Source: a virus (lineage: Duplodnaviria > Caudoviricetes). Taken from it: a stretch of DNA of 57,561 nt. This document shows positions 1 through 57,561 of this stretch, one piece after another; position 1 is the first letter of the stretch, and each line of letters opens with the position of its first letter. The stretch is taken from the IMG/VR virus record IMGVR_UViG_3300037697_000007, positions 1 through 57,561 of that record. One strand, 5' to 3'. Both the position numbers and the translations under genes were made by a program. The notes beneath the pieces are model-generated. The model was not told where the DNA came from, did no database searches, and saw only the letters and a list, made by a program, of their open reading frames with translations.

Positions 1-127
1 GCCAAATTCAACAATGGCTCCGAACCTGAGTACTTGAAGCAGAATCCCGCCAGCACCCATTGCGAGAAATAAGAAAACGGCCCAATGGACGTAGTATTCA
101 GAATCGGTTTTTTTATTTTTCACGGCT
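1..127. repeat. Terminal direct repeat, copy 1 (circular assembly overlap)
   Basis: 1-127 is identical to 57435-57561; 127 is a common assembler k-mer. Confidence 0.95.
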
Positions 128-297
128 TGAAGATCGTAATAAACAAGCCGCATAATACATTATTCTATGTAGGGAGTGGGTGTGGATTAGGCTTCGGCAT
201 GAACGTCCAGCGCCGCACCTCGCTGCACCGGACGCACTGAACTTTCGTGCCTTTCCTGTCGGCGTACAGGGTCAGCCATTTGTGGATGCACACGGCT

Positions 298-471
298 TCA
301 CCTACGACCCTTCTTTGCGTTTCTGCGCAGTCTCGCAGTCCCAGTGTTTCTGGTCTTGCTCTTAGGCCAGTTTGTTCTATTGGTGACGAGCGAACCTGTT
401 GGGTAAACCATATCAGCTTGCATGCCCGCAGCCATCGCAAGCATCAAAGAACCGGCGAGCGACCGTCTCAT
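298..471 (-). CDS. Small basic hypothetical protein
   Basis: MRRSLAGSLMLA...; GAGG RBS; part of the leftward ORF chain. Confidence 0.45.
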   Translation of the reverse strand: MRRSLAGSLMLAMAAGMQADMVYPTGSLVTNRTNWPKSKTRNTGTARLRRNAKKGRR

Positions 472-523
472 GGCTTCACCTCGTCGGCCATGCGCGCCAT
501 CTTTGGCGAGTAGTACGTCGTCT

Positions 524-742
524 TCATTTCTTCTCTCCTGTTCCTGTCGGTGGAATATGAATACGCGCCAGCTTAAAGCTTGCTCCACATCTGGCACAGT
601 CCGCAAAAATAATTGCATGCTGCCTACCGCACCCATCCACTGCGCCTAATATTACCGTTGCGTATTCTTCTCCCGGCGAATACCAGCCTTTCGTGGAATA
701 TATCGGTGGCTTGTGCCCGAATACGTGGCAGGCTAGTTTCAT
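524..742 (-). CDS. Hypothetical protein with C/H zinc-ribbon-like motifs
   Basis: LACHVFGH...CARCG; ATGA overlap with the upstream gene, GGAG RBS. Confidence 0.7.
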   Translation of the reverse strand: MKLACHVFGHKPPIYSTKGWYSPGEEYATVILGAVDGCGRQHAIIFADCARCGASFKLARIHIPPTGTGEKK

Positions 743-1380
743 TTCTTCTCTCCTGTTATTCCGTGGGCGGCTTCTATTGCTCTGGCTATTTGGTGCTTAT
801 ACAGTCCAGCAATATGCCCATACTGCTTAACACATCCAGCCCATAGATCCCCTATCTCTGCATCACTCAGCGGCTTCTGCTGCGGGAATGCTTGTGCGCC
901 TGTCGATCCACAGAATGGGCATTCGATGCTTTGCCAACCAAGAGGGGCCAACTTCTCATAGTCAACAGGATCCTGTTCCATCAGCTCCTTCTCCAGCTCT
1001 GCGCGTCCGGCTTGCTTGCCCTCTTCCCTAGCTTGGGATATGAAATCCGTGTCGCTGCCCGACTGCCCAACGCAATTATTGTGGAATTCCACGCATCGGT
1101 TATATCCACGCTGATACTCTGCTGCTTTGATTGCGGCGAGCTCTTCCATTCCGCTCAGTCTAACTTCCTCTATACACGGCTCATCCAGATCATCCCCGCG
1201 TGTGTATATCTCCCTGATTCTGCTGATGATAGCCTGCTGCGCTGCCAGCTTCTCGCGCAGTTTTGCAATCTCCTTGTCCTTATGCTTGGCGCAGGTCTTC
1301 CAGAAGTATTCTGCACATTGCTTCATATCCACATAGGTGAAGTTCCGCCATGTGACTTCAAAGCCGTTCTGTTCAGTCAT
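739..1380 (-). CDS. Mosaic phage hypothetical protein (CPFCG; C-terminal ARAIEAAHGI)
   Basis: 213-aa ORF with ATGA overlaps; C-terminal motif common in betaproteobacterial phage early genes. Confidence 0.75.
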   Translation of the reverse strand: MTEQNGFEVTWRNFTYVDMKQCAEYFWKTCAKHKDKEIAKLREKLAAQQAIISRIREIYTRGDDLDEPCIEEVRLSGMEELAAIKAAEYQRGYNRCVEFHNNCVGQSGSDTDFISQAREEGKQAGRAELEKELMEQDPVDYEKLAPLGWQSIECPFCGSTGAQAFPQQKPLSDAEIGDLWAGCVKQYGHIAGLYKHQIARAIEAAHGITGEKK

Positions 1381-1652
1381 TTCGATTCTCCCAAGTTGCG
1401 GATTGCTCTTGCTGCATCTTTAAGCGCGTTGTTGTACGCTATATCTCCCTCACAGCATCCTTCGTCGTCAATACTATTCCCAACATACTCAGCTTCGCAA
1501 ACGTCTGCATCAATCTCCCTCTGGTGCGCCGCGATGGTGTTGGCAAAGTCGATAAGTTGCAAAATAAGTGCCGCTTTGTGTTTCGGACCAGCCCATAGAG
1601 AAAGCCCGGTTTGTTCAGCCAGCCGCTTCACTACGCTTGCGTCAATAGGCAT
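1377..1652 (-). CDS. Hypothetical protein
   Basis: 91-aa ORF coupled to its neighbours. Confidence 0.65.
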   Translation of the reverse strand: MPIDASVVKRLAEQTGLSLWAGPKHKAALILQLIDFANTIAAHQREIDADVCEAEYVGNSIDDEGCCEGDIAYNNALKDAARAIRNLGESK

Positions 1653-1947
1653 CCCGTATCCCTTCCACCAGTTTAATTTCCTTCCGGCTCTTACAAGCCG
1701 TAACGCGACCGTCTACTACGAATCGAGCGCGACCACCCAAGACCGTATCCATCTGCCTGATTACTTCCATCTGATCTTGGACGGCTGCTTTCTGATTGGT
1801 CACTTCCTCGCGCTGGTCGAGATTGTCTAATAGCGCAACGATCACAGCCAAAACTATTGCAGCTTTCATCGTAAAACCTACACGTCGGGTCAACGGGTTG
1901 TGCTTGCTCTTCCACGGGTGCAGAGTGTAGCGGCGTATGCGGTTCAT
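1642..1947 (-). CDS. Hypothetical protein with one hydrophobic segment
   Basis: AAIVLAVIVALL segment; lies in the ORF chain. Confidence 0.55.
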   Translation of the reverse strand: MNRIRRYTLHPWKSKHNPLTRRVGFTMKAAIVLAVIVALLDNLDQREEVTNQKAAVQDQMEVIRQMDTVLGGRARFVVDGRVTACKSRKEIKLVEGIRDAY

Positions 1948-1952
1948 TCACG

Positions 1953-2156
1953 TCACCCACTTGTTTTTTCTGCCGCGACGATAATCTTCCTGCATTCATC
2001 CATCAACCCGGATATGGTGCATTCAGGCATTTTCTGTGAGTTTTTTCCGTTATATCTCAACCAGTATCGCCCCTTGAACGGTTGCGGCAAAAGCTCCAAC
2101 TTGTGCAACTTCCCACCTGCTGCGATAGAAATTCTAACTGTTGCTTTTTGCCTCAA
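1953..2156 (-). CDS. Hypothetical basic protein
   Basis: AAGGGG RBS before a TTG start; directly downstream of a near-consensus promoter. Confidence 0.6.
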   Translation of the reverse strand: MRQKATVRISIAAGGKLHKLELLPQPFKGRYWLRYNGKNSQKMPECTISGLMDECRKIIVAAEKTSG

Positions 2157-2188
2157 AATATAACCCCTTAAATCTTCTGGATGCGCCG

Positions 2189-2217
2189 ATTTTAATAGTC
2201 TCGCACGATTGTGTCAA
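2189..2217 (-). promoter_or_regulatory. Sigma70 promoter TTGACA-17-TAAAAT (leftward)
   Basis: Near-consensus hexamers with 17-bp spacer and AT-rich upstream tract. Confidence 0.75.
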
Positions 2218-2247
2218 TTTATTTAAAAATTAACCATGCGGTGCATA

Positions 2248-2433
2248 TCATTCGTTCGGCGTCTTAGGGGGTTTCCAGCCGAGCGAAATCAAGGCTTGTC
2301 GAATCTGCTCATCTTTGGTGTAAATCACCTGCCGCATGATCTGCTCACGAACTCCGTTTGCGACGTACAAAGTGTCCTGCGTAATTTCCCCGTACTTACC
2401 TGTAGAGGTTTCGACAATGTATCCGCTGTCCAT
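2248..2433 (-). CDS. Hypothetical protein in gene cassette 1 (reverse orientation)
   Basis: GAGGAG RBS; MDSGYIVE...KTPNE; stop lies just outside the GTTCGGC core site. Confidence 0.65.
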   Translation of the reverse strand: MDSGYIVETSTGKYGEITQDTLYVANGVREQIMRQVIYTKDEQIRQALISLGWKPPKTPNE

Positions 2434-2467
2434 TTCCACTCCTCTCAAAAGTCGGCTCCGGCAAGAC

Positions 2468-2529
2468 GCCGAACCCGTCATTCAACCCGGACGCGCAAAA
2501 GCGCGCGCCGGTTAATTCAAACGTTAGGT
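2468..2529 (+). other. attC site 1
   Basis: GCCGAAC...TTCAACCCGG-GCGC AAAA GCGC-CCGGTTAA...GTTAGGT imperfect palindrome, 62 bp. Confidence 0.85.
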
Positions 2530-2535
2530 TTTATC

Positions 2536-2892
2536 ATGAACATGCTCATTCTCCTTGCTAGTCTACTCGCCACATTGACAGCCGCGCTTGTGCTGGCAAA
2601 GAGTATCGTTGAATACCAGTCCGCATTGCTTAAGTACAAAATAGATGTTGCAAGCAACGCTCCTGAAATTACAATTTCAACAGCTATCCAGCGTCTGGCG
2701 AAAGTTAAGCGGGATATTGTAAATGTCGGCGGGGTTTGTTTGATTGCGAGCATTTCCCTTGCAGCGTTCATGATTTTTGGCCCTTTGGCTGATAAACATT
2801 TAACGGTTTCGAGTGCAGCACTTATATCTTTAATTTTTTGCCTAGTTGTTATTACGCAAACATGTTTCATCATTGGCACAAAACAAACCTAA
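2536..2892 (+). CDS. Cassette 2 membrane protein (about 3 TM segments), AT-rich
   Basis: ATG a few nt after the core site; TAA stop within ACCTAAC; opposite strand to the flanking phage genes. Confidence 0.8.
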   Translation: MNMLILLASLLATLTAALVLAKSIVEYQSALLKYKIDVASNAPEITISTAIQRLAKVKRDIVNVGGVCLIASISLAAFMIFGPLADKHLTVSSAALISLIFCLVVITQTCFIIGTKQT

Positions 2893-2951
2893 CCCTACGT
2901 TCAACCCGGACGGCGCAAAAGCGCGCCAGCCGGTGAACTAAGACGTTAGGC
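2887..2951 (+). other. attC site 2
   Basis: ACCTAAC...GTTCAACCCGG...GCGC AAAA GCGC...CCGGTGAAC...GTTAGGC, 65 bp, closely similar to attC1. Confidence 0.85.
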
Positions 2952-3095
2952 CCCATACATCCAGCAGTACAACATCACAGCCAGAATGCAGGCCATCAGC
3001 ACGCCGCCCGCAATCGCCGCCCATGCTGGGGTCGAAAGATCCGGATCTACCAACGGCGACCATCGCCCGGTGCGATACGGCTCACGATAGGCCAT
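2946..3095 (-). CDS. Small membrane protein
   Basis: AGGAG RBS; MAYREPY...AAIAGGVLMACILAVMLYCWMYGA (hand-translated). Confidence 0.55.
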   Translation of the reverse strand: MAYREPYRTGRWSPLVDPDLSTPAWAAIAGGVLMACILAVMLYCWMYGA

Positions 3096-3300
3096 TGCGA
3101 TCTCCTACAATCTTCCGCGCCGCAGACATCACATCCCGCTTGCTGATCGCCTGACGTAACGCCTCCAACTTGTTGCGCGCTATCTCTTTCGCATGCAGAT
3201 ATTCAATCGTGGCTTTGTCCGCTGCATCGTCGAGTTCGTCCTGATACTCGGCAAGTCTGCACATCAGCATGGCGTGCTCTTTGATGGATATGGTTGTCAT
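3082..3300 (-). CDS. Hypothetical protein
   Basis: 72-aa helical ORF with ATGA overlap. Confidence 0.65.
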   Translation of the reverse strand: MTTISIKEHAMLMCRLAEYQDELDDAADKATIEYLHAKEIARNKLEALRQAISKRDVMSAARKIVGDRNGLS

Positions 3301-3719
3301 TTTTTGGCCCCCAGAGCAATCTTTATTGCATCACGTGCAGCACGATTTGACGATTGAAACTCAAGTAAATATGCGATTTTTTCCGCATCCTCGCGCCGCA
3401 TCTCCACCATCACAGTGGCTGGCTTTGGCGGATTCCATGAATACGCGTCAAAGTTTCCGCGAGGGTTCCACGTCGAATCGACAATGCATGGCCCGTATCC
3501 GTCCGAATGGTACAGCTCATCGCCAACAAACACCGCCTTGCCCTCGACAACCGCGAGAGGAAATTCATATAAATGCGGGTATAAGTTCCACATCATATTC
3601 TTTATTTCTCTGATTACGCCACCAGCCTTGCATACCTGAATTATTCCTGCGGACTCTTGCATCTTGATACTGTTTCCAGCCGCTATATACAGGTCTGCGC
3701 GTGTTTTAATTTCTCTCAT
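3297..3719 (-). CDS. Hypothetical protein
   Basis: 140-aa ORF, GGAG RBS. Confidence 0.7.
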   Translation of the reverse strand: MREIKTRADLYIAAGNSIKMQESAGIIQVCKAGGVIREIKNMMWNLYPHLYEFPLAVVEGKAVFVGDELYHSDGYGPCIVDSTWNPRGNFDAYSWNPPKPATVMVEMRREDAEKIAYLLEFQSSNRAARDAIKIALGAKK

Positions 3720-3742
3720 TTCATTCTCCGCTGTTGTTTGTG

Positions 3743-3988
3743 TTAGGCGCTCAGTCCTGATAAGTCTTTCGGCTTATCCCAAAATTTGAATGTTCTGTGT
3801 CCCAAAGTATGTTCGCCTTCTACCCACCCGAGTTTTACCAGTGCATCAAAACCATGCGCCCATCCACCGCTAGGGCCTCCGGCATTTTCACATTCGCACA
3901 GCCTTATAGCCCGCTCATACTCGACTCTGCTTACAGGCCCAAGTTTGGCTATTTCGTCGTCCGTCAATTCGTATGCTTGTTTCATCAT
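3743..3988 (-). CDS. Hypothetical protein
   Basis: ORF track; start codon uncertain. Confidence 0.55.
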   Translation of the reverse strand: MMKQAYELTDDEIAKLGPVSRVEYERAIRLCECENAGGPSGGWAHGFDALVKLGWVEGEHTLGHRTFKFWDKPKDLSGLSA

Positions 3989-4082
3989 TCGACTCTTCGT
4001 TGTTGGTGATGGGTGAATCATGCCAGTGTTTTACCTGCCAATCTATAGCCCGAAGGTGTTGGTATCACGTAACACTTTAGTG

Positions 4083-4247
4083 TTACTTCGCCAACGAATC
4101 GGCGAACCAGTCGAGCATCAGCTTTATCTGCGCATCCATAGATTCGATGGCATCATGTGCGGCTGCGTAATCGCCTTTCATGGCGGCATCCTCTGCCACT
4201 TTCAGCAGTCGTTTGGCTTCCAGCATGGCTTCGATGTAGTCGGTCAT
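4083..4247 (-). CDS. Small hypothetical protein
   Basis: MTDYIEAMLEAK... hand-translated; GAGG RBS, ATGA overlap. Confidence 0.55.
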   Translation of the reverse strand: MTDYIEAMLEAKRLLKVAEDAAMKGDYAAAHDAIESMDAQIKLMLDWFADSLAK

Positions 4248-4408
4248 TTCATTTTCCTCAGTTCGTCAGCAGATTCCCGTGCTTGCTTTGCTGCCTCATC
4301 GATGTAGCCCTTTTCAATCATCTCCGCAAGAACGTCGAAGATTGGAGCAAATTTAGATGCGACAGAAACAAAGTTCCGACGCTTATGCCGTTTTTGCTTG
4401 GCGTTCAT
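4244..4408 (-). CDS. Small hypothetical protein
   Basis: MNAKQKRHKRR... hand-translated; GGAGG RBS, ATGA overlap. Confidence 0.55.
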   Translation of the reverse strand: MNAKQKRHKRRNFVSVASKFAPIFDVLAEMIEKGYIDEAAKQARESADELRKMK

Positions 4409-4554
4409 TCTTCCTCCCCATCTGTTTCAATTGCTGCGATATGGTCTGATGTCGGATCAGACAAAACAAGCTCGGCAAACAGCTTGCGCGCTTCGTCGGC
4501 GTTGTCGGCTTCGATCAGGTGCGAGCCTCGGGTGTAGCACTCAAAGAGCGGCAT
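4405..4554 (-). CDS. Small acidic hypothetical protein
   Basis: MPLFECYTRGSHLIEADNADEARKLF... hand-translated. Confidence 0.5.
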   Translation of the reverse strand: MPLFECYTRGSHLIEADNADEARKLFAELVLSDPTSDHIAAIETDGEEE

Positions 4555-4556
4555 GG

Positions 4557-5036
4557 CTACATCGCCCTCCAGCACACATCTGCGCCGCGATGCCCGTGCC
4601 GCATGAATGGGATGTCGTCATCGAAGTTGTCGAAGCTTCCGCTGCCTGACTTCGGAATGTCTGCACTAGGCGTTGGAGCCTGTCGCGCTGGTTTGTTTTC
4701 GCTGGCCTGTTGTTCGCCTTGCGCCTTGCCGCCCAGCAGCGCCAGGTCATTAACCCGAACGTCCAGCGATACACCTTTCCCGCCGTCTTTCTGGTCGTAG
4801 CTGCGCAAGGTCACTTCTCCGCTGATGCCGACAAGCTGGCCCTTGCCGAGGTACGGCAGCACCGATTCTCCGCGCTTGCCGAACATGGCACAATTGGCCC
4901 ACGTCGTTTTCTCTTTGTCGCCGTAGCCTGATTTGACGGCAACGGAGAACGATACGACGCTATCGCCGCCAGTGGTGAAACGTTGCTCGGCATCTTTTCC
5001 GAGGTTGCCGGTGAATGTCCAGTTGTTGAGTCCCAT
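4557..5036 (-). CDS. ssb: Single-stranded DNA-binding protein
   Basis: FTGNLGKDAE OB-fold start, YLGKGQLVGISG, DDDIPF tip. Confidence 0.95.
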   Translation of the reverse strand: MGLNNWTFTGNLGKDAEQRFTTGGDSVVSFSVAVKSGYGDKEKTTWANCAMFGKRGESVLPYLGKGQLVGISGEVTLRSYDQKDGGKGVSLDVRVNDLALLGGKAQGEQQASENKPARQAPTPSADIPKSGSGSFDNFDDDIPFMRHGHRGADVCWRAM

Positions 5037-5064
5037 GATTTTTCCTTATGCGAAGGTGATGCGG

Positions 5065-6756
5065 TTATTGTTCGACTGCGGCAAAGCTCATGTTCATCAG
5101 CCAATCAACAACCGTTTCGGGCGGCACGTTGAAAGTTTCGGCAAGTGCTGCGATGATCTCTTTGTCGGTCGGACGGACGTGGCGTGCTGCGTTTGTGTCG
5201 GATACTGCTTTATCTGAAAGCACAGGAACTGGAGAGGGTTTTTTCGCCATTACAGCGGAGGCAGCATCGTAAGCGTCTTGTTGCTCATTCGATCTATGTA
5301 TTGCATTCGCCTCGGCCTCAACCTTGGCGCGTGCAGCATCTTCCGCCGCCTGCTTTGCCCGTTCTGCGGCAAGGATAGCCTCAGCTTCCGCTTGCGCCTT
5401 GGCGGTGGCCTTACGCTCTTCATCGGCCTGTATTGCAGCGCGTTGTTCTTCCGCCTTAGCGGTTTCTTCCGCCTTGTGCTTGTCGATTCTCCCGGTAACA
5501 ATCGCCTCGAATGCTTCCTTGCCGTTATTGGCAATGAGCTGCGACAGGTCGGAGAACAGGAATCCGTAACCAGCCGATGACTCTTTACACCACGCCAATT
5601 TTTCGCGCACGTCTTTTGCCGATTGGTCGGCGGCGAACTTGCCATCACGAAGCGCGGTATCGACTGCCTCTTGCATGGCCGACATCTTTTTCATGCCCTT
5701 GATCGCTCCGGCGAAATCAGGCCGCACAACTGCAAGTCGGATCGGCTTCGTTTCAGCTTCGAGCGATTCGACATGCGCGGAGAAATCATTCCCCGCCTTG
5801 GTGACAATAGCCAGCTTGCGCGATTCCTTCTCAGATTTCACCAGCTTGTCCAGCATCAGCCGCTTGTCGCGAAGCTGCGCGGCGATGTGGTCAAGCGTCC
5901 GCACTACTTCGTCTACGGTGGACATCTGCGCAAGTACACTGGCCTTTGTGGATTCCAAATTCGATTCGGCATCCTTGCAGAATTTGACGGTGGATTCAGC
6001 GTCGGCAAAGTCCTGATCGCAAACAAGCTCTGTTTTGATCCCGGCGATGAACGCCGTAGCCGCTTCCTTGAATTCTGACAGGTTGGATGCATTCACCATG
6101 CCGGTCGCCTGAACGAATACGGACGGCAGTGCCTTGATTGTCTCGGCTTTCGGCGATTCCTTCGGCTGTTCAATCTCGCCTGCGGCTAACTTGCGCTTGT
6201 ATTCTTCAACATCTTTATCAAATTGCCGCCAACCTGCCATCAGATGATCTGCTCGTCCCGGCACTGCGCGATATTCCATGCTCACGAACTTCTCTGGCGT
6301 TCCATCAGAAACAACGAACAGCACGTAGTCAAATCCATACACCAGAATCTGCTGCTCAAGCTGCCAGTATTTTGCAGGCGGCAAGTCGCCTGCGCGCACC
6401 GAAGCGGCTAGCGTCTCGTTCCACAGCTTCGCCTCCAGTCCGATGCTATCGCCGAATGTAGCGCCATCTGGCGCGGCGGTAAGATACCCGTCGTCTGTTT
6501 CGGCAGATGACGGCACAAAGTCTTCGCCGACAACTTCCTCTGCCAATGCGCGAGCGCCAATCTCGGAAACATTCCCTTTATCCAGCAAATACTTTTGCTG
6601 CCAGTCGGAGAATTCTTTACCGAACCCTGTAGCCATCATGTGAATCAGCTCTGTTCGGCTAGTTGTTGGGTCGCAGCCCATCATCGCCGGTGCTTTGCTT
6701 GCGCTGCGGGATGCTATCCATTCCGCGCTTCCAGCCTTCATTGTAATTTTTCTCAT
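5065..6756 (-). CDS. YqaJ/lambda-Exo-like exonuclease with a long coiled-coil C-terminus
   Basis: SAS..PAMMG, A.PDG, GLEAK and WQLEQQ motifs; adjacent to Bet. Confidence 0.85.
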   Translation of the reverse strand: MRKITMKAGSAEWIASRSASKAPAMMGCDPTTSRTELIHMMATGFGKEFSDWQQKYLLDKGNVSEIGARALAEEVVGEDFVPSSAETDDGYLTAAPDGATFGDSIGLEAKLWNETLAASVRAGDLPPAKYWQLEQQILVYGFDYVLFVVSDGTPEKFVSMEYRAVPGRADHLMAGWRQFDKDVEEYKRKLAAGEIEQPKESPKAETIKALPSVFVQATGMVNASNLSEFKEAATAFIAGIKTELVCDQDFADAESTVKFCKDAESNLESTKASVLAQMSTVDEVVRTLDHIAAQLRDKRLMLDKLVKSEKESRKLAIVTKAGNDFSAHVESLEAETKPIRLAVVRPDFAGAIKGMKKMSAMQEAVDTALRDGKFAADQSAKDVREKLAWCKESSAGYGFLFSDLSQLIANNGKEAFEAIVTGRIDKHKAEETAKAEEQRAAIQADEERKATAKAQAEAEAILAAERAKQAAEDAARAKVEAEANAIHRSNEQQDAYDAASAVMAKKPSPVPVLSDKAVSDTNAARHVRPTDKEIIAALAETFNVPPETVVDWLMNMSFAAVEQ

Positions 6757-7541
6757 TGCACACCGCCTTTCTGTTCCCAAGATTGAATTTCTACGATCAC
6801 CTCAGCCGGCAGAATGTACTTAGCCGAAAGGAAGTCGATAACGCCTTGCGCCGTGCCGTCCCCGTTCTGTACCTTGGACTTGGTGCTGAACTTGGTGACT
6901 ACGCCCTCTTGGTCGATTACGTCGTGGGTATGCTTGTCCATCAGCACTTCCATAGTCAGGGTGGCGCGCTCCGGCTTTACCTCTTTCACTACGGTTGCAG
7001 TGCCGTCGATTGTCCCAATGTCGCGCTCTACGATCCGCTCTGCTTCATCTTGGTCGTAGATGCCAGCGAATCCGAAGGCAAGCCGTGCGGCCTGAATCAT
7101 GGCCTTATGGCGCAGCATGCGGCGCGGGTGAGACTTCCACGCCGGAGAGTTGTCGCGTCGGCACTCAGCGAGATATTCCGTCGCGCTAATCGAATGCGAA
7201 CGATCTTTACGATAAATAATGCAGGTGCATGATGCGGCCTCTTCGTCATACTTGAAGTCCATCCCGTCGAACTGTTGGTGGTTGTTCATGATGCGCGACC
7301 ATCCATCCACGCCGACAACAGGAACTATGCCGCCCTTGTCAGGGAAGGCGAAGATTTCCTTGGTGAACGGGTTGAGTCCGTACTGATTGGCAACCACCAG
7401 CAGGGCGGTCATTTGCGCATCAGATACCTGCGTACCGCTTTTGAATGCGGTGGCCTTCAATACGTCCGTCAGGCCGGAGCCGTCGCCCATGTCGAACTGC
7501 GCGGCGAGTTTGTTTGTCAGTGTTGCCAGTGCTGTGCTCAT
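6753..7541 (-). CDS. bet: Phage recombination protein Bet (RecT/Red-beta family)
   Basis: QYGLNPFTKEIFAFP, VVGVDGW, WKSHPRRMLRHKAMIQAARLAFGFAGIYDQDE. Confidence 0.95.
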   Translation of the reverse strand: MSTALATLTNKLAAQFDMGDGSGLTDVLKATAFKSGTQVSDAQMTALLVVANQYGLNPFTKEIFAFPDKGGIVPVVGVDGWSRIMNNHQQFDGMDFKYDEEAASCTCIIYRKDRSHSISATEYLAECRRDNSPAWKSHPRRMLRHKAMIQAARLAFGFAGIYDQDEAERIVERDIGTIDGTATVVKEVKPERATLTMEVLMDKHTHDVIDQEGVVTKFSTKSKVQNGDGTAQGVIDFLSAKYILPAEVIVEIQSWEQKGGVQ

Positions 7542-7723
7542 TTTCTTTCCCCTTGTTGTTTACTCAATTTCTCCGCCGCCCTATCCCGCCTAAGTTGCGC
7601 CATGCTCCTGATGTGGTGCGATACCAGCCAAGCAATGTGCATATCGGCATGGTGGCGCATCTTGATTGTCTCGACTCTGGCGCGCTCTACCAGATGATCG
7701 ATGTTCGGTTGCCAGTCGGACAT
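7538..7723 (-). CDS. Hypothetical protein
   Basis: 61 aa, ATGA overlap with bet. Confidence 0.6.
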   Translation of the reverse strand: MSDWQPNIDHLVERARVETIKMRHHADMHIAWLVSHHIRSMAQLRRDRAAEKLSKQQGERK

Positions 7724-7725
7724 TT

Positions 7726-8274
7726 TTACTCACCATCGCTTCTATCGATCAACACCGCCCGAGTGTAGTCTGGGTAATAGGCTACATGGTGCGCGTTCGC
7801 TTCGTTGAATTCGGTGATGGCCTTTTGCAATTCAATCATCCCGCGCAAATCATTAAGGTCGAAATCTTCGTATGCGTCATCCATCACGGATTCGGTTATC
7901 GAGTCAGCATCCAATCGCACGAACTGAACGGGCTTCGTCGCCCATACATATTCCGGGTATTCCGTCGGCAACAGATCGTCCAGCAAAGTCGAAACATCGC
8001 TGTAGAATTCCTCGCCGTGGAATATCTGCCCGCTCCATGATGTGAGCTTTTCAGCTTTGTCGAACAATGCGCGCTCTTTTTCTGCAGCGCGCTTATCCAT
8101 GCATGCATCGCAGATTGTGCGGAACTCACCGCAATGCTCGCCGCAGATTGTGCATACCCACTGCTTGCAGCATTCGCTCGCCATCGTCTCGGTGCTGTGT
8201 ACTCGCTTGCACTTCTCGCACCAGTACACGCCGGCTGGCTTGCCGTCTTCTAGGTATAGTTGTTTGGCGTTCAT
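7726..8274 (-). CDS. Hypothetical protein with three CxxC pairs
   Basis: CEKC, CTIC, CDAC; GGAG RBS before MNAKQLY. Confidence 0.75.
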   Translation of the reverse strand: MNAKQLYLEDGKPAGVYWCEKCKRVHSTETMASECCKQWVCTICGEHCGEFRTICDACMDKRAAEKERALFDKAEKLTSWSGQIFHGEEFYSDVSTLLDDLLPTEYPEYVWATKPVQFVRLDADSITESVMDDAYEDFDLNDLRGMIELQKAITEFNEANAHHVAYYPDYTRAVLIDRSDGE

Positions 8275-8275
8275 T

Positions 8276-8449
8276 TCAATCTCCATCTTCCGCGTCGAAT
8301 CCGTTAAGCATTTCCCACCACGTACCATCGTTATCATCCGATAATTCCAGCGGAAAATCGTCTGGCTTTTCTGCATGTTCCTTCCGCCAGTACACTTCAA
8401 AATCAACAATGTTCTGGCGTGCTTCGGCTAGGAATTCATCAAGTGTCAT
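8276..8449 (-). CDS. Small acidic hypothetical protein
   Basis: MTLDEFLAEARQNIVDFEVYW... hand-translated; AAGGAG RBS. Confidence 0.65.
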   Translation of the reverse strand: MTLDEFLAEARQNIVDFEVYWRKEHAEKPDDFPLELSDDNDGTWWEMLNGFDAEDGD

Positions 8450-8594
8450 TTCAATCTCCTTTATTTTGGGCGATACAATTCTCTAAGGGGCAATGAAACA
8501 ACCATAGCCTTCCTTCTCCATCCCTGACGTGTAGTGCAGGAACCAAGTGCGCATGACGAGTTACTTCCATTCCACATCAAAGACATTCTGCCGC

Positions 8595-8960
8595 TTAATC
8601 TTTGATGGTTGTGCGATACCGCAACCAAGTTCGCGAGGCTTGCTGCATGGGGCTATGCCAGCCTATGTTTACGGTGCAACTCGCCCATGTAGGCGTACTT
8701 TCTATCGCGTCACTTGCGGCAGCAAAAGGCGTAAAAAAGCCCGAATTGAAAAGGATTCGGTTGAACTGTCTAGCAAGGCGGAAATTGGTTAGGACGACTT
8801 TTGCCTTACTGAACACCGAACCCTTATCAATACGGGCTGATAGCGTCCTAACCAAAACCGCACCATTTGACCGTTCAAAGCCAATTGCTGCGGGTGAAAC
8901 AATAAATCCATTCTGCAATTTTCGCAACTCCTTTTTACTCCAGCATCCCAACAATCCCAT
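8595..8960 (-). CDS. Hypothetical protein (start uncertain)
   Basis: ORF track; AT-rich. Confidence 0.45.
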   Translation of the reverse strand: MGLLGCWSKKELRKLQNGFIVSPAAIGFERSNGAVLVRTLSARIDKGSVFSKAKVVLTNFRLARQFNRILFNSGFFTPFAAASDAIESTPTWASCTVNIGWHSPMQQASRTWLRYRTTIKD

Positions 8961-9069
8961 AAGCCAGCAGCAGCACGATCAGCACCAGCGCGGTGTATCG
9001 CGGCCCCATTGCGTTCTCGATTGCCGACCAGCGGCCTTCGCCCATCTTGTCCAGGCGCTGCGGCTTCAT
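8935..9069 (-). CDS. Small membrane protein
   Basis: MKPQRL...ALVLIVLLLAYGIVGMLE hand-translated; ATGA overlap. Confidence 0.55.
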   Translation of the reverse strand: MKPQRLDKMGEGRWSAIENAMGPRYTALVLIVLLLAYGIVGMLE

Positions 9070-9275
9070 GGCTGGCTCAACACGATATACCCGATCACAA
9101 CCACTGCCAGCCCGTACACAACCAGCACGAAGCCAAAATTGAAGTTGGAAATATCCTCGATCTCTTCGTGTTCGTTCGCCAGAACGATATGCTCATCGCG
9201 ACCGAATGCCTCTTTAGTGGTGCGCGGGAATCGGTGGCCAGCGTTGCCGTATTCGGCGTATAGGTTATCTGTCAT
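9066..9275 (-). CDS. Small membrane protein (RFPRTTKEAFG motif)
   Basis: C-terminal TM segment; motif typical of betaproteobacterial phage early ORFs. Confidence 0.65.
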   Translation of the reverse strand: MTDNLYAEYGNAGHRFPRTTKEAFGRDEHIVLANEHEEIEDISNFNFGFVLVVYGLAVVVIGYIVLSQP

Positions 9276-9290
9276 TTTGCGGCCTCGGCT

Positions 9291-9485
9291 TTAGCGATTG
9301 CAGCGCGCCACGAATTCAGCTTCCAGCCGATCCAATTCAGCGATGCGCTCGGCCTCGGTTTGCGGCTTGCCGAACAAGCGCGCCATCGCGCCATCCACAG
9401 CGTCCATCATCGGATTGGCTTGCGCCAGAAATTGCGGCAGGCCCATCGCCTGAGTTCCGTCGCAGAGTGATTTGATTTCGGTCAT
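9291..9485 (-). CDS. Hypothetical protein
   Basis: 64 aa, GAGG RBS. Confidence 0.55.
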   Translation of the reverse strand: MTEIKSLCDGTQAMGLPQFLAQANPMMDAVDGAMARLFGKPQTEAERIAELDRLEAEFVARCNR

Positions 9486-9769
9486 TTTAGGCCTCGAATA
9501 TACTCAACTGGGTCATCCTCACCAGTTTCATCGTCTTGCCAACTTACCCATCCCGGAGTGCCTTCTCCGTCACTATTTTCGTCCCACATATTCAAACCGC
9601 CAGCGTTGCAGTAGTCCGGCTTGATGCGGTTCTCGTATTGGAAGATGTCGTAGTTGGCAAGCACGTCCATTACTTTCACACCTTCTTCAACGCTTTTAAC
9701 GTCCACGTTAAACGCCTTCATCGGCACTTGTGGAACCCACCATACTTGCAGCTTGATTTTCATCTTCAT
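9482..9769 (-). CDS. P22 gp17-like (superinfection/anti-exclusion family) protein
   Basis: KLQVWWVPQVPMKAF...DIFQYENRIKPDYCNAGGL matches this family from memory. Confidence 0.75.
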   Translation of the reverse strand: MKMKIKLQVWWVPQVPMKAFNVDVKSVEEGVKVMDVLANYDIFQYENRIKPDYCNAGGLNMWDENSDGEGTPGWVSWQDDETGEDDPVEYIRGLK

Positions 9770-9773
9770 CCCC

Positions 9774-9971
9774 TTAGTTGATTAGGCTGCTGTTAAAGCC
9801 GCAGCTCGCATCCCTTGCCCCATACATTTCCCAGTAAAATGCGGTTGCGTAGTCGAATGGATTATTTATTGGCTCTATATCAGGCGGTTTTTCTTTGGGT
9901 TTTCCGCCTGCCTTGCGTGGAATGTCGCTCGTTGAGCGCATCACCACCAAAGTCATTAAAAATGCGATCAT
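9774..9971 (-). CDS. Hypothetical protein
   Basis: GGAG RBS, 65 aa. Confidence 0.45.
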   Translation of the reverse strand: MIAFLMTLVVMRSTSDIPRKAGGKPKEKPPDIEPINNPFDYATAFYWEMYGARDASCGFNSSLIN

Positions 9972-10102
9972 TAAAAGCTCCGGTTGTTTGTGGCACTTAA
10001 AGCAGTTCCCGCATCCTGAGTCCCCGGTATCCGCGCCCGTAGTCGTTTTCCCTGTTTAACTCAGCCTCCGTTTAACGCCCAGCGGTTCGCGGCGTTTACT
10101 TT

Positions 10103-10288
10103 TTACGACCGCGACCCCGACCGCGACCGCGACCCCGACCGCGACCGCGACCCCGACCGCGACCACGACCCCGACCCCGACCGCGACCGCGACCCCGACC
10201 GCGACCGCGACCCCGACCCCGACCCCGACCGCGACCACGACCGCGACCACGACCAATCAAGCCCGGTACGCAAAGCCGCTTGGTTCAT
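10103..10288 (-). CDS. Ser-Arg/Gly/Trp dipeptide-repeat peptide
   Basis: MNQAALRTGLD then (S-X) repeats with X = R/G/W; GGAG RBS and ATGA overlap with the upstream gene. Confidence 0.7.
   Translation of the reverse strand: MNQAALRTGLDWSWSRSWSRSGSGSGSRSRSGSRSRSGSGSWSRSGSRSRSGSRSRSGSRS
10106..10254. repeat. Hexamer tandem repeat GACC(G/C/A)C, about 24 units
   Basis: Directly visible; minus strand reads TCG-(C/G/T)GG. Confidence 0.95.
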
Positions 10289-10641
10289 TTTTGGCTCCGC
10301 AACGGTTCTTTACCTTTCACGAAGTCCACAATAGACCCGCAGGACACGCCTATGACTCCATCAGGGAACGGCTCAACCTCGTTGAATTGCCACTTTTTCA
10401 GCGCATCAGCAAATCGGCCTGTATCTGCTACCCATGCGGCATCTTCGAGCATGACCCACTGCGAGCTTGCGGCTACAACGCGACCGACTTCGATCATAGT
10501 TACAGTACGGATAAGGTACACCGCGCCGATTTCAAAAGGCTGGAACTCGCCTTCGAAAATTGGCTTGATCGTAGCGACATTAATCGAGTCCTCGCGAACG
10601 TACTTCACATCGTCAATCGTTATGGTTTCAGGCTTGCTCAT
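10285..10641 (-). CDS. DUF6948-like small beta-barrel phage protein
   Basis: ITIDDVKYVRED, YLIRTVTMIEVGRV, LEDAAWVADTGRF; family recalled, not searched. Confidence 0.65.
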   Translation of the reverse strand: MSKPETITIDDVKYVREDSINVATIKPIFEGEFQPFEIGAVYLIRTVTMIEVGRVVAASSQWVMLEDAAWVADTGRFADALKKWQFNEVEPFPDGVIGVSCGSIVDFVKGKEPLRSQK

Positions 10642-10744
10642 GTCTACCTCCAATGGTTAATAAGTTCCGTCCAAGGCTTGAAAGGAATCTGTCGCACATC
10701 CTTCGGTCTGGCGGTTTGGTTCGGGTGGCCGCCATCCGTATTGC

Positions 10745-10927
10745 TCAATCTGATCTGTGTGTTACTGTCCACATTACGCATGCGTCAAATTTTAAAAAAC
10801 TGAATCCAACATACCCGCCGCTTTTATTTGAGTAGTGGTGGTGATTCCATAATCCAAATCGGATTGCCGGCAACAGATACCACGGCTGATAAATTGGAAT
10901 GCCAAAATTGATATTAAATTCAATCAT
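10745..10927 (-). CDS. Aromatic-rich hypothetical protein
   Basis: 60-aa ORF in the chain. Confidence 0.45.
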   Translation of the reverse strand: MIEFNINFGIPIYQPWYLLPAIRFGLWNHHHYSNKSGGYVGFSFLKFDACVMWTVTHRSD

Positions 10928-10930
10928 CGT

Positions 10931-11158
10931 TCATACCCATCCGCGCATCGCAATTAAATAAACCGAGTGCGAAATCCTTTCGAGTGGTGTTGTTCGAATT
11001 TCCACATCTTCGGATGGCAGAGTGTCGGAGACTTCGTTTTTCACGTCAACAAGAATCTGTCGCAGTTCGCCAACCATCCAGCTTTCGTGCAGGTTGCATT
11101 TCGTAGCAAGGCATCCTTTCAGATTCCCGCGCATTATGCAGTGTGTGCATTGATCCAT
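10931..11158 (-). CDS. Cys-rich hypothetical protein
   Basis: GGAG RBS; CTHC...C...C..H. Confidence 0.65.
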   Translation of the reverse strand: MDQCTHCIMRGNLKGCLATKCNLHESWMVGELRQILVDVKNEVSDTLPSEDVEIRTTPLERISHSVYLIAMRGWV

Positions 11159-11185
11159 TTAGATTCTCCGGTCTGTATTGCTCAA

Positions 11186-11375
11186 TCGTCAGTAGTCAGG
11201 TGGCCGGTGCTAATCTCCGGCGATGGCATTTAACTACTGGTGGCGCTTATGCCTTCCGGCTATTCGCTTATTAGCCATAGCCCTCCCATACTGGGGCAGA
11301 CCCCGCCCCGCCCGAAGAGTATCCATCTTGAAGCCTCAGCACATTAGCTATGCGCATTCACCTGATTACTGACGA
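11186..11375 (-). ncRNA. Putative structured ncRNA with 17-bp closing stem and loop-loop pairing
   Basis: Inverted repeat 11186-11202/11359-11375; loops of the two terminal hairpins (GCUAAU/AUUAGC) are complementary. Confidence 0.6.
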
Positions 11376-11390
11376 CTGCTTGTTATGGAA

Positions 11391-11522
11391 TCAATGCCGT
11401 TCTTCTTTCACCAGCTTGATAAACAGCGGTATGAAGCCAAAAAGAAACCAGCCTTCCCAATGATAGGTATATGTGTAAAGCACTTTCTTTTTTGTTGTGG
11501 ACCACCATCTAAAAACGATCAT
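11391..11522 (-). CDS. Small hypothetical protein (WEGWFLFGFIPL)
   Basis: AAGGAG RBS, 43 aa hand-translated. Confidence 0.6.
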   Translation of the reverse strand: MIVFRWWSTTKKKVLYTYTYHWEGWFLFGFIPLFIKLVKEERH

Positions 11523-11591
11523 GTTTTTCTCCTTAACAACTCAAACCGTCTTGCAAGTTACGTTCTGCCTTTGCTGCCTTGTAATGGATAG

Positions 11592-11747
11592 TAGTGAGAT
11601 TGGCTAGGACTGGATTCGAACCAGCTCGGGAGATCATCCCCTATATTCCGTACATGGAGCGACCATGCAACCAACCAACCTCCTGCTATCCACTACATTT
11701 ACATTCTCGCTACCGTGTGGCCTTACCGTAGTTCCGCCACTTCACTA
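11592..11747 (-). ncRNA. tRNA-like element (canonical T-arm, no canonical cloverleaf)
   Basis: CTGG-TTCGAAT-CCAG then TCCTAGCCA; D-arm-like GTGGCGGAA..GGTA about 100 nt upstream. Confidence 0.35.
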
Positions 11748-11843
11748 TGACCACGATTCAGACTAACGCCGCGCCGGTATTGCTCTATCCTTTGCGAACC
11801 GCTGCTGGCCTGCCGGTTCGGCACTGCACCGCCGATGTGAAGC

Positions 11844-11872
11844 ATTATGATATAACGTATAGCAAAGCGCAA
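11844..11872 (-). promoter_or_regulatory. Leftward early promoter TTGCGC-17-CATAAT
   Basis: Located at the strand-switch point. Confidence 0.65.
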
Positions 11873-11887
11873 GCGATTTATTCACGA

Positions 11888-11915
11888 TTGCAAGAAAATA
11901 GAATTGCTATATAAT
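11888..11915 (+). promoter_or_regulatory. Rightward early promoter TTGCAA-16-TATAAT (probably leaderless cro mRNA)
   Basis: ATG 5 nt after the -10, no RBS. Confidence 0.65.
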
Positions 11916-11920
11916 GCGGC

Positions 11921-12115
11921 ATGGACAAAAAGAAACTTATTGAGTATCTGGGCGGCACATGCAAGGCTGCGGCTGAGAAGCTCGACTACAAATCGGCTAA
12001 TGCGCGCTGCAACATCCAGCGCCTGAGCGACCCGCTTACACCGCGCCAGGTGCAGACGATCACAATGCGGATGAAGGCCAAGCGGATCAAGATTCCTGAA
12101 TCGTTGAGCGAATAA
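11921..12115 (+). CDS. Cro-like HTH regulator
   Basis: MDKKKLIEYLGG..AAAEKL; first gene of the rightward operon. Confidence 0.6.
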   Translation: MDKKKLIEYLGGTCKAAAEKLDYKSANARCNIQRLSDPLTPRQVQTITMRMKAKRIKIPESLSE

Positions 12116-12126
12116 TGGGGATAAAA

Positions 12127-12324
12127 ATGAAGGAAACGGTGATTACCTTAGCTAAGTTGTTTGCAATGGGTGTAATTGTGGCGGCGGGTGTACGCTTATG
12201 CGAGTGGGTTATTCCGGCCCCAGAAATGCGCGTAATAGTCTGCACTGGAAACGACTTCAACAGCGTTGATACATGCATTAGCGCGGCAGAATTGCTTAAG
12301 GATCGCGCTGGCGTGGCTCCATAA
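12127..12324 (+). CDS. Small membrane protein
   Basis: N-terminal hydrophobic segment. Confidence 0.55.
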   Translation: MKETVITLAKLFAMGVIVAAGVRLCEWVIPAPEMRVIVCTGNDFNSVDTCISAAELLKDRAGVAP

Positions 12325-12335
12325 GCAGGAAACAT

Positions 12336-12710
12336 CCCTGAGCAATCAGGGCTAACAAGATAGGCAACTGACGCAATGTGCAATCAAACAGGCGCGCTAA
12401 TCACGCGAGATGTGATAGCAAACAGGCGTACTCAGACAATAGCCGGGTGATTCTGGCGGCGATATGAAACAGTTGCCTTCCTTGTTGGTGCATCCGAATC
12501 GGTGCGGTATCCAGCGCAAGAGATTGCGCGCTCTGGTATGTAGAGGCCAGACACCAACAAATAGTTGCTAGGGTAGCTCCCTAGATGATGTGGCGTAGAG
12601 TACCGGGATAGCCCACAGAGTAAAGTCAGGCTCAAGCAAAGATTAAGTTCGATGTTTAGCGCGTCCTGAAGAACCCGACCAACAACATACACTCCTCCCC
12701 CTGGAGCTTT
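12336..12710 (+). ncRNA. Highly structured non-coding region (several stem-closed domains)
   Basis: Stems 12336-12351 (GCAA loop), 12362-12370/12470-12478, 12482-12490/12552-12560, 12568-12584. Confidence 0.45.
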
Positions 12711-12740
12711 GACCTGTCCTAGTGGCAGGTCTTTTTTTTT
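12711..12740 (+). terminator. Rho-independent terminator
   Basis: GACCTGTC CTAGT GGCAGGTC followed by T9. Confidence 0.85.
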
Positions 12741-12761
12741 CGTAAATTTTGCTACTTGGTA

Positions 12762-12790
12762 TTGCGGTAGTTGGATGGCGGGGTTACTAT
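12762..12790 (+). promoter_or_regulatory. Promoter TTGCGG-17-TACTAT for the replication operon
   Basis: Follows the terminator and precedes a structured leader. Confidence 0.55.
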
Positions 12791-12935
12791 GCAAATGCGC
12801 ACTGTGAGAGGTGCAAATAAAGCTGGTATCAGAATCTCCTTCGGCGGACGACTTCGGGATACCGTTTCAATGACGTTACACGTCGCGCCAGCCCGGTACT
12901 CTCATACCGAGGCCGTCCGACCAAAGGAGATTCCG

Positions 12936-13064
12936 ATGGTACTAAATCCACGTTTTGCACAAGCAATGGCAATCGCCAGATCCATTCCAAAGCGCAAGAA
13001 CAAGCGCGCTGCCATCCTAAAGTGGTGCGAAGTGGCGAAGTCTGCTATCGGGGGTGCAAAATGA
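12936..13064 (+). CDS. Small basic protein (RBS sequestered in leader stem)
   Basis: AAAGGAG RBS; MVLNPRFAQAM... Confidence 0.6.
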   Translation: MVLNPRFAQAMAIARSIPKRKNKRAAILKWCEVAKSAIGGAK

Positions 13065-13234
13065 TTACATTTTTCAGGCTTGAAATATCCGTTGAAGCCG
13101 ATGATAACCGGATTCTAATAGACCAAGATGGCGACATAATTATAATCTGCCCTGAGCAGATTGATGTCCTTTGTGCCGCTCTAAAACGAGCAAAAAAAGA
13201 ATGCTTAGATAATCGCGGATTTGCTGGCGATTAA
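13061..13234 (+). CDS. Hypothetical protein
   Basis: ATGA overlap; MITFFRLEISVE... Confidence 0.6.
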   Translation: MITFFRLEISVEADDNRILIDQDGDIIIICPEQIDVLCAALKRAKKECLDNRGFAGD

Positions 13235-13236
13235 AT

Positions 13237-13929
13237 ATGAGGTACAAAATTTCAAACTGGGGCGACTACCAGCACTATAAAGATCGCTGCCCGCCGTGGA
13301 TAAAACTCCATCACTCGCTAATCACGTCAGAGGTTTGGGTGATGGGGGATGATGCTAGCAGGTCGTTAGCAGTTGCTTGCATGTTGCTAGCAAGCCGCGA
13401 CAATGCGAACGATGGGAGCTTTAATGGTGATCCTGAGTACATAAAAAGATTTGCCTATCTAAACTCAAAGCCTGAATTTAATCACCTTATAAAACATGGT
13501 TTTATAGAATTGGTGCAGGATGCTAGCACACCGCTTGCAGAATGCAACACAGAGCAGAGCAGAGCAGAGACAGAGCAGAGCAGAGCAGAGACAGATATGC
13601 GCTGCCCTGCCGAAACAATTGTTGATGCATATCACCGGCTGATGCCTGAAAATCCAAAATGCAAAGTTCTCAACTCTGCAAGACGCGGGGCAATAAAAGC
13701 CAGATGGAACGAGGCCGCAAAATTAACATGCAGTCCATTCGGCTATGCGACGGCGGATGATGGGATAGCTGCATGGGAAGCGTTTTTCGAAACATGCGCA
13801 AACTCTAAATTTTTAACAGGCAAGGCTTCGCCGCAACCAGGCAAACCCCCGTTCTTTGCTGACATTGACTTTTTGATGTCTCCGGCTGCGTTTGCAAAGT
13901 GCCTCGAAAATAAATATCACAGGGATTAG
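13237..13929 (+). CDS. Replication initiator (lambda O-analogous)
   Basis: NWGDYQHYKDR.PPWIKLH N-terminus, internal repeats, ADIDFLM...CLENKY C-terminus; upstream of DnaB. Confidence 0.8.
   Translation: MRYKISNWGDYQHYKDRCPPWIKLHHSLITSEVWVMGDDASRSLAVACMLLASRDNANDGSFNGDPEYIKRFAYLNSKPEFNHLIKHGFIELVQDASTPLAECNTEQSRAETEQSRAETDMRCPAETIVDAYHRLMPENPKCKVLNSARRGAIKARWNEAAKLTCSPFGYATADDGIAAWEAFFETCANSKFLTGKASPQPGKPPFFADIDFLMSPAAFAKCLENKYHRD
13353..13595. repeat. Putative origin: TGCTAGCA-type iterons plus 21-bp AGAGC tandem repeat
   Basis: TGCTAGCA or variants at 13353, 13364, 13374, 13385, 13521, 13532; ACAGAGCAGAGCAGAGCAGAG twice at 13549-13590. Confidence 0.55.
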
Positions 13930-13932
13930 AAA

Positions 13933-15285
13933 ATGAATGAACCGGCGCACAATCTGGAAGCAGAGCAATACCTATTGGGCGGCCTGATGATTAGCCCGAA
14001 GTCATGGGACGACATCGCCGATCGTGTAGACGAACGTGATTTTTTCCGCGCAGAGCACAAGCTGATTTTCCGGCACATCGGAAAGTTGATCGAATCCGGC
14101 GAAGATGTTGACGTTATCACCGTAGCCGAATCAGTTGAGCGCACCGGCAAGCTGGATAGAATTGGAGGTTTGCCATATTTGGGTAATTTGGCAATGAATA
14201 CGCCATCCGCAGCGAATATCAAGACCTATGCAGACATCGTGCGCCGCAAGTGGAAAGAGCGCGAATTCATGGCAGTGGTTGTTGAGTTGCAATCTACGGC
14301 TGAATCCGAGCAGCCAATCCACGAAAAGATCGAAATCGCCGTTAGTTTGCTCACCGCACTGGCGGACGACAAGAAAGACGAACCGGAACGGCTATCGGAA
14401 GCTGCCTCAAGGGCGATAGAAACGCTAGACCGTAGGTTTTCCAATGGCGGCGACATTCACGGCCTCAAAACGCATCTAATCGACTTCGACCGAAAAACCG
14501 GAGGCTTGCATGCTGGGGACTTGGTTATCGTCGCCGGAAGGCCGTCAGCCGGCAAAACCGCATTCGTCACAAATATCGGCGAAAACGTGGCAATCATTGG
14601 CGGCGGTTCGGTGCTGATGTACAGCCTCGAAATGTCTGGCGAACAACTGGCGACAAGGGCCATCGCTTCGGCAGGATCGGTAAGCCTTAACGTGATGCGC
14701 AGCGCGAAACTGATGGACGAAGATTGGGGAAGGCTTTCGCATGCCGTCGGAAAAATCAGCGATGCCAAGTTTTTCATTGACCAGAACACCGGGATCACCG
14801 CATCGCAAATGCACTCCCGCGCACGACGGATAAAGCGCAAGCATGGCCTTGATTTAATCATCGTTGACTACCTGCAACTGATGGCCGACGGCGGCGACAC
14901 TCGCAACAATGAACTAGCGAGTATTACTCGGAAGTTCAAGCTGATGGCGAAGGATTTGGGAGTGCCGGTTATTTGCCTGTCGCAGCTTTCCCGCAAAGTA
15001 GAAGATCGCGCAGACAAGAGACCAATGATGAGCGACCTTCGCGACTCAGGCGCAATCGAGCAGGATGCAGACGTAATCGTGATGATGTACCGCGAGGAAT
15101 ATTACAACAAGGACACGCCTAACAAAGGCATGGCCGAGGCCAACATCGTCAAGCAGCGAATGGGCGAGACCGGGACTGTGCGGCTTTCGTTTCAGGGCGA
15201 GTATTCGAGATTCGGTAACTTCGCCGGGACGTACTTTGAGCAAGAAAAGAAGCAATCAAGAAGGGGTTTCAATGATGAAAACTAA
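13933..15285 (+). CDS. dnaB: Replicative DNA helicase
   Basis: GRPSAGKT Walker A, IIVDYLQLM, LSQLSR, DLRDSGAIEQDAD. Confidence 0.97.
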   Translation: MNEPAHNLEAEQYLLGGLMISPKSWDDIADRVDERDFFRAEHKLIFRHIGKLIESGEDVDVITVAESVERTGKLDRIGGLPYLGNLAMNTPSAANIKTYADIVRRKWKEREFMAVVVELQSTAESEQPIHEKIEIAVSLLTALADDKKDEPERLSEAASRAIETLDRRFSNGGDIHGLKTHLIDFDRKTGGLHAGDLVIVAGRPSAGKTAFVTNIGENVAIIGGGSVLMYSLEMSGEQLATRAIASAGSVSLNVMRSAKLMDEDWGRLSHAVGKISDAKFFIDQNTGITASQMHSRARRIKRKHGLDLIIVDYLQLMADGGDTRNNELASITRKFKLMAKDLGVPVICLSQLSRKVEDRADKRPMMSDLRDSGAIEQDADVIVMMYREEYYNKDTPNKGMAEANIVKQRMGETGTVRLSFQGEYSRFGNFAGTYFEQEKKQSRRGFNDEN

Positions 15286-15342
15286 GGCCATCATCGCAGC
15301 GCAACGCAAAATCAACAAAACCAATTAACTCAGGAGATAAAA

Positions 15343-15465
15343 ATGGAACGCAAATTAGCATCCGTCAAACGCATTACCGAAATCAGAGCAATCGAAGGAG
15401 CTGACGCAATTGAGTGCGCAATTGTCGGCGGCGGATGGCCGGTAGTGGTGAATCATTTGGAATGA
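15343..15465 (+). pseudogene. Truncated N-terminus of an RNA ligase (40 aa)
   Basis: MERKLASVKRITEIRAIEGADAIECAIVGGGWPVVV is homologous to the start of 16013-17002; strong CAGGAG RBS. Confidence 0.85.
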
Positions 15466-15605
15466 CGGTATAATTCCCTATCGGCTTAGAATCCGATTAA
15501 AATTAACATGGCTTCACATGACCTATGGCGGCGTTAATTCCGTTATTCTAACTTCCAGAAATGGATGATAGGTCAGGTGAAGCCATTTTTATTTGCGGGA
15601 AGAAA

Positions 15606-16016
15606 ATGCCTCATAAAAAATCAAGTTTGCCATTTTGCAAAAAATGCAACAAGCCTCTATCAAGACCATTGTGCAAGTTGTGTAGACCTTGTGAAGTAGC
15701 AAGGCGGGCAAGTATGCGAACAATGCCTGTTGATGAATACAGAAAGGAATGGGCTAGAAAGAAAAAGTACAACCTTGAAGTTGGTGAGTTTGATGGCCTC
15801 TGGATTGTTTTTCGCGGTAAATGCGGTATATGCAATAGAGATATGAAGATGCCGGCGAAAGGCCAAGGACAGCAGCTTGATGTTGTCGCAATAGACCATG
15901 ACCATGCAACAGGTTTAGTTAGAGGTTTACTTTGCAACGCTTGCAATAAAGGAATAGGTCTTTTTAATGATAACCCTGAACTACTTAGGAGTGCGGCAAA
16001 ATGGGTAGCGAAATGA
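15606..16016 (+). CDS. Endonuclease VII-type (HNH) homing endonuclease
   Basis: CGIC...IDHDHATGLVRGLLCNACNKGIG; AT-rich. Confidence 0.9.
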   Translation: MPHKKSSLPFCKKCNKPLSRPLCKLCRPCEVARRASMRTMPVDEYRKEWARKKKYNLEVGEFDGLWIVFRGKCGICNRDMKMPAKGQGQQLDVVAIDHDHATGLVRGLLCNACNKGIGLFNDNPELLRSAAKWVAK

Positions 16017-17002
16017 CACGTAAATTGGCGTCTGTTCGGCGCATTGTTGAAATCAAGCAAATAGATGGAGCGGATTCGATTTGCTTATATCGGGTTGATG
16101 GTTGGTGGGTTGTAGACTCAATCGGGAAATATGGTGTAGGAGAACTTGTTATATACGCTGAGCCTGATAGCTGGGTTCCGTATGAGCTTGCACCATTCTT
16201 GTGCAGAGGAAAAGAGCCTCGCGAGTTTAACGGCGTGAAGGGCGAGCGTCTGCGCACGATCAAGCTGCGCGGCCAGATCAGCCAAGGTCTGGTGTTGCCG
16301 CTCGACCCGAGTGAGGACATGGCGTTCGATGGGCAGGACATGACTGAGCGTTACGGCATCCAGAAATGGGAGAAGCCAATTCCTGCGCAACTGCAAGGCC
16401 AGATGCGCGGAAACTTCCCATCTTGGATTCGCAAGACAGATCAGGAGCGCGTACAAAACCTTGACGGTGAGATTTACTGGGACGACGAGTACGAAATCAC
16501 CGTGAAGCTGGACGGCAGCAGCATGACCATATGGAATCATGATGGTGAGGTCGGCGTGTGTTCGCGCAACGTGGACTTGAAGATGGATCAGGAAGGAAAT
16601 TCTTTCGTCAATATGGCGAAGAAGATTCTTGGGCGGATCGAATTGCTGGAAGAAATCGCCATTCAGGGCGAGCTGATTGGGCCATCCATTCAGGGCAATC
16701 GAGAGGGTCTAGCGGAACATGAATTTTACGTGTTCGACATTTACGACATCGCTGCGCAGGCGTATTGGTCGCCGCTGAGCGTGCAGGCGTATTGCGAAAC
16801 CGCTGGACTAAATCATGTTCCCGTTATCGATTCTGCGTGCAAGTTGATAGACAAGGGTATTTGCTCGATTGAGTCCGCACTTGCATTCGCCGAAGGGAAA
16901 TCGCTGAATAACCCGGTGCGAGAGGGTTTGGTATTTAAGCGCACAGATGGGGAATTTTCGTTTAAGGCAATCAGCAACGTGTTTTTGTTGGGCGAAAAGT
17001 GA
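16013..17002 (+). CDS. ATP-dependent RNA ligase (DRB0094/Rnl2-like family)
   Basis: KLDGSS (motif I), QGELIG (III), FYVFDI (IIIa), REGLVFK (IV), FKAIS (V); OB-like N-terminus. Confidence 0.92.
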   Translation: MTRKLASVRRIVEIKQIDGADSICLYRVDGWWVVDSIGKYGVGELVIYAEPDSWVPYELAPFLCRGKEPREFNGVKGERLRTIKLRGQISQGLVLPLDPSEDMAFDGQDMTERYGIQKWEKPIPAQLQGQMRGNFPSWIRKTDQERVQNLDGEIYWDDEYEITVKLDGSSMTIWNHDGEVGVCSRNVDLKMDQEGNSFVNMAKKILGRIELLEEIAIQGELIGPSIQGNREGLAEHEFYVFDIYDIAAQAYWSPLSVQAYCETAGLNHVPVIDSACKLIDKGICSIESALAFAEGKSLNNPVREGLVFKRTDGEFSFKAISNVFLLGEK

Positions 17003-17030
17003 TGATCGCAGCGCAACGGAGGAAAGCATA

Positions 17031-17207
17031 ATGGATAGCATCACATTCGAAGTTGAGGACGTCACCATTCAGCTAGTCGGCGGACGGGTGCTGATTTGGA
17101 ACGGCGTACCGAACAAGGAAGCGGATATTGATTTGCCGATAGAGGTGCTGCGCAAGGCACTTTCTGCGGCGGATATGCTGGTGAAGAGCGAAAAGGTGAA
17201 ATCATGA
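17031..17207 (+). CDS. Hypothetical protein
   Basis: GGAGG RBS. Confidence 0.6.
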   Translation: MDSITFEVEDVTIQLVGGRVLIWNGVPNKEADIDLPIEVLRKALSAADMLVKSEKVKS

Positions 17208-17307
17208 TTCGCAAATACGTACTTGCAGTTAAATACTGGCTTCAAGGTGATAGCTGGACGCGTGCTGTAACTATGGCAGATGTGATCGTCAATGGGTTTA
17301 AAAGGCC

Positions 17308-17697
17308 ATGAGGAAGCGCGGAAAACGGCACAGCACGCTCGCGGTCGTGCCGCTGGGTGCGAAGCGAAACAAATACGAACTAGACGCACGCGCCGCCTTG
17401 CTTGCACTGGCGAACGACTGCGCCAATCAGTCGCACTTGGTTGACCTGTACGTGCTGGCTGAACTGTGCGACGAATTGACGGATGTTCCGCATATCAGGG
17501 CACATTGTGCCGCCGTGCGCCGGCTGTGCGACGAAATCCACAATGCCGAGTACGTTTGCACGGTATTGCGCTACGGCGCAATGCAATCGAGCGCACACCT
17601 GCTGCTGGACTGGTTCCACCTACAGCCGAATGCGTCCATCGCACGGATCGCGTTGCGCATGGTGGCGAAAATTGAAGGGAACAAGCATGCACAATAG
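17308..17697 (+). CDS. Hypothetical protein
   Basis: 129-aa ORF in the chain. Confidence 0.7.
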   Translation: MRKRGKRHSTLAVVPLGAKRNKYELDARAALLALANDCANQSHLVDLYVLAELCDELTDVPHIRAHCAAVRRLCDEIHNAEYVCTVLRYGAMQSSAHLLLDWFHLQPNASIARIALRMVAKIEGNKHAQ

Positions 17698-17863
17698 CGA
17701 GCGTACCAGCCAAATACACACGGCGCACGTTTACCTATCTGAAGCGCGGCGCAGACGTGGGCAGCAATTCCATGCAGTGCTGCTTAAATGGGCAGCGAAT
17801 TGCCGCATTCGTGCATCGGTTAAATCTCATCACGATGTTGGACAAATGGAGTTATTCGCATGA
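17687..17863 (+). CDS. Hypothetical protein ending GQMELFA
   Basis: GAAGGG RBS; YLSEARRRR. Confidence 0.6.
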   Translation: MHNSERTSQIHTAHVYLSEARRRRGQQFHAVLLKWAANCRIRASVKSHHDVGQMELFA

Positions 17864-17886
17864 GACTACTGGGTGAGCGGATGCAC

Positions 17887-17915
17887 TTGACGCAATAAAA
17901 ATATACACCTATCAT
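17887..17915 (+). promoter_or_regulatory. Promoter TTGACG-17-TATCAT with ATACAC direct repeats
   Basis: ATG 6 nt after the -10; ATACAC at 17903 and 17914. Confidence 0.65.
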
Positions 17916-17921
17916 ACACAC

Positions 17922-18053
17922 ATGAAACGAACTAATATATTTTTCCCAAAGGTGTTGCTTGATCGTCTTGGTGCGTTATCAAAGCTTACCGGACTATCTG
18001 TTGCGGAGCATGTACGCCGCGCTGTTGATGCTTACTTGAAAAAACAAAAATGA
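17922..18053 (+). CDS. Ribbon-helix-helix (CopG-like) protein
   Basis: MKRTNIFFPKVLLDRLGALSKLTGLSVAEHVRRAVDAYL hand-translated. Confidence 0.85.
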   Translation: MKRTNIFFPKVLLDRLGALSKLTGLSVAEHVRRAVDAYLKKQK

Positions 18054-19105
18054 TTCAGTCGCAACTAAAACTCAGGTTGAGCGCAACTAAAGAAGCACAG
18101 CTTAATGACTGGCTATATTCGTTGACTGCGGTACATAACTTCGCGGTGCGCAAGATATAGCTTGACGCAAAGGATGGTATTTACTATACCAGCATGGGTT
18201 TTCATAACATCCTCGCAGATCACGGAAAAAAGATCGGCATCCCAAGCCACACAGTACAAGGGATGCTGTCACAAGTTCATGCTGCGTGGTCGCGTTGCTT
18301 CAAAAAGATTGGCGGAAAGCCGAAGCTTAAAGGGATTCGCAACAAACTAAATTCTATTCCGTTTCCTGACCCCATTAAGTCGCCAGATGGAAATCATGTC
18401 AAATTGCCCGGAGTTGGCTTGCTTCGTTTTCACAAGCAAAAGATACCAGAAGGCAAGATAAAGTGCGGTCGCGTCGTCAAGCGCGCTTCAGGCTGGTATC
18501 TGTGCCTGTTCATTGACGCGGAGCGCATATCCATCGAGCGCACCGCAAACGGAATGATCGGGATAGATCCAGGCTTCAAGGATTTAATTACCACATCTGA
18601 CGGGGAGAAAGTTCCGCACCCGAAAGAGTTGCAAACCTCACTATCCCGTCTAGGACAGGCACAGCGCGGCGGTAATAAGAAACTCGCTGCAAGGCTGCAT
18701 GAGCGTATTAAAAACCAGCGCAAAGACCGCAATCACAAGCTGTCGTTGCGTTTGGTGCAAGAGAATACCTTGATCGTTTTTTCGAAAGATAACATCAAGG
18801 GAGTTGCAAAGAAGTTTGGGAAGAGCGTAGCCAGCAGTGGGCATGCTCAACTTCGGTCAATGTTGGAGTACAAGAGCCGTGCAGGCGGTACTAAATACAT
18901 CGAAGCTATTTCCCGTAATTCCACTAGGACTTGTTCGTCGTGCGGAGCTTTAACCGGGCCGCAAGGATGGGCAGGACTATTAGTAAGGCAATGGAGTTGT
19001 GGCTGTGGTGCCGAGCATGACCGCGATATTAACGCGAGCATCAACACTCTTTTGCTGGGCATGGAACGTGCCTCGAATGATGGAGGGTTGCGCAATGTCG
19101 CGTGA
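18050..19105 (+). pseudogene. tnpB: TnpB RNA-guided nuclease with in-frame TAG at codon 37
   Basis: N-terminal KLRL...NFA HTH, GIDPG (RuvC-I), CSSCG..CGCG zinc finger, HDRDINA (RuvC-III); TAG at 18158-18160. Confidence 0.85.
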
Positions 19106-19446
19106 TTCTTCCCGGAATCCCAAGCCTTTAGGCGCGGGGAGGTTCAAACTCGAAACCTACCCAACCTGCAAAGCCAACCGCAAGACGCGCAAGCCTCTAC
19201 GCACTGCGCTGGAACTGGCATCCGAACACAAACTGAGCATGGCGCAACTGCGCGGCTATCTTGCCGGGAGCGATGCGCCCAAGCCGGAGATGGTCAACCG
19301 GCGCGGAGGTGCTTATTACGAGCCGATCGCGTTCCGCAAGTGGATTGCAAAAAAGTTGCCGCATTGAGCTATAACTTGTAGCAATAATTTATTGCTTGGT
19401 GTAGAGTGTCGGAACGCTAACAGGGCGCAACATTAGAGGGTAGATT

Positions 19447-21702
19447 GTGGCAAGGCCGTTGCATCAAATACCATTGTTCGAAATAAAGCCGGAAAACGAC
19501 GGTAAAAAAACATACCTGCCAATCCTGACCGCTGTAGAAAACGGTAAAGGCGTGCTGGATGTTGACACGGTAAAGGGGTGTGCAATTGGAATGAATGCAC
19601 ATCCCGATGGCGGATGTTATGGCGAGTGTTACGCACAGAAAAACGCTTCACGGTACGGAATAGATTTCACGTTTAGCGTTTCCAGAAAACTTACGGTCGA
19701 TAACTTTGCTGATGTTTTTTGCGCAGTTCGTGATTATCACGCTCCATGGTATCGGATAGGCACTGCTGGCGACCCGTCGCACGATTGGGAAAACACAATC
19801 TACGTTTGTGAGGCGTTGCGCGGAACCGGAAAGATTCCGGTAATTATTACGAAGCACTGGAAGACGTTATCAGATAGAGATTTGCAAAGACTTAAAAACG
19901 TGTCAGCGGTGATAAATACATCAACCAGTGGACTAGATACCGATGCAGAAACAAAGCATCGCGTGAGGCAAATTGAGCGCATTAGAGCGGCAGGAATTGT
20001 TAGCGTTTGCAGGGTGGTAACTTGCGAATATGGAACATCAGAATGGGCTAAAAAGTGCAAAGAAAAGCAGGATTTTTTACTGAGTTTGCATCCTGTTATT
20101 GACAACCCGTTAAGGGCCAGCAACACAAACGAACGAGTGATGAAAGGGGATATTTTACTAACCAGAAAAGAGCAATCAGTAGGCGGCGGGAAATTCGTAT
20201 CACTACATAACGCTGGCATTTATTTAGGCGCATGCGAAAGCTGCCAAGATCAATGCGGAGTTGAAGTTTCAAAAATCAAACCGAAGGAAGAAAAAATGCA
20301 AACAGTTCACCAAGATCAAACCGCACTATTCGAAGATGAAATCGAATGGGTTTATTGCCCTAGCGTTATCGGTTCAGGGTACGAGGAAGATGTTTCGCGG
20401 CTTGCCATCGAAGACGGAATAGCAAAGCGCGCAGCGCGCAAGAACATGCAGATTCATTCAGCCATAATCCTGAAAATAAATGGCGAGTTCAGCGGGTTCT
20501 TCACGTTCCAAGTGAACGACGTATCGAAAGAATTCTGCCTGCTGCAATCGGTAATTGAGCCGAAGAAATACACGAAAGAACTTTACGCGCAGATGGTGCG
20601 CGAGATGCTGGCCCATCGCCCAGAAAATTACCCGGCGATGATTACCACCGACCCAAAGAGCAAGTTCGAAACGCCATCGCTGTTTGAAAGCGTTGGATTT
20701 CAGACGTACCTGAAAATGTCAGGCTATCACTACATGGTCAACGGCAAGCTCGAAGACATGCGTTTGAAGCTGCTGGCACATATCACAATGACAAACGTCT
20801 GGAACACGGTAAAGGGTGACTGGCTGCGGCTGAAAAAGGAATGGCGCGAGCGTATTGATTTCGCGGGCGAGGCCGCTGGTGTTGAAAACCCATCCTATGC
20901 AACCCGTGAAGGATGCTGGCAAGGTGAAAACGGGATGAGCAACGTGGTCAACTCAAAAAAGAAAATCAACGAAGAAGGCGAGATCGAAACAACGACAAAA
21001 TCTCATAACGGCAATGCATCGGTTCTTGACCCGGTTGCATGCGAAGTAATTGCGCGCATGTTCATGCCGAAAGAGGGGAAGCGGATTTACAACCCGTTCG
21101 GCGGCGGCGTACAGATGGGGTACGTGGCCGGCGCATGCGGTTATGAATACTACGCAAGCGAGATTCGCCAGAATCAGGCCGATGCGAACAACAAGATATG
21201 CCAAGAGTTCGATGGGCGCGTTAAGTGGGTGCAAAGCGACTCCTCAACGCATTCCCCTGATGGCATGTTCGACCTTGTGTTCACTTGCCCGCCGTACTAC
21301 AAAGTAGAACATTACGTTGACTATGACGGAAACCCGCCTCCCGGCGAGCTTAACTCGTTCGACACCTACGAAAAGTTCCGCGACTTGTTGTTCACTGGAT
21401 ACAAAAAGGCAATCGAACACTTGAACGACAATCGGTTTTTCGTGGTTATGACGGGTGACAGCCGGGACAAAAACGGCGGATATCATTGCCACGAAGCTGA
21501 AACCGTTGTGTTCTTCAAAGAGCAAGGTCTGGCTGTTTACAACCAGATCGTTTATGTTGAATGCGAGTTTACGCGATTAGCGCATGCGAAAAAGACATTG
21601 CACACGCGGAAATTCCCAAAGCGCGAGCAAAAGATTATCGTCGCTTACAAGGGCAAGATTTCGGACATAAAAGACCACTTTGCACCGATTGGACGGCTGT
21701 AA
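19447..21702 (+). CDS. Radical SAM (SPL-like) + GNAT-like + N4/N6 DNA methyltransferase fusion
   Basis: GC-x11-C-x3-CYA, RIGTAGDP, IITK; SGFFTF...LFESVGF; SVLDP, YNPFGGG, TCPPYY. Confidence 0.8.
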   Translation: MARPLHQIPLFEIKPENDGKKTYLPILTAVENGKGVLDVDTVKGCAIGMNAHPDGGCYGECYAQKNASRYGIDFTFSVSRKLTVDNFADVFCAVRDYHAPWYRIGTAGDPSHDWENTIYVCEALRGTGKIPVIITKHWKTLSDRDLQRLKNVSAVINTSTSGLDTDAETKHRVRQIERIRAAGIVSVCRVVTCEYGTSEWAKKCKEKQDFLLSLHPVIDNPLRASNTNERVMKGDILLTRKEQSVGGGKFVSLHNAGIYLGACESCQDQCGVEVSKIKPKEEKMQTVHQDQTALFEDEIEWVYCPSVIGSGYEEDVSRLAIEDGIAKRAARKNMQIHSAIILKINGEFSGFFTFQVNDVSKEFCLLQSVIEPKKYTKELYAQMVREMLAHRPENYPAMITTDPKSKFETPSLFESVGFQTYLKMSGYHYMVNGKLEDMRLKLLAHITMTNVWNTVKGDWLRLKKEWRERIDFAGEAAGVENPSYATREGCWQGENGMSNVVNSKKKINEEGEIETTTKSHNGNASVLDPVACEVIARMFMPKEGKRIYNPFGGGVQMGYVAGACGYEYYASEIRQNQADANNKICQEFDGRVKWVQSDSSTHSPDGMFDLVFTCPPYYKVEHYVDYDGNPPPGELNSFDTYEKFRDLLFTGYKKAIEHLNDNRFFVVMTGDSRDKNGGYHCHEAETVVFFKEQGLAVYNQIVYVECEFTRLAHAKKTLHTRKFPKREQKIIVAYKGKISDIKDHFAPIGRL

Positions 21703-21819
21703 CAGTATTGCACATGCGTAACAGGCATCCTCCTAATCAGCGGATGCCTACCTGTAAAGCTTGAAGCCGCGCAAGTTAATGTGCTAAACGCGGCGCTTAT
21801 TTGATGTGGAGGTATTGCG

Positions 21820-22299
21820 GTGAGCGTAAAGCGTCAAAAGCCAGAATCAATTTATCTACGAGTCGAAAAGGGCGCGCTGGTTCCGGCTGACGAATACGCA
21901 CGGAACCAGCTTAGAGCCAAGGGCTACAAAACCGGCGACGTGATAAAAGCGAGCCTGACAAAACTGCGCAGCCAGTCATTCAACCGGCTGGTTCATCGCA
22001 TTGGGCAACTTGTGGTTGCTAACATAGACGCATTTGCCGGTATAGATGCGCATCGCGCCATTAAGAGGCTGCAAATCGAGGGGAAAGTGGCCTGCGACGA
22101 GATCGGAGTGATGATTGAAGGCTATGGCATGGTTATCCAATTCATCCCTCGCAGCCTATCTTTTGAAACGATGGATGAGGGGGAATACCGGCAGGCCGCA
22201 CGGGACATTTGCCGGGTGATTGCTGAGCGGTACTGGAAGAAGTTGAGCGCCGAACAGATCGAAGAAATGGCGGAATCTTTCGTAATGGAGGCGGCATGA
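21820..22299 (+). CDS. DUF1367/NinB-like protein
   Basis: GALVPAD, PRSLSFETMDE; nin-region position. Confidence 0.7.
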   Translation: MSVKRQKPESIYLRVEKGALVPADEYARNQLRAKGYKTGDVIKASLTKLRSQSFNRLVHRIGQLVVANIDAFAGIDAHRAIKRLQIEGKVACDEIGVMIEGYGMVIQFIPRSLSFETMDEGEYRQAARDICRVIAERYWKKLSAEQIEEMAESFVMEAA

Positions 22300-22593
22300 A
22301 ATCGCGTGACTTATTCGGCTACATGGAAAAAGGAAAATTCCGCATCGGCTGGAAGCACCACTACATGACCAAACTGGAGCGTGAGCGTTATTTCGGCAGA
22401 CAGAGACTGCAAAAAGGGAGAAAGAACGCATGATCTGCCGCGAATGTAAAAGTGCGATAATCGGCCCATCGAAGGAAGATAGGGCCATGGCTAAATTGGG
22501 GTATCGATCTTACAATCTCGCCATTACGCCAGCCGAAAAAGCCGCATATTTCACGGGCGGTCAGCAATGTAAATATCCGGGGAGGGTGAAGAA

Positions 22594-23004
22594 GTGAAGC
22601 AGAAGGCCAAACCAAAGCGCGCAAAACTATCAACCCTGATTGACAAGGCCGACAGGCTGGCAAGCCTATACATCAGACAGAAACACGCCGACCATGCCGG
22701 GTATGTGACCTGCATCTCATGCGATACCGTGCTGCATTGGAAGGATGCGCATTGCGCGCATTACATCGAGCGCGGGAAAAAGGCATCGCGATGGCTTGAA
22801 GAGAATCTTAAGCCGGCATGTTGCGGGTGCAATACGTTCAACAAAGAATTCCACATGCGGGAATACACGCTGAAAATGATAGACCTGTATGGCCGCGAGT
22901 TTGTTGATAGCCTGCGGGAATCGGCAAAAAGAACGCTGGGCGCGACCGAGGTTAGAATGCTGGCAGAGGAGGCGATTGAGTATTATGGCAAATCTGCCGA
23001 ATGA
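22594..23004 (+). CDS. ninG: NinG/Rap-family recombination endonuclease
   Basis: SLYIR, CISC, CAHYI.RG, RW.E.N, C.GCN. Confidence 0.85.
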   Translation: MKQKAKPKRAKLSTLIDKADRLASLYIRQKHADHAGYVTCISCDTVLHWKDAHCAHYIERGKKASRWLEENLKPACCGCNTFNKEFHMREYTLKMIDLYGREFVDSLRESAKRTLGATEVRMLAEEAIEYYGKSAE

Positions 23005-23170
23005 CGTAGCCCGCTGCCCCGGCGTCGGCGACGATGTAGAGGGTTTCCGCGAGGGATGCGACGACTGCCTGCGCCGGACATCACCACCGAATGATCCAAT
23101 GCGCGTTTGGATGATGAGCCCACCCGCAATTATCGTTTTCGAGTGCGAATATAGGATTGACCCGGAATGA
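22985..23170 (+). CDS. Cys-containing hypothetical protein
   Basis: MANLPNDVARCPG...CDDCLRR. Confidence 0.6.
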   Translation: MANLPNDVARCPGVGDDVEGFREGCDDCLRRTSPPNDPMRVWMMSPPAIIVFECEYRIDPE

Positions 23171-23467
23171 CAGCAATCGCCGCAGAGTCCAAGCGCAAAT
23201 GCCAGAATCTAGGCTGTGTCGCGCCCGAAGAGGTATCATTCCGGCTACAGAGCGGGGCTAGGAAGGCGAGGTGCAGGGCTTGTGCGGAGAAGGCGCGGAA
23301 GGGGCGGAAAAATAGTTGAAAAATAGTTGCGAAAGTTCTTGCATTACGGCGTTATGTTAGCGGGCAGAATGATATAATTGCTTTGCCGGGACAGGTGTTC
23401 GAACACTTTTCCCTCCCTCGACGGGGTGAATTACCGGCAACAGTCAATTACCGTCGAGGGGTATCAA

Positions 23468-23989
23468 ATGAAATTCTGCAAGAAATGTAATGTCGATACA
23501 GAGCGTACAGGGCGAGGTGTTTGCAAAATTTGTAAGAGTAAGCAAGACGCTAAATTATATGCAGAAAATGCGGAAATAAAGAAGAAAAAATCCGCTGCAT
23601 GGCGCATGAACAACCCCGACAAAGCTAGAGAAGTTCGTGATAAATGGCAGAAAGCAAACAAAGATAAAGTTTGTTTGAGTGTATTGAGATGGAAAAATGC
23701 AAATCCGCTCGCCATGGCCGCAATGTACAGAACGAGAAGAGCAAGAAAATATGCTGGAGGCAAACACACGGCGGAAGACATAATCCAGTTATTGAAATTG
23801 CAAAAATACAAATGCCCGTGTTGTAGGGTTAGTCTGAAGGCCGGATACCATGTAGATCACATTATTCCATTGGTGTTGGGTGGGACGAACAAAAAGGGAA
23901 ACTTACAAATTTTATGCCCTACTTGCAATTTGCAAAAATCAGCGAAACACCCGGTAGAGTTTATGCAGAGCCGAGGATATTTAATATGA
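23468..23989 (+). CDS. HNH endonuclease
   Basis: CPCC, HVDHIIPLVLGGTN..GNLQILCPTCN; AT-rich; own -10 and structured leader. Confidence 0.9.
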   Translation: MKFCKKCNVDTERTGRGVCKICKSKQDAKLYAENAEIKKKKSAAWRMNNPDKAREVRDKWQKANKDKVCLSVLRWKNANPLAMAAMYRTRRARKYAGGKHTAEDIIQLLKLQKYKCPCCRVSLKAGYHVDHIIPLVLGGTNKKGNLQILCPTCNLQKSAKHPVEFMQSRGYLI

Positions 23990-24092
23990 TCCGTCCGAGC
24001 TATTGCACATGGGTGGGGATTCAGACGATTATCGGCGATGCAAACCTCGCAAAACCTTGATACAATAGAGAAAACCACTGAATAGGTGATAA

Positions 24093-24290
24093 ATGCACAC
24101 AGGGCATAAGCCGACAGGATACGCCAGCTCCCTGCGAAAGTTTCAGGCGAATCCAGTAAACTCCGAGGCTATCAAGTCCGACGCGTGGCGGAACGAGGGA
24201 ATTCTGGTAGTTGATATAAACGATGATCGGCTAGATTTCGTAGACCGCGAATTCATTGAGCGCATAGGCAATCGACTTTTCCAAAAATAA
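24093..24290 (+). CDS. Hypothetical protein
   Basis: AGGTG RBS; 65 aa. Confidence 0.65.
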   Translation: MHTGHKPTGYASSLRKFQANPVNSEAIKSDAWRNEGILVVDINDDRLDFVDREFIERIGNRLFQK

Positions 24291-24303
24291 TCAGGGACTC
24301 GAC

Positions 24304-24798
24304 ATGGGTAAAGAAACGCTGGTCAAAGCAACTTGCACGAGCTCATTGGCATGGGACGATAATCAGGAGAGGGCGGTTGACCGGATGACGGCTATCGGCG
24401 TTGCGGCAAGGCGTAACGAATTGGGTGCGGCGCTGCTGCGGGTGGAGTCTCTGGACGAATCGGCCTTGCGCAAGGTGATCCTGTTGGTCACGCGCCGGCT
24501 GAACCATAGACACAGAATCGCCCGTGGATTTGCCGAGAAGATGGCCGGCGCGATCCTGCAAGAGTTCCTGAACCCGCATTGCCCGGCGTGTGGCGGCAAG
24601 CGCGAGATTCACCTGGACGGCCATCCGGTGATCGCATGCCATGCCTGTTCCGGCTCAGGAACCCGGCGTTACACGGATACCGCACGATGCTCGATGGTCG
24701 GCGGCGGGTACAACAAGGCGGCTTACGAGCATGGGCTAGGTTATGTGCGCGAGGCAATGGCCGGGATGGTGTCGGCTGCGAATCAGTTATTGGAGTAA
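24304..24798 (+). CDS. Q: Late antiterminator Q-like protein
   Basis: CPACGG...CHACSGSG zinc finger; upstream of a late promoter, terminators and lysis genes. Confidence 0.7.
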   Translation: MGKETLVKATCTSSLAWDDNQERAVDRMTAIGVAARRNELGAALLRVESLDESALRKVILLVTRRLNHRHRIARGFAEKMAGAILQEFLNPHCPACGGKREIHLDGHPVIACHACSGSGTRRYTDTARCSMVGGGYNKAAYEHGLGYVREAMAGMVSAANQLLE

Positions 24799-24800
24799 AC

Positions 24801-24989
24801 ATGAAACTAACCAGGAAAATAAAAAATCGCGCACTTCCCAGCACTGATAGGATCGGCTTTGCAAAAGTATCTCGATACTTTTTGCCATTCGGTTACTACA
24901 AAAATAGGCCGAATATTCGCAATCCGTACCATGCTGTAGAGATTGGGCGCATCGAAGGATTCAGGTTTATTGTGTCGCCCAGCGTGTAG
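24801..24989 (+). CDS. AT-rich basic hypothetical protein (moron-like)
   Basis: GGAG RBS; MKLTRKIKNR... Confidence 0.55.
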   Translation: MKLTRKIKNRALPSTDRIGFAKVSRYFLPFGYYKNRPNIRNPYHAVEIGRIEGFRFIVSPSV

Positions 24990-25035
24990 TTCAGGCGCAG
25001 GCGGCGAATCAGTTGCTTGATTGAAGGAGAAAAGC

Positions 25036-25326
25036 ATGACATTCAATGAATGGTGGCAGGAAAACGGGCATCAGTATTCGAGCGATGCACTGCATATGAG
25101 CGAGAAACACATGGCATCTGTCGTATGGGACGCGGCCACAGCGGCGGTGCTAAGTTCCGCAGAGGGTGACGCAAAGCGGTTTCTGTGGCTTTTGCAAGGT
25201 AACGGGTTTTTCATGGAGGAAAACTGCCTCTGTGGCCCCGGAACAGACCATGACGATTCGGGAGAGCAGGATAGGGCGCGGAAGGCTATCGATAAGGCTA
25301 TGCGCTCTAACGAAATAAAAGCGTAG
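25036..25326 (+). CDS. Hypothetical protein
   Basis: AAGGAG RBS; MTFNEWW...DAKRFLWL...ARKAIDKAM. Confidence 0.7.
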   Translation: MTFNEWWQENGHQYSSDALHMSEKHMASVVWDAATAAVLSSAEGDAKRFLWLLQGNGFFMEENCLCGPGTDHDDSGEQDRARKAIDKAMRSNEIKA

Positions 25327-25334
25327 GGGGAAAG

Positions 25335-25724
25335 ATGAAGCAAAAACCGAATGAAGAAAAGTTGATTAATGCGCAGCAAAGTGTAATCGATGCTGCACGC
25401 ATGCAGCCAATCAATAGCCAGATCGCAGATGCCATAGCGCGCGGCGATGATACGACAGGGCTTTGTACTGTTCGTCAGCTTGTAGCAGAAATGCTAAATG
25501 CACCGAGAATTGGCGGTGAATGTGTGTGCGAACTGGCGTTTACCGATGAGCTCGGCAGGATGATAAACATCGAATGCGCCGTGACCTTTGTTGACGGGGT
25601 GCCGCACGCTAGGCAATGGGTGCCGAACCCGTTGGCCGAAATCGCCAAGATACGGAATCGCGAAGCGGATTTCGCGATTAATCAGACGCTGTGGCAGAAG
25701 ATGAAGCGCATGCTGCGCCTATAA
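25335..25724 (+). CDS. Hypothetical protein
   Basis: 129-aa ORF. Confidence 0.6.
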   Translation: MKQKPNEEKLINAQQSVIDAARMQPINSQIADAIARGDDTTGLCTVRQLVAEMLNAPRIGGECVCELAFTDELGRMINIECAVTFVDGVPHARQWVPNPLAEIAKIRNREADFAINQTLWQKMKRMLRL

Positions 25725-25762
25725 AAAATAGCTTGACAGATGAGTTAGTACCGGAGGCTAAG

Positions 25763-26050
25763 ATGAATAGCGAACTAGAGTTAATTGCGGCAAAGGTAAT
25801 AGCAAAATATATTGAGTCATGTGTCGAGCGCGGCAACTCGATGTCAATGCAGGAGTTTTTAATGGCAGCAGACGGCGCAGAGGCAATGGTTTTGGAGCTA
25901 ATGACTGTTGCTGCGGCGGAAGAACGCAAGGCGATTAAGAAGATCACGGAAGATGAAATGAATCGCCGGTTCGATGATGAGGCTATTTGGGCGTGCAGCA
26001 ATATCATGAAATCCATAGACCGTCGCGCCTCTGAACCGCAAGAAAAATAG
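25763..26050 (+). CDS. Hypothetical protein flanked by 14-bp direct repeats
   Basis: GGAGG RBS; AAAAATAGCTTGAC at 25724 and 26043. Confidence 0.6.
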   Translation: MNSELELIAAKVIAKYIESCVERGNSMSMQEFLMAADGAEAMVLELMTVAAAEERKAIKKITEDEMNRRFDDEAIWACSNIMKSIDRRASEPQEK

Positions 26051-26051
26051 C

Positions 26052-26079
26052 TTGACTTCAAGCCGTTACACGATAAAAT
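26052..26079 (+). promoter_or_regulatory. Late promoter (pR'-like) TTGACT-16-TAAAAT
   Basis: Followed by two terminators and then the lysis genes. Confidence 0.65.
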
Positions 26080-26133
26080 CGCCAGCAACGAGCTAACCAA
26101 GTCCGTTGAAATCAATGGACGCATAACGACAAG

Positions 26134-26214
26134 GCCGATCCGCATGACAAGGGGATCGGCTTCTTCTTTTTTAGCTGTACGATTTAACCAGCCCCGCCAA
26201 GTGCGGGGTTTTTT
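26134..26214 (+). terminator. Two tandem intrinsic terminators (tR'-like)
   Basis: GCCGATCC/GGATCGGC with T-rich tail; CCCCGC CAAGT GCGGGG with T6. Confidence 0.75.
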
Positions 26215-26227
26215 ATTGGGCCTAACA

Positions 26228-26728
26228 ATGACCGATCAACCGTGGATAGCAGAGGCGCGCAAGCATATCGGCACGCGCGAAATCCCGGGCGCGCGGCATG
26301 AGCCGAAGATTTTGCAATGGTGGAAGGCGATCAAGCGCGGCGGGATCAAGAGCGACGAAACTGCCTGGTGTGCCGCGTTCTGTGGCGGATGCTTGGAAGC
26401 GGCCGGCATCGTCAGCTCTCGATTCGAGTCGGCCAAGTCTTATCTCGATTGGGGTGTTCCGCTAGCGTCTCCGGTTACTGGCTGCGTAGTGGTGTTCTCG
26501 CGCGACGGTGGCGGACATGTCGGTTTCGTGGTGGGCGCTGATGCCAATGGCCGGCTGATGGTGCTGGGCGGTAATCAGGGTAATGCGGTGAGTATCGCGC
26601 CATTCGACCGGGCGCGCGTGGCTGGGTATCGCTGGCCTAAGAATGTGGCGCTACCGGATTGGTTCCCAAATCAAGGCGGGATGCCAATTCTGGCGAGTAA
26701 TGCTGCCAGCTCAACCAACGAGGCATAG
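26228..26728 (+). CDS. Endolysin, TIGR02594 family (CHAP/NlpC-like)
   Basis: PWIAEA, DETAWCAAF, GGGHVGF, LGGNQ. Confidence 0.88.
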   Translation: MTDQPWIAEARKHIGTREIPGARHEPKILQWWKAIKRGGIKSDETAWCAAFCGGCLEAAGIVSSRFESAKSYLDWGVPLASPVTGCVVVFSRDGGGHVGFVVGADANGRLMVLGGNQGNAVSIAPFDRARVAGYRWPKNVALPDWFPNQGGMPILASNAASSTNEA

Positions 26729-26731
26729 ACA

Positions 26732-26926
26732 ATGATTGCTCAATTCGCTAAATCCAAGACCATGATCTTTGCCGTGCTGCTGGCGGTGCTGGGCGTATTG
26801 CAAGCCAGCATGGACGTATTCACGGCCTACCTGACACCGCAAGGAGTCGGCATTGCCACGATGATCGTCAGCATGGTGGTTGCCGTGCTGCGCATTCTTA
26901 CCACAACCAGCTTGGGTGAGAAATGA
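26732..26926 (+). CDS. Holin-like protein (2 TM)
   Basis: KSKT..., two hydrophobic helices, next to the endolysin. Confidence 0.7.
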   Translation: MIAQFAKSKTMIFAVLLAVLGVLQASMDVFTAYLTPQGVGIATMIVSMVVAVLRILTTTSLGEK

Positions 26927-27216
26927 ATCCGTGGCTGATGCTTGGTGCAGTTCTGGCGTTGGTCGCTGCGGTAGCATTCGGACATCATCGCGGGTATCAG
27001 GATCGGGTGGGCGAAGAGGCTATCGCACAACAGGCATCGGAGCAGGCGCGCAAGGAAGCCCTCCAAGCCGCAGCCGCCGAGATTGCCAAGATCGACGTAA
27101 AGAACGTGACCATCCAAGGCAAGGTAATCGAGCGTATCCGCACAGAACAGGTCTACTCGGACTGCAAGCATAGCCCCGAATCGTGGAAACTCATTCAGGA
27201 GGCCTATCAGCCATGA
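26923..27216 (+). CDS. Inner-membrane spanin (Rz-like)
   Basis: N-terminal TM, coiled periplasmic part, C-terminal Cys. Confidence 0.75.
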   Translation: MNPWLMLGAVLALVAAVAFGHHRGYQDRVGEEAIAQQASEQARKEALQAAAAEIAKIDVKNVTIQGKVIERIRTEQVYSDCKHSPESWKLIQEAYQP

Positions 27217-27425
27217 AGACAACACTCATCGCGCTGTGCTGCGCGCTCGCAGCTTGCTGCCCGAACCCGCCAAAGGTCGAAGTTAGCCCGCTGGCGATAG
27301 CCAACTGCCCGGAGGTATCGGCCCCTGCCGATGATAGCTTCGGAGCAACAACGTACACGCTCATCCAACAAGCCGGCCAATACCGTAAATGCAGGGAAGC
27401 ATCACTAGGATCAGGGAAGAAATAA
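27213..27425 (+). CDS. Outer-membrane spanin lipoprotein (Rz1-like)
   Basis: MKTTLIALCCALAAC lipobox; Pro-rich with Cys pair. Confidence 0.8.
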   Translation: MKTTLIALCCALAACCPNPPKVEVSPLAIANCPEVSAPADDSFGATTYTLIQQAGQYRKCREASLGSGKK

Positions 27426-27812
27426 ATGAACGGCGAACAAAAAGAACAAAGCCATCACGGCGAAATCCTGTACTCGAGGGTTTCCGAAAGGGTGACCGCT
27501 TTGGAAGACGTAGTTTCGGAAGTAAGAGAGGCCATCAAGTCTATTGATTCCAGCTTGAGAACACTGGCCGCGCTCGAAGTTAAGCACGAAGAGACGCGCA
27601 ACGGCCTGAACCGTGCGTTTCAGGAAATCCAACATCATGAGGTGCGTATCCGCACGCTGGAGCTGGATGCGCCGAAAAAGGGCGATGAACGGATTTCCGA
27701 GATTGAACGCGAAATGCCTACCATGAAAATGGTGCGTGGATGGGTGATTGCCGGCGTGACCGGGATCATGGGGATTTTGGGTGTAGCGGTGCTGCACCTA
27801 GTGATGAAGTGA
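27426..27812 (+). CDS. Coiled-coil protein with C-terminal TM segment
   Basis: Heptad pattern then WVIAGVTGIMGILGVAVL. Confidence 0.7.
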   Translation: MNGEQKEQSHHGEILYSRVSERVTALEDVVSEVREAIKSIDSSLRTLAALEVKHEETRNGLNRAFQEIQHHEVRIRTLELDAPKKGDERISEIEREMPTMKMVRGWVIAGVTGIMGILGVAVLHLVMK

Positions 27813-28216
27813 GCCGAAACGACATAACAGGCGACAACCTCGCCAGCAAAGCAACCTCTGACGCATATCGCGACGGGTGGAATAGAATTTTTGGAAAAGG
27901 AAACGAAATGGCATCCTGTGTAGAGATTGAGAAGAACGAAGATAACACTTTCACCGTGACCGATTGTAGCTACGAAGAGGGTGCAGAAGGTAAGCCCGGC
28001 ATGCACCAGATGCCGGGCGGACAGATGATGCGCGATGATGCGATGCAGGGCGGTATGGAAGGCATGCAGGGCGAGATGGAGGCCGAAGGCCAGCAAGTCG
28101 CAACCCTGAAAGATGCCCTGATGGCTGCTGCTGACATCCTGACCAGCGGCGGTTCGACCGATATGGCAACCAAGCAAGCCGCATTCTCCAGCGCCGACGA
28201 AAGGCTGACACGATAA
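27809..28216 (+). CDS. Hypothetical protein (second start at 27908); acidic, Met/Gly-rich
   Basis: GTGA overlap; AAAGGA RBS before MASCVEIE. Confidence 0.6.
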   Translation: MSRNDITGDNLASKATSDAYRDGWNRIFGKGNEMASCVEIEKNEDNTFTVTDCSYEEGAEGKPGMHQMPGGQMMRDDAMQGGMEGMQGEMEAEGQQVATLKDALMAAADILTSGGSTDMATKQAAFSSADERLTR

Positions 28217-28401
28217 TGGCTACCGTAACCATCACCCTGACCGATACCGACGACGGCGTAGAGCAAACTGTTAATTTCGGCGAAGAGTTCGATCCCAACA
28301 GCCCGTCCCATCATTTGGCTACCCTGATGCTCAATCACCTGGATGATGAGATCAAGGCGAACAACGAATACCATGGCAGCAAAGAGCAAAGTAAAGCCTA
28401 A
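28216..28401 (+). CDS. Small hypothetical protein
   Basis: MATVTITLTD... Confidence 0.6.
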   Translation: MATVTITLTDTDDGVEQTVNFGEEFDPNSPSHHLATLMLNHLDDEIKANNEYHGSKEQSKA

Positions 28402-28942
28402 GGCGGGTACATCCAAGGAAGCGGCTGCTGTTCGCAAGGGCGTATTCGTTGAGGCATATATCGCCAATGGTGGCAATGCCACGGAAGCCGCTAAGACTGC
28501 TGGATACAGCGCAAAGACTGCGCGCTCGCAAGGCCAACGGCTGTTGACAGATGTTGACATTAAGAGTCGGGTATCAAAAAGAGCCGAAGAGACCGCTAAA
28601 AAGTACGAGCTGACTACAGAACTGGTGGTGAAAACCATTGTGCAGGAGTTGACGTTTGACCCTGCCAGGCTGTATCAGGCCGGCGGTCAGCTCAAGGACA
28701 TTACCGAGCTAGATGAGGATACGCGCATGGCGCTGGCCTCTGTAGAGTTCGAGCAGTTGGGCAGCCCGGATGCTCCAGTATTTGTGCGTAAGTACAAGTG
28801 GGCGCAGCGCAATGCAGCCCGCGAGCAGGCTATGAAACATCTGGGAATGTTTAAGAAGGATAACGAGCAACTTCCGTCGCCGACCATCATCTTGATGGAC
28901 CAGATAACCGCCAGCCCGAACAGCCGCATCAAGGTGAAGTGA
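28373..28942 (+). CDS. terS: Terminase small subunit
   Basis: FVEAYIANGGNATEAAKTAGYSAKTA.SQG.RLL, KHLGMF. Confidence 0.92.
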   Translation: MAAKSKVKPKAGTSKEAAAVRKGVFVEAYIANGGNATEAAKTAGYSAKTARSQGQRLLTDVDIKSRVSKRAEETAKKYELTTELVVKTIVQELTFDPARLYQAGGQLKDITELDEDTRMALASVEFEQLGSPDAPVFVRKYKWAQRNAAREQAMKHLGMFKKDNEQLPSPTIILMDQITASPNSRIKVK

Positions 28943-30435
28943 GCGACATAGAGGTAATCGACTGCCTCGGTGATTGGCGCTGGAGGCTGGCGAATCTGTA
29001 CTGGATCGTTGACGAGCAGGGAAAGAAGGTCAAATTCCAGCCGAACACTGAGCAACTGGATTTGCTCAGTGAGATGCACTTTTACAACCTGGTGCTGAAG
29101 GCTCGACAGCTTGGCTTTACGACGTTGATCGACATTCTGGCGCTGGATCAGACGTTCTTCACCAAGGATTACACGGCGGCGATCATTGCCCAAGGGCTGA
29201 CCGAGGCCGGAAAGATATTCCGCAACAAGGTGCAATACCCGTGGAAGAATCTGCCTGATGCGGTGAAGGCGTTGAATCCGCCGACGAACGTATCAGCTTC
29301 GGAGATGGTGTTCAGCAACGGCTCAAGCATATCGGTGGCGACATCGGCGCGTTCTGGGACGTTGCAGTTCCTGCATATCTCGGAGTACGGCAAGATTTGC
29401 AGGCGCTACCCAGACAAGGCGAGTGAGATCAAGCTTGGCGCGCTGCCAGCAGTTCACTCTGGTGGTCTGGTGTTCGTGGAGTCAACGGCGGAAGGAATCG
29501 GCGGTCATTTCTACGAGATGGTGGACGAGGCGCAAAAGCGCATCGCAGAGCCTAACGACATGGAATTTAAGCTGCACTTCTACCCATGGTGGAAGAAGGA
29601 TAGCTACCGTCTTAACCCTGACGGGGTGAAGATTGAGAACGAGTTGATCGACTATTTCAATGAGTTGGAAAAAACTCATGGGATATTCGTAGATGACGCT
29701 CAAGTCGCATGGTATGCAGTCAAACGAAGGATGTTCAAGGACGACATGAAGCAGGAATACCCATCAACCCCAGAGGAGGCATTCAGCGGAGCGATGGAAG
29801 AACGGTATTTCGGCGAGCAGATGGCGGCGGTAAGGAAGCAAGGAAGGATTCGGAACATCCCGATTATCTCAAATGCAGGCGTGAATCTGTATTGGGACTT
29901 GGGGCGCGACACGACGGCGATATGGTTCCATCAGTATGCGGCGCTTGAGCATCGCATGATTGATTACCTGCAAGACGCCGGAAAGACGCTGGATTTCTAC
30001 GCAAGGGAGATCCAGAAGAAGGGCTACCTGCTGAAGAATATCTACCTGCCGCATGATGCAGGAGATCAGAGCGTAGTTACCACCAAGACGGCTGAATCGG
30101 AGATTAAGCGCCTGTTCCCCGGCGTGAAGGTTCGAGTAGTGCCGCGTATTCCGCAGAAGTACATGGCGGTTGATATGGCTCGGTCGCGATTGTCTGAGTG
30201 CTATTTCCACGAAGCGAACTGCGCCAAGGGTATCGAGTGCCTGGACAACTACCGCAAGAAGTGGAACGAGTCGATAGGAAACTGGAGCGATGAGCCTGTG
30301 CATGACCAGCACAGCCACGGCGCAGATGCATACATGCAATTCGCGCAAGGATGGGAGCCGTCACACGATCATGGCGTGGCAAAGCAGCCCATCATTCAGG
30401 AGTGGGAGCCGCTGGACGACGAAGTAGGGTACTGA
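28939..30435 (+). CDS. terL: Terminase large subunit
   Basis: LKARQLGFTT, LHISEYG, VESTAEG, WDLG, HGADA. Confidence 0.95.
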   Translation: MSDIEVIDCLGDWRWRLANLYWIVDEQGKKVKFQPNTEQLDLLSEMHFYNLVLKARQLGFTTLIDILALDQTFFTKDYTAAIIAQGLTEAGKIFRNKVQYPWKNLPDAVKALNPPTNVSASEMVFSNGSSISVATSARSGTLQFLHISEYGKICRRYPDKASEIKLGALPAVHSGGLVFVESTAEGIGGHFYEMVDEAQKRIAEPNDMEFKLHFYPWWKKDSYRLNPDGVKIENELIDYFNELEKTHGIFVDDAQVAWYAVKRRMFKDDMKQEYPSTPEEAFSGAMEERYFGEQMAAVRKQGRIRNIPIISNAGVNLYWDLGRDTTAIWFHQYAALEHRMIDYLQDAGKTLDFYAREIQKKGYLLKNIYLPHDAGDQSVVTTKTAESEIKRLFPGVKVRVVPRIPQKYMAVDMARSRLSECYFHEANCAKGIECLDNYRKKWNESIGNWSDEPVHDQHSHGADAYMQFAQGWEPSHDHGVAKQPIIQEWEPLDDEVGY

Positions 30436-30444
30436 GAATTCAAC

Positions 30445-30468
30445 AAGCCGCCTCCGGGTGGTTTTTTT
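30445..30468 (+). terminator. Intrinsic terminator
   Basis: GCCGCC TCCG GGTGGT followed by a T-run. Confidence 0.7.
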
Positions 30469-30483
30469 ATTGAGGGAAGCGAA

Positions 30484-31074
30484 ATGCTGAAATACACCAT
30501 CGAAGCAACATCATCGGCAGCAGACACGAACAATCTTGCGTCGGGCGTTACTGCTGCATCAGGAGTGGCATTTACGCTGATTACCAACGAAACGCCGGAT
30601 GCGCTGGCTCACTTGCTTACCATCACGCCAAGCGGCTCCGTTACCGGCAACTACACCATCGCCGGAAAAGACGCAGATGGCGAGGCGGTCAGCGAAACGC
30701 TGGCAACCGATACCACCAATGCGGTCACTTCGGTTAATCACTACGCGACCGACATCGTGGTGACTGCACCGGCTGGGCTTGGTGCCGAAACGGTGGACAT
30801 TGGCTGGACCGCTGAGAGCGTATCTCCGCGTAAGAATACCAAACTATCCGGTATTTCTACATTTGCCATCGGTTTCGGATGTTCGGTAGAGTCTGGAACG
30901 CCTACCTACACCGTGCAGCAGACCTATGACGGAGTTACCTGGTACGCTCATGCAAGCGTTTCGGCTGAAACAACGTCACAGGAAGGCAATTACACCAGTC
31001 CAATCTCGGCATTCCGACTGAAGATTACCGCCGCCGGCGGTGTTAAGTTGATCGGCTATCAGGTAGAGGGCTGA
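30484..31074 (+). CDS. Putative virion protein (Thr/Ala/Ser-rich, beta)
   Basis: Composition and late-region position. Confidence 0.65.
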   Translation: MLKYTIEATSSAADTNNLASGVTAASGVAFTLITNETPDALAHLLTITPSGSVTGNYTIAGKDADGEAVSETLATDTTNAVTSVNHYATDIVVTAPAGLGAETVDIGWTAESVSPRKNTKLSGISTFAIGFGCSVESGTPTYTVQQTYDGVTWYAHASVSAETTSQEGNYTSPISAFRLKITAAGGVKLIGYQVEG

Positions 31075-31076
31075 TA

Positions 31077-32594
31077 ATGTTGGATTCTCGCATGCTGATT
31101 TTTGATACAGTCAGCAGGCTGTGGAAGAAAGTCAGCCCTAGCGATCCGCTTCCTATGGCTTTGAATGACGGGTCACAGCTTGACGCATTCCAGAGGTTGC
31201 GCACGTCAGCGCCATTCGGCATATTCGATAACAAGCAAATTCACACCCGCAATACGGGCGACTGGGAAGAGCGCCTGTGGGGGTGCATCATCGTGCATGG
31301 CACGGTGACAGGCGCAGGATTCTCCAACGGCGAAACAATTACAGGTGCTACGTCAGGAGAGACAGGAACAGTCACAGCGGTCGGTTCCGGGAACATCACC
31401 TATTCAACGACGCATGGAAATGATTTTACCGACGGCGAGACGATCACTGGCGGAACGTCCGGGTCAACCGCGACGGTCACGACGCACAACACTGGGTCCG
31501 ACATTGCCTACCAGTACGACCGTTCCAGCACCTACTTGACAGTCGGAACGGTAAGTGGTGATCGAGTTGTACGGCAGACTATTCGCTATTTACCGTATGT
31601 ACCGGGGAAGAGCCAGAGCATATCGGCAACCGGAGTGATGGGTTCTGGCAAGTCGAATGTGACGCAAATCGTAATGTACGGCGATGATCTTAACGGTTTT
31701 GGATACGCACTTGTTGGGACAGAACTCAATATATTGCTGCGCACATCCGCCGGCGGATCAGCTGTGGACACGCTAATCCCGCAAACCGAATGGAATGTAG
31801 ATGGGTTAAATCCAGAAATAAACCCATTGAATCCTAGTGGCGTGACGCTGGACATAACCAAGGCGCATATATGGTCCATGGATTTTCAATGGCTGGGAGT
31901 CGGCCGTCAGCGCATCTCGCTTAACATCGATGGTAAATCTGTATTGGTTCATAAGGTGAACAACGCCAATTCTTCGAGCGTCGTTTACATGAAAACGCCG
32001 ACGTTACCGATTAGGTATGAGATAAAGAACACTGGGACTAGCGCCAGCTCCACCACGTTAGAGCAGATTTGCTCGTCAGTAGCTAGCGAAGGAGGTTACG
32101 CACTACCAGGGCAAGAGTTTTCGGTCGGTAACGGCATAACCCGAATAGCTGTAACAACGCGCCGGCCAATTTTGGCAGTGCGGCTAAAAAGCGCATTCCC
32201 TACAGGAAAGCCGAACCGCCGCACATTGAGATTCTTGGATTGGTCGGTGAGTGCGAAGACGAACGACGGCTATTTCGAGCTGATGCACATTCATGATCCG
32301 TCTGGGATAACGGCCACATGGTCGGACGTCAGCAGCGGAAGCGGTGTCGAGTATTCGACAGACATCTCTGCGGTATCAGGAATGATGCAGCACCGCGTAC
32401 AGATCGCAAACGTTGCAGCAGGACAAGGAAACTCCAGCTCGTCCGCCACGAACAATTCAGAATTCGTCAGCAATCATTCGTTCCTGAGCCAGAATTTTGA
32501 ATCAGACAACTCGCAGATGTTTGTGGTGTTCTGCACGGCAGAAGCATCGACGTGTAATGCGCTATCTCATATCAGTTTCATTGAAAGCGAATAA
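31077..32594 (+). CDS. Putative virion structural protein (DAF.RLR family)
   Basis: DAFQRLRTS, RQT.RY.PY.PGKS, DFQWLGVGR, LPIRYEI; two GETITG.TSG modules. Confidence 0.7.
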   Translation: MLDSRMLIFDTVSRLWKKVSPSDPLPMALNDGSQLDAFQRLRTSAPFGIFDNKQIHTRNTGDWEERLWGCIIVHGTVTGAGFSNGETITGATSGETGTVTAVGSGNITYSTTHGNDFTDGETITGGTSGSTATVTTHNTGSDIAYQYDRSSTYLTVGTVSGDRVVRQTIRYLPYVPGKSQSISATGVMGSGKSNVTQIVMYGDDLNGFGYALVGTELNILLRTSAGGSAVDTLIPQTEWNVDGLNPEINPLNPSGVTLDITKAHIWSMDFQWLGVGRQRISLNIDGKSVLVHKVNNANSSSVVYMKTPTLPIRYEIKNTGTSASSTTLEQICSSVASEGGYALPGQEFSVGNGITRIAVTTRRPILAVRLKSAFPTGKPNRRTLRFLDWSVSAKTNDGYFELMHIHDPSGITATWSDVSSGSGVEYSTDISAVSGMMQHRVQIANVAAGQGNSSSSATNNSEFVSNHSFLSQNFESDNSQMFVVFCTAEASTCNALSHISFIESE

Positions 32595-34862
32595 ATGAAC
32601 CTAAACCAAAATTCTGACTTGAGCGGAGATATAGAAGCCATCGTCCGCATGTTTGAGACTGCCGATGAAAGGGCCGCCAGACTGGCAAAGGTCTCGGCAT
32701 TCTCTGATACGATCAAAAAAAAGAAAAACGGCGCGATCACTGCGCGCAAGCGCTCTGGAATCGAAGATGTCTGGCAGGTATGCGAAGACGGATACGAAGG
32801 CGCTGACGAATACAACCAGAAGGCAGGGGCTGCATACACCAAGGGCAGATCGACCAGCGACGGACTGCGCGAGGTAAAGAAAGCGCCGCGAGGACGTAGT
32901 ACGGTAATTCCGAACATCACACGACAGTATGTTGATGCGGCAAGTGCGCGGTTGAGCGACATGCTGATTCCCACCGACGACATTAACTGGGCATTGGAAG
33001 ACAGTCCTGTTAAGGATGTGGTCGAACAACAGCGCGCAGGGATTCGTCAAGATCGGCCGCCTGGAATAATGAGTCGTATTGGCAGCAGTATAGCCGGGGT
33101 ATTTGGGCAGCAACCGCAGCAACCTGCGCAAGCGCCGGCACAAGAGAAAAAAGCCATCGAGATCGCCTCCGAAACGATCAACGACTGGCATGCAGAGTGT
33201 CGCTACCATAGCGAGGTACGCAAGGTCATCGAAAGCTCTGCGCGTATCGGGGCGGGCATCCTGAAAGGGCCGCACCCAACCAAGCGCAGGAGCCGCAAGG
33301 CCATTCAAAAGGATGGGCGATGGGGAGTCGAAGTCGAGATCAAGGTATCGCCGGCCTCGACATACGTGAGCGCGTGGAACTTCTACCCAGACTATCCCGC
33401 ATGCGGAAATGACATTCAGCGCGGCTCGTTCGTGTTCGAGCGCGACGACATCACCGCCAAGGCGTTGAGCGACCTTCGCGGCGGCGAGTTGGGCTATATC
33501 GACGAGATGATCGATATGTGTCTGGCGGAAGGCCCAAGCCCGGACAACAAAGAAGCGCGGCGCGAAGACTACACGCCGAACGATGCCGATCTGTTCGAGA
33601 TTTGGTACTACTACGGCTTCGTGTCAAAAGAGGACATGGAGGCGGCAGGTTGCGAAGGTTCGAAGGAATACGAGCCGTGCATCGTCACGATGGTAAATGA
33701 CCGGGTAATCAAGGTCACGCTGTCCGTGCTGGATACTGGCGAATTCCCGTTCGACGTAATGGTGTGGCAGGCCAGGCTGGATCATTGGGCTGGGATTGGC
33801 GTAGCGGAGCAAATCGCCACTTGCCAGAAGAGCCTGACCGGTGCGGTGCGAGCATTGCAGGACAATATGGCACTGTCGTCTGGGCCTCAGATGGTTGTCG
33901 ATACCTCCAAGATCGAACCGGCAGATGGGAAGTGGACTATCACGCCGTGGAAGTTTTGGCGCAAGCGCGTTGACTCGGAGGAAATGGGCGATGTGAGACA
34001 AGCAATTACCATCATCAGCATCGAGACACGCCAAGCAGAGTTGCTGAACATCATCAATTACTGGACGCGCGAGGCAGAAACCGTTACAAGCCTGCCGATG
34101 CTGTTGCAGGGTCAAATGGGCGGAGCGCCTGAGACATTTGGTGGGCAGCAGATCGTCAACAACAACGGCAGCACCGTCCTTCGTCGGATTGCTAGAACGT
34201 TCGATGACCGCATTACCGAACCGCATATCGGGCGCTACTACGAATATCTGATGCTGCACGGCCCGGATGAAGCGAAGGGCGATTTCGTAGTCAAGCCGCG
34301 CGGATCTTCCGCATTGGTGGAACGTGAACTCCAGAAGCGCGAGACGATGCAACTGCTGGGCGCTTCACTCAACCCTGCATACGGCGTCAAGCCGGAAAAG
34401 GTGATGAAGGAAGTGCTCAAGGGAATGCGCTTCGATCCGGACAACTTCGGCTACAGCGAAGAAGAGAAGCAGGCTATGGCACAGCAACAACAGCCGGAAG
34501 ACCCTCGCATCACGGCAGCCAAAATCATGGCAGAGTCGCGCATTGGAGTTGAGCAAATGCAAGCCAATGAAGAGGCAGTCCGCGCTGAAGCGAATGCGCA
34601 GATGGTATTGCTGCGGCAGCAGTGGGAGTCTAGAGAGAAGGAGCTAGACCGCCAGAACGAGCTTGTGATTGCCGCTATTAACGAGCGAATGCAGAACACG
34701 CAACTGACCAGCGGAGAGCGGCAGAATCTTGACAAGATCAAGGCAACTCTGGCAGGGAAGACTGCCGAACTGCGCACACAGAAGGAATTATCGATGCAAG
34801 CAATCAGCCCGCCGACTGAGCCGGCAGGTCGCGCACCTGACGGACAATCATGGCAGAAATAA
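32595..34862 (+). CDS. Portal protein (P22/N4-like podoviral)
   Basis: 755 aa; GAGILKGP, WNFYPD, GIGVAEQ, DNMALSSGPQ; Gln-rich coiled C-terminus. Confidence 0.88.
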   Translation: MNLNQNSDLSGDIEAIVRMFETADERAARLAKVSAFSDTIKKKKNGAITARKRSGIEDVWQVCEDGYEGADEYNQKAGAAYTKGRSTSDGLREVKKAPRGRSTVIPNITRQYVDAASARLSDMLIPTDDINWALEDSPVKDVVEQQRAGIRQDRPPGIMSRIGSSIAGVFGQQPQQPAQAPAQEKKAIEIASETINDWHAECRYHSEVRKVIESSARIGAGILKGPHPTKRRSRKAIQKDGRWGVEVEIKVSPASTYVSAWNFYPDYPACGNDIQRGSFVFERDDITAKALSDLRGGELGYIDEMIDMCLAEGPSPDNKEARREDYTPNDADLFEIWYYYGFVSKEDMEAAGCEGSKEYEPCIVTMVNDRVIKVTLSVLDTGEFPFDVMVWQARLDHWAGIGVAEQIATCQKSLTGAVRALQDNMALSSGPQMVVDTSKIEPADGKWTITPWKFWRKRVDSEEMGDVRQAITIISIETRQAELLNIINYWTREAETVTSLPMLLQGQMGGAPETFGGQQIVNNNGSTVLRRIARTFDDRITEPHIGRYYEYLMLHGPDEAKGDFVVKPRGSSALVERELQKRETMQLLGASLNPAYGVKPEKVMKEVLKGMRFDPDNFGYSEEEKQAMAQQQQPEDPRITAAKIMAESRIGVEQMQANEEAVRAEANAQMVLLRQQWESREKELDRQNELVIAAINERMQNTQLTSGERQNLDKIKATLAGKTAELRTQKELSMQAISPPTEPAGRAPDGQSWQK

Positions 34863-35071
34863 TTCGTCTCACCCACGAAGAGATCAACTCTCCGGCGTGG
34901 AAGAAAGTTAAAGCATGGTCTGAACAGGAACTCGCGCTGTTGCGCGTCAACCTGGAAGCAGACCAAACGCCTGAGCGCACAGCCAAATTGCGCGGGCAAA
35001 TTCGTTCACTGAGTTTACTGTCGGCACTGGAATCTCCGGCCCCGGCAATCGTGGATGACGACGCGGAGTAA
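34850..35071 (+). CDS. Small conserved head-region protein
   Basis: SPAWKKV...TAKLRGQI, between portal and scaffold. Confidence 0.7.
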   Translation: MAEIIRLTHEEINSPAWKKVKAWSEQELALLRVNLEADQTPERTAKLRGQIRSLSLLSALESPAPAIVDDDAE

Positions 35072-35092
35072 TCTGCCGAATCATCGAATTGG

Positions 35093-35115
35093 AGCCGCCT
35101 TATGGGCGGTTTTTT
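35093..35115 (+). terminator. Terminator-like hairpin
   Basis: GCCGCCT TATG GGCGGT followed by a T-run. Confidence 0.6.
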
Positions 35116-35134
35116 ATTTGTGGAGAAACAACGC

Positions 35135-35995
35135 ATGGCTGACGAAAAGGAACTGATGCAAGAAGATCAGGATCGCGCAGCAATGGAGGCCGCTTTTGCC
35201 GCTTCCGATGAAGCCGAATCTGCTCCCAGCATCGAACCGCCGAAGCAAGAAGAAGCACCTGTAGAGGAAACGAAGCAGGAAGAGGTCAAGGATCATGAAG
35301 TACAGGAGCCTATAGAGGAAAAGCCGGTGGCAACGCCCGCTTTGACTGAAGACCAATTGCGCTTGCTGTCGGCTATTCCTGAACTTGAAAAACGACTCAC
35401 CCAGCAGGTTGACAAGGTTGCCGGTAATTACGGCGAGGTCAAGCGGTTGATCGGAGAGATGCAAAAAGCAGCGGCCACTCCGCGAGGGGCATCCGAGTTT
35501 AGCGCATCCGAAGATATGACGCAGTTTGAACAGGACTTCGCGGAAATCGCAAATCCCGTCAAGCAAATGATCGAGCAACGATTAGCCAGCCTTAACCAAG
35601 GAATTTCTGCCGACCAGCTTGAGGCGTACATCGCATCCAGAGAAACAGATCAGCGCAACAGGGCCGTTCAAGCACTGGATGAAATGCACCCGGACCGACT
35701 CGAAATCATCCAGACGAAGGAGTGGGGAGATTGGTTAGGCAGTTTGCCAAAATACCGGCAGGCAGCAATCGCCAATTCTCAAGACCTGCACTACGTCGCC
35801 GGAGAGATCGGAGCTTTCAAGGATCATCGTCAGGCACAAATCGAGCTTGCCCAAAAGCAAGCGCAGCAAGACGCAAAAAGCAAATCGCGGGTGGAAAAGG
35901 CTGTAACCCCTAGCGGGTCGCGCCAATCCACCCAATCAACCATTTCGGAAGAAGATGCGATGCGTAAGGCATTCGCTGAAGCCGATAATCTGTAA
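35135..35995 (+). CDS. Capsid scaffolding protein
   Basis: Acidic coiled coil immediately upstream of the capsid gene. Confidence 0.75.
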   Translation: MADEKELMQEDQDRAAMEAAFAASDEAESAPSIEPPKQEEAPVEETKQEEVKDHEVQEPIEEKPVATPALTEDQLRLLSAIPELEKRLTQQVDKVAGNYGEVKRLIGEMQKAAATPRGASEFSASEDMTQFEQDFAEIANPVKQMIEQRLASLNQGISADQLEAYIASRETDQRNRAVQALDEMHPDRLEIIQTKEWGDWLGSLPKYRQAAIANSQDLHYVAGEIGAFKDHRQAQIELAQKQAQQDAKSKSRVEKAVTPSGSRQSTQSTISEEDAMRKAFAEADNL

Positions 35996-36007
35996 AGGAA
36001 AAATACC

Positions 36008-37045
36008 ATGACTTTTGCTACATTGAATTCGCCGGCCCAGCGAATCGGTAAACAACTTGGCCGTATTCTGAAACATGCCATCCTGACCCAAACCCTCGAA
36101 ATCAGCGGTGAAGCACACACTGCCGCTGCAAAGCGTGGTGCCACGGTCAGCTTCCGCCAAGTAGTTCCTTACGGTGCTACCGCTGCGGCTCCCAACACGT
36201 TCTCCAATACTGCGGCTGCCCACCTGATCCAAGAGGGAGTTACCCCTCCGGCGGATACGTTGGTCGTTCTGGACACCGAAGTGACGGTCAACAAGTATGG
36301 TGCGCTGTACGGCTATACCGACAACACCGATTCGCTGGGCGAAGACGACATCCCGATGTGGATGGAAGAACAGCTCGGTGAACGTCTCGGTGACGTGCGC
36401 GAGAAGATCTACATCGGCGCGGTGCAGGGATGTACCAACCGCTTCTACAGCGGCGGCACGACTCGTCTGACCACGGACGAGCCGGTCACGCTGAACCTGG
36501 TTAACCGCATCACACGCAGCCTTGGCGGAAATCATGCGAAGTTCGTGCGTAATGCCATGTCGTCCTCGGTGAACGCGGGTTCGGTGTCGTTGCAGAAGAC
36601 CTATCTGGCCTTTGGTAACCTTAACCTGCAACAGGACATCGAGGCAATTCCCAACTTCAAGGCGGTTTCCGACTACGGCAAGATGCAGACCGCGCATGAA
36701 ATGGAAATCGGCTGCGTCGGCTCTGTCCGCTTCATCCTGTCGCCGGACATGCCGCTGATCGTTGACGCTGGTGCTGCCATTGCCGGGACGAACAACTACT
36801 CCACGACCGGCACATCCGCCGACATCGCGCAGTTGTTCGTGATCGCCAAGGACGCATGGGGCCACGTCGCTTTCCGCGGTCTGGATGCCATCAAGTTCAA
36901 CAACATCTCGCCCAACAAGGTGGACAAGTCTGACCCGACCGGCGAGCGCGGCTATTGCTCCGGCACGTTCTACGATTGCGCGTTCATCGCCAATCACGGC
37001 TGGATGGCTGTTGCGGAAGTGACTTACTCCAGCCTGACCAACTAA
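36008..37045 (+). CDS. Major capsid protein (N4-gp56 family)
   Basis: LIQEGVTP, KYG, EIGCVGSVRFI, DKSDPTGERG, NHGWMAVAE. Confidence 0.92.
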   Translation: MTFATLNSPAQRIGKQLGRILKHAILTQTLEISGEAHTAAAKRGATVSFRQVVPYGATAAAPNTFSNTAAAHLIQEGVTPPADTLVVLDTEVTVNKYGALYGYTDNTDSLGEDDIPMWMEEQLGERLGDVREKIYIGAVQGCTNRFYSGGTTRLTTDEPVTLNLVNRITRSLGGNHAKFVRNAMSSSVNAGSVSLQKTYLAFGNLNLQQDIEAIPNFKAVSDYGKMQTAHEMEIGCVGSVRFILSPDMPLIVDAGAAIAGTNNYSTTGTSADIAQLFVIAKDAWGHVAFRGLDAIKFNNISPNKVDKSDPTGERGYCSGTFYDCAFIANHGWMAVAEVTYSSLTN

Positions 37046-37063
37046 TCAACGAAAGGAATCGAC

Positions 37064-37558
37064 ATGAACCGTAATCTCGAAGGTGCAACTTTTGGCACCA
37101 TTAAAACCGGGCTGGTCAAGGGTACGACCAGTACACTCACCACCACCGTCACTTCTGCCGGCATGATCGGCGGCAAGTATGTCACCGGCGTTACTGCCCT
37201 GACCAACTCTGCCGCGCCGACAACCGACATCGTTACCGGCTCTGCATTTGTGGCCCTGACAGACAATCAGGCAACCGTGCTGGTAGTTGGTCAAGAGGCA
37301 GACGGAACCGTGGTGATGGCTCAAGGCTCCATCGAAGCGACCCAGGTTGGTGTTACTACGACCGCCGGCGACTTCATCCTTGCGCCTCAATTCCCTAACC
37401 TGCCGGCCGACTTCATGGTGTGGGGATACGTCTTGGTGCGCACAGCGCCAAGCGCATCTGATTACACGCCGGGAACAAGCAACTGGGATGCGACCGGTGT
37501 TACTGCAAGCCAGTTCGTTCAGTGCGGTGTGTTGCCGGATCGTCCGCAAATAAGCTGA
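37064..37558 (+). CDS. Putative head decoration/cement protein
   Basis: Follows the capsid gene, before a terminator. Confidence 0.6.
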   Translation: MNRNLEGATFGTIKTGLVKGTTSTLTTTVTSAGMIGGKYVTGVTALTNSAAPTTDIVTGSAFVALTDNQATVLVVGQEADGTVVMAQGSIEATQVGVTTTAGDFILAPQFPNLPADFMVWGYVLVRTAPSASDYTPGTSNWDATGVTASQFVQCGVLPDRPQIS

Positions 37559-37574
37559 TTCTAGCTGACTAACC

Positions 37575-37599
37575 AGAGCCGCTTTCGGGCGGCTCTTTT
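37575..37599 (+). terminator. Intrinsic terminator
   Basis: AGAGCCGCT TTCG GGCGGCTCT followed by TTT. Confidence 0.8.
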
Positions 37600-37616
37600 C
37601 ATAAAGGAGAAACAGC

Positions 37617-38084
37617 ATGGCAAGACCAAAATCAATCATTTCAACTGATGACGTTGAAATCCGCACCTTGCCGGAAATTGGCGAGGATGACCCGGAGTTG
37701 ATTGCATCCAGCTCGATGTCGAAGGCCAAAGTCGAAAAATTCATGAACGAGAAGGTCGTGATCGAGATCGAGGCCAGCGATGATCCGAATGCAGAAGTAT
37801 TTGTGCATTCTGGAAACAACGGGCGCGCTCAGTACATCAAACGCGGCGAGCCGCAAGCCATCAAGCGCAAGTACCTATATTCGCTGTTGGCCGCCCAGAA
37901 GGTTGGTTTCGGCTGCGCATTTGGCCGCGATGCGAACGGCAACGAGTACAACCGACTGTCTCCCAGCTCCAGCACGACCCATCGCGTTCGACTGATCCGC
38001 GACGACAGCCCGCAAGGCGGCATGAAGTGGATTCAGCAAGCCATCCGCGAGACAGCCAACGTGCAGGCCGGCGTAACACTGTAA
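37617..38084 (+). CDS. Conserved hypothetical morphogenesis protein
   Basis: FMNEKV.I, NG...YIKRG, D.SPQG..W. Confidence 0.7.
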   Translation: MARPKSIISTDDVEIRTLPEIGEDDPELIASSSMSKAKVEKFMNEKVVIEIEASDDPNAEVFVHSGNNGRAQYIKRGEPQAIKRKYLYSLLAAQKVGFGCAFGRDANGNEYNRLSPSSSTTHRVRLIRDDSPQGGMKWIQQAIRETANVQAGVTL

Positions 38085-38171
38085 CAGGCATCAATACGGT
38101 CTTCGGATCGTGATCGTAATCATCAATCTTCTGGGGCCATTGGCCCCCTTTTACTTTTCGAGGAAACCAAA

Positions 38172-39788
38172 ATGACCACAACCATCGTGCAAGGCTTCAT
38201 CAACTCCATCCCGGACAAACGCATCGCGCGTGCGTTCTCGGAAATCTTCTCCCGAATCACCCCGTCCAAGCTGGACACGGCGATCACCGCCCATGCTGGC
38301 GGCACCAAGTCTGCGGCACTGGCGCTGAAACCGACCTGCTCGTTCCATGATGTGACCACCGTAGCTACCGCGGCTGACTCCATCCTGCTGCCGCCGGCCA
38401 AAGAGGGCGAGTTCCATTTCGTCAAGAACTCCGCAGCCGCCAATGCGATGCAGGTATTCGGACAGGGTACTGACACCATCGACTCGGTGGCGACTGGGAC
38501 TGGTGTATCGCAACTGGCTGGAGATGGCGTGATGTATTACTGCCTCGTTCCGGGTAACTGGCTACGCATCGGCGGGGTATCGGCTACAGAAGTTTTCTCC
38601 GCGATCACCACGGCAACGCTGAATGCAACCACGTCCATCACTGTCACATCGGCTAATGCTTCTGCGCTGGCTGTGGGTCGCTTGGGCGCAACTACTCCGG
38701 CGTTCTCTGTGGATGCTTCCACCGCAACACAAGTTGCCGGCTTGAAAGTAACCGGCGCTGCTACTGGCGGAACTGTGGCTGTTGTTGCAACAGACTCCGG
38801 TGCTGACGCTAGTTTGACGATCAACGCAAAAGGTGCTGGAACTATCGGCATCGGCTCTGTTTCGACTGGAGCCGTAACGATTACCCCCGCGCTTGGCGTA
38901 AGCTCGACAATTACCGGGACATCCGCATCAGCATCCGCTCTTGCGGTGGGTAGGCTTGGTGCAACGACCCCAGCTTTGAATGTTGACGCATCCACAGCAA
39001 CAAGCGTAACAGGACTGAAAGTTAAGTCTGCCGCTGCTGCCGGCGGCCTGGCGGTGAGCACCACATCTTCTGCAACAGACGAAAGCCTGACGATTGACGC
39101 AAAAGGATCTGGCACTGTAACCATCAACGGTACGGCAACAGGTATCGTTATCCTTCCGGCAGGTACAACCATCGGCGGCTCTGCTGTTGCGGCTTTGGGG
39201 GTAGTTACATCAAGCTCGGCAAATGCGGTTGCTGTCGGCCCAAATGGTGCGACCAATCCGGTACTCAACATCAACGCGGCTACCGCTTCCGCAGTGGCCG
39301 GTATCAACATTACCGGAGCTGCGACTGGCGGAACTGTAGCGATCACAACAACTGATTCCGGTGCGGATGCCGGCCTGTCTATCGCATCCAAGGGGGCTGG
39401 CGTACTAAGCCTGAACAAGCCTGTTGCTACCCACACTACTAAGGCGGCGATCAACTCTACGGCAACTGCAACAGCCGCAGAAGTTGCAACCGGGTACATC
39501 ACTTCGACCTCTGCTGCGCCAACCACGATCACACTTCCGACTGGTACAGATCTTGGCACGGCATTGGGTGCTTCTCAGGGCTATGTCCATGAGCTGTATG
39601 TCGATAATACAGCAGGCTCCAGCACGGTGACGATTGCCGTGGCAGTCAATGGCATTCTGTCCGCACTTGCGGCGGCAGAAGCTGGTGGGGCAGGACTGCT
39701 GGATGTTGCTAACGGCGTAACCGGGCAGGCTCGATTCACGCTGATGTTCTCCAGCGCGACCGCATACACCTTCACCCGTACCGCTTAA
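38172..39788 (+). CDS. Ala/Thr/Gly-rich fibre-like virion protein with 3 internal repeats
   Basis: ALAVG..GAT.P...VDASTAT.V.GL unit repeated three times. Confidence 0.7.
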   Translation: MTTTIVQGFINSIPDKRIARAFSEIFSRITPSKLDTAITAHAGGTKSAALALKPTCSFHDVTTVATAADSILLPPAKEGEFHFVKNSAAANAMQVFGQGTDTIDSVATGTGVSQLAGDGVMYYCLVPGNWLRIGGVSATEVFSAITTATLNATTSITVTSANASALAVGRLGATTPAFSVDASTATQVAGLKVTGAATGGTVAVVATDSGADASLTINAKGAGTIGIGSVSTGAVTITPALGVSSTITGTSASASALAVGRLGATTPALNVDASTATSVTGLKVKSAAAAGGLAVSTTSSATDESLTIDAKGSGTVTINGTATGIVILPAGTTIGGSAVAALGVVTSSSANAVAVGPNGATNPVLNINAATASAVAGINITGAATGGTVAITTTDSGADAGLSIASKGAGVLSLNKPVATHTTKAAINSTATATAAEVATGYITSTSAAPTTITLPTGTDLGTALGASQGYVHELYVDNTAGSSTVTIAVAVNGILSALAAAEAGGAGLLDVANGVTGQARFTLMFSSATAYTFTRTA

Positions 39789-39869
39789 GGATAAAGGCGC
39801 TTAACACAGCCGCTACCAACGTGGCGGCTGTCCTGATGCGCTTTTCAAAATCAACTCCATGGAAAAACT

Positions 39870-40097
39870 ATGATCCTCGATCCGTCATATGGCAGCAAGA
39901 CGCTGGACGAACTTCAGGCTGAGTTCGTGCAGCTCGGGAATGACCTGTCCACCATTGATGCCAAGCGGCGCGCAATCCTTTCCTTGATGAATAAGCGAAA
40001 GGCAGAGCTGTTGGCGCAGTTCAAGACATCCGATCTGACAGACGTTGAGAAAGAGGCATTGCGTCAAGCCTTATTCGCCAAGGGGATCATCGTATGA
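39870..40097 (+). CDS. Small coiled-coil hypothetical protein
   Basis: ATGA overlap with the adaptor gene. Confidence 0.6.
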   Translation: MILDPSYGSKTLDELQAEFVQLGNDLSTIDAKRRAILSLMNKRKAELLAQFKTSDLTDVEKEALRQALFAKGIIV

Positions 40098-40786
40098 CGT
40101 TTCTTGAGATATGCCAGCGTGCTATGCGCGAAGCATCCGTTGCTGGGTCTGGTCCGTCTACCACGGTCGGGCAGACTGGTATCGAGCGCCATATCGTGCT
40201 GTGGGTCAATTCTGCATGGATGGACATACAACGCAGGCATAACGACTGGCTGTTCATGCGCGGGAGCTTTACGGTCAACACTACAGCGTCGGATGGCGTC
40301 TATGCGTATGGCGACTGCACAGACACTTCCACCAGTGCTGCGATAGCTGCATTCCGTGACTGGCACCGAGACACAATCAAGATTTACCTGACTTCCAGCG
40401 GAGTGGCTGGTGAGGCTTTGATGGAATACATCGACTACCCGACTTGGTACTCGGTCTACAACACCGGCCAGCAGACGGACAGTTACCCGAGGTTTTTCAC
40501 GACCGACTATTCAAAGCGGCTTGTTATTGCGCCGAAGCCGGACGGAATCTATACCGTGTCAGGAGAATATCAGAAGAATGCTACCGAACTTTCCGGTGAT
40601 TCGGATACTCCAGATATGCCGGAAGAATTTCATGACGCCATCTGGTATCGCGCTCTGATGAAGTATGCGCGGTACTACAGCGCGCCTGAAATCTACGACG
40701 ATGCGCGATTCAACTACGACCGCATCATCAATGAGATGGAGATTACACAGATGCCTGAAATCATGCTGGGCGGGCCGATTGTATGA
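40094..40786 (+). CDS. Head-tail adaptor (tail tubular A-like)
   Basis: MTFLEICQR, W.FM, P.PDG.Y, PDMPEEFH.AI. Confidence 0.8.
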   Translation: MTFLEICQRAMREASVAGSGPSTTVGQTGIERHIVLWVNSAWMDIQRRHNDWLFMRGSFTVNTTASDGVYAYGDCTDTSTSAAIAAFRDWHRDTIKIYLTSSGVAGEALMEYIDYPTWYSVYNTGQQTDSYPRFFTTDYSKRLVIAPKPDGIYTVSGEYQKNATELSGDSDTPDMPEEFHDAIWYRALMKYARYYSAPEIYDDARFNYDRIINEMEITQMPEIMLGGPIV

Positions 40787-42834
40787 CACTCCGCTTCCCA
40801 CCGGTACAGACGAAGTATTACCAGTTCGGCGGCGGACTGGACCAAGCTACGCCGCCGATCAAGATGCCGGAAGGTGTGGCTATTGCTGCGTCTAACTTCG
40901 AGTGCGGAATCTATGGCGGGTACACGCGGATAAAAGGCTATGAACGTTACGACGGGCAGGCCAAGCCTTCAGATGCGCAGTACAGCAGCCTGCCGGTGAC
41001 GGTGACTGGCAGTTACTCGGTGGGAGATACGATTACCGGGGCCACGTCTGGAGCGACAGGGGTAATCATCGCAGCTATTACCGGAATATGGTTCATTACC
41101 AAAGTGGTCGGTACGTTTCAGGCGGAGACCATCAACATCGGCGGTTCTCCGGTGGCGACCTCTTCTGACGGAACATCGACAGGAGGCGCGGCAACGATGG
41201 CGCTGAACGCTACCTATCTGAACCTGGCGGCAGATCAGTACCGCGCCGACATATCTTCGGTCACGGGTTCTGGTTCGATTCTCGGTGTGTGGCAATACAA
41301 CGGTTCGCTGTATGCATTCAGGAACAACGCCGGAGGAACTGCTGCGGTAATGTTCGAGGCAACAGCATCCGGCTGGTCTGCGGTTGCGCTCGGGAAAGAG
41401 CTTAACTTCACCTCTGGCGGAACGGTTGAGATTGCGGTCGGGGACACCATTACCGGGGCAACCTCCGGGGCAACGGCAGTCATCACCGGAGTGGGTTTGC
41501 AAAGCGGAACATGGGCGGCCGGCACGGCTGCCGGTGTGCTGACCTTTGCCAGCCAGACAGGAACCTTCGAAGCGGAAGACCTGAATATCGGCGCGAGCTT
41601 GAATGTTGCGACAATCGCCGGAGATAGTACGGCCATCACGTTATCTCCAAGCGGTCGGTACGAGTTCGTCAACTACAACTTCGGCGGGGCGGCGAATACC
41701 ACCAAGATGTACGGATGCGACGGAGTGAATAAGGCGTTCGAGTTCGATGGCACGGCATTCATCCGCATCAGCACCGGGATGGCGACTGATACCCCGGAAC
41801 ACATCACGGCATTCAAGAAACATCTGTTCATCTCCATCGCCGGGTCGGTCCAGCATAGCGGAATCGGAACTCCACATGCGTGGACGCCGATTACCGGGGC
41901 GGCTGAAATAGCGGTAGGAGATCAATGCACCGGATTCATGCTTCAGACTGGCGGGACGACGGTCGGAACGATGGTCATCTTCAATCGCAACCAGACCTAC
42001 ATCCTGTACGGGAACAGCTCGGCGGACTGGAATTTGGTGCTATTCAACCCGGAAGCTGGGGCATTGGCATATACCCAGCAGTACATCGGGCAGGGAATCG
42101 TACTGGATGACCGCGGAATAACAACAGTAGGTGCCTCTCAGAATTTCGGAAACTTCACCCAATCCACCATCTCGCGCAAGGTCGATAACTATCTGCGCGA
42201 CCTGATCGACAACGCTATAGCAAGTTGCATCGTTCGAGAGAAGAACCAGTACCGGCTGTTCTTCTCCGGGGGAGATGCGCTGTACGTGACATTCGAGCAG
42301 AACAAGCTAGCCGGGATGATGCCTGTGTCGCTGACCAATCCGGTGACGTGTATCTGCTCGCAGGAATCCGCGAACGGGGTTGAGGAAATCTACTTCGGAT
42401 CAACCAACGGAATGGTTTACCAGATGGACAGAGGCACTTCGTTCGATGGGGAGCCTATCTCGTACAATCTGGAGCTTTCCTACAACCACTTCGGCAATCC
42501 GAGGCTTCTAAAGCAGTATCGCAAGGCAGCTATCGAGGTGTCCGGTTCTCACTATTGCGAATTCAATTTTGCATATTCTCTAGGATACGGAACTACTGAG
42601 CTTTCTCAACCCGCCGGCTCGACCATCGAAAACAACCTGTCCGGAACAAATTGGGACTCGTTCACCTGGGACAACTTCTTTTGGGACGGACGCAACCTGC
42701 TTCCATCTGAGGCTGATATGGACGGGGTTGCGGAGAACATCTCGCTGATCTTTTCCGGGACATCTGATGAATTCGACTCGTTCACCATCGGCGGGGTTTC
42801 TATCGCTTACACACCAAGAAGGATGCTTAGATAA
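40783..42834 (+). CDS. Tail nozzle / stabilisation protein (tubular B-like)
   Basis: GGLD..TP N-terminus, beta-rich, KNQYRLFF. Confidence 0.8.
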   Translation: MTLRFPPVQTKYYQFGGGLDQATPPIKMPEGVAIAASNFECGIYGGYTRIKGYERYDGQAKPSDAQYSSLPVTVTGSYSVGDTITGATSGATGVIIAAITGIWFITKVVGTFQAETINIGGSPVATSSDGTSTGGAATMALNATYLNLAADQYRADISSVTGSGSILGVWQYNGSLYAFRNNAGGTAAVMFEATASGWSAVALGKELNFTSGGTVEIAVGDTITGATSGATAVITGVGLQSGTWAAGTAAGVLTFASQTGTFEAEDLNIGASLNVATIAGDSTAITLSPSGRYEFVNYNFGGAANTTKMYGCDGVNKAFEFDGTAFIRISTGMATDTPEHITAFKKHLFISIAGSVQHSGIGTPHAWTPITGAAEIAVGDQCTGFMLQTGGTTVGTMVIFNRNQTYILYGNSSADWNLVLFNPEAGALAYTQQYIGQGIVLDDRGITTVGASQNFGNFTQSTISRKVDNYLRDLIDNAIASCIVREKNQYRLFFSGGDALYVTFEQNKLAGMMPVSLTNPVTCICSQESANGVEEIYFGSTNGMVYQMDRGTSFDGEPISYNLELSYNHFGNPRLLKQYRKAAIEVSGSHYCEFNFAYSLGYGTTELSQPAGSTIENNLSGTNWDSFTWDNFFWDGRNLLPSEADMDGVAENISLIFSGTSDEFDSFTIGGVSIAYTPRRMLR

Positions 42835-43871
42835 TGACAAACGAATACTACGACCACACAACGTACCCGAGCAACGGCGCTTCCGGAAGTTCGAGTGCGA
42901 TGCGATCAGAACTGAACAGCATCGAAGCGGGATTCGACAAGCTGCCGACGATGACCGGAAGCGGCGGCGAGGTTGTTGCGGTGAATTCGGGCGGAACTGC
43001 GCTGGAGGCAATCACCACGACCGGAACCGGAAGCGGGGTTAGGGCCACCTCTCCGACCCTGGTAACGCCGAACATCGGAACGCCATCGGCAGGGACGCTG
43101 ACCAACTGCACCGGGCTTCCGGTTTCTTCGGGGATGTCCGGACTCGGGACTGGCGTGGGGACTTTTCTTGCCGCCCCTTCCAGCGCAAATCTGGCCGCTG
43201 CCGTAACGGATGAGACGGGGACCGGCGCTTTGGTATTTGCCAGCAGCCCGACTCTTGTGACTCCTGCACTCGGCACCCCAGCAAGCGGCGACCTGCGAAA
43301 CTGCTCGATGGCAGTGGCTCCGGCCATCGGCGGAACGACGCCTGCTGCGGTCACTGCTACCGCCCTAAACGCATCATCTGGGAACGTGTTCCTTCAGCAA
43401 GGGACGGCGGTTGAATCCACCTCTGGAGCAGCGATTGACTACACGGGGCTTCCGTCGGGGGTTAAGGTAATCGTAATAAACATGGCCGGTATCAGCTTAA
43501 GCGGAACGAGTCCTTTTGCAATCGTAATAGGAGACTCTGGCGGGTTTGAGACTTCCGGATACGTTTCGACCTGTAATACGTTGAATTCTACGCCAGCGTG
43601 GACTATCACTACATCAACGGCAAAATTTCTAATATCTGGAACCATGACCGCAGTGAGTACATGGAGCGGAACTATCTATCTTCGGCTTGTAGATTCTGCA
43701 ACGAATCTGTGGAGCATCAGCGGAATATTTGCCAGAGACGGATCTACACCAGTCGCTTGGCCTATCGGATATAAGGCTCTTTCAGCTACGCTGGATAGGG
43801 TTCGTCTCACGACCGACGGCGGTGCTGACACCTTCGATGCCGGAACCGTAAATATTCAATACAAGCTATAA
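42834..43871 (+). CDS. Tail fibre
   Basis: ELNSIEAGFDKLP anchor, repeated SPTLVTP.GTP.G motif, distinct C-terminal domain. Confidence 0.75.
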   Translation: MTNEYYDHTTYPSNGASGSSSAMRSELNSIEAGFDKLPTMTGSGGEVVAVNSGGTALEAITTTGTGSGVRATSPTLVTPNIGTPSAGTLTNCTGLPVSSGMSGLGTGVGTFLAAPSSANLAAAVTDETGTGALVFASSPTLVTPALGTPASGDLRNCSMAVAPAIGGTTPAAVTATALNASSGNVFLQQGTAVESTSGAAIDYTGLPSGVKVIVINMAGISLSGTSPFAIVIGDSGGFETSGYVSTCNTLNSTPAWTITTSTAKFLISGTMTAVSTWSGTIYLRLVDSATNLWSISGIFARDGSTPVAWPIGYKALSATLDRVRLTTDGGADTFDAGTVNIQYKL

Positions 43872-43882
43872 CGGGGGCAATC

Positions 43883-44731
43883 ATGGCAATAACAGCAGCA
43901 GATTTAAGATCAACAGGGATGCCTGTAAACCCTACGTTGCCAAAAACTTCCGGTACCGGCGGACTTCTTGGAGGTGTTGCGCAGACTCTGCCAAACACAG
44001 GAACGCAAACTGTCGGTACTGCGGCACTTCCGAAATCTGCAACAAAGGTAAATACTGCACAGGCAAATATCCCGGGAATGCCGGCGGCGGCTACATATGA
44101 CCCGAGACAGATCGCAATAAACGAGCCGACAGAAACTGTCCAAGGTCAGATTCAAGGAATCATCAATGCGAATAGTCCGCTGATGCAGCAAGCCGAGACG
44201 CGGGCAAAGCAATCGATGGCACCACGCGGATTGCTGAACAGCAGTATGGCAGTAGGAGCTGCGCAAGGCGCAGTTCTTGATGCAGCCATGCCTATCGCGC
44301 AGACAGATGCCGGAGCATACCGCGCCGCCGACCTCGCCAATGCCGACATGGCTAACCAGGCCAACCAGTTCGGCGCGCAGCAGACTAACGCGATGGCGAC
44401 AGCAGGAACGCAACTCGCTACGGATACTGCGAAGTTCAATGCGCAACAGCAGAATCAAGCGATCATCAACCAGCTTGATGCAGCGAATAAGATTCAGCTT
44501 GCAGACATTCAGGCAACGTACCAAAACGAGATGCAGGCCAACTCCAGCGCGAGCCAGTTGTTCAATCAAACGATGGCCGCAATCAGCAATATCCAGCAAA
44601 GCACAACGATGGATGCGGCGACAAAGAAAGCATCGACTGATCAGATGATTTCATTGTTGAAATCTGGGATGACGCTTCAGGGCTCGATTGCCAACTTGAA
44701 TCTGTCTGGCGTACTCAATTTCAAGGTGTAA
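43883..44731 (+). CDS. Internal virion/ejection protein
   Basis: Gln/Ala-rich; RGLLNSSMA...A.PIAQ.DA. Confidence 0.65.
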   Translation: MAITAADLRSTGMPVNPTLPKTSGTGGLLGGVAQTLPNTGTQTVGTAALPKSATKVNTAQANIPGMPAAATYDPRQIAINEPTETVQGQIQGIINANSPLMQQAETRAKQSMAPRGLLNSSMAVGAAQGAVLDAAMPIAQTDAGAYRAADLANADMANQANQFGAQQTNAMATAGTQLATDTAKFNAQQQNQAIINQLDAANKIQLADIQATYQNEMQANSSASQLFNQTMAAISNIQQSTTMDAATKKASTDQMISLLKSGMTLQGSIANLNLSGVLNFKV

Positions 44732-44733
44732 CC

Positions 44734-45249
44734 ATGAACGACATGATGCAAATTCCGCAATCTGGTGAGCGCCAGCAATGGCTGATTGACCTGATGGCCG
44801 CGCCGCAAGGTGCGGTCGAGGGTTCGTTCGGAGAATCCGACACCTTGGACGAGTTGATGGCGCAATACGAAAGCTGCCACATCGAGCCGATCCGCGACAA
44901 GATATTGCGCATGGAGGACTTTCTGCTGACGCAGCCGCAGGCCGAAATACCGCTTAACCACTACATCAACAACGGCATCTATTACCGCGAGATCACCATC
45001 CCGGCAGGCGCGTTCTGCACCGGATCGATCTACAGCGAGGCGCACATCCATTTCCTGATCCGTGGCGACATGACGGTATTGACCGAGGACGGGGTGAAGA
45101 GAGTAAAAGGGCCATGTACCTTCGTTTCTCCACCCGGCATGAAGCGCGCCGGATACGCGCATGATGAAACAGTATGGGCGGCGGTGTTCAGGACGGACGA
45201 GACTGACCCGGACAAGGCATTTGAGGCAATCGAGAAGAGAGCGAGGTAA
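44734..45249 (+). CDS. Cupin-like protein
   Basis: H...GIYYREITIPAG...H...F.S.PG.KR...AH.ETVW. Confidence 0.7.
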   Translation: MNDMMQIPQSGERQQWLIDLMAAPQGAVEGSFGESDTLDELMAQYESCHIEPIRDKILRMEDFLLTQPQAEIPLNHYINNGIYYREITIPAGAFCTGSIYSEAHIHFLIRGDMTVLTEDGVKRVKGPCTFVSPPGMKRAGYAHDETVWAAVFRTDETDPDKAFEAIEKRAR

Positions 45250-45252
45250 GGC

Positions 45253-46107
45253 ATGAACAACATGAAACGCAAGATGGCCGGTCATAAGTATGAGGTCAGC
45301 CTGATCGCCGCTGCCGTAGGGTTCTCTGCCACTGCAGCAGCAGTTGCTACGGTAGGGGCTGGAATAATGGCTGCGGGGTCGGTGCTGGGCATCAAAGAAG
45401 CCAAACCAATCGGCGGCCTGATGATGGCAGGCGGCGGTATCGCTTCTGGATTGGGAGGGCTGGGCATGGTTGGCGGCGTTGCTGGCGCGACATCCGCGCT
45501 TGGAACACTGTCGGCTGGCGCATCTCTGGTTGGTGGCGCACTACAAGGGGCGGGAATCCTCACCGGGAACGACAAACTAGCCGGCATCGGCGGATTAATC
45601 AACGGTGCCGGGATGATCGGTAGTTCAATGTCGAATGCGCCGACGGGCGGCGCAAGCCAAGGCGGTGCTTCTGGCGGAAGCGCATCGGCTGGAGCTGATC
45701 CGAACTGGAATCCTGATTATGGACTTTCAACGGCTAGCAATGCCCCATCGTCTGGCGTAGGCGGAATCAAGGTTGCTGGCGCTAATGCAAGTATACCCGC
45801 TGCGGCAGTCCCGAGCGGGACTCCGAGCTTGATCGACCGCATCGGAAAGTACGACAACTATATCAAGATGGCCGGCGACTTCGCTACCGGCATGGCGAAC
45901 AGCAAGTCAGAGAACGACAAGCTGGCGCAGCAGAATGCGCAGTTCCAGCAGGAAATTGAATTGCTAAATCGGCGAAGTACCGCCGTCGCCATTCCGGGCG
46001 CATTGCCTGTCAGCCCGGGATCGCCGCAGGCAGTTTCGCCGATCACGCCGAACCGAAGCACTGGCCTGCTGAATACCACTTCGCAACAAGTTCCTGGAGT
46101 CGCATAA
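45253..46107 (+). CDS. Gly/Ala-rich ejection (internal core) protein
   Basis: Hydrophobic Gly-zipper N-terminus. Confidence 0.65.
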   Translation: MNNMKRKMAGHKYEVSLIAAAVGFSATAAAVATVGAGIMAAGSVLGIKEAKPIGGLMMAGGGIASGLGGLGMVGGVAGATSALGTLSAGASLVGGALQGAGILTGNDKLAGIGGLINGAGMIGSSMSNAPTGGASQGGASGGSASAGADPNWNPDYGLSTASNAPSSGVGGIKVAGANASIPAAAVPSGTPSLIDRIGKYDNYIKMAGDFATGMANSKSENDKLAQQNAQFQQEIELLNRRSTAVAIPGALPVSPGSPQAVSPITPNRSTGLLNTTSQQVPGVA

Positions 46108-46670
46108 TGAACCCACAAGACACGAAAGAACAACCGAAAGGCAAACTGTCAATCACCGCAGAACACGCCAAGCAGAGCTTGTTCCAGAACCTCGGAGAAG
46201 AAGAGAAGATCATCATCGGCAGGGTAATCTACGCCGGCATGAAGATGCTGTTCACCAAGGAGATGAACGACCGCGTCGTAGAGGGAATCCAGCGGCAGGA
46301 CGGTATGACGCCGGAGGACAAGCTTGGGATCGGCGTCGGGCATACGCTAATCATGCTCTACAACGAGAGCAAGGGAACCATGCCAATCGGCGCACTGCTG
46401 CCAGCAGGTTATGTGCTGCTGGCGAAGATGTGCGAGTTCGTCAACGCAACTGGCGTGGCGAGACCGGTCACGGACGATGATTTCGGCGAGGCGTTGCAGA
46501 TGATGAACGCCGTCATCAACCGCACATTCAACCCGGAATTCAATGGCGATCTGGCCGAACAAGGCAAGATGGCATTGCAGCAAGGTCAACAGACCGAACA
46601 AGCCGCACAACCTACTTCGCAACCTGTACAATCTGCCCAACCGTCAGGTCTGCTGGCGCAAGGAGCTTAA
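46107..46670 (+). CDS. Hypothetical virion-associated protein
   Basis: AGMKMLF...; position in the core-protein cluster. Confidence 0.65.
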   Translation: MNPQDTKEQPKGKLSITAEHAKQSLFQNLGEEEKIIIGRVIYAGMKMLFTKEMNDRVVEGIQRQDGMTPEDKLGIGVGHTLIMLYNESKGTMPIGALLPAGYVLLAKMCEFVNATGVARPVTDDDFGEALQMMNAVINRTFNPEFNGDLAEQGKMALQQGQQTEQAAQPTSQPVQSAQPSGLLAQGA

Positions 46671-46673
46671 ATC

Positions 46674-47447
46674 ATGGCATTCAATCCTATTGCTGGCGGA
46701 TTGCTGAACGTCGTCTCCGGACAAGGAAAGGCGGCGGAGCAGCGTATGGAAACCGCATCCAAGGAAGATTCCGCAAAGCGCCTGTTAGACATGGAGATGG
46801 AAGTCAAGTCTGACTACGAGGCACGCATCCACGAGCGCACCAGAGGCGAGCAGATGCAGGACTACGAGCGTGACAAAGCTGACAAGATCGCGGCAGAAGA
46901 TCGTGCATACGGTCGCGAAAAGGGGCTGATCGGGATGCGCAGCAATGACCCCGAAAAGTCGAAGCGCGAAGCATGGACGAATAAGATTCTGCAAACAACT
47001 GAAGGAACGCCTGAATATTCTGCCCTTGAGAAGGAGGGCAGGCTGCGCGGATATCTGAAGTCGAGTGATAGCTTTGCGGAACAAACCGATTACACCTACG
47101 ACGACATGGGGAACAAAGTCTCGGAAGTGAAGACGAAGGTTCCTGTCGGCGGTTCGGGGCAGCGGGATGCGGAGTTGCAGGATGTGACTGTCAACGGGAA
47201 GTTGATTGGCCATGCAGCGACTGGCGAAGAGGCGCAAGCGATGGTTGCGCAATATCGGCAATCATTGGTAAAAACGCCGGATGCGGCAAAGCCAGCGCCG
47301 AATCCAACAGCGCGAGATATTGCCGTGCGTAACCAGTTCGGGCAGATAGACATTGCGGAATCGAAGGCCAAGGTTGTTGAACTATACGGAGACAATCCGG
47401 CGATCAAGTCAAAGTTGTTTGCTGAACTAGACGCGATGCGTCGTTAA
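46674..47447 (+). CDS. Putative ejection protein
   Basis: AAGGAG RBS; charged coiled coil. Confidence 0.6.
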   Translation: MAFNPIAGGLLNVVSGQGKAAEQRMETASKEDSAKRLLDMEMEVKSDYEARIHERTRGEQMQDYERDKADKIAAEDRAYGREKGLIGMRSNDPEKSKREAWTNKILQTTEGTPEYSALEKEGRLRGYLKSSDSFAEQTDYTYDDMGNKVSEVKTKVPVGGSGQRDAELQDVTVNGKLIGHAATGEEAQAMVAQYRQSLVKTPDAAKPAPNPTARDIAVRNQFGQIDIAESKAKVVELYGDNPAIKSKLFAELDAMRR

Positions 47448-47459
47448 ATCGGGGATTTT

Positions 47460-50400
47460 ATGGCATTCAATTTTGACGCGAGCGGCAACCAGATTGACGT
47501 GTCTGCCGGGTTTCATTTCGATGAAGACGGGAATCAGCTAACCGAGCAGCCGAAGTCTTCAGGTCTGATTGGCGGGTCAATCGATGCGCTCAAGTCCGGC
47601 TTCGGCAGCATGTCACGTTCAGCGCAAGCGACCGGATCGGCACTCTCCGGGAATAACGCCAACATTGAAGCATTGGCTGCAGAATCTGAAATTGCCAATA
47701 AGCAGCGACCGATTGAGGCACAGCAGTTCACAGAGTCCGTGCAGCGCAATACCGCAGAGTCGATGGCGGATGATAGAAAAGTCGGATGGCTTGAGGCTAT
47801 CGGTGATGTGGCTGCGGCGGCATGGGAGAACAAGACTGGCGCGGTACAGTCTATTGTCGAGCAGTTACCGAACGCCGTACCTGTGCTTGCGGCAGGATGG
47901 GCTGGGGCGAAAGCCGGTGCAGTTGGTGGCGGTGCGGCTGGTACGATGGTTGCACCAGGCGCGGGAACAGCAATCGGCGCAGGTATCGGCGGCGTTGTTG
48001 GCGCATTCTCCGGTATGTTTCTCGGCAATGCAATGCTTGAAACCGGCGCGAAGGCGATAGAGAAAGCCGAAGGCGGGCTGACCGATGTTGAGCGCGGCGA
48101 GGCTATCAGCGAGGGCGCAACCAAGGGCTCAGTGATTGCCGGGATCGATCTGTTAACGCTAGGTATCGGCGGAAAGCTGATGCAGTCTGTCGGCAAGGCT
48201 GCAACCAAGGCCGGTGCGATGGCGGAAGCGGAGGTCATCGCCAAGGCCGGAATCGACATCAGCAGCCCGGTAATTGTAGCCAAGGCATTAGCAGCAGACC
48301 CGGCATTGAAGGCGGCAGCTTCGGCAGCGGGCAATGCCGCAGCGCGCGCCACGATCACCACCTCGCAGAAAGCGGCGATGGCCGGCGGCGGGCTGGCGCT
48401 TGAGTCAGTCGGTGAGACAGCCGGCGAATACTTGGGTGAGATGGCCGCAACCGGCGAAGGTAACGTGACCGATGCCGTGCTGGAAGGCATGTTGAGCTTG
48501 GGCCAGTCCAGCATCGAGACGGCGTACAACTATGGGCGCGTCGGCAACAATCTTGATGCCAGCAATATCGCCAAGACGGGGCTGATATTCAAATCTCCAG
48601 AAAAGCCGCTTGCGCTTGGATATAATCAAGCAGCCGACGCATTCGGATCAAACGCGATTGTCTTCCCCGATGGTTCTGTCGCAACCAGCCAGAATCAGGT
48701 AGACGACTACCTGAACAGCCTTCCTGAAAATGAACGCATAGCTGCACGGGCATCATTATTCGGCTACGCGCAACAGCCAAAAACCCCGGAGCAAATCACC
48801 GCCGAAGTCATTTCCAAGCCCACCCTGGATGAAGCCATCAAAGCATCCAGCGACTTGCTGAATGATCCGATTCTTGACGATGCGGTGCAACGCGAGTTCG
48901 GTTCGCTGACCGAAACTCAGTCCCAGCGCGACATCGGCGCACTATCCCAAGGCGAGACCGGGTTCGGCGCAGTCTCCGAGCTGGCCGACCTTGCCGCACA
49001 AGAGCGCGCGGATGTTGAACAACGTCGTTCTGCCATCGCAGAACAGCAAGCCGAGTCTGGCGCATTGCGCATGGAATCCGAACTGGAAACCACCGATGCG
49101 CGCGTCACTGGTGCCGCCGCAGCACAAACACGCCAGAGCCGCCTTGCCGCACTGGATAGCATCTATGCCAACCCGGACGAGCGCACTCCCGGAATGTCGT
49201 TTCTGGCGCATCTGGAAGCCAACTATCCGCGCAACCCGCTACCGACACCGGAAGAGAAGCGCATCATCGCCCAGCGCGAACAGGCGTTTCAGGCGTTCAA
49301 GGCCATGCCGGAAAGCCAGCCAGAGACGCTTGGCGTTCCCGCGCTTGAGGAGAAAGCGCAGAACGGAGAGCGCCCGCTTGAAGCGAAGATCGCCCAATTG
49401 AATGAATATCTGGCGAACGGCTACAAGCCGATTGCCGGCGGCAAGATGCTGGCGAACGAGAAGGGTAAGAAGCTGATCCTGACGAAAGCGCAGCGAGAAT
49501 ACCTTGCAAACATGCCATCCGCGCAGCAATCTCAGGAGAGTGGCATTCCTGACCAAACGGCTGCGCAGCCTATTCAAGCGGAGGCCGCTAATGGCACAAC
49601 TGCTGCACCTATGGATGCCGGAGTGGATCGAGCAACCGCTGCAAGCCCAAGTGCTGACACCGCAGGAAGCGCAGCAAATGGCGTTCTTCGACCTGAGACT
49701 GTCGCAGCAGCCGGACGGGATGGATTGCCCAGATCACCTGTGGCAACTGATGCAGCGAGTGGACTTGTACCGGCACCAGATCGGGCCGATGCAGTAGCAA
49801 AATGGCTAGACAATGCAGCCCAGAAACTAGAGCAAGAGTCTTGGGGGCAGGACGTACTGGATACCATGCAGGAAAATGGGGAATCTCCGCAGGCTGTGGC
49901 AGAATCATTCTGGGCTGAAACCTATCCCGCCATGCCGGAGCAAGGCCAGAAGTTATTCAAGCGCCTTTACAAAAAGAATACAGGGCAATCATTGCAAGAC
50001 GGAGATAATCCTCTGGATATGATTGACCTTGGCGATACGGCGGAAAACTTGGAAGGGACGGAGCGCGGTTTTGTTGCGCTGATGCGCGAGGCAAACAGCC
50101 AATTTGGGCGCGGAAGGCTTGAGAAAGGAATTGTTGTTGATGGCGATGTTGTCGCCAAGCAACTGCCAAAATCCGCAGAAAATCCGCAAAAAGTCGAGTT
50201 AGACGCGACTACCTCGCCGACTACCTCGCCCAGCAAGAAGCCGTTCACCTGGCAAATGCCAAAGGCCGAGTTTGTCGCCCAGAAAGTCGCGGAAGGATTG
50301 TCGGAAGAGACGGCTGCGCGTGGGCACGAGAATGCGGTAAAGCTGGCGCTCAAGATGAAGAAGGACGTGCCGGCCAAGGTGCTGGCGGACTACCAAGGAG

Positions 50401-53400
50401 CAGGCGACGTTGCGCCACCGGCTGACGCTGATGCAATCGGTGCGGCTGTATTGCCTGTTGTTCAACAGGTCGGATCGCAGCCAACACAGTCGGATGGCGC
50501 GGTAGATGGAAGTTCGGTAGCAGAATTAACGCCAGCCGCGAACTGGAAGCAAACCGCGCAAGACATCATCAGCAAGGATGTGTTTCGCGATACGGTTGCA
50601 AAATCAATTCAGAACGACGGGCAGAAAGTCCTCGACGCGATATTTAACAATGACCTCGCCGCGCTGGTCGGGATCAATGCGAAATATGGACAAGAGGCTG
50701 GCCGTAACCAAGGAGGCGGCGGAGCAGGGCCAGGGAAAGTAAAACAGGCAAGGCGCGGTGTCGAGCCTGTATTCAATGCCGCCATGATTGCCATGCAAGG
50801 AATGAAGGCAGAGCGCTCCGCAAGCGTCAAGGCAGAAACGTCAAGCACGCAAGCCGGAAACGTAAAGCCGGAAGCGCAGGCGACCGAGCAAAGCAAGCAA
50901 TCCGCCATCGAGTCAGTCAAGGCCGACACCGAGCTTTCCAAGGCCGACAAGCTGAACACGATTAAGGCGCTCAACAACGGCGACATTTCGCCTGAGGATG
51001 TGGCGGATGTGGTGGGGAAGGCTGCGCCTATTGAAGCTGATGATGCGGCGCAGTCCGAACAGTCACAGGAGCGTCAGCTTGACGCGAAAGAACCAGAAGC
51101 GCAATATGATGCGTATGACACACTTGAAACTCGCCCAGAAACCAAGCCGGAGCAACTTGAAGCCGGACGGTCATCTCTTGCGGATGTCGAGAGACGCATC
51201 TTCGGGGTCAATCGTTCTTCGTTGCGAGGTTCAGCGGCCATACTTGGCAGTAATATCCCGTCCGACTTCCGCGAAAAAGGCTACACCTCACTCGTAGGGC
51301 AAAATGTTGAAAGCTCGCACGACCTAGCTATGATTTCGCAGGTCTTGCGAGATCCGCGATTCGAAACATTCCGCGTTTTTTTCGTCAAGGACAATAAGAT
51401 CGTCGGCGAACGCGCTTACACATCGAGGCTTGCCGCATCGGTAAGCATTCCGCGAGACCTTCACGAACACATCAGCGCCGACATGGGGCGCACTGGAGCG
51501 AATGGATACTGGTTACTGCATAACCACCCCGCCGGATTTGCCAAAGCGTCATCGTCGGATATTAACTTGACTGAGATGCTGGCGACCAATGCAAGCGGGA
51601 TGCTTGGTCACGTTATCATCGATCACAACGAATACAATTCGATCACCATAAAGTCCGGGCTGTACGGCCCGGAAGCCAAACAGGAAATCATCAAGGCGGA
51701 TTTGGGCGCGATGTCCGTATCGCCGGAAGTTCCGCACCCCACACTTGGCGCAACCATAACCAAGCCAGCAGACTTTGCCGCTATCGCACGACAACTCCAA
51801 AGGGATGGGGTGTATTCGTCAATCATCGGAACGGGCGGCGAGGCTGGTGCTGTAACGATGATACTTGACGTGCCAGATATGGCAAGCCGCAAAGGTGTTG
51901 ACAAGCTACGCGCAGGGGCCGCAATACGCCGCGCCGCAAGGGAAACGCATTCAGGAAGATTGTTTGCCGTTGTGCCGGGGGAATTGAGCCAGTACGCACA
52001 CCTGATGGATGCCGGATTATTTACCGACATTATCAGCCAATCAACCGGACAATCCGCCGCAGAACTTGGAATGCTTGGACGGGCAAGCCACGGCACGGCA
52101 GCGGAGAGGCGCGGAATGCTTGCGTATGTTGCGGAGCCGACTTCGCCTGATTACAGGCAGACCATCGAATCCAAGGAAACAGACCAAGGAACCGCGCTGT
52201 ACTCGTTCGCCGGGCAGAATGCGCAGACCGCAGACAAGATGGCTTTGTCCGCCGCGCAAGACCGCCTGAACGCGGGCGAGAATGCAGAGACGGTGCGCAA
52301 GGAAACCGGCTGGAGCAAAGGCGCGGATGGAAAGTGGAGGTTCGAGATCGACGACAGCGGCGCGAAGCTGCATAAGCCGTGGCCGAGCAAAGGCCAGTTG
52401 TTCGGCGACATTCTGAACGACATGCGCAAGCGCCGGTTCGCCGAGACTGGCAGCTTGAGCTTCACGGTTGGCGATGTACTCGACCATCCGGCACTGTTCG
52501 CTGCATATCCTGAGCTTGCGAATATCTCACTGACAGACCAGAAAGAGTCCGGCGCAAGCTACTCGCCAAAAGGAAGCGACCCGGCAACGATCCGCATCAG
52601 CAAAGATACGGCGATGTCGGATGTCGTCTCGAAAATATTGCATGAAGTGCAGCACGTAATCCAGCGCGGCGAGGGTTTCGCAACTGGAGGAACCGTAGAA
52701 TCGGCAAGGAAAATAAAAGCTGAAATCCTGAAATCAGATTTGGCAAAAATCAACGACGAGATCATTTCCAACGGGGAGAAGCGCGGAAAGCTAAATGGGC
52801 GCGCATGGGATGAGAATGTGGCGCGGCACCTCGAGCTTGTATCAAAGCGCGATGCGCTGGATGAAGAGTACCAAATCCTGAAAACTGACATGGCCCCAGC
52901 CGCACGAGCCTATCAGCGCCTTGCCGGTGAAGTCGAAGCGCGCAATACCCAATCGCGCCAGCGCATGACCGCCGACGAGCGCCGCACTGTCTCGCCGGAA
53001 TCGACCGCGGATGTCCGCGCGGAAGACGTAATCGTGGTGTTCAACGGAAAGGAGATGAACAACGCACCTATCCCGGCGAATGCGATTCAGGCCGACGAAC
53101 GACGCACCCCACCCCCCGACGCGCACTCTGTCGCATCCGCCCAATCCGCCCTCCTATCCGCGCACAGCGGCAAGATTCATGGCGCGCTCAAGGCGATGTT
53201 CGACGCGGGCAAGGCGAGCTCGATCACTGCTGCTCAGGCGGCGAATATCGTGGGCGAGGATGCGCTGTATTCGCGCGAAGAATACTTCAAGCGAGCAGAT
53301 CAGATTGAACGCGCACTGCAATCGATGGGATTGCGCGTAGATAGAGAAAAATCAAATGTTTCGGTATCAACGTATATCTATGCATATGCGCCAGAAGGTT

Positions 53401-56400
53401 CGCAATTCAAAGAGAACGAAGGCGAATATTTGAAGATTCGAATATCGAACCATAAGCTACCTGACTCATATGTTGAGCCGGACTTCGAAGTAATGGTCGG
53501 CGGCGGACATGATGGATCGCTGATGAATGATTATGGGACGTGGGATGAATCTGTTGAATTTGTCGCGCGCAAATTTGATATGGATGTTCCGCCAGTCATA
53601 AAGCGCCTTGATTCAAAGGCGAAAAGTGATGCGAAAAAAGCCACCAAGAAAGCTCGGGATTATGAAATAAATGAGTTGATTCGGAAAATAGAAGTCGCCA
53701 AGAAAGGCGCTTATTCGAAGTCTGGCTCGGGTATCTGGTGGCTGAATAAAGATTCTGGAAAATTGTCAGAGATGGCGCAGATAGGCAAGATGCCGGAAAT
53801 GAATTCAGAGCAAGTTAAGGTTGAATATATATCTCGCCTAGAAAAACAGCTTGCTGAAAAACAAGGCGGATTAAATCAAGACATCCGCTACGCCAACGAT
53901 GGCCGCGCGCTGGCCTTCTTCAACCCTGCGGACGGCATCACCTATTTCATCGCCGACCATCTCCCAAAGAGCGCCAGCGCGAAAGGACTGCGCGGGCTAG
54001 TTGCGCATGAGATCGGCGTGCATGCTTTACATCTAGGCCGTGACTCGAAGGAATGGCAGTCCATCTTGAAGCAAGTTGAACTGATGAACCGGGCCGGCAA
54101 TGCCAAAGTAAAGGCTGCTTGGGCGCAAGTTCCTGAAGGCACTCCTGCCGCACATGTTGTCGAAGAAACGCTGGCCTATCTGGTGCAGAATAATCCTGAT
54201 ATGCCGATAGTAAGGCGCGTCATCGCTTGGCTGCGGAACGCATTGCGTAACCTTGGGAAATCGCTACCTGTGTTGCAACGCGGGAAGTTCATGGCATGGG
54301 CTAACAGCCTGACCGAGGATGATCTTGTATTCATGGCGCAGGATGCGATGGCGAACTGGCGGCCTGAGAGTCAGGTGGAATCGGCTGGCAATGCGGCGGC
54401 GCTTATGTCGGTTGGAGGATACAACGTAGAGCAACAATTGCTTGATGATCTTGGCGCTATCCATCCTGATGTTGACGCATGGGTAAATATCAGCGGAGAC
54501 ACAATCAAGCTGGATGAATTGCAAATGCCGAAGGCAATTCGCGGGCAGGGCATTGGTTCGCGCTTCATGGATATTCTGACCGCATACGCCGACAAAAACG
54601 GCATGACCATCGCACTCACCGCAGCAGGTGATTTTGGCGGAAGCCGTGCCGGACAGGAGCGGTTCTATCGGCGGTTCGGATTCGTTCCAAACAAAGGACG
54701 TAGCAAGGATTACGCAATCAGCGAGAACATGATTCGCCGACCGGATAAGAATGCGGCGGCGCAGTTCAGCCGGTCGCAAGGCAATGCGCAGCCGGTCAAC
54801 CCGCGTGGCGGCAAGATTATTGGAGACTCTGGAAACTACGACGAAGCACAGCGCGCTGCACTGGAGCGCACTGGCTCTGTCATCACCAAGAAAACCATCG
54901 CCGATACGCTTCACAAGCTCAAGCAAGACGCATGGAAGAAGATGGCGCAAGGATTGGCTGACCAGTTCCGCCCAATCCGAGACTTGGATCAGCACGCCTA
55001 CAACCTGCTGCGCTTGTCCAAGGGTGCTACCGGAGCATTCGAGGCATTCATGCACTACGGCAAGCTATCGCTCAACGACGGCGCTACCGATGCAGACCAG
55101 AGCGGCGGGGTGCTTGAGAAAGTGTTCTTCCCGCTAGGCAAGGAATCGACAGACTTCTTGCGCTGGATTGCCGGTAATCGGGCTGAGAGGCTAATGGGAG
55201 AGGGCAAGGAGCGCCTATTCAACAAGGATGATATTGCCGCGTTCAAATCGCTAGCAGACCGCAAGGGAGATTTTGCCAATGACTACACGTTAATCGACGG
55301 AACCGTCACCCGCGACCGCAAGGCCATCTACAAGGATTCGCTGGTCAAGTTCAACGAGTTCAACAAGAACGTGCTGGACATTGCTGAACAATCTGGCCTG
55401 ATCGATGGCGACAGCCGCAAGCTGTGGGAGCATGAATTCTACGTCCCGTTCTACCGAGTTGCCGAAGAGAACGAAGGCGAAGCGCGCGGCATGTATATCA
55501 AGTCAGGCGTGATCCGCCAAGAGGCGTTTAAGAAGCTTAAGGGCGGCGAAGAGCAACTGAATGACCTGATGGCGAACACGCTGGGAAATTGGGCGCATCT
55601 GATAGATGCGTCAGCCAAGAACCGCGCGGCAACTGCAACGCTTGAAGCCGCAGAAAAGATGGGAGTCGCGCGCAAGGCGGTTGCTGGCGATACAAAGACT
55701 GTCTGGGTTATGGGGACAGTAGAGAAGAAAATCGCAAAAGGTACAGAGTACGAAGAGAATGGCGTAACCAAAGTATCTGATGGAACTACGGTGATAACGT
55801 ATCACGGGAAAGTCGAATACAAGATTGACGATCCATACATTGTGGAAGCCGTATCCTCGCTGGAATTCTCCGGTATTCGTGGCCCGATGATGGATATTCT
55901 TTCCAAGCCGAAGCATTGGCTGACCATTGGTGTGACGGCATCCCCGTTCTTCAAGATCCGCAACCTAATCCGCGACTCTGTGCAGGCGATTGCGACATCT
56001 GACTTGAACTACAACCCGGCATCGAACGTGATAGAGGGATGGAAGCTAACCAACCGCAAGAAGCCTTCGCAGCAGTACGTTTCCGCGCTGGCCGGCGGCG
56101 GTTTGATTCGCTTTGGCACAATGCTTGAAGGCAACGAGGCAAGCCGGGTGCGCCAGCTTATCAAGCAGGGCGCGAAGGACGAGCATATTCTTGACGACGA
56201 AGGCAAGATCAGAGTCTTCTACGACAAGTATGTTGAGCCATCAATCACCATGTACAACGAACTCGGGAACCGTGGCGAGGAAGTCAACCGCATGTCGCTG
56301 TATCATCAGTTGCGCGAGAAAGGCATGGGCCACGCAGAAGCGTCTGTGATGTCGCGCGACCTGATGGACTTTTCCATGCAAGGATCGTGGAAGACGGTTC

Positions 56401-57422
56401 GATTCCTGACTCAGCTTGTTCCGTTTCTTAACGCGCGTATCCAAGGCATGTATAAACTGGGCCGCGCATCGACAGAAGACAAGGCGCGATTCGCTGTTGT
56501 GTTGGGCGCGGTGACGATGGTATCGCTTGCGCTGCTGGCAATGTATGGCGATGACGATGATTGGAAGAAGCGCGAGGACTGGGATCGGGACAACTATTGG
56601 TGGTTCAAGTTGGGTGGTGTCGCTTTCCGTGTGCCGAAGCCGTTTGAAATTGGCGCGATTGCTACGCTGGCAGAACGTACTGCGGAACTTGCCTTCGACA
56701 AGGAAATGACCGGGCAGCGGTTTGCAGACACCACGACCAGCCTGATTGCGAACCAGTTGGCGATGAACCCTGTGCCGCAGACGTTCAAGCCGATGATCGA
56801 CTTGTATGCCAATCAGGATTCGTTCAGCAAGCGCCCGATTGAATCTATGGGTATGGAGCGATTAGAGCCAGGCATGCGGTTTACACAAAACACCAGCATG
56901 CTTGCGCGCGGAATCAGTTCTGCCGGAAATGCGCTGACTGGCGATAACTTCTTGTCTCCGGTTCAACTGGACTTCCTGAACAAGGCGTACTTCGGATGGC
57001 TTGGCGCGACGGCAGTTAGCTCTGCCGACATGATGGTTCGCGGCATCAGCAACGAGCCGACGCGGCCAGCGGTCGATCACTGGAAGTTTGCATCAGGCGG
57101 CATGGTGGCGGAATTGAGCAGTGCGCAAAGCCGTTACGTTTCGATGATGTACGACCAAGCCGCAGAATTGGAACAGGCTTATGCGACCTACAACAGGCTG
57201 CGCAAAGACGGAAAGATAGAAGACGCCAAGGAGTACCGAGAAGAGCACAAAGACGAACTGAGCAAGTATCACAAGGTGGAGAACGTCAAGCGCAGCATCA
57301 GCAAGATTAACGAGCGCATACGTTTAATTGAAAAAGGGGCGCTGACAGCAGATGAAAAGCGGGCCTTGGTTATCCCGTTGCGGGAGAAACAGAGCGAGCT
57401 TGCAAAGCGGCTTTACCAGTAA
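47460..57422 (+). CDS. Giant polyvalent ejection protein (JAB/RadC-like, LPD23-like, two zincin-like, GNAT, LPD38-like domains)
   Basis: HNHPAG..S.SD; TGW.KGADGKWRFEIDD; HEVQH...GEVEAR; HEIGVH...EE; RGQGIG...FYRRFGF; RVPKPFEIG. Confidence 0.88.
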   Translation: MAFNFDASGNQIDVSAGFHFDEDGNQLTEQPKSSGLIGGSIDALKSGFGSMSRSAQATGSALSGNNANIEALAAESEIANKQRPIEAQQFTESVQRNTAESMADDRKVGWLEAIGDVAAAAWENKTGAVQSIVEQLPNAVPVLAAGWAGAKAGAVGGGAAGTMVAPGAGTAIGAGIGGVVGAFSGMFLGNAMLETGAKAIEKAEGGLTDVERGEAISEGATKGSVIAGIDLLTLGIGGKLMQSVGKAATKAGAMAEAEVIAKAGIDISSPVIVAKALAADPALKAAASAAGNAAARATITTSQKAAMAGGGLALESVGETAGEYLGEMAATGEGNVTDAVLEGMLSLGQSSIETAYNYGRVGNNLDASNIAKTGLIFKSPEKPLALGYNQAADAFGSNAIVFPDGSVATSQNQVDDYLNSLPENERIAARASLFGYAQQPKTPEQITAEVISKPTLDEAIKASSDLLNDPILDDAVQREFGSLTETQSQRDIGALSQGETGFGAVSELADLAAQERADVEQRRSAIAEQQAESGALRMESELETTDARVTGAAAAQTRQSRLAALDSIYANPDERTPGMSFLAHLEANYPRNPLPTPEEKRIIAQREQAFQAFKAMPESQPETLGVPALEEKAQNGERPLEAKIAQLNEYLANGYKPIAGGKMLANEKGKKLILTKAQREYLANMPSAQQSQESGIPDQTAAQPIQAEAANGTTAAPMDAGVDRATAASPSADTAGSAANGVLRPETVAAAGRDGLPRSPVATDAASGLVPAPDRADAVAKWLDNAAQKLEQESWGQDVLDTMQENGESPQAVAESFWAETYPAMPEQGQKLFKRLYKKNTGQSLQDGDNPLDMIDLGDTAENLEGTERGFVALMREANSQFGRGRLEKGIVVDGDVVAKQLPKSAENPQKVELDATTSPTTSPSKKPFTWQMPKAEFVAQKVAEGLSEETAARGHENAVKLALKMKKDVPAKVLADYQGAGDVAPPADADAIGAAVLPVVQQVGSQPTQSDGAVDGSSVAELTPAANWKQTAQDIISKDVFRDTVAKSIQNDGQKVLDAIFNNDLAALVGINAKYGQEAGRNQGGGGAGPGKVKQARRGVEPVFNAAMIAMQGMKAERSASVKAETSSTQAGNVKPEAQATEQSKQSAIESVKADTELSKADKLNTIKALNNGDISPEDVADVVGKAAPIEADDAAQSEQSQERQLDAKEPEAQYDAYDTLETRPETKPEQLEAGRSSLADVERRIFGVNRSSLRGSAAILGSNIPSDFREKGYTSLVGQNVESSHDLAMISQVLRDPRFETFRVFFVKDNKIVGERAYTSRLAASVSIPRDLHEHISADMGRTGANGYWLLHNHPAGFAKASSSDINLTEMLATNASGMLGHVIIDHNEYNSITIKSGLYGPEAKQEIIKADLGAMSVSPEVPHPTLGATITKPADFAAIARQLQRDGVYSSIIGTGGEAGAVTMILDVPDMASRKGVDKLRAGAAIRRAARETHSGRLFAVVPGELSQYAHLMDAGLFTDIISQSTGQSAAELGMLGRASHGTAAERRGMLAYVAEPTSPDYRQTIESKETDQGTALYSFAGQNAQTADKMALSAAQDRLNAGENAETVRKETGWSKGADGKWRFEIDDSGAKLHKPWPSKGQLFGDILNDMRKRRFAETGSLSFTVGDVLDHPALFAAYPELANISLTDQKESGASYSPKGSDPATIRISKDTAMSDVVSKILHEVQHVIQRGEGFATGGTVESARKIKAEILKSDLAKINDEIISNGEKRGKLNGRAWDENVARHLELVSKRDALDEEYQILKTDMAPAARAYQRLAGEVEARNTQSRQRMTADERRTVSPESTADVRAEDVIVVFNGKEMNNAPIPANAIQADERRTPPPDAHSVASAQSALLSAHSGKIHGALKAMFDAGKASSITAAQAANIVGEDALYSREEYFKRADQIERALQSMGLRVDREKSNVSVSTYIYAYAPEGSQFKENEGEYLKIRISNHKLPDSYVEPDFEVMVGGGHDGSLMNDYGTWDESVEFVARKFDMDVPPVIKRLDSKAKSDAKKATKKARDYEINELIRKIEVAKKGAYSKSGSGIWWLNKDSGKLSEMAQIGKMPEMNSEQVKVEYISRLEKQLAEKQGGLNQDIRYANDGRALAFFNPADGITYFIADHLPKSASAKGLRGLVAHEIGVHALHLGRDSKEWQSILKQVELMNRAGNAKVKAAWAQVPEGTPAAHVVEETLAYLVQNNPDMPIVRRVIAWLRNALRNLGKSLPVLQRGKFMAWANSLTEDDLVFMAQDAMANWRPESQVESAGNAAALMSVGGYNVEQQLLDDLGAIHPDVDAWVNISGDTIKLDELQMPKAIRGQGIGSRFMDILTAYADKNGMTIALTAAGDFGGSRAGQERFYRRFGFVPNKGRSKDYAISENMIRRPDKNAAAQFSRSQGNAQPVNPRGGKIIGDSGNYDEAQRAALERTGSVITKKTIADTLHKLKQDAWKKMAQGLADQFRPIRDLDQHAYNLLRLSKGATGAFEAFMHYGKLSLNDGATDADQSGGVLEKVFFPLGKESTDFLRWIAGNRAERLMGEGKERLFNKDDIAAFKSLADRKGDFANDYTLIDGTVTRDRKAIYKDSLVKFNEFNKNVLDIAEQSGLIDGDSRKLWEHEFYVPFYRVAEENEGEARGMYIKSGVIRQEAFKKLKGGEEQLNDLMANTLGNWAHLIDASAKNRAATATLEAAEKMGVARKAVAGDTKTVWVMGTVEKKIAKGTEYEENGVTKVSDGTTVITYHGKVEYKIDDPYIVEAVSSLEFSGIRGPMMDILSKPKHWLTIGVTASPFFKIRNLIRDSVQAIATSDLNYNPASNVIEGWKLTNRKKPSQQYVSALAGGGLIRFGTMLEGNEASRVRQLIKQGAKDEHILDDEGKIRVFYDKYVEPSITMYNELGNRGEEVNRMSLYHQLREKGMGHAEASVMSRDLMDFSMQGSWKTVRFLTQLVPFLNARIQGMYKLGRASTEDKARFAVVLGAVTMVSLALLAMYGDDDDWKKREDWDRDNYWWFKLGGVAFRVPKPFEIGAIATLAERTAELAFDKEMTGQRFADTTTSLIANQLAMNPVPQTFKPMIDLYANQDSFSKRPIESMGMERLEPGMRFTQNTSMLARGISSAGNALTGDNFLSPVQLDFLNKAYFGWLGATAVSSADMMVRGISNEPTRPAVDHWKFASGGMVAELSSAQSRYVSMMYDQAAELEQAYATYNRLRKDGKIEDAKEYREEHKDELSKYHKVENVKRSISKINERIRLIEKGALTADEKRALVIPLREKQSELAKRLYQ
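49591..49797 (+). CDS. Probable overprinted 68-aa gene nested in the +1 frame of the giant ORF
   Basis: GGAGG 6 nt before ATG; globular composition while the host frame is low-complexity. Confidence 0.5.
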   Translation: MAQLLHLWMPEWIEQPLQAQVLTPQEAQQMAFFDLRLSQQPDGMDCPDHLWQLMQRVDLYRHQIGPMQ

Positions 57423-57557
57423 TCAGGCAACGGAGCCAAATTCAACAATGGCTCCGAACCTGAGTACTTGAAGCAGAATCCCGCCAGCACCCATTGCGAG
57501 AAATAAGAAAACGGCCCAATGGACGTAGTATTCAGAATCGGTTTTTTTATTTTTCAC
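57423..57557 (-). CDS. Small membrane peptide spanning the circular junction
   Basis: KNKKTDSEYYVHWAVFLFLAMGAGGILLQVLRFG... hand-translated; stop abuts the giant gene's stop. Confidence 0.45.
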   Translation of the reverse strand: MKNKKTDSEYYVHWAVFLFLAMGAGGILLQVLRFGAIVEFGSVA

Positions 57558-57561
57558 GGCT
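57435..57561. repeat. Terminal direct repeat, copy 2
   Basis: Identical to 1-127. Confidence 0.95.

Follow-up and report, generated by a model that had tools for sequence, protein, structure and literature searches.

An integrase-less two-cassette array at a site of cassette turnover in a tailed-phage genome, probably built by host IntI acting in trans

We report that a complete tailed-phage genome of 57,561 bases (IMG/VR record IMGVR_UViG_3300037697_000007, the whole of which is called the window here) carries at 2255-2945 what we regard, with good confidence, as a two-cassette integrase-less array (CALIN) in which a landing site conserved among related phages has been used more than once by a host IntI acting in trans. 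The two integron cassettes, of 269 and 422 bp, span 2255-2945, each with an attC site at its end, and they are placed in the leftward-transcribed early/accessory region with phage genes on both sides. The window is taken as a phage because PHROG families for terminase, portal/adaptor, DnaB, RecE-like and RecT-like proteins are present in it and the record has direct terminal repeats of 127 bp. The sequence-only reading of this DNA had recognised no tyrosine recombinase anywhere in the genome, and six-frame searches of the whole record agree with it: there is no match to PF00589 at E<=1, none to the integron integrase model TIGR02249 even at E<=10, and none to the serine recombinase family PF00239 at E<=1. 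With two attC sites whose starts lie about 420 bp apart, and with no PF00589 or TIGR02249 match in a complete record, the locus is classed as a CALIN and not as a complete integron, which would have intI beside attI and the array. Among 50,697 phage records no match is found to window 1-8000 by megablast, nor to window 2440-2960 by blastn.

The landing site (2225..2256, plus strand) is a conserved phage flank ending in CATATCATTCG, and the recombination point at the left junction of the array is G2254|T2255. Immediately to its left lies g67, a conserved ORF of 67 aa (1953..2156, minus strand). Of the genes transcribed leftward and away from the array it comes first, and its identity to the homologues is 94% in L050 and 79-81% in L052-L054. 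L050, a close relative whose record is 100% complete by CheckV and has no PF00589 match, is identical to the window up to ...CATATCATTCG|TT and unrelated beyond, where five other cassettes follow, with attC sites of 54.9, 49, 39.3, 20.4 and 12.9 bits under the covariance model R2 described below. Besides, L052 (1.8 kb long), L053 and L054, which were found via g67 and so contain it by construction, have a different first cassette each at the homologous G|TT; the PHROG check, which covered L053 and L054, marks these two as phage contigs by terminase or primase families. On the whole, the comparison of related phages for variation at G|TT, which the sequence-only reading had proposed, gives four other contigs with different cassettes at the same junction, and the occupants of this conserved phage site are seen to vary among relatives. 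Five contigs with five different first cassettes at one junction would fit attI-like behaviour, and the junction in all five is a G|TT (a GWT motif) in non-integron DNA, as may be expected of an attG site. Exact copies of the 30-nt left flank are found only in the contig of L050 among viral contigs and in none of the metagenome contigs, while the exact 30-nt right flank is found in no viral contig, and a search via the 140-aa neighbour gene gave no relatives. In the parts examined of the distant relatives L039, L040 and L042-L045, no attC match is present.

The same set of contigs bears on the foremost alternative, that of one ancient insertion or array capture followed by swaps of whole arrays through phage-phage homologous recombination, with no repeated use of IntI. 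RecE-like and RecT/Bet-like proteins are in fact encoded 2-5 kb from the array, the presence of the g67 module on different phage backbones shows mosaic exchange, the attC sites share enough sequence for short homologies, and no empty landing site is seen among the relatives in viral or metagenome contigs. Against these points, every break in the five contigs, with their five first cassettes, falls exactly at G|TT, and swaps by flank homology move arrays but would leave that phosphodiester bond without any new junction. Moreover, the differing arrays still needed cassette-by-cassette assembly somewhere, and to the right of the array the window and L050 have non-homologous flanks, similarity between them resuming only at the end of g72. 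We therefore consider such mosaic exchange an unlikely account of the locus, and the repeated action of IntI at the junction the preferred one.

Within the array, cassette 1 (269 bp, 2255..2523, plus strand) is bounded by G|TT on both sides, and its start core GTTCGGCGTCTT at 2254-2265 finds a perfect 12-nt reverse complement in its own inverse core, AAGACGCCGAAC at 2463-2474. For cassette 2 (422 bp, 2524..2945, plus strand), GTTAGGTTT at 2523-2531 and AAACCTAAC at 2885-2893 are complementary over 9 nt. Both complementarities had been claimed earlier and hold at these positions, as do the three GTT cores, the third of which is GTTAGGC at 2945-2951. Complementarity of the start core to the inverse core of the same unit is the footprint of a circular cassette intermediate. 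In five phage contigs the start core pairs with its own inverse core over 7-12 nt in all ten of the ten cassettes, and the two terminal flanks tested have 4 nt of complementarity only. The right junction is G2945|T2946. Here g49, a minus-strand ORF of 49 aa (2946..3095), has as its stop codon the TTA within the terminal GTTAGGC, so that the 3' boundary lies at the stop of a phage gene, next to which the sequence-only reading had placed it; g49 is absent from L050 and has a weak homologue in L041.

Cassette 2 also has a close counterpart in a bacterium. Its gene (118 aa, 2536..2892, plus strand) is in the canonical forward orientation, with the stop codon falling within the inverse core, and it has four homologues, all full-length at 118 aa and 68-86% identical, one of which is named by its source as Sulfuricella denitrificans. 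The 86% identity is to an ORF at locus L047 of the bacterial genome G022; an attC comes after this ORF and another one 0.8 kb farther along, and the DNA similarity between the window and L047 begins at ACGTTAGG and extends over the ORF as far as the first half of the attC. In that genome cassette 2 is hence found again as a canonical cassette whose boundaries are the same. The existence of this counterpart could also be accommodated if the phage had taken up a piece of a bacterial array at GTTRRRY-like motifs, whether by illegitimate recombination or by homologous recombination off target, the attC sites being passive cargo, and recombination of these two kinds is what PMC9892861 suggests for the incorporation of attC clusters in phages. 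Such capture is improbable here, for both outer junctions lie exactly at G|TT, the start core of cassette 1 has the 12-nt match to its own inverse core that is expected of a circular intermediate, and the same junction is occupied by other cassettes in four more contigs.

The two attC sites themselves, reported earlier at 2468-2529 and 2887-2951, are borne out by both the sequence and covariance models. An attC has by consensus an inverse core RYYYAAC at its 5' end and a core GTTRRRY at its 3' end. The core consensus is likewise given as G|TTRRRY in PMC9892861. In attC1 (2468..2529, plus strand) the core GTTAGGT fits and the inverse core GCCGAAC has one departure from RYYYAAC, a G where Y is expected, and in attC2 (2887..2951, plus strand) the inverse core ACCTAAC and the core GTTAGGC both fit. 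In place of the IntegronFinder model that had been named for this check we used two models of our own, R1, seeded from a pattern derived from the window, and R2, trained on 20 array sites that come from three bacterial genomes, lie beside intI remnants and do not match the seed pattern; since the training sites of R2 were found with R1, the two are not fully independent. Both sites are matched, attC1 with 66.9 bits (E 7e-13) under R2 and 74.6 bits under R1, attC2 with 42.6 bits (E 2e-7) and 55.8 bits respectively. A scan by R2 with filters off and on both strands matches these two places only, the next-best score in the 57,561 bases being 11.9 bits (E 1.8). The matches are also strand-specific, with no R2 match at E<=10 on the opposite strand of attC1 and only 9.7 bits on the reverse strand of attC2. 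The alignment to R2 fits both sites onto a structure of 18 pairs, in which the R''/R' and L''/L' boxes are paired about a variable central stem-loop. When folded freely, the bottom strand of attC2 gives the expected full hairpin as its minimum free energy (MFE) structure (z = -3.66, with 1 of 200 shuffles as good), and the fold of attC1 is less clean (z = -2.33, 4 of 200 shuffles), the full hairpin not being obtained. Extrahelical bases on one bottom-strand arm of an attC confer strand selectivity; the predicted MFE structure of the attC2 bottom strand has single-sided bulges on the 3' arm, with one exception on the 5' arm, and R2 models two unpaired top-strand bases within the L stem. By the covariance models, both palindromes are identified as attC sites.

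Scans with the seed pattern lead from these sites to 2 viral contigs and 26 bacterial loci, most of the latter in Betaproteobacteria. Although the seed pattern does not require it, the inverse core ends in AAC in 27 of the 30 untruncated matches (the two of the window included), at a spacing of 6 nt in 26 of these and of 5 nt in L027, and the remaining three are one base off AAC. Same-strand attC arrays are found in bacteria with 15 sites at L015, within 8 kb, and 8 sites at L007 (E<0.01), and the arrays in L015, L007 and L006 adjoin intI remnants in divergent orientation, while an intact intI at 486-488 bits is found in two of the five genomes searched. Among the bacterial array sites the structure is supported by covariation, with 90.1% of cells paired, 6 compensatory pairs, and none of 500 shuffles reaching the score. 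The comparison with bacterial integrons, from which the sequence-only reading expected a suggestion of the host, hence leads to arrays mostly of Betaproteobacteria, divergent from intI remnants, and the host of the phage is probably a betaproteobacterium.

It may be asked whether the hairpins are elements intrinsic to the phage, such as terminators or REP-like repeats, with no more than a likeness to attC sites. As imperfect palindromes they are rich in GC and are placed between genes, and no Rfam family describes them: a search of 2000-3200 gave merely two chance snoRNA-like matches (E 5.7 and 10), and Rfam contains no attC family. This explanation is already contradicted and deserves very little credence, because the same family forms bacterial arrays beside intI, the score of attC1 belongs to one strand, the core complementarity is specific to each unit, and there is no T-tract after the sites and so no terminator call there. 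The joining of bacterial integron reads into a phage contig, conceivable in that the record is a metagenomic assembly, is hardly credible for an array that is internal, has phage genes on both flanks, and has its junction occupied by cassettes in four other contigs.

The genes in the phage cassettes are mostly reversed. The gene of cassette 1 (61 aa, 2248..2433, minus strand) runs opposite to its attC and co-directionally with the phage early genes; GAGGAG precedes its ATG, the phage flank supplies its last codon and stop, and its codon score is +0.18 versus -0.20 for the opposite strand. Its protein has an 85%-identical homologue, P0002, and genome G425 contains an ORF of 188 aa whose N-terminus matches it at 36-44% identity. 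From the C-terminal read-through of P0002, cassette 1 would seem to occur in a second context. In the window and L050 together, five of the seven cassette genes are reverse-oriented, orientation being judged from homology and codon score in replacement of longest-ORF calls, which proved unreliable. Neither of the two cassette proteins of the window has a family in Pfam, PHROGs, PADLOC or NCBIfam. For L050, Pfam, PADLOC and NCBIfam give no family, with one far-below-cutoff L31 match, and the protein of its cassette B belongs to phrog_625; the cassette proteins of L041, for which Pfam, PHROGs and PADLOC were run, are assigned to phrog_8785 and SpoU_methylase. An attC is found beside the bacterial homologues of L050 cassette B in none of the four loci examined, and beside that of the cassette-1 gene in none of one, so that passage of these two genes via bacterial integrons is not supported.

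Besides the genes, the flank of the landing site was analysed for promoters. A strong sigma-70-like site (2189..2217, minus strand; TTGACA, 17 nt, TAAAAT; 11/12 in the consensus scan) reads leftward into g67, away from the array, as a pattern match only, and sigma-70-like sites are no commoner in the region than in its shuffles. A weak promoter-like site (2222..2251, plus strand; TTTAAA, 18 nt, TATCAT; 9/12) ends 3 nt before G|TT and reads into the array, and a hexamer of the TAT(C/A)A(T/A) type is at the same place in all five of the five aligned left flanks; this site may be the counterpart of the integron cassette promoter. We also considered derivation of the landing site from a known attI, which was dropped, since the left flank has chance-level similarity only (best E 0.08) to 40 bacterial loci, their intI-adjacent regions included.

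In the mechanism that we propose, a host having an integron would be infected, and its IntI would excise cassettes as circles. The folded bottom strand of a cassette attC would then recombine with double-stranded G|TT in the phage DNA, in a reaction of the type attC x attI or attC x attG, which would fix the orientation. The site ...CATATCATTCG|TT, lying between the g49 stop and the g67 promoter, would be conserved in the lineage and used repeatedly, so that related phages would come to hold different cassettes there. As to expression, the early transcription of the phage itself, which is leftward, would read reverse genes such as that of cassette 1, and forward genes such as that of cassette 2 would depend either on a promoter within the cassette or on the weak one in the flank that reads rightward. 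The probable catalyst is IntI acting on phage DNA in trans, and these phages appear to borrow the integron enzyme of their hosts to swap accessory genes, because the phage is recombinase-less, the cassettes are genuine, and relatives have different cassettes at the same spot. A further possibility, which we offer tentatively and think somewhat doubtful, is that this phage lineage, together with a mosaic module on at least three backbones, maintains an integrase-less integron platform served by any host IntI and by a phage-adapted cassette pool. Such a platform may comprise a dedicated landing site flanked by divergent promoters, and its cassette genes may come from phage families (phrog_625, phrog_8785 and the cassette-1 family), reversed relative to attC so that the phage's own transcription reads them. 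If this were true, cassettes would be a currency in which phages, like bacteria, exchange accessory genes, and new cassettes may in part arise in phages.

Integrons have been studied as gene-capture devices of bacteria, including for resistance and anti-phage defence genes. As far as novelty is concerned, the sequence-only reading, which placed attC clusters lacking intI in bacterial genomes, assumed more than can be maintained: Qi, Rajabal, Ghaly, Tetu and Gillings screened 10,705 genomes of isolated phages in 2023 and found 17 CALINs (PMC9892861), so that the locus described here is a variant of a known thing. According to that paper, the integrase-less clusters include those of virulent phages, IntI1 recombines phage-borne attC sites (section 3.4), and phages are proposed to gain access to the cassette pool. 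The likeness to our case is close, small ORFs being bounded by two or more attC sites in a phage that lacks intI. The abstract and sections 2.1, 3.1 and 3.4 of PMC9892861 describe neither a target junction placed precisely at G|TT nor a site conserved in a lineage, and they do not compare relatives with different arrays. Another likeness is to the attC x attG reaction of Loot and colleagues (bioRxiv 10.1101/2022.09.11.507474), in which IntI inserts cassettes at genomic GWT sites and hotspots exist: here too a cassette is at a short GWT motif outside an integron, and the strand of the motif sets the orientation. The targets treated in the portion of that preprint used here are bacterial chromosomes, the word phage occurring twice and in other senses, whereas the target here is a phage genome, and one site with different cassettes in five contigs looks more like attI, with entry at position 1, than a one-off secondary insertion.

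The classical integron platform (intI, attI, Pc and array) is resembled by the locus in its fixed insertion point heading an array of the same orientation, in the divergent gene promoted next to that point, possibly in a promoter into the array, and in the canonical attC architecture with the cassette-2 stop in the inverse core. Unlike the classical integron, the window has no intI, comparison of its flank with the intI-proximal parts of the bacterial loci gives no significant similarity, and the dominant transcription enters the phage array from the distal end, with five of seven genes reversed. With betaproteobacterial CALINs and sedentary chromosomal integrons (loci of Jeongeupia, Methylobacillus, Accumulibacter and Sulfuricella) the window has in common the attC family and one cassette at 86% protein identity, but those arrays are chromosomal, larger, and adjoin intI or its remnants. 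Finally, as in phage morons and hotspots, small variable non-essential genes lie between conserved early genes and differ among close relatives, yet the units here are precisely delimited and carry a defined recombination site, features that typical morons lack and that provide a mechanism of gain and loss. Three features appear to be new, namely the turnover of cassettes at a fixed site, cassette genes of phage type that are mostly reversed, and the cassette held in common with a bacterium. The locus offers natural evidence for the mechanism of cassette entry, in the form of exact G|TT junctions in phage DNA, a cassette shared with a bacterial array, and a conserved point at which five phage contigs differ in their cassettes. 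Since most of the genes are reversed and come from phage families, it may be that phages, and not bacteria, are served by some of the cassettes, and this bears on the roles of the many cassettes without assigned function and on the origins of cassettes.

Some observations were also made on the proteins at the site. Homologues of g67 fall in 17 metagenomic clusters, none of them named or with a Pfam family, and its AlphaFold model (pLDDT 78.5) has three strands and one helix. An arm-type DNA-binding domain, guessed from this model, was rejected, as there is no PDB match at E<=0.001 and the best TM is 0.44. In the ESM Atlas nothing at 0.9 or above is found for g67 or for the cassette-2 protein, and a structure search with the cassette-1 protein was dropped on account of a model too poor for it (AlphaFold pLDDT 60.6). 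The cassette-2 protein, as judged by eye, has a hydrophobic N-terminus and C-terminal half, which suggests a membrane-like protein.

The motifs on which the sequence-only reading had based an integron cassette array are all present in the window where it had placed them. GTTCGGCGTCTT begins at G2254|TT and has its exact 12-nt complement at 2463-2474, GTTAGGTTT begins at G2523|TT with a 9-nt complement at 2885-2893, and GTTAGGC begins at G2945|TT, where its TTA is the stop of a minus-strand 49-aa ORF (g49, 2946-3095). The three cores and their complements thus delimit cassette 1 as 2255-2523 (269 bp) and cassette 2 as 2524-2945 (422 bp). When the first bases of each unit were matched by script to the inverse core of its own attC, complementarity of 7-12 nt was found in all 10 cassettes of five phage contigs, with cores varying between units; the two terminal flanks tested have 4 nt only. 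The arrangement rules out an origin from bare attC elements that inserted among native phage genes, since each gene is enclosed by a start core and its matching inverse core. The gene of cassette 1 (61 aa, GAGGAG ahead of the ATG) lies on the opposite strand from 2433 to 2248, its last codon and stop being supplied by the phage flank, while that of cassette 2 (118 aa, 2536-2892) is in the canonical orientation with its stop within the inverse core. An 85%-identical homologue of the cassette-1 protein, P0002, has an extended C-terminus which appears to correspond to an attC translated in reverse. The cassette-1 protein also shares 36-44% identity with the N-terminal part of a 188-aa ORF in the bacterial genome G425 (L055:1108-1674, minus), directly after a 469-aa ORF that is cytosine-methyltransferase-like by eye; no attC was found at this locus.

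The two palindromes taken as attC sites, attC1 (2468-2529) and attC2 (2887-2951), match no Rfam family. A degenerate pattern, confined to the central and 3' portions that the two share, matched 26 loci in one-genome-per-species bacterial contigs and two viral contigs, the bacterial loci being mostly from Betaproteobacteria (Jeongeupia, Chitinibacteraceae, Methylobacillus, Accumulibacter, Sulfuricella, Thiobacillus, Sideroxydans, Giesbergeria and several MAGs). An inverse core with a terminal AAC, not requested by the pattern, occurs in 27 of the 30 untruncated matches including the window's two, at a spacing of 6 nt in 26 and of 5 nt in one (L027), and the remaining three are one base off AAC. 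With a covariance model (R1) built from 24 bacterial pattern matches, the bacterial sites are shown to form same-strand arrays at cassette spacing, with 15 sites in 8 kb of locus L015 and 8 in L007 at E<0.01. In L015, L007 and L006, remnants of intI directly adjoin the arrays and diverge from them, as detected with TIGR02249 in five genomes searched, two of which have an intact intI (486-488 bits). A second model, R2, was then built from 20 array sites of these three loci, none matching the seed pattern; in their alignment 90.1% of cells conform to the attC pairing scheme and 6 pairs show compensatory changes, the covariation score is reached by none of 500 shuffles, and slid controls are 16-48% paired. 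Applied to the entire window without filtering, R2, whose independence is partial because its training sites were found with R1, itself seeded from the window, matches 2459-2535 (plus, 66.9 bits, E 7e-13) and 2878-2957 (plus, 42.6 bits, E 2e-7), the next-best match having 11.9 bits. Two of the checks proposed earlier, an attC covariance model and a search toward bacterial integrons, agree with the attC assignment, the one by matching both sites with our own model and the other by placing the family in arrays beside intI remnants. Sites of the same family were also seen on a Methylobacter plasmid (L001:7574-8061), flanked by two hypothetical genes and bearing a degenerate GGT core, and on a conjugative Shewanella decolorationis plasmid (L002:8001-8063), adjoining a 443-aa site-specific integrase gene.

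Related phages were compared at the landing site, the conserved phage G2254|T2255 where the cassettes begin. The close relative L050 (an IMG/VR contig of 47,023 bases, 100% complete by CheckV, its record without a PF00589 match) is 94% identical to the window in SSB, 94% in g67, the 67-aa gene left of the site (1953-2156, minus), and 82% in another gene, g101. The left flanks of the two are identical over the last 39 bases through CATATCATTCGTT and unrelated beyond. There L050 carries five other cassettes of 359, 351, 248, 352 and 563 bp, whose attC sites score 20.4, 39.3, 54.9, 49 and 12.9 bits in the same order; g49 is absent, and similarity returns only at the end of the window gene g72. 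Three further contigs, L052, L053 and L054, were found by a metagenome scan with g67 as the query, their g67 being 79-81% identical to the window's. L052 is 1.8 kb long. A PHROG scan of L053 and L054 identifies both as phage contigs, the former by a small and a large terminase and the latter by a primase and an RNA ligase; their backbones are different ones, and g67 is the sole protein they share among the window early proteins tested. In all three, the left flank aligns with that of the window and ends at G|TT, followed by a further different cassette with 10-12 nt of core complementarity. Overall, the site is occupied in all five contigs with the g67 module and all five first cassettes differ, as had been anticipated for G/TT boundaries in related phages; no empty site was found among the viral or metagenome contigs searched. 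The g67 gene, with 76-96% identity across the five contigs and 17 metagenomic clusters, adjoins the cassette site in every contig seen (three of them found through g67). Its predicted structure has three strands and a helix (pLDDT 78.5) with no PDB match to the model, and a role at the cassette site is possible.

In the more distant relative L041 (RecE-like 51%, SSB 91% identical), attC sites are located at two other places in opposite orientations, 10248-11890 (minus) and 4020-4473 (plus), and two of its cassettes have 8- and 10-nt core complementarity by eye. No attC was found in the fetched parts of L039, L040 and L042-L045. Among unrelated IMG/VR contigs, same-strand attC matches (E<=0.03) number seven in L003 (6856-10198, plus; 19 kb, 43% complete) and five in L004 (10685-12806, minus; 49.6 kb, 94% complete), neither contig matching PF00589; these could represent either additional cassette arrays in phages or bacterial DNA flanking prophages.

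The cassette-2 protein has four full-length 118-aa homologues with 68-86% identity, one of them source-named Sulfuricella denitrificans. In the bacterial genome G022, the 86%-identical ORF has one attC (34.3 bits) directly downstream and another (37 bits) 0.8 kb on. DNA similarity between the window and G022 begins at ACGTTAGG, with unrelated sequence upstream, spans the ORF and reaches the first half of the attC, which shows that the same cassette with the same boundaries is present in a bacterium and in the phage. The bacterial copy belongs to a two-attC cluster (L047:9137-10338) with no attC upstream and no adjacent intI; the closest IntI-like fragment, an open frame of 66 aa (E 2e-16), is about 30 kb off.

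Gene orientations were called by homology where available and by a codon score derived from the long genes of the phage. The array of the window is surrounded by small leftward-transcribed early genes, and 5 of the 7 cassette genes in the window and L050 (cassette 1 and L050 cassettes A, B, C and E) are reversed and run the same way as the early transcription of the phage, the other two (cassette 2 and L050 cassette D) being forward-oriented. The codon scores of the reversed genes are mostly phage-like (four of the five +0.11 to +0.24, cassette C -0.07), and those of the forward genes are near zero. The cassette B gene belongs to phrog_625 (E 3e-37); homologues occur in 4 genomes out of 400 sampled from the class, attC being absent from all four loci. 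In L041, one reversed cassette gene is phrog_8785 and another has a SpoU methylase domain. Family libraries, an ESM Atlas search with the cassette-2 protein and an AlphaFold model of the cassette-1 protein assigned no function to the cassette proteins.

The claim that no tyrosine recombinase is recognisable in the genome holds in six-frame searches of the window with PF00589 (E<=1) and TIGR02249 (E<=10), and no serine recombinase was found there with PF00239 (E<=1). Judged from sequence comparison, integron-integrase recombination is most likely what left this signature: junctions exactly at G|TT, a circular-cassette footprint, strand specificity and turnover at a single site. As the phage lacks a recombinase of its own, the enzyme would have to be supplied by the host, and a host integron integrase acting on phage DNA would insert cassettes at the phage G|TT. 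Such a mechanism is made plausible by the available text of two reports, in which IntI1 recombines attC sites of virulent phages (PMC9892861) and GWT sites that lie outside integrons receive cassettes through IntI (bioRxiv 10.1101/2022.09.11.507474). With different first cassettes at one fixed point, the landing site behaves like attI; its flank resembles none of the 40 bacterial loci compared, and it may be either of attI type or an attG site used repeatedly. A strong leftward promoter-like site (2217-2189, 11/12 consensus match) and a weak rightward one (2222-2251, 9/12), which ends 3 nt short of G|TT and has a similar hexamer in all five flanks, recall the divergent promoters of an integron by consensus match only. 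Phage CALINs, attC clusters without integrase, are already a known kind, 17 being published in 10,705 genomes according to the available text of PMC9892861. In the literature as available to us, we found no phage-resident landing site with exact G|TT junctions, for which the supplements of PMC9892861 may hold junction data, and no report of differing arrays at such a site in related phages or of mostly reverse-oriented cassettes with phage-family genes.

The phage genome is 100% complete by CheckV over its 57,561 bases, with 127-bp direct terminal repeats (1-127 = 57435-57561). PHROG matches in the window include a large terminase, a portal or head-tail adaptor, a virion structural protein, a DnaB-like helicase, a RecE-like exonuclease (5065-6780, minus), a RecT/Bet-like annealing protein (6753-7541, minus), an RNA ligase (phrog_968, 16001-17002, plus) and a 751-aa protein (19447-21702, plus) that matches a DNA methyltransferase PHROG in its C-terminal third; the SSB-like ORF (4557-5036) is named from a reading of its sequence. 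The RNA ligase and the 751-aa protein could be linked to countering host defence. Among cultured phages, the terminase has its nearest relatives in Ralstonia phages (about 42% identity) and in Burkholderia phage DC1 (40%), which together with the attC family and the shared cassette suggest that the host is probably a betaproteobacterium. One 3,320-aa ORF (47460-57422, plus) occupies the last 10 kb of the genome and is reminiscent of the giant virion proteins found in Bcep22/DC1-like podophages, a group with terminases among these nearest cultured relatives. In addition, tandem 6-nt units (CGACCG/CGACCC) with 12/18-nt periodicity and 9 overlapping copies of a 72-nt reference are found at 10088-10273, inside a small minus-strand ORF (10056-10256).

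Follow-up and report, generated by a model that had tools for sequence, protein, structure and literature searches.

What is a tnpB-bearing element doing at the start codon of a short phage gene, and how does the phage tolerate it there? The element in question occurs as a single copy in a complete 57.6-kb tailed-phage genome, the virus record of 57,561 bp that was analysed throughout and is referred to here as the window. A first-pass annotation had read the locus as an active RNA-guided homing cassette in which TTGAC, placed in the left flank, serves both as the TAM and as the -35 hexamer of the element's promoter, so that the promoter would exist only after correct insertion. The comparisons described below leave that model with next to no probability. 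They lead us to a reading that we consider, as a whole, to be probably correct: what lies here is a decaying derivative, 1283 bp long and non-autonomous, of an IS200/IS605-family (IS605-type) element, and its right end may supply the interrupted gene with a new start.

The extent of the insert was defined by alleles that lack it. Two element-free relatives (L002 and L003) read ATGAGACTTGAA... at the site, while a metagenome contig from run X7 joins position 17864 to 19148, with 1283 nt absent and 3 nt that fit on either side. Together these alleles place the insert at 17865-19147 (+ strand), with an ambiguity of 3 nt, as ACT at 17865-17867 recurs at 19148-19150 and allows the boundaries to slide by up to that distance. 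Both these boundaries and the identity of the insert as an IS200/IS605-family derivative are almost certain. In the phage GenBank collection, the region was found to have no relatives apart from weak RNA-ligase matches. The site itself, ATGAG (17860-17864, + strand), consists of the start codon and the next two nucleotides of a 74-aa phage gene, and the insertion point falls between the fifth and sixth bases of that gene. The TGA within it (17861-17863) is also the stop codon of the upstream ORF, closing an open frame of 127 codons. This ATGA gene junction is a property of the window copy, although a target TGA that doubles as the usual stop of the upstream ORF was not significantly enriched across the family (8/35 vs 162/1109, p=0.22).

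The first-pass annotation had proposed instead that removal of 17892-19147 (1256 nt) restores an 83-aa ORF, and had named the empty allele as the place to check this. The frame from the ATG at 17860 does stay open after that removal, which spoke for the model. However, the true insert is 17865-19147 and the intact gene encodes 74 aa; the 83-aa frame is open because its boundary and the real one are 27 nt apart, a multiple of three. Since a left cut at any 17865+3k would do the same, the 83-aa ORF was a 1-in-3 event, and the junction found in L002, L003 and the X7 contig differs from the one predicted.

Judged against the three empty alleles, TTGAC starts 22 nt inside the insert and not in the left flank. 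It was correctly recognised as a -35 hexamer: an element-borne sigma-70-type promoter (17887-17915, + strand) pairs TTGACG at 17887-17892 with TATCAT at 17910-17915 across a 17-nt spacer, a good match that scores 10/12 against the consensus, although promoter-like sites in the surrounding 2.4 kb number one, which is not above shuffled sequence (mean 2.3). The left ends of L005, L008, L011, L025, L047 and L050 have an equivalent TTGAC in the corresponding position, amid unrelated flanks, and in L005-type elements it precedes tnpA. Since all relatives examined have this -35 within their left end, regardless of the flank they sit in, insertion assembles no promoter. Of the idea that the element is autoregulated and gains its promoter on correct insertion, autoregulation remains plausible and the gain of a promoter does not.

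The target motif of the family is likewise not TTGAC but NTGAA. Among 42 independent left flanks there were 22 cases of ATGAA, 12 of TTGAA, 5 of GTGAA and 3 of CTGAA, and 48 of 51 left-end contexts still ended in TGAA when the search was run without anchoring on TGAA. ATGAG was found in none of the 51, so the window site is non-canonical in its last base. Both of the findings that the first-pass annotation had named as counting against its model, a different junction in empty alleles and a motif other than TTGAC, were therefore obtained, and the tnpB gene, as described below, carries a stop codon.

Set beside the complete left ends of L005, L011, L025, L047 and L050, that of the window copy proved to be only a remnant (17865-17886, + strand), made up of the 3' arm of the left-end hairpin and GGGTGAGCGGATGCAC, with 86% identity to L047 across 35 nt. 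Missing are about 30 nt of a canonical left end, comprising the first base C, the linker, TGTGAGCGCAAT, the 5' arm and the loop. In IS608, the bases next to the 5' arm of the left-end hairpin guide the transposase, and the stretch lost here includes both that arm and the adjoining bases. Of the two end hairpins, the right one is present and the left one is reduced to its 3' arm; the copy would no longer be movable by a transposase supplied in trans. Where insertion at a fixed motif without duplication would be expected, the window has ATGAG with 3 nt (ACT) common to both junctions, and with its left end cut the left junction matches no simple canonical event. We considered and rejected a scenario in which the element had inserted canonically at a TTGAA 7 nt deeper in the gene and a deletion had followed, as the right side would then need a 7-nt duplication as well. 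An RHH element of the L008 type is likewise without a left-end hairpin; a search for its empty allele found only the element itself, at two of two loci.

TnpB relatives with up to 85% amino-acid identity are encoded at 20 viral loci, and these provide the context in which the coding content of the insert can be read. In autonomous relatives, tnpA (Y1) and then tnpB follow the left end and precede the right end, with the Y1 tnpA lying directly upstream of tnpB in L005, L006, L009, L023, L012, L013, L018 and L022. In the window, as in L008/L020, L011, L025, L047 and L050, an RHH gene takes the place of tnpA. Because ORF and Pfam analyses revealed no Y1 (HUH) TnpA gene within the insert, while relatives carry tnpA upstream of tnpB, the window copy is non-autonomous, and its description by the first-pass annotation as an IS200/IS605-type RHH and tnpB element without a transposase gene stands.

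The RHH gene (Arc-type; 17922-18053, + strand; 43 aa) lies inside the element, between the left-end remnant and tnpB, whose start it overlaps with its stop (ATGA). It was identified by matches to Pfam RHH_3 (3.5e-5) and RHH_1 (1.6e-4) and to PHROG 876, a transcriptional repressor family (6e-4). Its ATG follows the -10 by 6 nt, which fits a leaderless mRNA, and two ATACAC direct repeats at 17903 and 17914, 11 nt apart, bracket and overlap the -10; both features had been noted in the first-pass annotation. A pattern search found this paired arrangement once in the window against 0.01 expected, making 17903-17919 (+ strand) a candidate RHH operator. Analogous repeats accompany other RHH types, and each of the three operator types has direct repeats at its -10. 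Repression of IS605 promoters by Arc-type RHH proteins has been shown experimentally in other elements, according to a recent preprint (bioRxiv 10.64898/2026.09.24.754181). Going by the arrangement of sites, it is reasonably likely that the RHH protein would bind the two ATACAC repeats and repress its own leaderless promoter.

The second gene, tnpB (18050-19105, + strand; 351 codons counted through the stop), is a pseudogene. It matches PF07282 (Cas12f1-like_TNB, 2.4e-17), PF01385 (OrfB_IS605, 1.1e-10) and ISDra2 TnpB (8bf8/8exa, 4.3e-19), and is 84% identical in amino-acid sequence to L005-L007. Its frame is intact apart from a single in-frame TAG at codon 37 (18158-18160), a position that is Glu in 13 of 14 family members and Gly in L018; the same base was found in contigs of two further runs, X3 and X4. 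What would have been an ORF with a RuvC D-E-D triad is thus broken early. Both Asp motifs are kept (RuvC-I GIDPG and RuvC-III HDRD), and throughout the family Ser (FSKDN) occupies the canonical RuvC-II Glu position. Another 40 residues past that Ser comes an invariant Glu, E285 (YIEV), which is a candidate substitute, judging from the alignment; in ApmFz2 (9b0l; 5.4e-8 by phmmer) the RuvC-II Glu is shifted by 50 residues. An AlphaFold2 model of L005 TnpB (mean pLDDT 63) was not used to place E285, as its confidence was low there (<50 over residues 235-287). RNA-guided cutting by the window copy would have been lost, and we regard this copy as probably both immobile and nuclease-dead.

The right end finishes ...GGAGGTTCAA at 19147, directly after which the flanks of relatives diverge, in agreement with the first-pass annotation, which had the right end closing in TCAA; the terminal TTCAA (19143-19147, + strand), identified as tip and cleavage motif by alignment of relatives, differs by one base from the target motif TTGAA. 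Within the right end and putative omega-RNA scaffold region (taken here as 18978-19147, + strand), which overlaps the 3' end of tnpB, alignment of 24 relatives revealed covarying hairpins at about 19057-19073 and 19118-19140, with compensatory changes in 14 of 26 predicted pairs; in a 5-bp stem, all five pairs showed two-sided changes, in 2 to 11 sequences each. The fold of the single sequence 18978-19163 was no better than shuffles (z=-0.77), and Rfam gave no matches at gathering scores over the whole window and one spurious match (E=1.2) over 17800-19300. Among the sequencing runs listed for the stretch, none was an RNA run. The would-be guide, which by analogy with ISDra2 TnpB we take to lie in the right flank, corresponds to its first 16 nt, ACTCGAAACCTACCCA (19148-19163, + strand), and had been placed correctly from 19148 onward. 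It matches its own flank only. The empty alleles mismatch it at positions 4 and 16 (L003) and at positions 4, 8 and 16 (L002). In these alleles the sequence 5' of the guide target is ATGAG, where the family has NTGAA, and the cognate TAM, presumably equal to the transposase target, is missing.

These data bear on whether the element might still act as a weapon or homing device, with TnpB produced by read-through of the TAG or by a restart at Met49 and, under the guidance of the right-flank RNA, cutting element-free relatives during co-infection, to the advantage of its own spread or of the phage that carries it. Read-through, or reinitiation at tnpB Met49, may occur; the tnpB frame is otherwise intact, the RNA structure is conserved, and homing that proceeds through break repair does not depend on a left end. 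Furthermore, in sample X7 the filled allele (depth 2-4) occurs alongside a relative that lacks the element (depth 15). On the other hand, recoding of TAG was rejected, as it acts here as an ordinary stop (ending 4 of 37 long + strand ORFs) and no tRNA genes were found in the phage genome, while a restart at Met49 would remove 48 N-terminal residues. Because of the nonsense codon, the ATGAG in place of NTGAA and the mismatch of known empty alleles to the guide at position 4, the homing against element-free phages envisaged by the first-pass annotation is unlikely for the window copy, and we judge any such residual activity to be very improbable, if somewhat less so than the model of the TAM as promoter.

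It is also conceivable that the phage has put the decaying element to use, either with the RHH protein now regulating phage genes or with the dead TnpB acting as an RNA-guided repressor like TldR. Such exaptation would account for an intact RHH gene and promoter alongside decaying mobility parts, and the loss of the left-end hairpin by a second RHH element would be in keeping with it. Yet no second ATACAC-pair site was found in the genome, and the guide matches nothing beyond its own flank. TldRs show a conserved loss of the RuvC active site, with the loss located in the active site or the C-terminus, and reside in non-mobile loci beside the genes that they regulate. Here, TnpB was lost through a very early nonsense codon, RuvC-III HDRD is kept, and close relatives occur in IS elements with tnpA. 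We give exaptation even less credence than residual homing.

If the window copy is a decaying passenger, as we favour, the question becomes how the phage tolerates it on a start codon. A possible answer lies in the right end, where GGAGG (19082-19086) is followed after 8 nt by an ATG (19095-19097; + strand) that overlaps the last codons of tnpB in the +1 frame. Initiation at this point would open a frame that crosses the right end and carries on in the flank, where it coincides with the reading frame of the interrupted gene. The predicted 90-aa fusion ORF (19095-19367, + strand) consists of a 17-codon right-end leader (MSRDSSRNPKPLGAGRF), a junction Lys codon that replaces Arg2, and 72 target codons, the gene resuming at codon 3. 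On balance, its ORF translation and the family data below lead us to favour, by a little, translation of this fusion in the window phage. The phage would then probably still make the interrupted protein, with an N-terminal extension, which would explain why insertion on the start codon is tolerated.

This arrangement is not peculiar to the window. Across 73 distinct family right ends, a start codon occurs at this place in 61 (49 of them ATG), an SD-like motif accompanies 52 of those 61 start codons, and all right ends but one (72/73) keep the +1 frame open. Conservation of the SD and ATG may have other causes, as the region also encodes the TnpB C-terminus and omega-RNA stems. By eye, the SD seems to be paired in a stem in the aligned relatives; this stem is absent from the predicted consensus structure.

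The frame of the flanking genes provides a separate measure. Of 70 independent right flanks, 39 had a clear same-strand ORF open at the boundary, and this was read in the +1 frame relative to tnpB in 29 cases, in frame 0 in 5 and in +2 in 5, an excess with p=1.9e-7 against 1/3 (p=1.9e-5 for 29 v 5 against 1/2), even with 10 of the 39 outside the +1 frame. A stricter rule for flank ORFs gave 22/27. The 39 flank proteins are mutually unrelated, and the spacing between the tnpB stop and the tip of the right end, which is 41, 42 or 43 nt, follows the phase of the flank. The window copy itself failed the automatic rule for a clear ORF (77 vs 72 aa in two frames) and was found to be in frame by means of homologues. 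Insertions were also concentrated close to the 5' ends of ORFs: upstream of them the frame stayed open for a median of 12.5 codons, compared with 53 at 552 control NTGAA sites (p=2.5e-4), and the first native ATG of the flank ORFs falls at a median of codon 26. In L123, position 1 of the Pfam Metallophos profile aligns with fusion residue 17, that is, the end of the 17-codon leader.

A further question is whether the target is itself a start codon. The NTG of the target would be one, with no SD required, at only 7 of 34 sites against 97 of 1105 controls (p=0.03), and a test for start-like sites (SD, start codon and an ORF of >=50 aa) gave 6/37 vs 45/1177 (p=0.0035). As this enrichment is modest, we claim start-codon targeting for a subset only. 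We see about an even chance that this is an IS605-family clade, spread over phages and bacteria, built to land on or before gene starts, its right end equipping the gene with a new ribosome-binding site and start codon and with ~17 leader codons. Under such a reading NTGAA may represent a start codon and then AA, which would begin a second codon for Lys or Asn, and, with the leader ending ...TTC AA| in phase, insertions in packed genomes may be nearly harmless for translation.

The in-frame read-out may, of course, be an accident in the window copy, the 74-aa gene being a dispensable one that was knocked out and the right-end ATG never used. For one insertion the frame would match by chance one time in three, the gene is small, has no known family and was found in only three other viral contigs, and the SD may be hidden in the RNA stem discerned by eye. 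However, the +1 excess in the family (29/39; 22/27) and the clustering at 5' ends are hard to explain without selection, and the 72 codons downstream of the insert are still open and 90-98% identical to the empty alleles. An accident is thus possible but rather unlikely, and the fusion remains our preferred account.

The significance of the locus has accordingly shifted. The model of a promoter built from a target motif would have been a new regulatory trick, which is absent here, and the window element, decaying as it is, belongs to a known kind and is in itself ordinary. What possibly matters is the frame regularity of the family, which surfaced while the boundary was being corrected. The right-end start codon and in-frame read-out are new at the level of the family, and open-access literature text, searched for TnpB elements with a start codon or a fusion at the right end, yielded no relevant report. 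If such fusions are real, they would explain the persistence of TnpB elements in compact phage genomes, imply that gene callers mis-annotate the N-termini of genes adjoining them, and constitute a natural, portable start-codon cassette. A clade built in the way outlined above would represent, after introns and inteins, a third means by which a selfish element offsets the cost of residing in a gene.

Finally, the locus can be set against known systems. IS608 and ISDra2 have subterminal hairpins, insert 3' of a 4-5 nt motif without duplication and take their guide from the right flank. With these the window copy has in common a right end finishing in TCAA and a GAAT just 5' of the right-end hairpin, whereas it differs in the family target NTGAA, the absence of tnpA, the truncated left hairpin, the interrupted tnpB and the missing canonical RuvC-II Glu. 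RHH genes in IS605-family elements are a kind already described: work on Arc-containing IS605 transposons includes elements that encode arc and tnpB alone (Moon, Zedaveinyte, Wiegand & Sternberg, bioRxiv 10.64898/2026.09.24.754181). Like the window copy, the transposons described there combine a small RHH gene beside tnpB with repeats over the element's own promoter, and homing-endonuclease neighbours are noted, for which L025 may be compared. In many of them arc and tnpA diverge from tnpB across a bidirectional promoter, whereas in the window RHH and tnpB are co-directional, overlap at ATGA and follow a leaderless promoter in the left end; the window copy also differs by residing in a phage and being decayed. 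Archaeal RHH/MazE-TnpB pairs, proposed as toxin-antitoxin modules (PMC10691335), similarly place a small RHH gene immediately 5' of a tnpB whose catalytic site is rearranged, but are described there as non-mobile loci, while the window pair lies between recognisable IS ends and has close relatives with tnpA. With IStrons, which are group I introns encoded by transposons (10.1101/2023.11.20.567912), and with introns and inteins that carry homing endonucleases (PMC13565253), the family would have in common a lowered cost of landing in a gene; whereas in those systems the product is restored by RNA or protein splicing, here we propose that an SD and a start codon would restore it as an N-terminal fusion.

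The virus record is 57,561 bp long, has direct terminal repeats and is rated 100% complete. Its genes for a large terminase, a portal or adaptor protein, a major head protein and a DnaB-like helicase mark it as a tailed phage; no close relative was found in the GenBank phage collection. The element under study is present in a single copy and, as first annotated, has no transposase gene (tnpA), carrying instead an RHH gene upstream of tnpB. The tnpB frame (18050-19105) matches OrfB_IS605, the Cas12f1-like TNB domain and ISDra2 TnpB structures, while the RHH gene, a 43-aa ORF at 17922-18053, matches RHH_3 and RHH_1. Just downstream lies a 751-aa ORF (19447-21702) whose C-terminal third resembles DNA methyltransferases, and a 3320-aa ORF occupies 47460-57422, near the genome end.

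When viral contigs were searched with the 72 codons that follow the element, three relatives emerged, two of which (L002 and L003) are colinear with the window on both flanks and have nothing inserted, reading ...GCATGAGACTTGAA(A/T)CCTACCCC... across the junction. Independently, a contig from the sediment metagenome X7 (3667 nt, depth 15) joins position 17864 to 19148, skipping 1283 nt, with 3 nt that fit both sides. The insert is therefore 17865-19147, its exact cut ambiguous by the 3 nt ACT present at both junctions, and the uninterrupted gene encodes 74 aa. The first-pass annotation had deleted 17892-19147 to restore an 83-aa frame. This frame does form, but the boundary was 27 nt too far right and, 27 being a multiple of three, the frame closed by a one-in-three coincidence. 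By the same three junctions, the TTGAC assigned to the left flank lies 22 nt inside the insert, and the empty allele has a different junction from the one predicted. The interrupted gene's own start codon opens a 12-codon mini-ORF (17860-17898), whose TAA stop falls between the -35 and -10 of the element promoter.

TnpB relatives were found at 20 viral loci (identity up to 85%), with 80 additional family loci from metagenomes and 80 from genomes. In L005, L006, L009, L023, L012, L013, L018 and L022, tnpB is immediately preceded by a Y1 transposase gene (PDHIHLL motif) with which it overlaps by ATGA; an RHH gene replaces this transposase gene in the window, L008/L020, L011, L025, L047 and L050, and tnpB stands alone in many other members. 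Across 42 independent complete left ends, the gap to tnpB was tnpA-sized in 16, RHH-sized in 4, 48-90 nt in 19 and other in 3. The canonical left end reads NTGAA, then, after the cut, C, a 3-5 nt purine-rich linker, TGTGAGCGCAAT, a hairpin, GGGGTGAGCG... and the TTGAC of the -35. The conserved right end consists of GGAATC, a hairpin and GGAGGTTCAA, after which flanks diverge immediately, as they also do in six copies within one Waddliaceae genome. Several loci are rearranged. L025 (reverse strand, ~3985-5129 in reverse-complement coordinates) keeps a full left end, RHH gene and right end, with an ORF bearing a GIY-YIG-like motif replacing all but the first and last TnpB residues. L005 and L006 have tnpA, the left end and over 500 nt of left flank in common and differ in their right flanks; L007 has the right flank of L006, but all that remains of its tnpA is the last codons, joined to a phage ORF. 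In L018 (~2400-2610), a tnpA-tnpB element has an inverted copy of a right-end tip (TTGAACCTCC plus hairpin) immediately 5' of its left end.

TTGAC had also been proposed as the target motif. The 42 independent left flanks end in ATGAA (22), TTGAA (12), GTGAA (5) or CTGAA (3), in a search conditioned on TGAA. When the left-end interior alone served as anchor, 51 contexts emerged: TGAA precedes 48, two are offset artefacts, and neither TGAG nor TTGAC precedes any, so that the family motif is NTGAA. The sole real exception is a second left-end copy in L093 (~514), preceded by GAGAA. We place the cut after TGAA rather than TGAAC because the motif ATG is then in frame with a long right-flank ORF in L011, L022 and L025. 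In IS608, a guide-pairing rule links the bases 5' of the hairpins with the cleavage motifs; here the tetramers differ between the two ends (CAAT left, GAAT right), and the cleavage motifs TGAA and TCAA differ from each other in a complementary manner, a pattern that would fit this rule. In L004 (~3960-4170), a homologue with 59% identity to the interrupted gene begins ATGAAT, placing a canonical ATGAA on its start codon, yet is empty.

The predicted promoter (TTGACG at 17887-17892, a 17-nt spacer and TATCAT at 17910-17915) is present and is the sole promoter-like site in 17300-19700, although a single site does not exceed the mean of 2.3 in shuffled sequences. The two ATACAC repeats, 11 nt apart, do bracket the -10, and the pair has a single occurrence in the window, where 0.01 would be expected. 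The -35 is not supplied by a TTGAC in the flank, as had been suggested: it belongs to the conserved interior of the left end, and in L005-type elements it precedes tnpA. Between the -10 and the RHH ATG lie 6 nt in the window and 6-10 nt across all six RHH elements, a spacing that points to leaderless RHH transcripts. All six likewise carry direct repeats at the -10, spaced 10-11 nt apart; the pair ATGTGC...ATGTGTGC goes with the MKRTNYYFPEQM type of RHH and ATACAC...ATACAC with the window's MKRTNIFFPKVL, while L050 has a third pair. A 2026 preprint describes ChIP-seq and reporter assays in which Arc-type RHH proteins of IS605-family elements bind and repress their native promoter; its scope includes elements with only arc and tnpB, and it assigns the DNA contacts of Arc to N-terminal strand residues (10.64898/2026.09.24.754181). 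It is thus a reasonable inference, and not a new idea, that the window RHH represses its own promoter.

The window copy itself is degraded. Its left end begins ACTACTGGGTGAGCGGATGCAC, from the 3' arm of the hairpin onward, and compared with canonical left ends lacks ~30 nt, including the 5' arm and adjacent CAAT; from 17871, 35 nt align with the L047 left end at 86% identity. Its flank motif is ATGAG, as against NTGAA in the family. An in-frame TAG at 18158-18160 of tnpB replaces a Glu held by 13 of 14 family members, and contigs from two other runs, X3 and X4, carry the same base. Since TAG ends 4 of 37 long plus-strand ORFs, it is not recoded in this phage, in whose genome no tRNA genes were found. 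The nearest tnpB found is only ~82% identical in DNA. The copy is therefore of an old or unsampled lineage, non-autonomous and without a nuclease, and is most likely no longer mobilisable. Its left junction could have arisen by insertion at the near-cognate ATGAG with subsequent loss of the first 30 nt, or by illegitimate recombination at ACT; canonical insertion at a TTGAA seven bases further on was rejected, as the right junction does not fit. The left-end hairpin is likewise gone from the L008-type RHH element, for which a search for an empty allele returned only the element itself (2 of 2 loci).

Throughout the family, Ser occupies the position of the ISDra2 RuvC-II Glu (FSKDN), and an invariant Glu (E285) lies 40 residues downstream. 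Published studies describe TnpB branches, some virus-specific, with this Glu moved to the next strand (PMC10691335) and Fanzor2 proteins with it displaced by 50 residues (PMC11832414); the family matches Fanzor2 at 5.4e-8. We infer a rearranged yet active site in the TnpB of intact relatives; the AlphaFold2 model is of too poor quality around E285 to place the Glu. In an alignment of 24 right ends, compensatory changes affect 14 of 26 predicted pairs, including all five in a stem at ~19057-19073, and likewise the terminal hairpin (~19118-19140). Such changes support a conserved structured RNA of the omega-RNA kind encoded by the right end, which no Rfam model matches.

The same right end may also serve to restart translation. 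An ATG at 19095, in the +1 frame and overlapping the last tnpB codons, is preceded by GGAGG (19082-19086), and its frame crosses the rest of the right end and continues into the flank, where it matches that of the interrupted gene, giving a predicted 90-aa ORF (a 17-residue leader, Lys for Arg2, and residues 3-74). Among 73 distinct family right ends, the +1 frame is open in 72 and a start codon occupies the equivalent place in 61 (ATG in 49), 52 of these with an SD-like motif. We assembled 70 independent right flanks, each at least 200 nt long and adjoining an identified right end of an element whose TnpB is at least 50% identical, calling an ORF clear when on the same strand, open at the boundary, at least 60 aa long and at least 1.5 times the next frame. 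Clear ORFs numbered 39, of which 29 use the +1 frame and 5 each use frames 0 and +2 (p=1.9e-7), and none of the 39 proteins is related to another. Where no opposite-strand frame competes, the +1 frame accounts for 22 of 27; the remaining flanks comprise ten with an opposite-strand ORF and 33 that are unclear. It is the frame of the element, rather than motif phase, that governs the effect. Right-end length tracks flank phase: stop-to-tip lengths of 41, 42 and 43 nt pair with flanks in three different phases, and L005 and L006, which differ by one base in the hairpin, are each in frame with their own flank. Control NTGAA sites split 233 : 256 : 63 by phase.

Most +1 ORFs have no start codon of their own nearby, as the first native ATG falls at median codon 26. 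At reconstructed sites (18 with both ends), the upstream open stretch has a median of 12.5 codons, versus 53 at 552 controls (p=2.5e-4), and the motif NTG is a likely start codon at 7 of 34 sites, versus 97 of 1105 controls (p=0.03). In the Thiobaca trueperi DSM 13587 chromosome (L123, 1387-2598), a tnpB-only member occupies precisely the TTG start codon of an sbcD-like (Metallophos) gene, which the frame of the right-end ATG enters; position 1 of the Metallophos profile falls at fusion residue 17, the end of a 17-codon leader. The flank statistics are observed, whereas translation of the fusions is predicted. On our reading, elements would persist at sites where the right end restarts translation of the gene on which they landed, the pattern reflecting survivorship or adaptation. 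Against this, these bases do double duty in encoding the TnpB C-terminus and RNA stems, the SD seems to pair within a stem (judged by eye in the alignment), ten clear flanks are out of frame, and the window did not pass the automatic ORF rule. We found no description of a right-end start codon or fusion in TnpB elements in open-access text, including one review, and consider this translational read-out the part of the element worth pursuing.

Filled and empty alleles occur together in the sediment sample X7, where the element-free contig has depth 15 and those matching the filled allele exactly have depth 2-4. The element-free relative is a diverged strain whose site has ATGAG, and L002 and L003 mismatch the putative guide at position 4. 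The proposed homing cassette, with a TTGAC target doubling as its promoter, is refuted by the different empty-allele junction and by a motif that is not TTGAC. The window copy itself is ordinary. It works like, and descends from, IS605-type elements with an Arc-type repressor. It differs from an autonomous IS in having neither tnpA nor the left-end hairpin, and from a working OMEGA nuclease in its nonsense codon and non-cognate 5' motif.

Follow-up and report, generated by a model that had tools for sequence, protein, structure and literature searches.

The window, i.e. the whole stretch of 57,561 nucleotides analysed here, is a complete 57.6-kb lambdoid-like phage genome of temperate type. 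Between its replication genes and ninB/ninG, it carries a gene starting with a GTG codon, whose single product joins radical-SAM-like, GNAT and methyltransferase domains (Table 1). The 751-aa open reading frame reported by the first-pass annotation was recovered together with all 12 of the motifs quoted there. An RNA ligase gene lies two genes upstream (16001..17002), no RNA ligase cluster being common to at least 3 related loci, and when 20 further ORFs of the phage were scanned with PHROG, no other hypermodification gene emerged.

Table 1. Location of the three-domain gene, its parts and its motifs (nucleotide positions refer to the window, aa positions to the encoded protein)
Feature	Nucleotides	Strand	Residues (aa)	Description or basis
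Shine-Dalgarno-like box GAGGG	19436..19440	+		GTG start 6 nt downstream; read from sequence
Whole gene	19447..21702	+	751 aa + stop	Radical-SAM-like, GNAT and methyltransferase domains in a single protein
Radical-SAM-like (beta/alpha)6 domain	19447..20271	+	1-275	AF2 model, Foldseek, hhalign
Cys triad C45-x11-C57-x3-C61, then Y62-A63	19579..19629	+		Loop after beta-1; presumed [4Fe-4S] site
Second Cys cluster C263-x2-C266-x3-C270	20233..20256	+		Possible auxiliary Fe-S or Zn site
Variable linker	20272..20337	+	276-297	Sole poorly conserved stretch in 33 full-length relatives
GNAT-fold domain	20338..20754	+	298-436	AF2 model, Foldseek
SAM-dependent methyltransferase module	20755..21699	+	437-751	PHROG, Pfam, alignment A4
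Methyltransferase motif I NPFGGG	21091-21108	+		
Methyltransferase motif IV TCPPYY	21283-21300	+		
GC-x11-C-x3-CYA			44-63	
RIGTAGDP			103-110	
IITKH			133-137	
NTSTSGLD			157-164	
QIERIRAAGI			175-184	
CESCQDQC			263-270	
NGEFSGFFTF			345-354	
LLQSVIEP			365-372	
LFESVGF			412-418	
SVLDPVACE			525-533	
YNPFGGG			548-554	
TCPPYY			613-618	

The likelihood that this three-domain ORF arose as an artefact of assembly or gene calling, a concern raised in the first-pass annotation, is practically nil. With residues 1-450 as a query, 8000 candidates were scored, of which 1962 proteins reached E<=1e-3, and the best 120 of them are all 707-771 aa long, with identities of 64-83%. An uninterrupted fused ORF is present in 13 of the 61 loci fetched, and an independent 1780-nt contig (X3), produced from a separate sequencing run, matches positions 19013-20792 with 0 differences and crosses the first domain junction. 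These lines of evidence exclude the artefact, and nothing in its favour was found. Among the short relatives, some sequences (P0342, P0308 and L012) are chimeric or frameshifted; P0308, with a DUF1778 match, and P0342, with an odd domain order, are apparently chimeric or damaged records and were left out of the analysis. Conservation across the 33 full-length relatives is strong in all three parts and drops in the linker, which is modelled with a pLDDT below 50 at residues 285-295. Members of the gene family occur commonly in uncultured phages, in MAGs whose assignments span many bacterial phyla. Literature searches found no published description of this three-domain architecture. Searches of PDB sequences with the whole protein, and likewise with a full-length profile, returned nothing significant, and a protein-atlas search, used for leads only, pointed to GP88 (0.94), DUF7227 (0.90), Radical_SAM/DUF5131 (0.88) and GNAT (0.82).

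The AF2 model of residues 1-275 (pLDDT 91.5) contains six beta-alpha units, as in the partial (beta/alpha)6 TIM barrel at the core of radical SAM enzymes, with the Cys triad placed directly after beta-1, the G-x-x-G-D-P motif after beta-2 and NTSTSGLD after beta-4. When this model was compared with the PDB by Foldseek, the top 10 matches were all radical SAM enzymes (PFL-AE, EpeE, MgmA), as were 26 of the 45 matches listed, judged by their descriptions; these structural matches are weak (best E 7.5e-4, TM 0.43-0.51), with just 1 at E<=1e-3, and spore photoproduct lyase (SPL) itself is absent among those listed. In the viral structures of BFVD, the top matches are named Radical_SAM proteins. 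At the sequence level, homology to radical SAM proteins was seen only by profile-profile comparison, the family alignment of the domain (A1) matching one canonical CX3CX2C partner protein encoded at related loci (see below) with a probability of 93.7% (E 1.9e-7) and an alignment of 7 such partners with 94.9% (E 4.2e-8). No match at E<=1 to PF04055 or to other radical SAM models of Pfam and NCBIfam was obtained for the window protein, whose N-terminal domain matches neither the SPL model TIGR04070 nor, directly, the PA0069, mobile-pair-B and Rv2578c models; 3 of 44 relatives of the domain gave weak Radical_SAM matches (best E 0.0029). The sole match of the domain profile among PDB sequences was a designed TIM barrel (7UEK, E 1.7e-4). 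A search of 1.84 billion representatives with the domain yielded 229 relatives, of which many are stand-alone proteins with lengths of 250-300 aa, and one relative carries an ATP-dependent DNA ligase domain (PF01068, E 1e-19) in the same polypeptide. Viral contigs scanned with three single distant stand-alone relatives contained no relative. Together, the (beta/alpha)6 model, the radical SAM structural matches and the profile alignment with canonical proteins support the radical-SAM-like assignment first made from sequence motifs.

The cysteine spacing of this domain is non-canonical. In place of CX3CX2C, the motif after beta-1 that binds the [4Fe-4S] cluster in radical SAM enzymes, the window protein carries CX11CX3C at the homologous place, C57 and C61 aligning with the second and third Cys of the canonical motif in the hhalign comparison. 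In 44 diverse homologues, C61 is invariant and the conservation of C45 and C57 reaches 90% or more, and a census of spacings found CXnCX3C in 111 of 116 triads, with canonical CX3CX2C in 3 distant relatives. To our knowledge, an X3 spacing of the second and third Cys has no precedent among characterised radical SAM enzymes. Other non-canonical spacings occur in proven radical SAM enzymes, so that CX11CX3C lowers the claim of membership without excluding it, and C45, C57 and C61 are presumed from sequence to form a [4Fe-4S] cluster site. Besides the triad, the G-x-x-G-D-P motif, S159/D164, R189 and R223 are invariant or nearly so in homologues only 23-51% identical to the window's domain. The distal CX2CX3C cluster, a possible auxiliary Fe-S or Zn site, is likewise conserved in alignment A1 (C266 and C270 invariant, C263 at least 90%), and a weak Molybdop_Fe4S4 match was found by Pfam (E 0.05). 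The earlier description of the domain as SPL-like with a non-canonical Cys spacing is a fair one, since the models that the canonical proteins replacing it at other loci resemble most are those of PA0069, mobile pair B, Rv2578c and spore photoproduct lyase.

The central domain had been described as GNAT-like but lacking the usual R/QxxGxG loop, and both halves of that description hold. Its AF2 model (pLDDT 89.3) has 252 matches in the PDB at E<=1e-3, the best being GCN5/PCAF acetyltransferase domains (TM 0.6-0.73). The GNAT assignment comes entirely from this predicted structure, and sequence search does not detect it: no Pfam GNAT model matches the window's domain, Pfam gave nothing meaningful for 34 relatives of the domain (1 of 34 matching a GNAT model at E 0.054), and the domain profile retrieved nothing significant among PDB sequences. 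The domain contains an invariant RAARKNMQ segment (aa 328-335) and an invariant beta-4 strand (EFCLLQS, aa 362-368), and it lies directly upstream of the methyltransferase, to which it is fused in every case. GNAT enzymes have a beta-sheet with a splayed beta4/beta5 and the helices alpha3 and alpha4, and their Q/RxxGxG/A motif (motif A) forms the pyrophosphate-binding loop between beta4 and alpha3. This loop is lacking here, where members of the fused clade have EPKKYT at its place and those of the split clade DLNKKDK; as the loop is both missing and variable between sub-clades, the domain could be non-catalytic. A complex prediction of the N-terminal domain against the GNAT-methyltransferase part with 4Fe-4S and SAM, run with no controls, scored 0.00, which counts neither for nor against an interaction.

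The C-terminal part is confirmed at the family level as the methyltransferase module of phage ParB-methyltransferases, as judged from sequence comparison. It matches phrog_12517 (E 7e-41) and, over residues 491-747, phrog_498 'DNA methyltransferase' (E 7.6e-38), which upholds the methyltransferase call of the first-pass annotation. The Pfam model PF01555 reaches E 2e-4 and 21.8 bits, below its threshold of 26.7, and a precomputed match to it is listed for 10 of the best 120 relatives; the order of motifs, I then IV, is permuted with respect to this model. Weak PrmC-like matches appeared in NCBIfam scans. By tblastn, 29 phage records were recovered, with all matches inside residues 450-751. In alignment A4, the module is 31-33% identical to the ParB-methyltransferases of phages phiFL3A, B054 and ZRG1, and F[TS]CPPY is present in 5 of the 5 aligned sequences; the alignment also shows that the difference noted earlier between DPFAGGSVRG in relatives and NPFGGGVQMG here is correct. 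N6-adenine and N4-cytosine DNA methyltransferases carry FxGxG as motif I and (D/N/S)PP(Y/F) as motif IV. Here Cys takes the place of D/N/S in motif IV, and this Cys does not vary either within the family or among the ParB-fused relatives. With these proteins (phiFL3A gp36 of Enterococcus, B054 gp77 of Listeria and ZRG1 of Pseudomonas, all phrog_498), the window protein shares a homologous module of ~300 aa. Common to both are an upstream W...W helix region, 'S[VI][LF]DPV', motif I and, as motif IV, the unusual F[TS]CPPY. It differs from them in that their N-terminal ParB is replaced by GNAT, their genes have no radical SAM partner and their terminase genes adjoin; Pfam detected no ParB domain in the window protein, which has the radical-SAM-like and GNAT domains at its N-terminus instead. 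Our literature searches found no biochemical characterisation of the CPPY family. The ParB-linked enzymes characterised according to PMC7736820, M.EcoGIX and M.BceJIII, are beta-class DPPY enzymes, and phage ParB fusions were predicted by Iyer et al., as cited in PMC4738411, to modify phage DNA at packaging.

The relationship between the three parts was surveyed across 61 loci related to the GNAT-methyltransferase gene, classed by their radical SAM-type partner. Besides the 13 fused loci already mentioned, there are 2 in which the N-domain gene precedes the GNAT-methyltransferase gene, 27 in which a stand-alone N-domain gene comes after the GNAT-methyltransferase gene at -32..+1 nt, and 8 (7 distinct contigs) in which a canonical radical SAM gene comes after it. 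One locus retains an 88-aa remnant of a canonical radical SAM gene, 3 are cut on one side by the contig end and 7 are partial. At one locus (L015), an intact GNAT-methyltransferase stands beside a decayed radical SAM gene. The canonical CX3CX2C partner passes the Pfam Radical_SAM model (34.0 bits for a cut-off of 29.5), and in NCBIfam the partners come nearest to PA0069 (E 1e-18), mobile pair B (2.5e-18), Rv2578c (2e-9) and SPL (4e-6), with all scores far below the curated cut-offs, as for the L019 partner against TIGR04070 (26 bits vs 400), so that they are not members of these families. A profile of the canonical partners found nothing significant among PDB sequences. Neighbour clustering of the related loci found no further conserved partner gene, and the large extra clusters that it produced were discarded as antisense shadow ORFs of the gene itself. 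As the GNAT-methyltransferase is either fused to the N-terminal domain or abutted by a stand-alone N-domain or canonical radical SAM gene, the three parts are functionally tied, and their genetic linkage is obligatory.

This history of fusion, fission and displacement strengthens the idea, put forward in the first-pass annotation, that coupled reactions at an exocyclic amine yield a base protecting against restriction, an idea that we retain as a reasonable hypothesis. What is directly supported is the fold or family of each of the three parts, the degree to which they are conserved and the obligatory linkage between them, and the putative catalytic residues are under strong purifying conservation in all three parts; beyond this, we infer that cofactors are bound and that DNA is the target, as well as the sequence of reactions, the nature of the product and its role against restriction. 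We give about even chances to a self-contained post-replicative DNA base hypermodification enzyme, of which both the chemistry and the target are part of that inference. The target would most likely be double-stranded phage DNA, modified after replication, and the product a base whose modification goes beyond simple methylation. The C-terminal Rossmann-fold methyltransferase, with its NPFGGG and CPPY motifs, would bind SAM, recognise DNA, flip the target base and methylate an exocyclic or appended nitrogen. The GNAT domain would bind an acyl donor, which may be an acyl-CoA, the donor of Elp3, or an aminoacyl-tRNA, that of Mu Mom, and would present the acyl group to this base or transfer it there. 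The radical-SAM-like domain, with a [4Fe-4S] cluster held by C45, C57 and C61, would cleave a second SAM into a 5'-deoxyadenosyl radical, which may activate a C-H of the GNAT-bound acyl group for Elp3-like C-C bond formation on the base, or a C-H of a group already attached for a rearrangement such as that made by phage M6 gp53. The modified base would then shield the phage genome from host nucleases.

Several observations point to DNA as the target of such an enzyme, namely the methyltransferase module common to phage ParB-methyltransferases, the position of the gene between replication genes and ninB/ninG, the relative of the N-domain fused to a DNA ligase domain, and the proximity of the canonical partners to SPL, PA0069 and Rv2578c, the latter two being listed among SOS/LexA genes (PMC3381160; bioRxiv 10.1101/2022.03.14.484287). 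SPL and M6 gp53 are described in PMC8989533 as radical SAM enzymes acting on bases within DNA, M6 gp53 being an SPL-like enzyme that acts on a DNA base adduct. The canonical partners in 7 contigs match the models of the SPL/PA0069/Rv2578c/'radical SAM mobile pair B' clade, from which the window's domain departs by its expanded Cys motif and its extra CX2CX3C cluster. Hypermodification is weakened by the lack of a radical SAM model match for the window protein, its non-canonical Cys spacing and weak structural matches, by the decayed partner gene of L015, and by the negative outcome of the PHROG scans of 20 further ORFs.

The same evidence was weighed under other readings. A plain orphan DNA methyltransferase (m6A or m4C), in which the GNAT and radical-SAM-like domains would be non-catalytic and replace ParB in DNA loading, recognition or regulation, appears rather unlikely to us. 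It agrees with the 31-33% identity of the module to ParB-methyltransferases over ~300 aa and with their common motifs I and IV, and with the GNAT domain, which lacks the loop motif for the CoA pyrophosphate and escapes GNAT sequence models, holding ParB's N-terminal position; the Cys spacing and the survival of the methyltransferase part at L015 go in the same direction, and the ParB-fused relatives, having no radical SAM or GNAT partner, place plain methylation within the module's repertoire. However, the positions expected to be catalytic in a radical SAM enzyme are invariant or nearly so in highly divergent homologues, the GNAT beta-4 strand is invariant, and a canonical radical SAM enzyme replaces the domain at the same position in 7 distinct contigs, a substitution that a role as structural appendage can hardly explain.

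An RNA rather than DNA substrate, with the protein acting as an Elp3-like modifier of host or phage tRNA or rRNA, e.g. for decoding or for protection against anticodon nucleases, is in our judgement unlikely. Methyltransferases with xPPY motifs include RNA and protein-glutamine methyltransferases, which agrees with the weak PrmC-like matches, and the RNA ligase gene two genes upstream makes an RNA role possible. The combination of radical SAM and GNAT domains is also that of Elp3, described in PMC7261163 as acting on tRNA U34. Yet no Elp3 model of Pfam or NCBIfam was matched at E<=1, the RNA ligase is not conserved next to the related genes, a DNA ligase domain is joined to the N-domain in one relative, and the closest methyltransferase relatives are the phage ParB fusions, predicted phage DNA modifiers according to PMC4738411. 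That ligase fusion and the nearness of the canonical partners to SPL and to genes listed as SOS-regulon members would also suit an SPL-like enzyme of DNA repair or damage reversal. We hold this to be highly unlikely, the obligatory link with a methyltransferase and a GNAT domain having no counterpart in known SPL-type repair and the NCBIfam scores lying far below family cut-offs.

For the hypermodification enzyme that we favour, Elp3 would offer, by analogy, the simplest model of how the two N-terminal parts might cooperate. As described in PMC7261163, Elp3, with radical SAM and GNAT domains, makes an acetyl-CoA radical via the 5'-dA radical, which attacks the base. Like this catalytic subunit of Elongator (tRNA U34 cm5U), the window protein combines radical SAM and GCN5-like GNAT parts in one putative nucleic-acid modifier, its GNAT domain having GCN5/PCAF as best PDB matches. 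Unlike Elp3, to which it has no sequence relationship, its radical SAM part falls in an SPL/PA0069-like clade, carries CX11CX3C and is often a separate downstream gene, a methyltransferase forms the third module, and the phage context makes DNA the likely target. Mu Mom provides a second precedent, as a phage GNAT-fold protein that, according to PMC13219725, transfers glycine from Gly-tRNA to the N6 of adenine in dsDNA, a post-replication base modification for restriction evasion, and it illustrates that a GNAT domain without the classical CoA role can act on DNA. In contrast with the window protein, Mom works alone, without radical SAM or methyltransferase partners. A homologous relationship beyond the fold was rejected, the GNAT alignment (A3) matching Mom in hhalign with a probability of 0.07% (E 0.68).

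A bolder form of the hypermodification reading, which we regard as possible but doubtful, is a single-polypeptide Elp3-like DNA machine producing an undescribed base. A new radical SAM branch (CX6-12CX3C) would generate a carbon radical on an acyl or aminoacyl group held by the GNAT domain, and this radical would be grafted onto a canonical base held by the CPPY module, which would also methylate it. The hypermodified base would thus arise from ordinary DNA, with no need for a pathway supplying modified nucleotide precursors, through a mobile cassette carried by phages in MAGs of many bacterial phyla.

Most known phage DNA hypermodifications need a precursor pathway (e.g. 5-hmdU, 5-hmdC) and several enzymes, Mom being a rare case of hypermodification by a single enzyme. 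Here, one gene or a tight two-gene pair unites three chemistries, each with precedent in nucleic-acid modification. If a new base were indeed made from canonical DNA, this would represent a further route of restriction or CRISPR evasion and extend chemistry of the Elp3 type to DNA for the first time. It would establish a new cluster motif for radical SAM enzymes and offer a compact means of derivatising DNA at specific sites. A large unnamed protein family would then have a function, as would its stand-alone radical-SAM-like relatives and the CPPY methyltransferase family.

The three-domain gene lies in a complete viral genome, 57,561 bp long and bounded by direct terminal repeats, whose gene order is lambdoid-like (table). 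Translation starts at a GTG codon, with a GAGGG motif upstream at 6-nt spacing, and all the motifs quoted in the first-pass annotation were recovered in the 751-aa ORF. Searching with aa 1-450 (8000 candidates scored) retrieved 1962 relatives at E<=1e-3, the best 120 of which were all 707-771 aa long and 64-83% identical, none of these 120 bearing an informative name. An alignment of 33 full-length relatives revealed dense invariance across the three parts, the short linker at aa 276-297 alone being variable, and a contig from another sequencing run (X3) matched positions 19013-20792 with 0 differences. Together, the shared length class, the alignment and this contig exclude the assembly artefact that the first-pass annotation had named as a refutation.

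Features of the phage genome around and beyond the fusion gene
Feature	Position	Strand	Remarks
RecE-like exonuclease, Bet/RecT, SSB	left arm		
O-like initiator	13237		
DnaB	13933		
Endonuclease VII	15561..16016	+	
RNA ligase	16001..17002	+	PF09414 and PHA02142 OB domain
TnpB-like ORF	18194..19105	+	303 aa; OrfB_IS605 and Cas12f1-like TNB domain; phrog_506 transposase, E 3e-59
Three-domain fusion gene	19447..21702	+	751 aa
NinB	21820		
NinG	22594		
HNH/endonuclease-VII-like protein	23378..23989	+	
Q-like protein	24304		weak match
Single ORF filling the right end	47460..57422	+	3320 aa

A 25-kb contig from a further run (X6), representing a related phage whose flank differs by ~6%, joins 19423 straight to 21792 and thus lacks the whole gene and its ribosome-binding site, weakly suggesting a present-or-absent cassette, the far side of the join comprising 42 nt before divergence. 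The gene is surrounded by the RNA ligase, endonuclease VII and HNH/endonuclease-VII-like genes, and is directly preceded, within the replication module, by the TnpB-like ORF. The latter covers positions 73-361 of the 403 of the phrog_506 profile, so its N-terminus may be short, and no TnpA was seen near it.

No Pfam or NCBIfam model matched the N-terminal domain (aa 1-275). When 1.84 billion representatives were searched exhaustively, 229 relatives of it emerged, of which 139 reached E<=1e-10 and 47 reached E<=1e-30; many of these relatives stand alone, with lengths of 250-300 aa. Across 44 diverse homologues, G44, C61, R103, G105, R223, C266 and C270 were invariant, and C45, C57, Y62, G108, P110, W114, S159, D164, R189, Q208 and C263 at least 90% conserved. 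The AlphaFold2 model built from this alignment (pLDDT 91.5, pTM 0.88) displayed six beta-alpha units, in which beta-1 leads straight into the Cys triad, and beta-2 is followed by G-x-x-G-D-P and beta-4 by NTSTSGLD; radical SAM cores have their cluster loop, their 'GGE' motif and their ribose motif, respectively, at these positions. Foldseek against the PDB returned one match at E<=1e-3, the PFL-activating enzyme (7.5e-4, TM 0.43/0.51); the first ten matches were all radical SAM enzymes (PFL-AE, EpeE, MgmA), and the descriptions identify 26 of the 45 listed as such, the others being other TIM barrels; SPL was absent from these 45 matches. Among viral structure models, four matched at E<=1e-3, the top two being named Radical_SAM proteins. 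Weak leads from the protein atlas pointed likewise toward radical SAM, and weak Pfam matches in the 44 relatives comprised Radical_SAM in three, DUF5131 in one and GP88 in one. The 701-aa metagenomic protein P0205 joins a relative of the domain (37% identity, E 7e-21) with a domain of ATP-dependent DNA ligases (PF01068, E 1e-19), a second and different fusion of a radical-SAM-like domain to a DNA enzyme.

The Cys spacing of this family was surveyed in the window protein and the best 150 of the 229 relatives. A triad was found in 116 sequences, in 111 of which the last two Cys are separated by X3 and the first gap varies in length; X4 was the last spacing in two, and three distant relatives had the canonical CX3CX2C. 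First gaps of 15-20 residues are an artefact of the pattern catching an extra upstream Cys. Most of the 35 sequences in which the pattern detected no triad are presumed to be fragments.

We consider the decisive evidence on this domain to be comparative, drawn from sequence and gene order. One phage contig, from a Melioribacteraceae MAG (L019), carries a gene for the GNAT and methyltransferase parts alone (463 aa), which overlaps by 4 nt the gene of a protein of 286 aa that displays a canonical CQHDCKYC motif and exceeds the Pfam Radical_SAM threshold (34.0 bits vs a cut-off of 29.5). The N-domain family aligned with this partner (hhalign, 93.7%, E 1.9e-7) and with an alignment of seven such canonical partners (94.9%, E 4.2e-8, 135 columns), pairing C57 with the second Cys of CX3CX2C and C61 with the third. 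This profile homology, with the confident model and its top structural matches, supports the radical SAM-type N-terminus initially proposed. The models nearest to the canonical partners were PA0069, 'mobile pair B', Rv2578c and SPL, all far below cut-offs, which places these partners, on sequence profiles, in an SPL-like neighbourhood outside every named family. Beyond CX3CX2C, the seven partners (L019 9386..10246 and six others) share five invariant Cys (C19, C85, C192, C269 and C270), and the divergent domain also has an additional CX2CX3C cluster; both may hold a second metal site.

Classification of 61 related loci (21 from species genomes and 40 from viral contigs, the latter fetched with a split-type query, so that fused and split proportions are not representative) revealed an uninterrupted fused ORF in 13, the N-domain gene followed by a GNAT-methyltransferase gene in two, the reverse order with a stand-alone N-domain gene in 27 (gap of -32 to +1 nt, mostly -4 or -1), and a GNAT-methyltransferase gene followed by a canonical radical SAM gene in eight (7 distinct contigs, L019 and L023 being one). 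One locus retained a remnant of the canonical gene, three met a contig boundary on one side and were uninformative, and seven were partial or broken. Taken together, the fused, split and reordered arrangements, and the replacement of the domain by a canonical enzyme in the same place, argue for a radical-SAM-type partner cooperating with the GNAT-methyltransferase, and for the divergent domain as a functional stand-in for a true radical SAM enzyme. Two odd short relatives are probably chimeric or rearranged records: P0342 (364 aa), in which the GNAT domain and the methyltransferase start are joined to what resembles the C-terminal half of the N-domain, and P0308 (401 aa), in which the methyltransferase is truncated and a DUF1778 (PF08681) region comes after it.

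Sequence-based searches of aa 298-436 (PDB sequences and profiles, the atlas, Pfam on 34 relatives) gave no significant match. The model built from the 34 relatives was confident (pLDDT 89.3) and yielded 252 PDB matches at E<=1e-3 (TM 0.6-0.73), led by GCN5/PCAF acetyltransferase domains, NatC, AAC(2') and small bacterial GNATs, so that the predicted GNAT fold can be regarded as established. The strand EFCLLQS and the basic helix RAARKNMQ are invariant; the classical pyrophosphate loop that should follow this strand is missing, the region differing among sub-clades. The GNAT-like call and the absence of an R/QxxGxG-type loop therefore stand, while Mu Mom, cited in the same annotation as a GNAT-fold DNA modifier, proved unrelated beyond the fold in an hhalign comparison.

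The methyltransferase module (aa 437-751) matched phrog_12517 (E 7e-41) and phrog_498 'DNA methyltransferase' (E 8e-38), and PF01555 weakly, below threshold. With tblastn, 29 phage records matched, always within aa 450-751, the annotated ones being mostly ParB-domain proteins or methyltransferases. Alignment with three of these (31-33% identity) confirmed the previously noted divergence of motif I, NPFGGG in the window vs DPFAGG in the three, and an invariant motif IV, F[TS]CPPY. Motif IV of amino-methyltransferases begins with D, N or S; a Cys in that place marks this whole family. These profiles and motifs uphold the methyltransferase call at family level, and no characterisation of the CPPY family was found in the literature. 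ParB-linked M.EcoGIX and M.BceJIII are described as DPPY beta-class enzymes (PMC7736820), and DNA modification at packaging by ParB-terminase-linked phage methyltransferases is presented as a prediction (PMC4738411, PMC12704722). In Pseudomonas phage ZRG1 (L065), a gene annotated adenosylmethionine decarboxylase (2450..2839) follows the ParB-methyltransferase, just before the terminase genes.

Three described systems provide precedents for a division of labour: Elp3, which likewise combines radical SAM and GNAT, and in which a 5'-dA radical generates an acetyl-CoA radical attacking uridine (PMC7261163); phage M6 gp53, an SPL-like radical SAM enzyme rearranging the amino-acid adduct carried by a DNA base (PMC8989533); and Mom, a GNAT enzyme that uses Gly-tRNA to attach glycine to the adenine N6 position in dsDNA (PMC13219725). 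The methyltransferase module would bind DNA, flip the target base and N-methylate it, the GNAT domain would supply an acyl or aminoacyl group, and the radical SAM part would activate a C-H bond, either creating the link with the base (Elp3-like) or remodelling the appended group (gp53-like). Neighbour clustering of related loci revealed no further conserved partner gene, and PHROG scans of 20 further phage ORFs no other hypermodification gene, so that canonical bases appear to be the starting material. We give about even chances to such a self-contained DNA base hypermodification. DNA is favoured as target because the module is kin to ParB-methyltransferases, the gene sits among replication and nin genes, P0205 carries a DNA ligase domain, and PA0069 and Rv2578c are reported in the SOS regulon (PMC3381160; bioRxiv 10.1101/2022.03.14.484287).

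A plain methyltransferase with accessory domains seems unlikely, and is kept alive by several points that speak against the hypermodification reading: the non-canonical cluster motif and weak structural scores of the N-domain, the missing CoA loop, the ParB-fused relatives that need no partner, and locus L015, where an intact 465-aa GNAT-methyltransferase gene adjoins a canonical radical SAM gene decayed to an 88-aa remnant (7569..7835). An Elp3-like action on RNA is rather improbable: an RNA ligase gene lies nearby, but in this phage only, neighbour clustering showing no RNA-ligase cluster common to at least three related loci. SPL-like repair is very improbable.

Full-text literature searches found no description of the three-domain architecture, in agreement with the first-pass annotation, nor of the CX(n)CX3C domain family. 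The domains are each of an established kind, as is the proposed role in phage nucleic-acid modification; novelty lies in their combination, in the branch of radical SAM motif and in the probable product.
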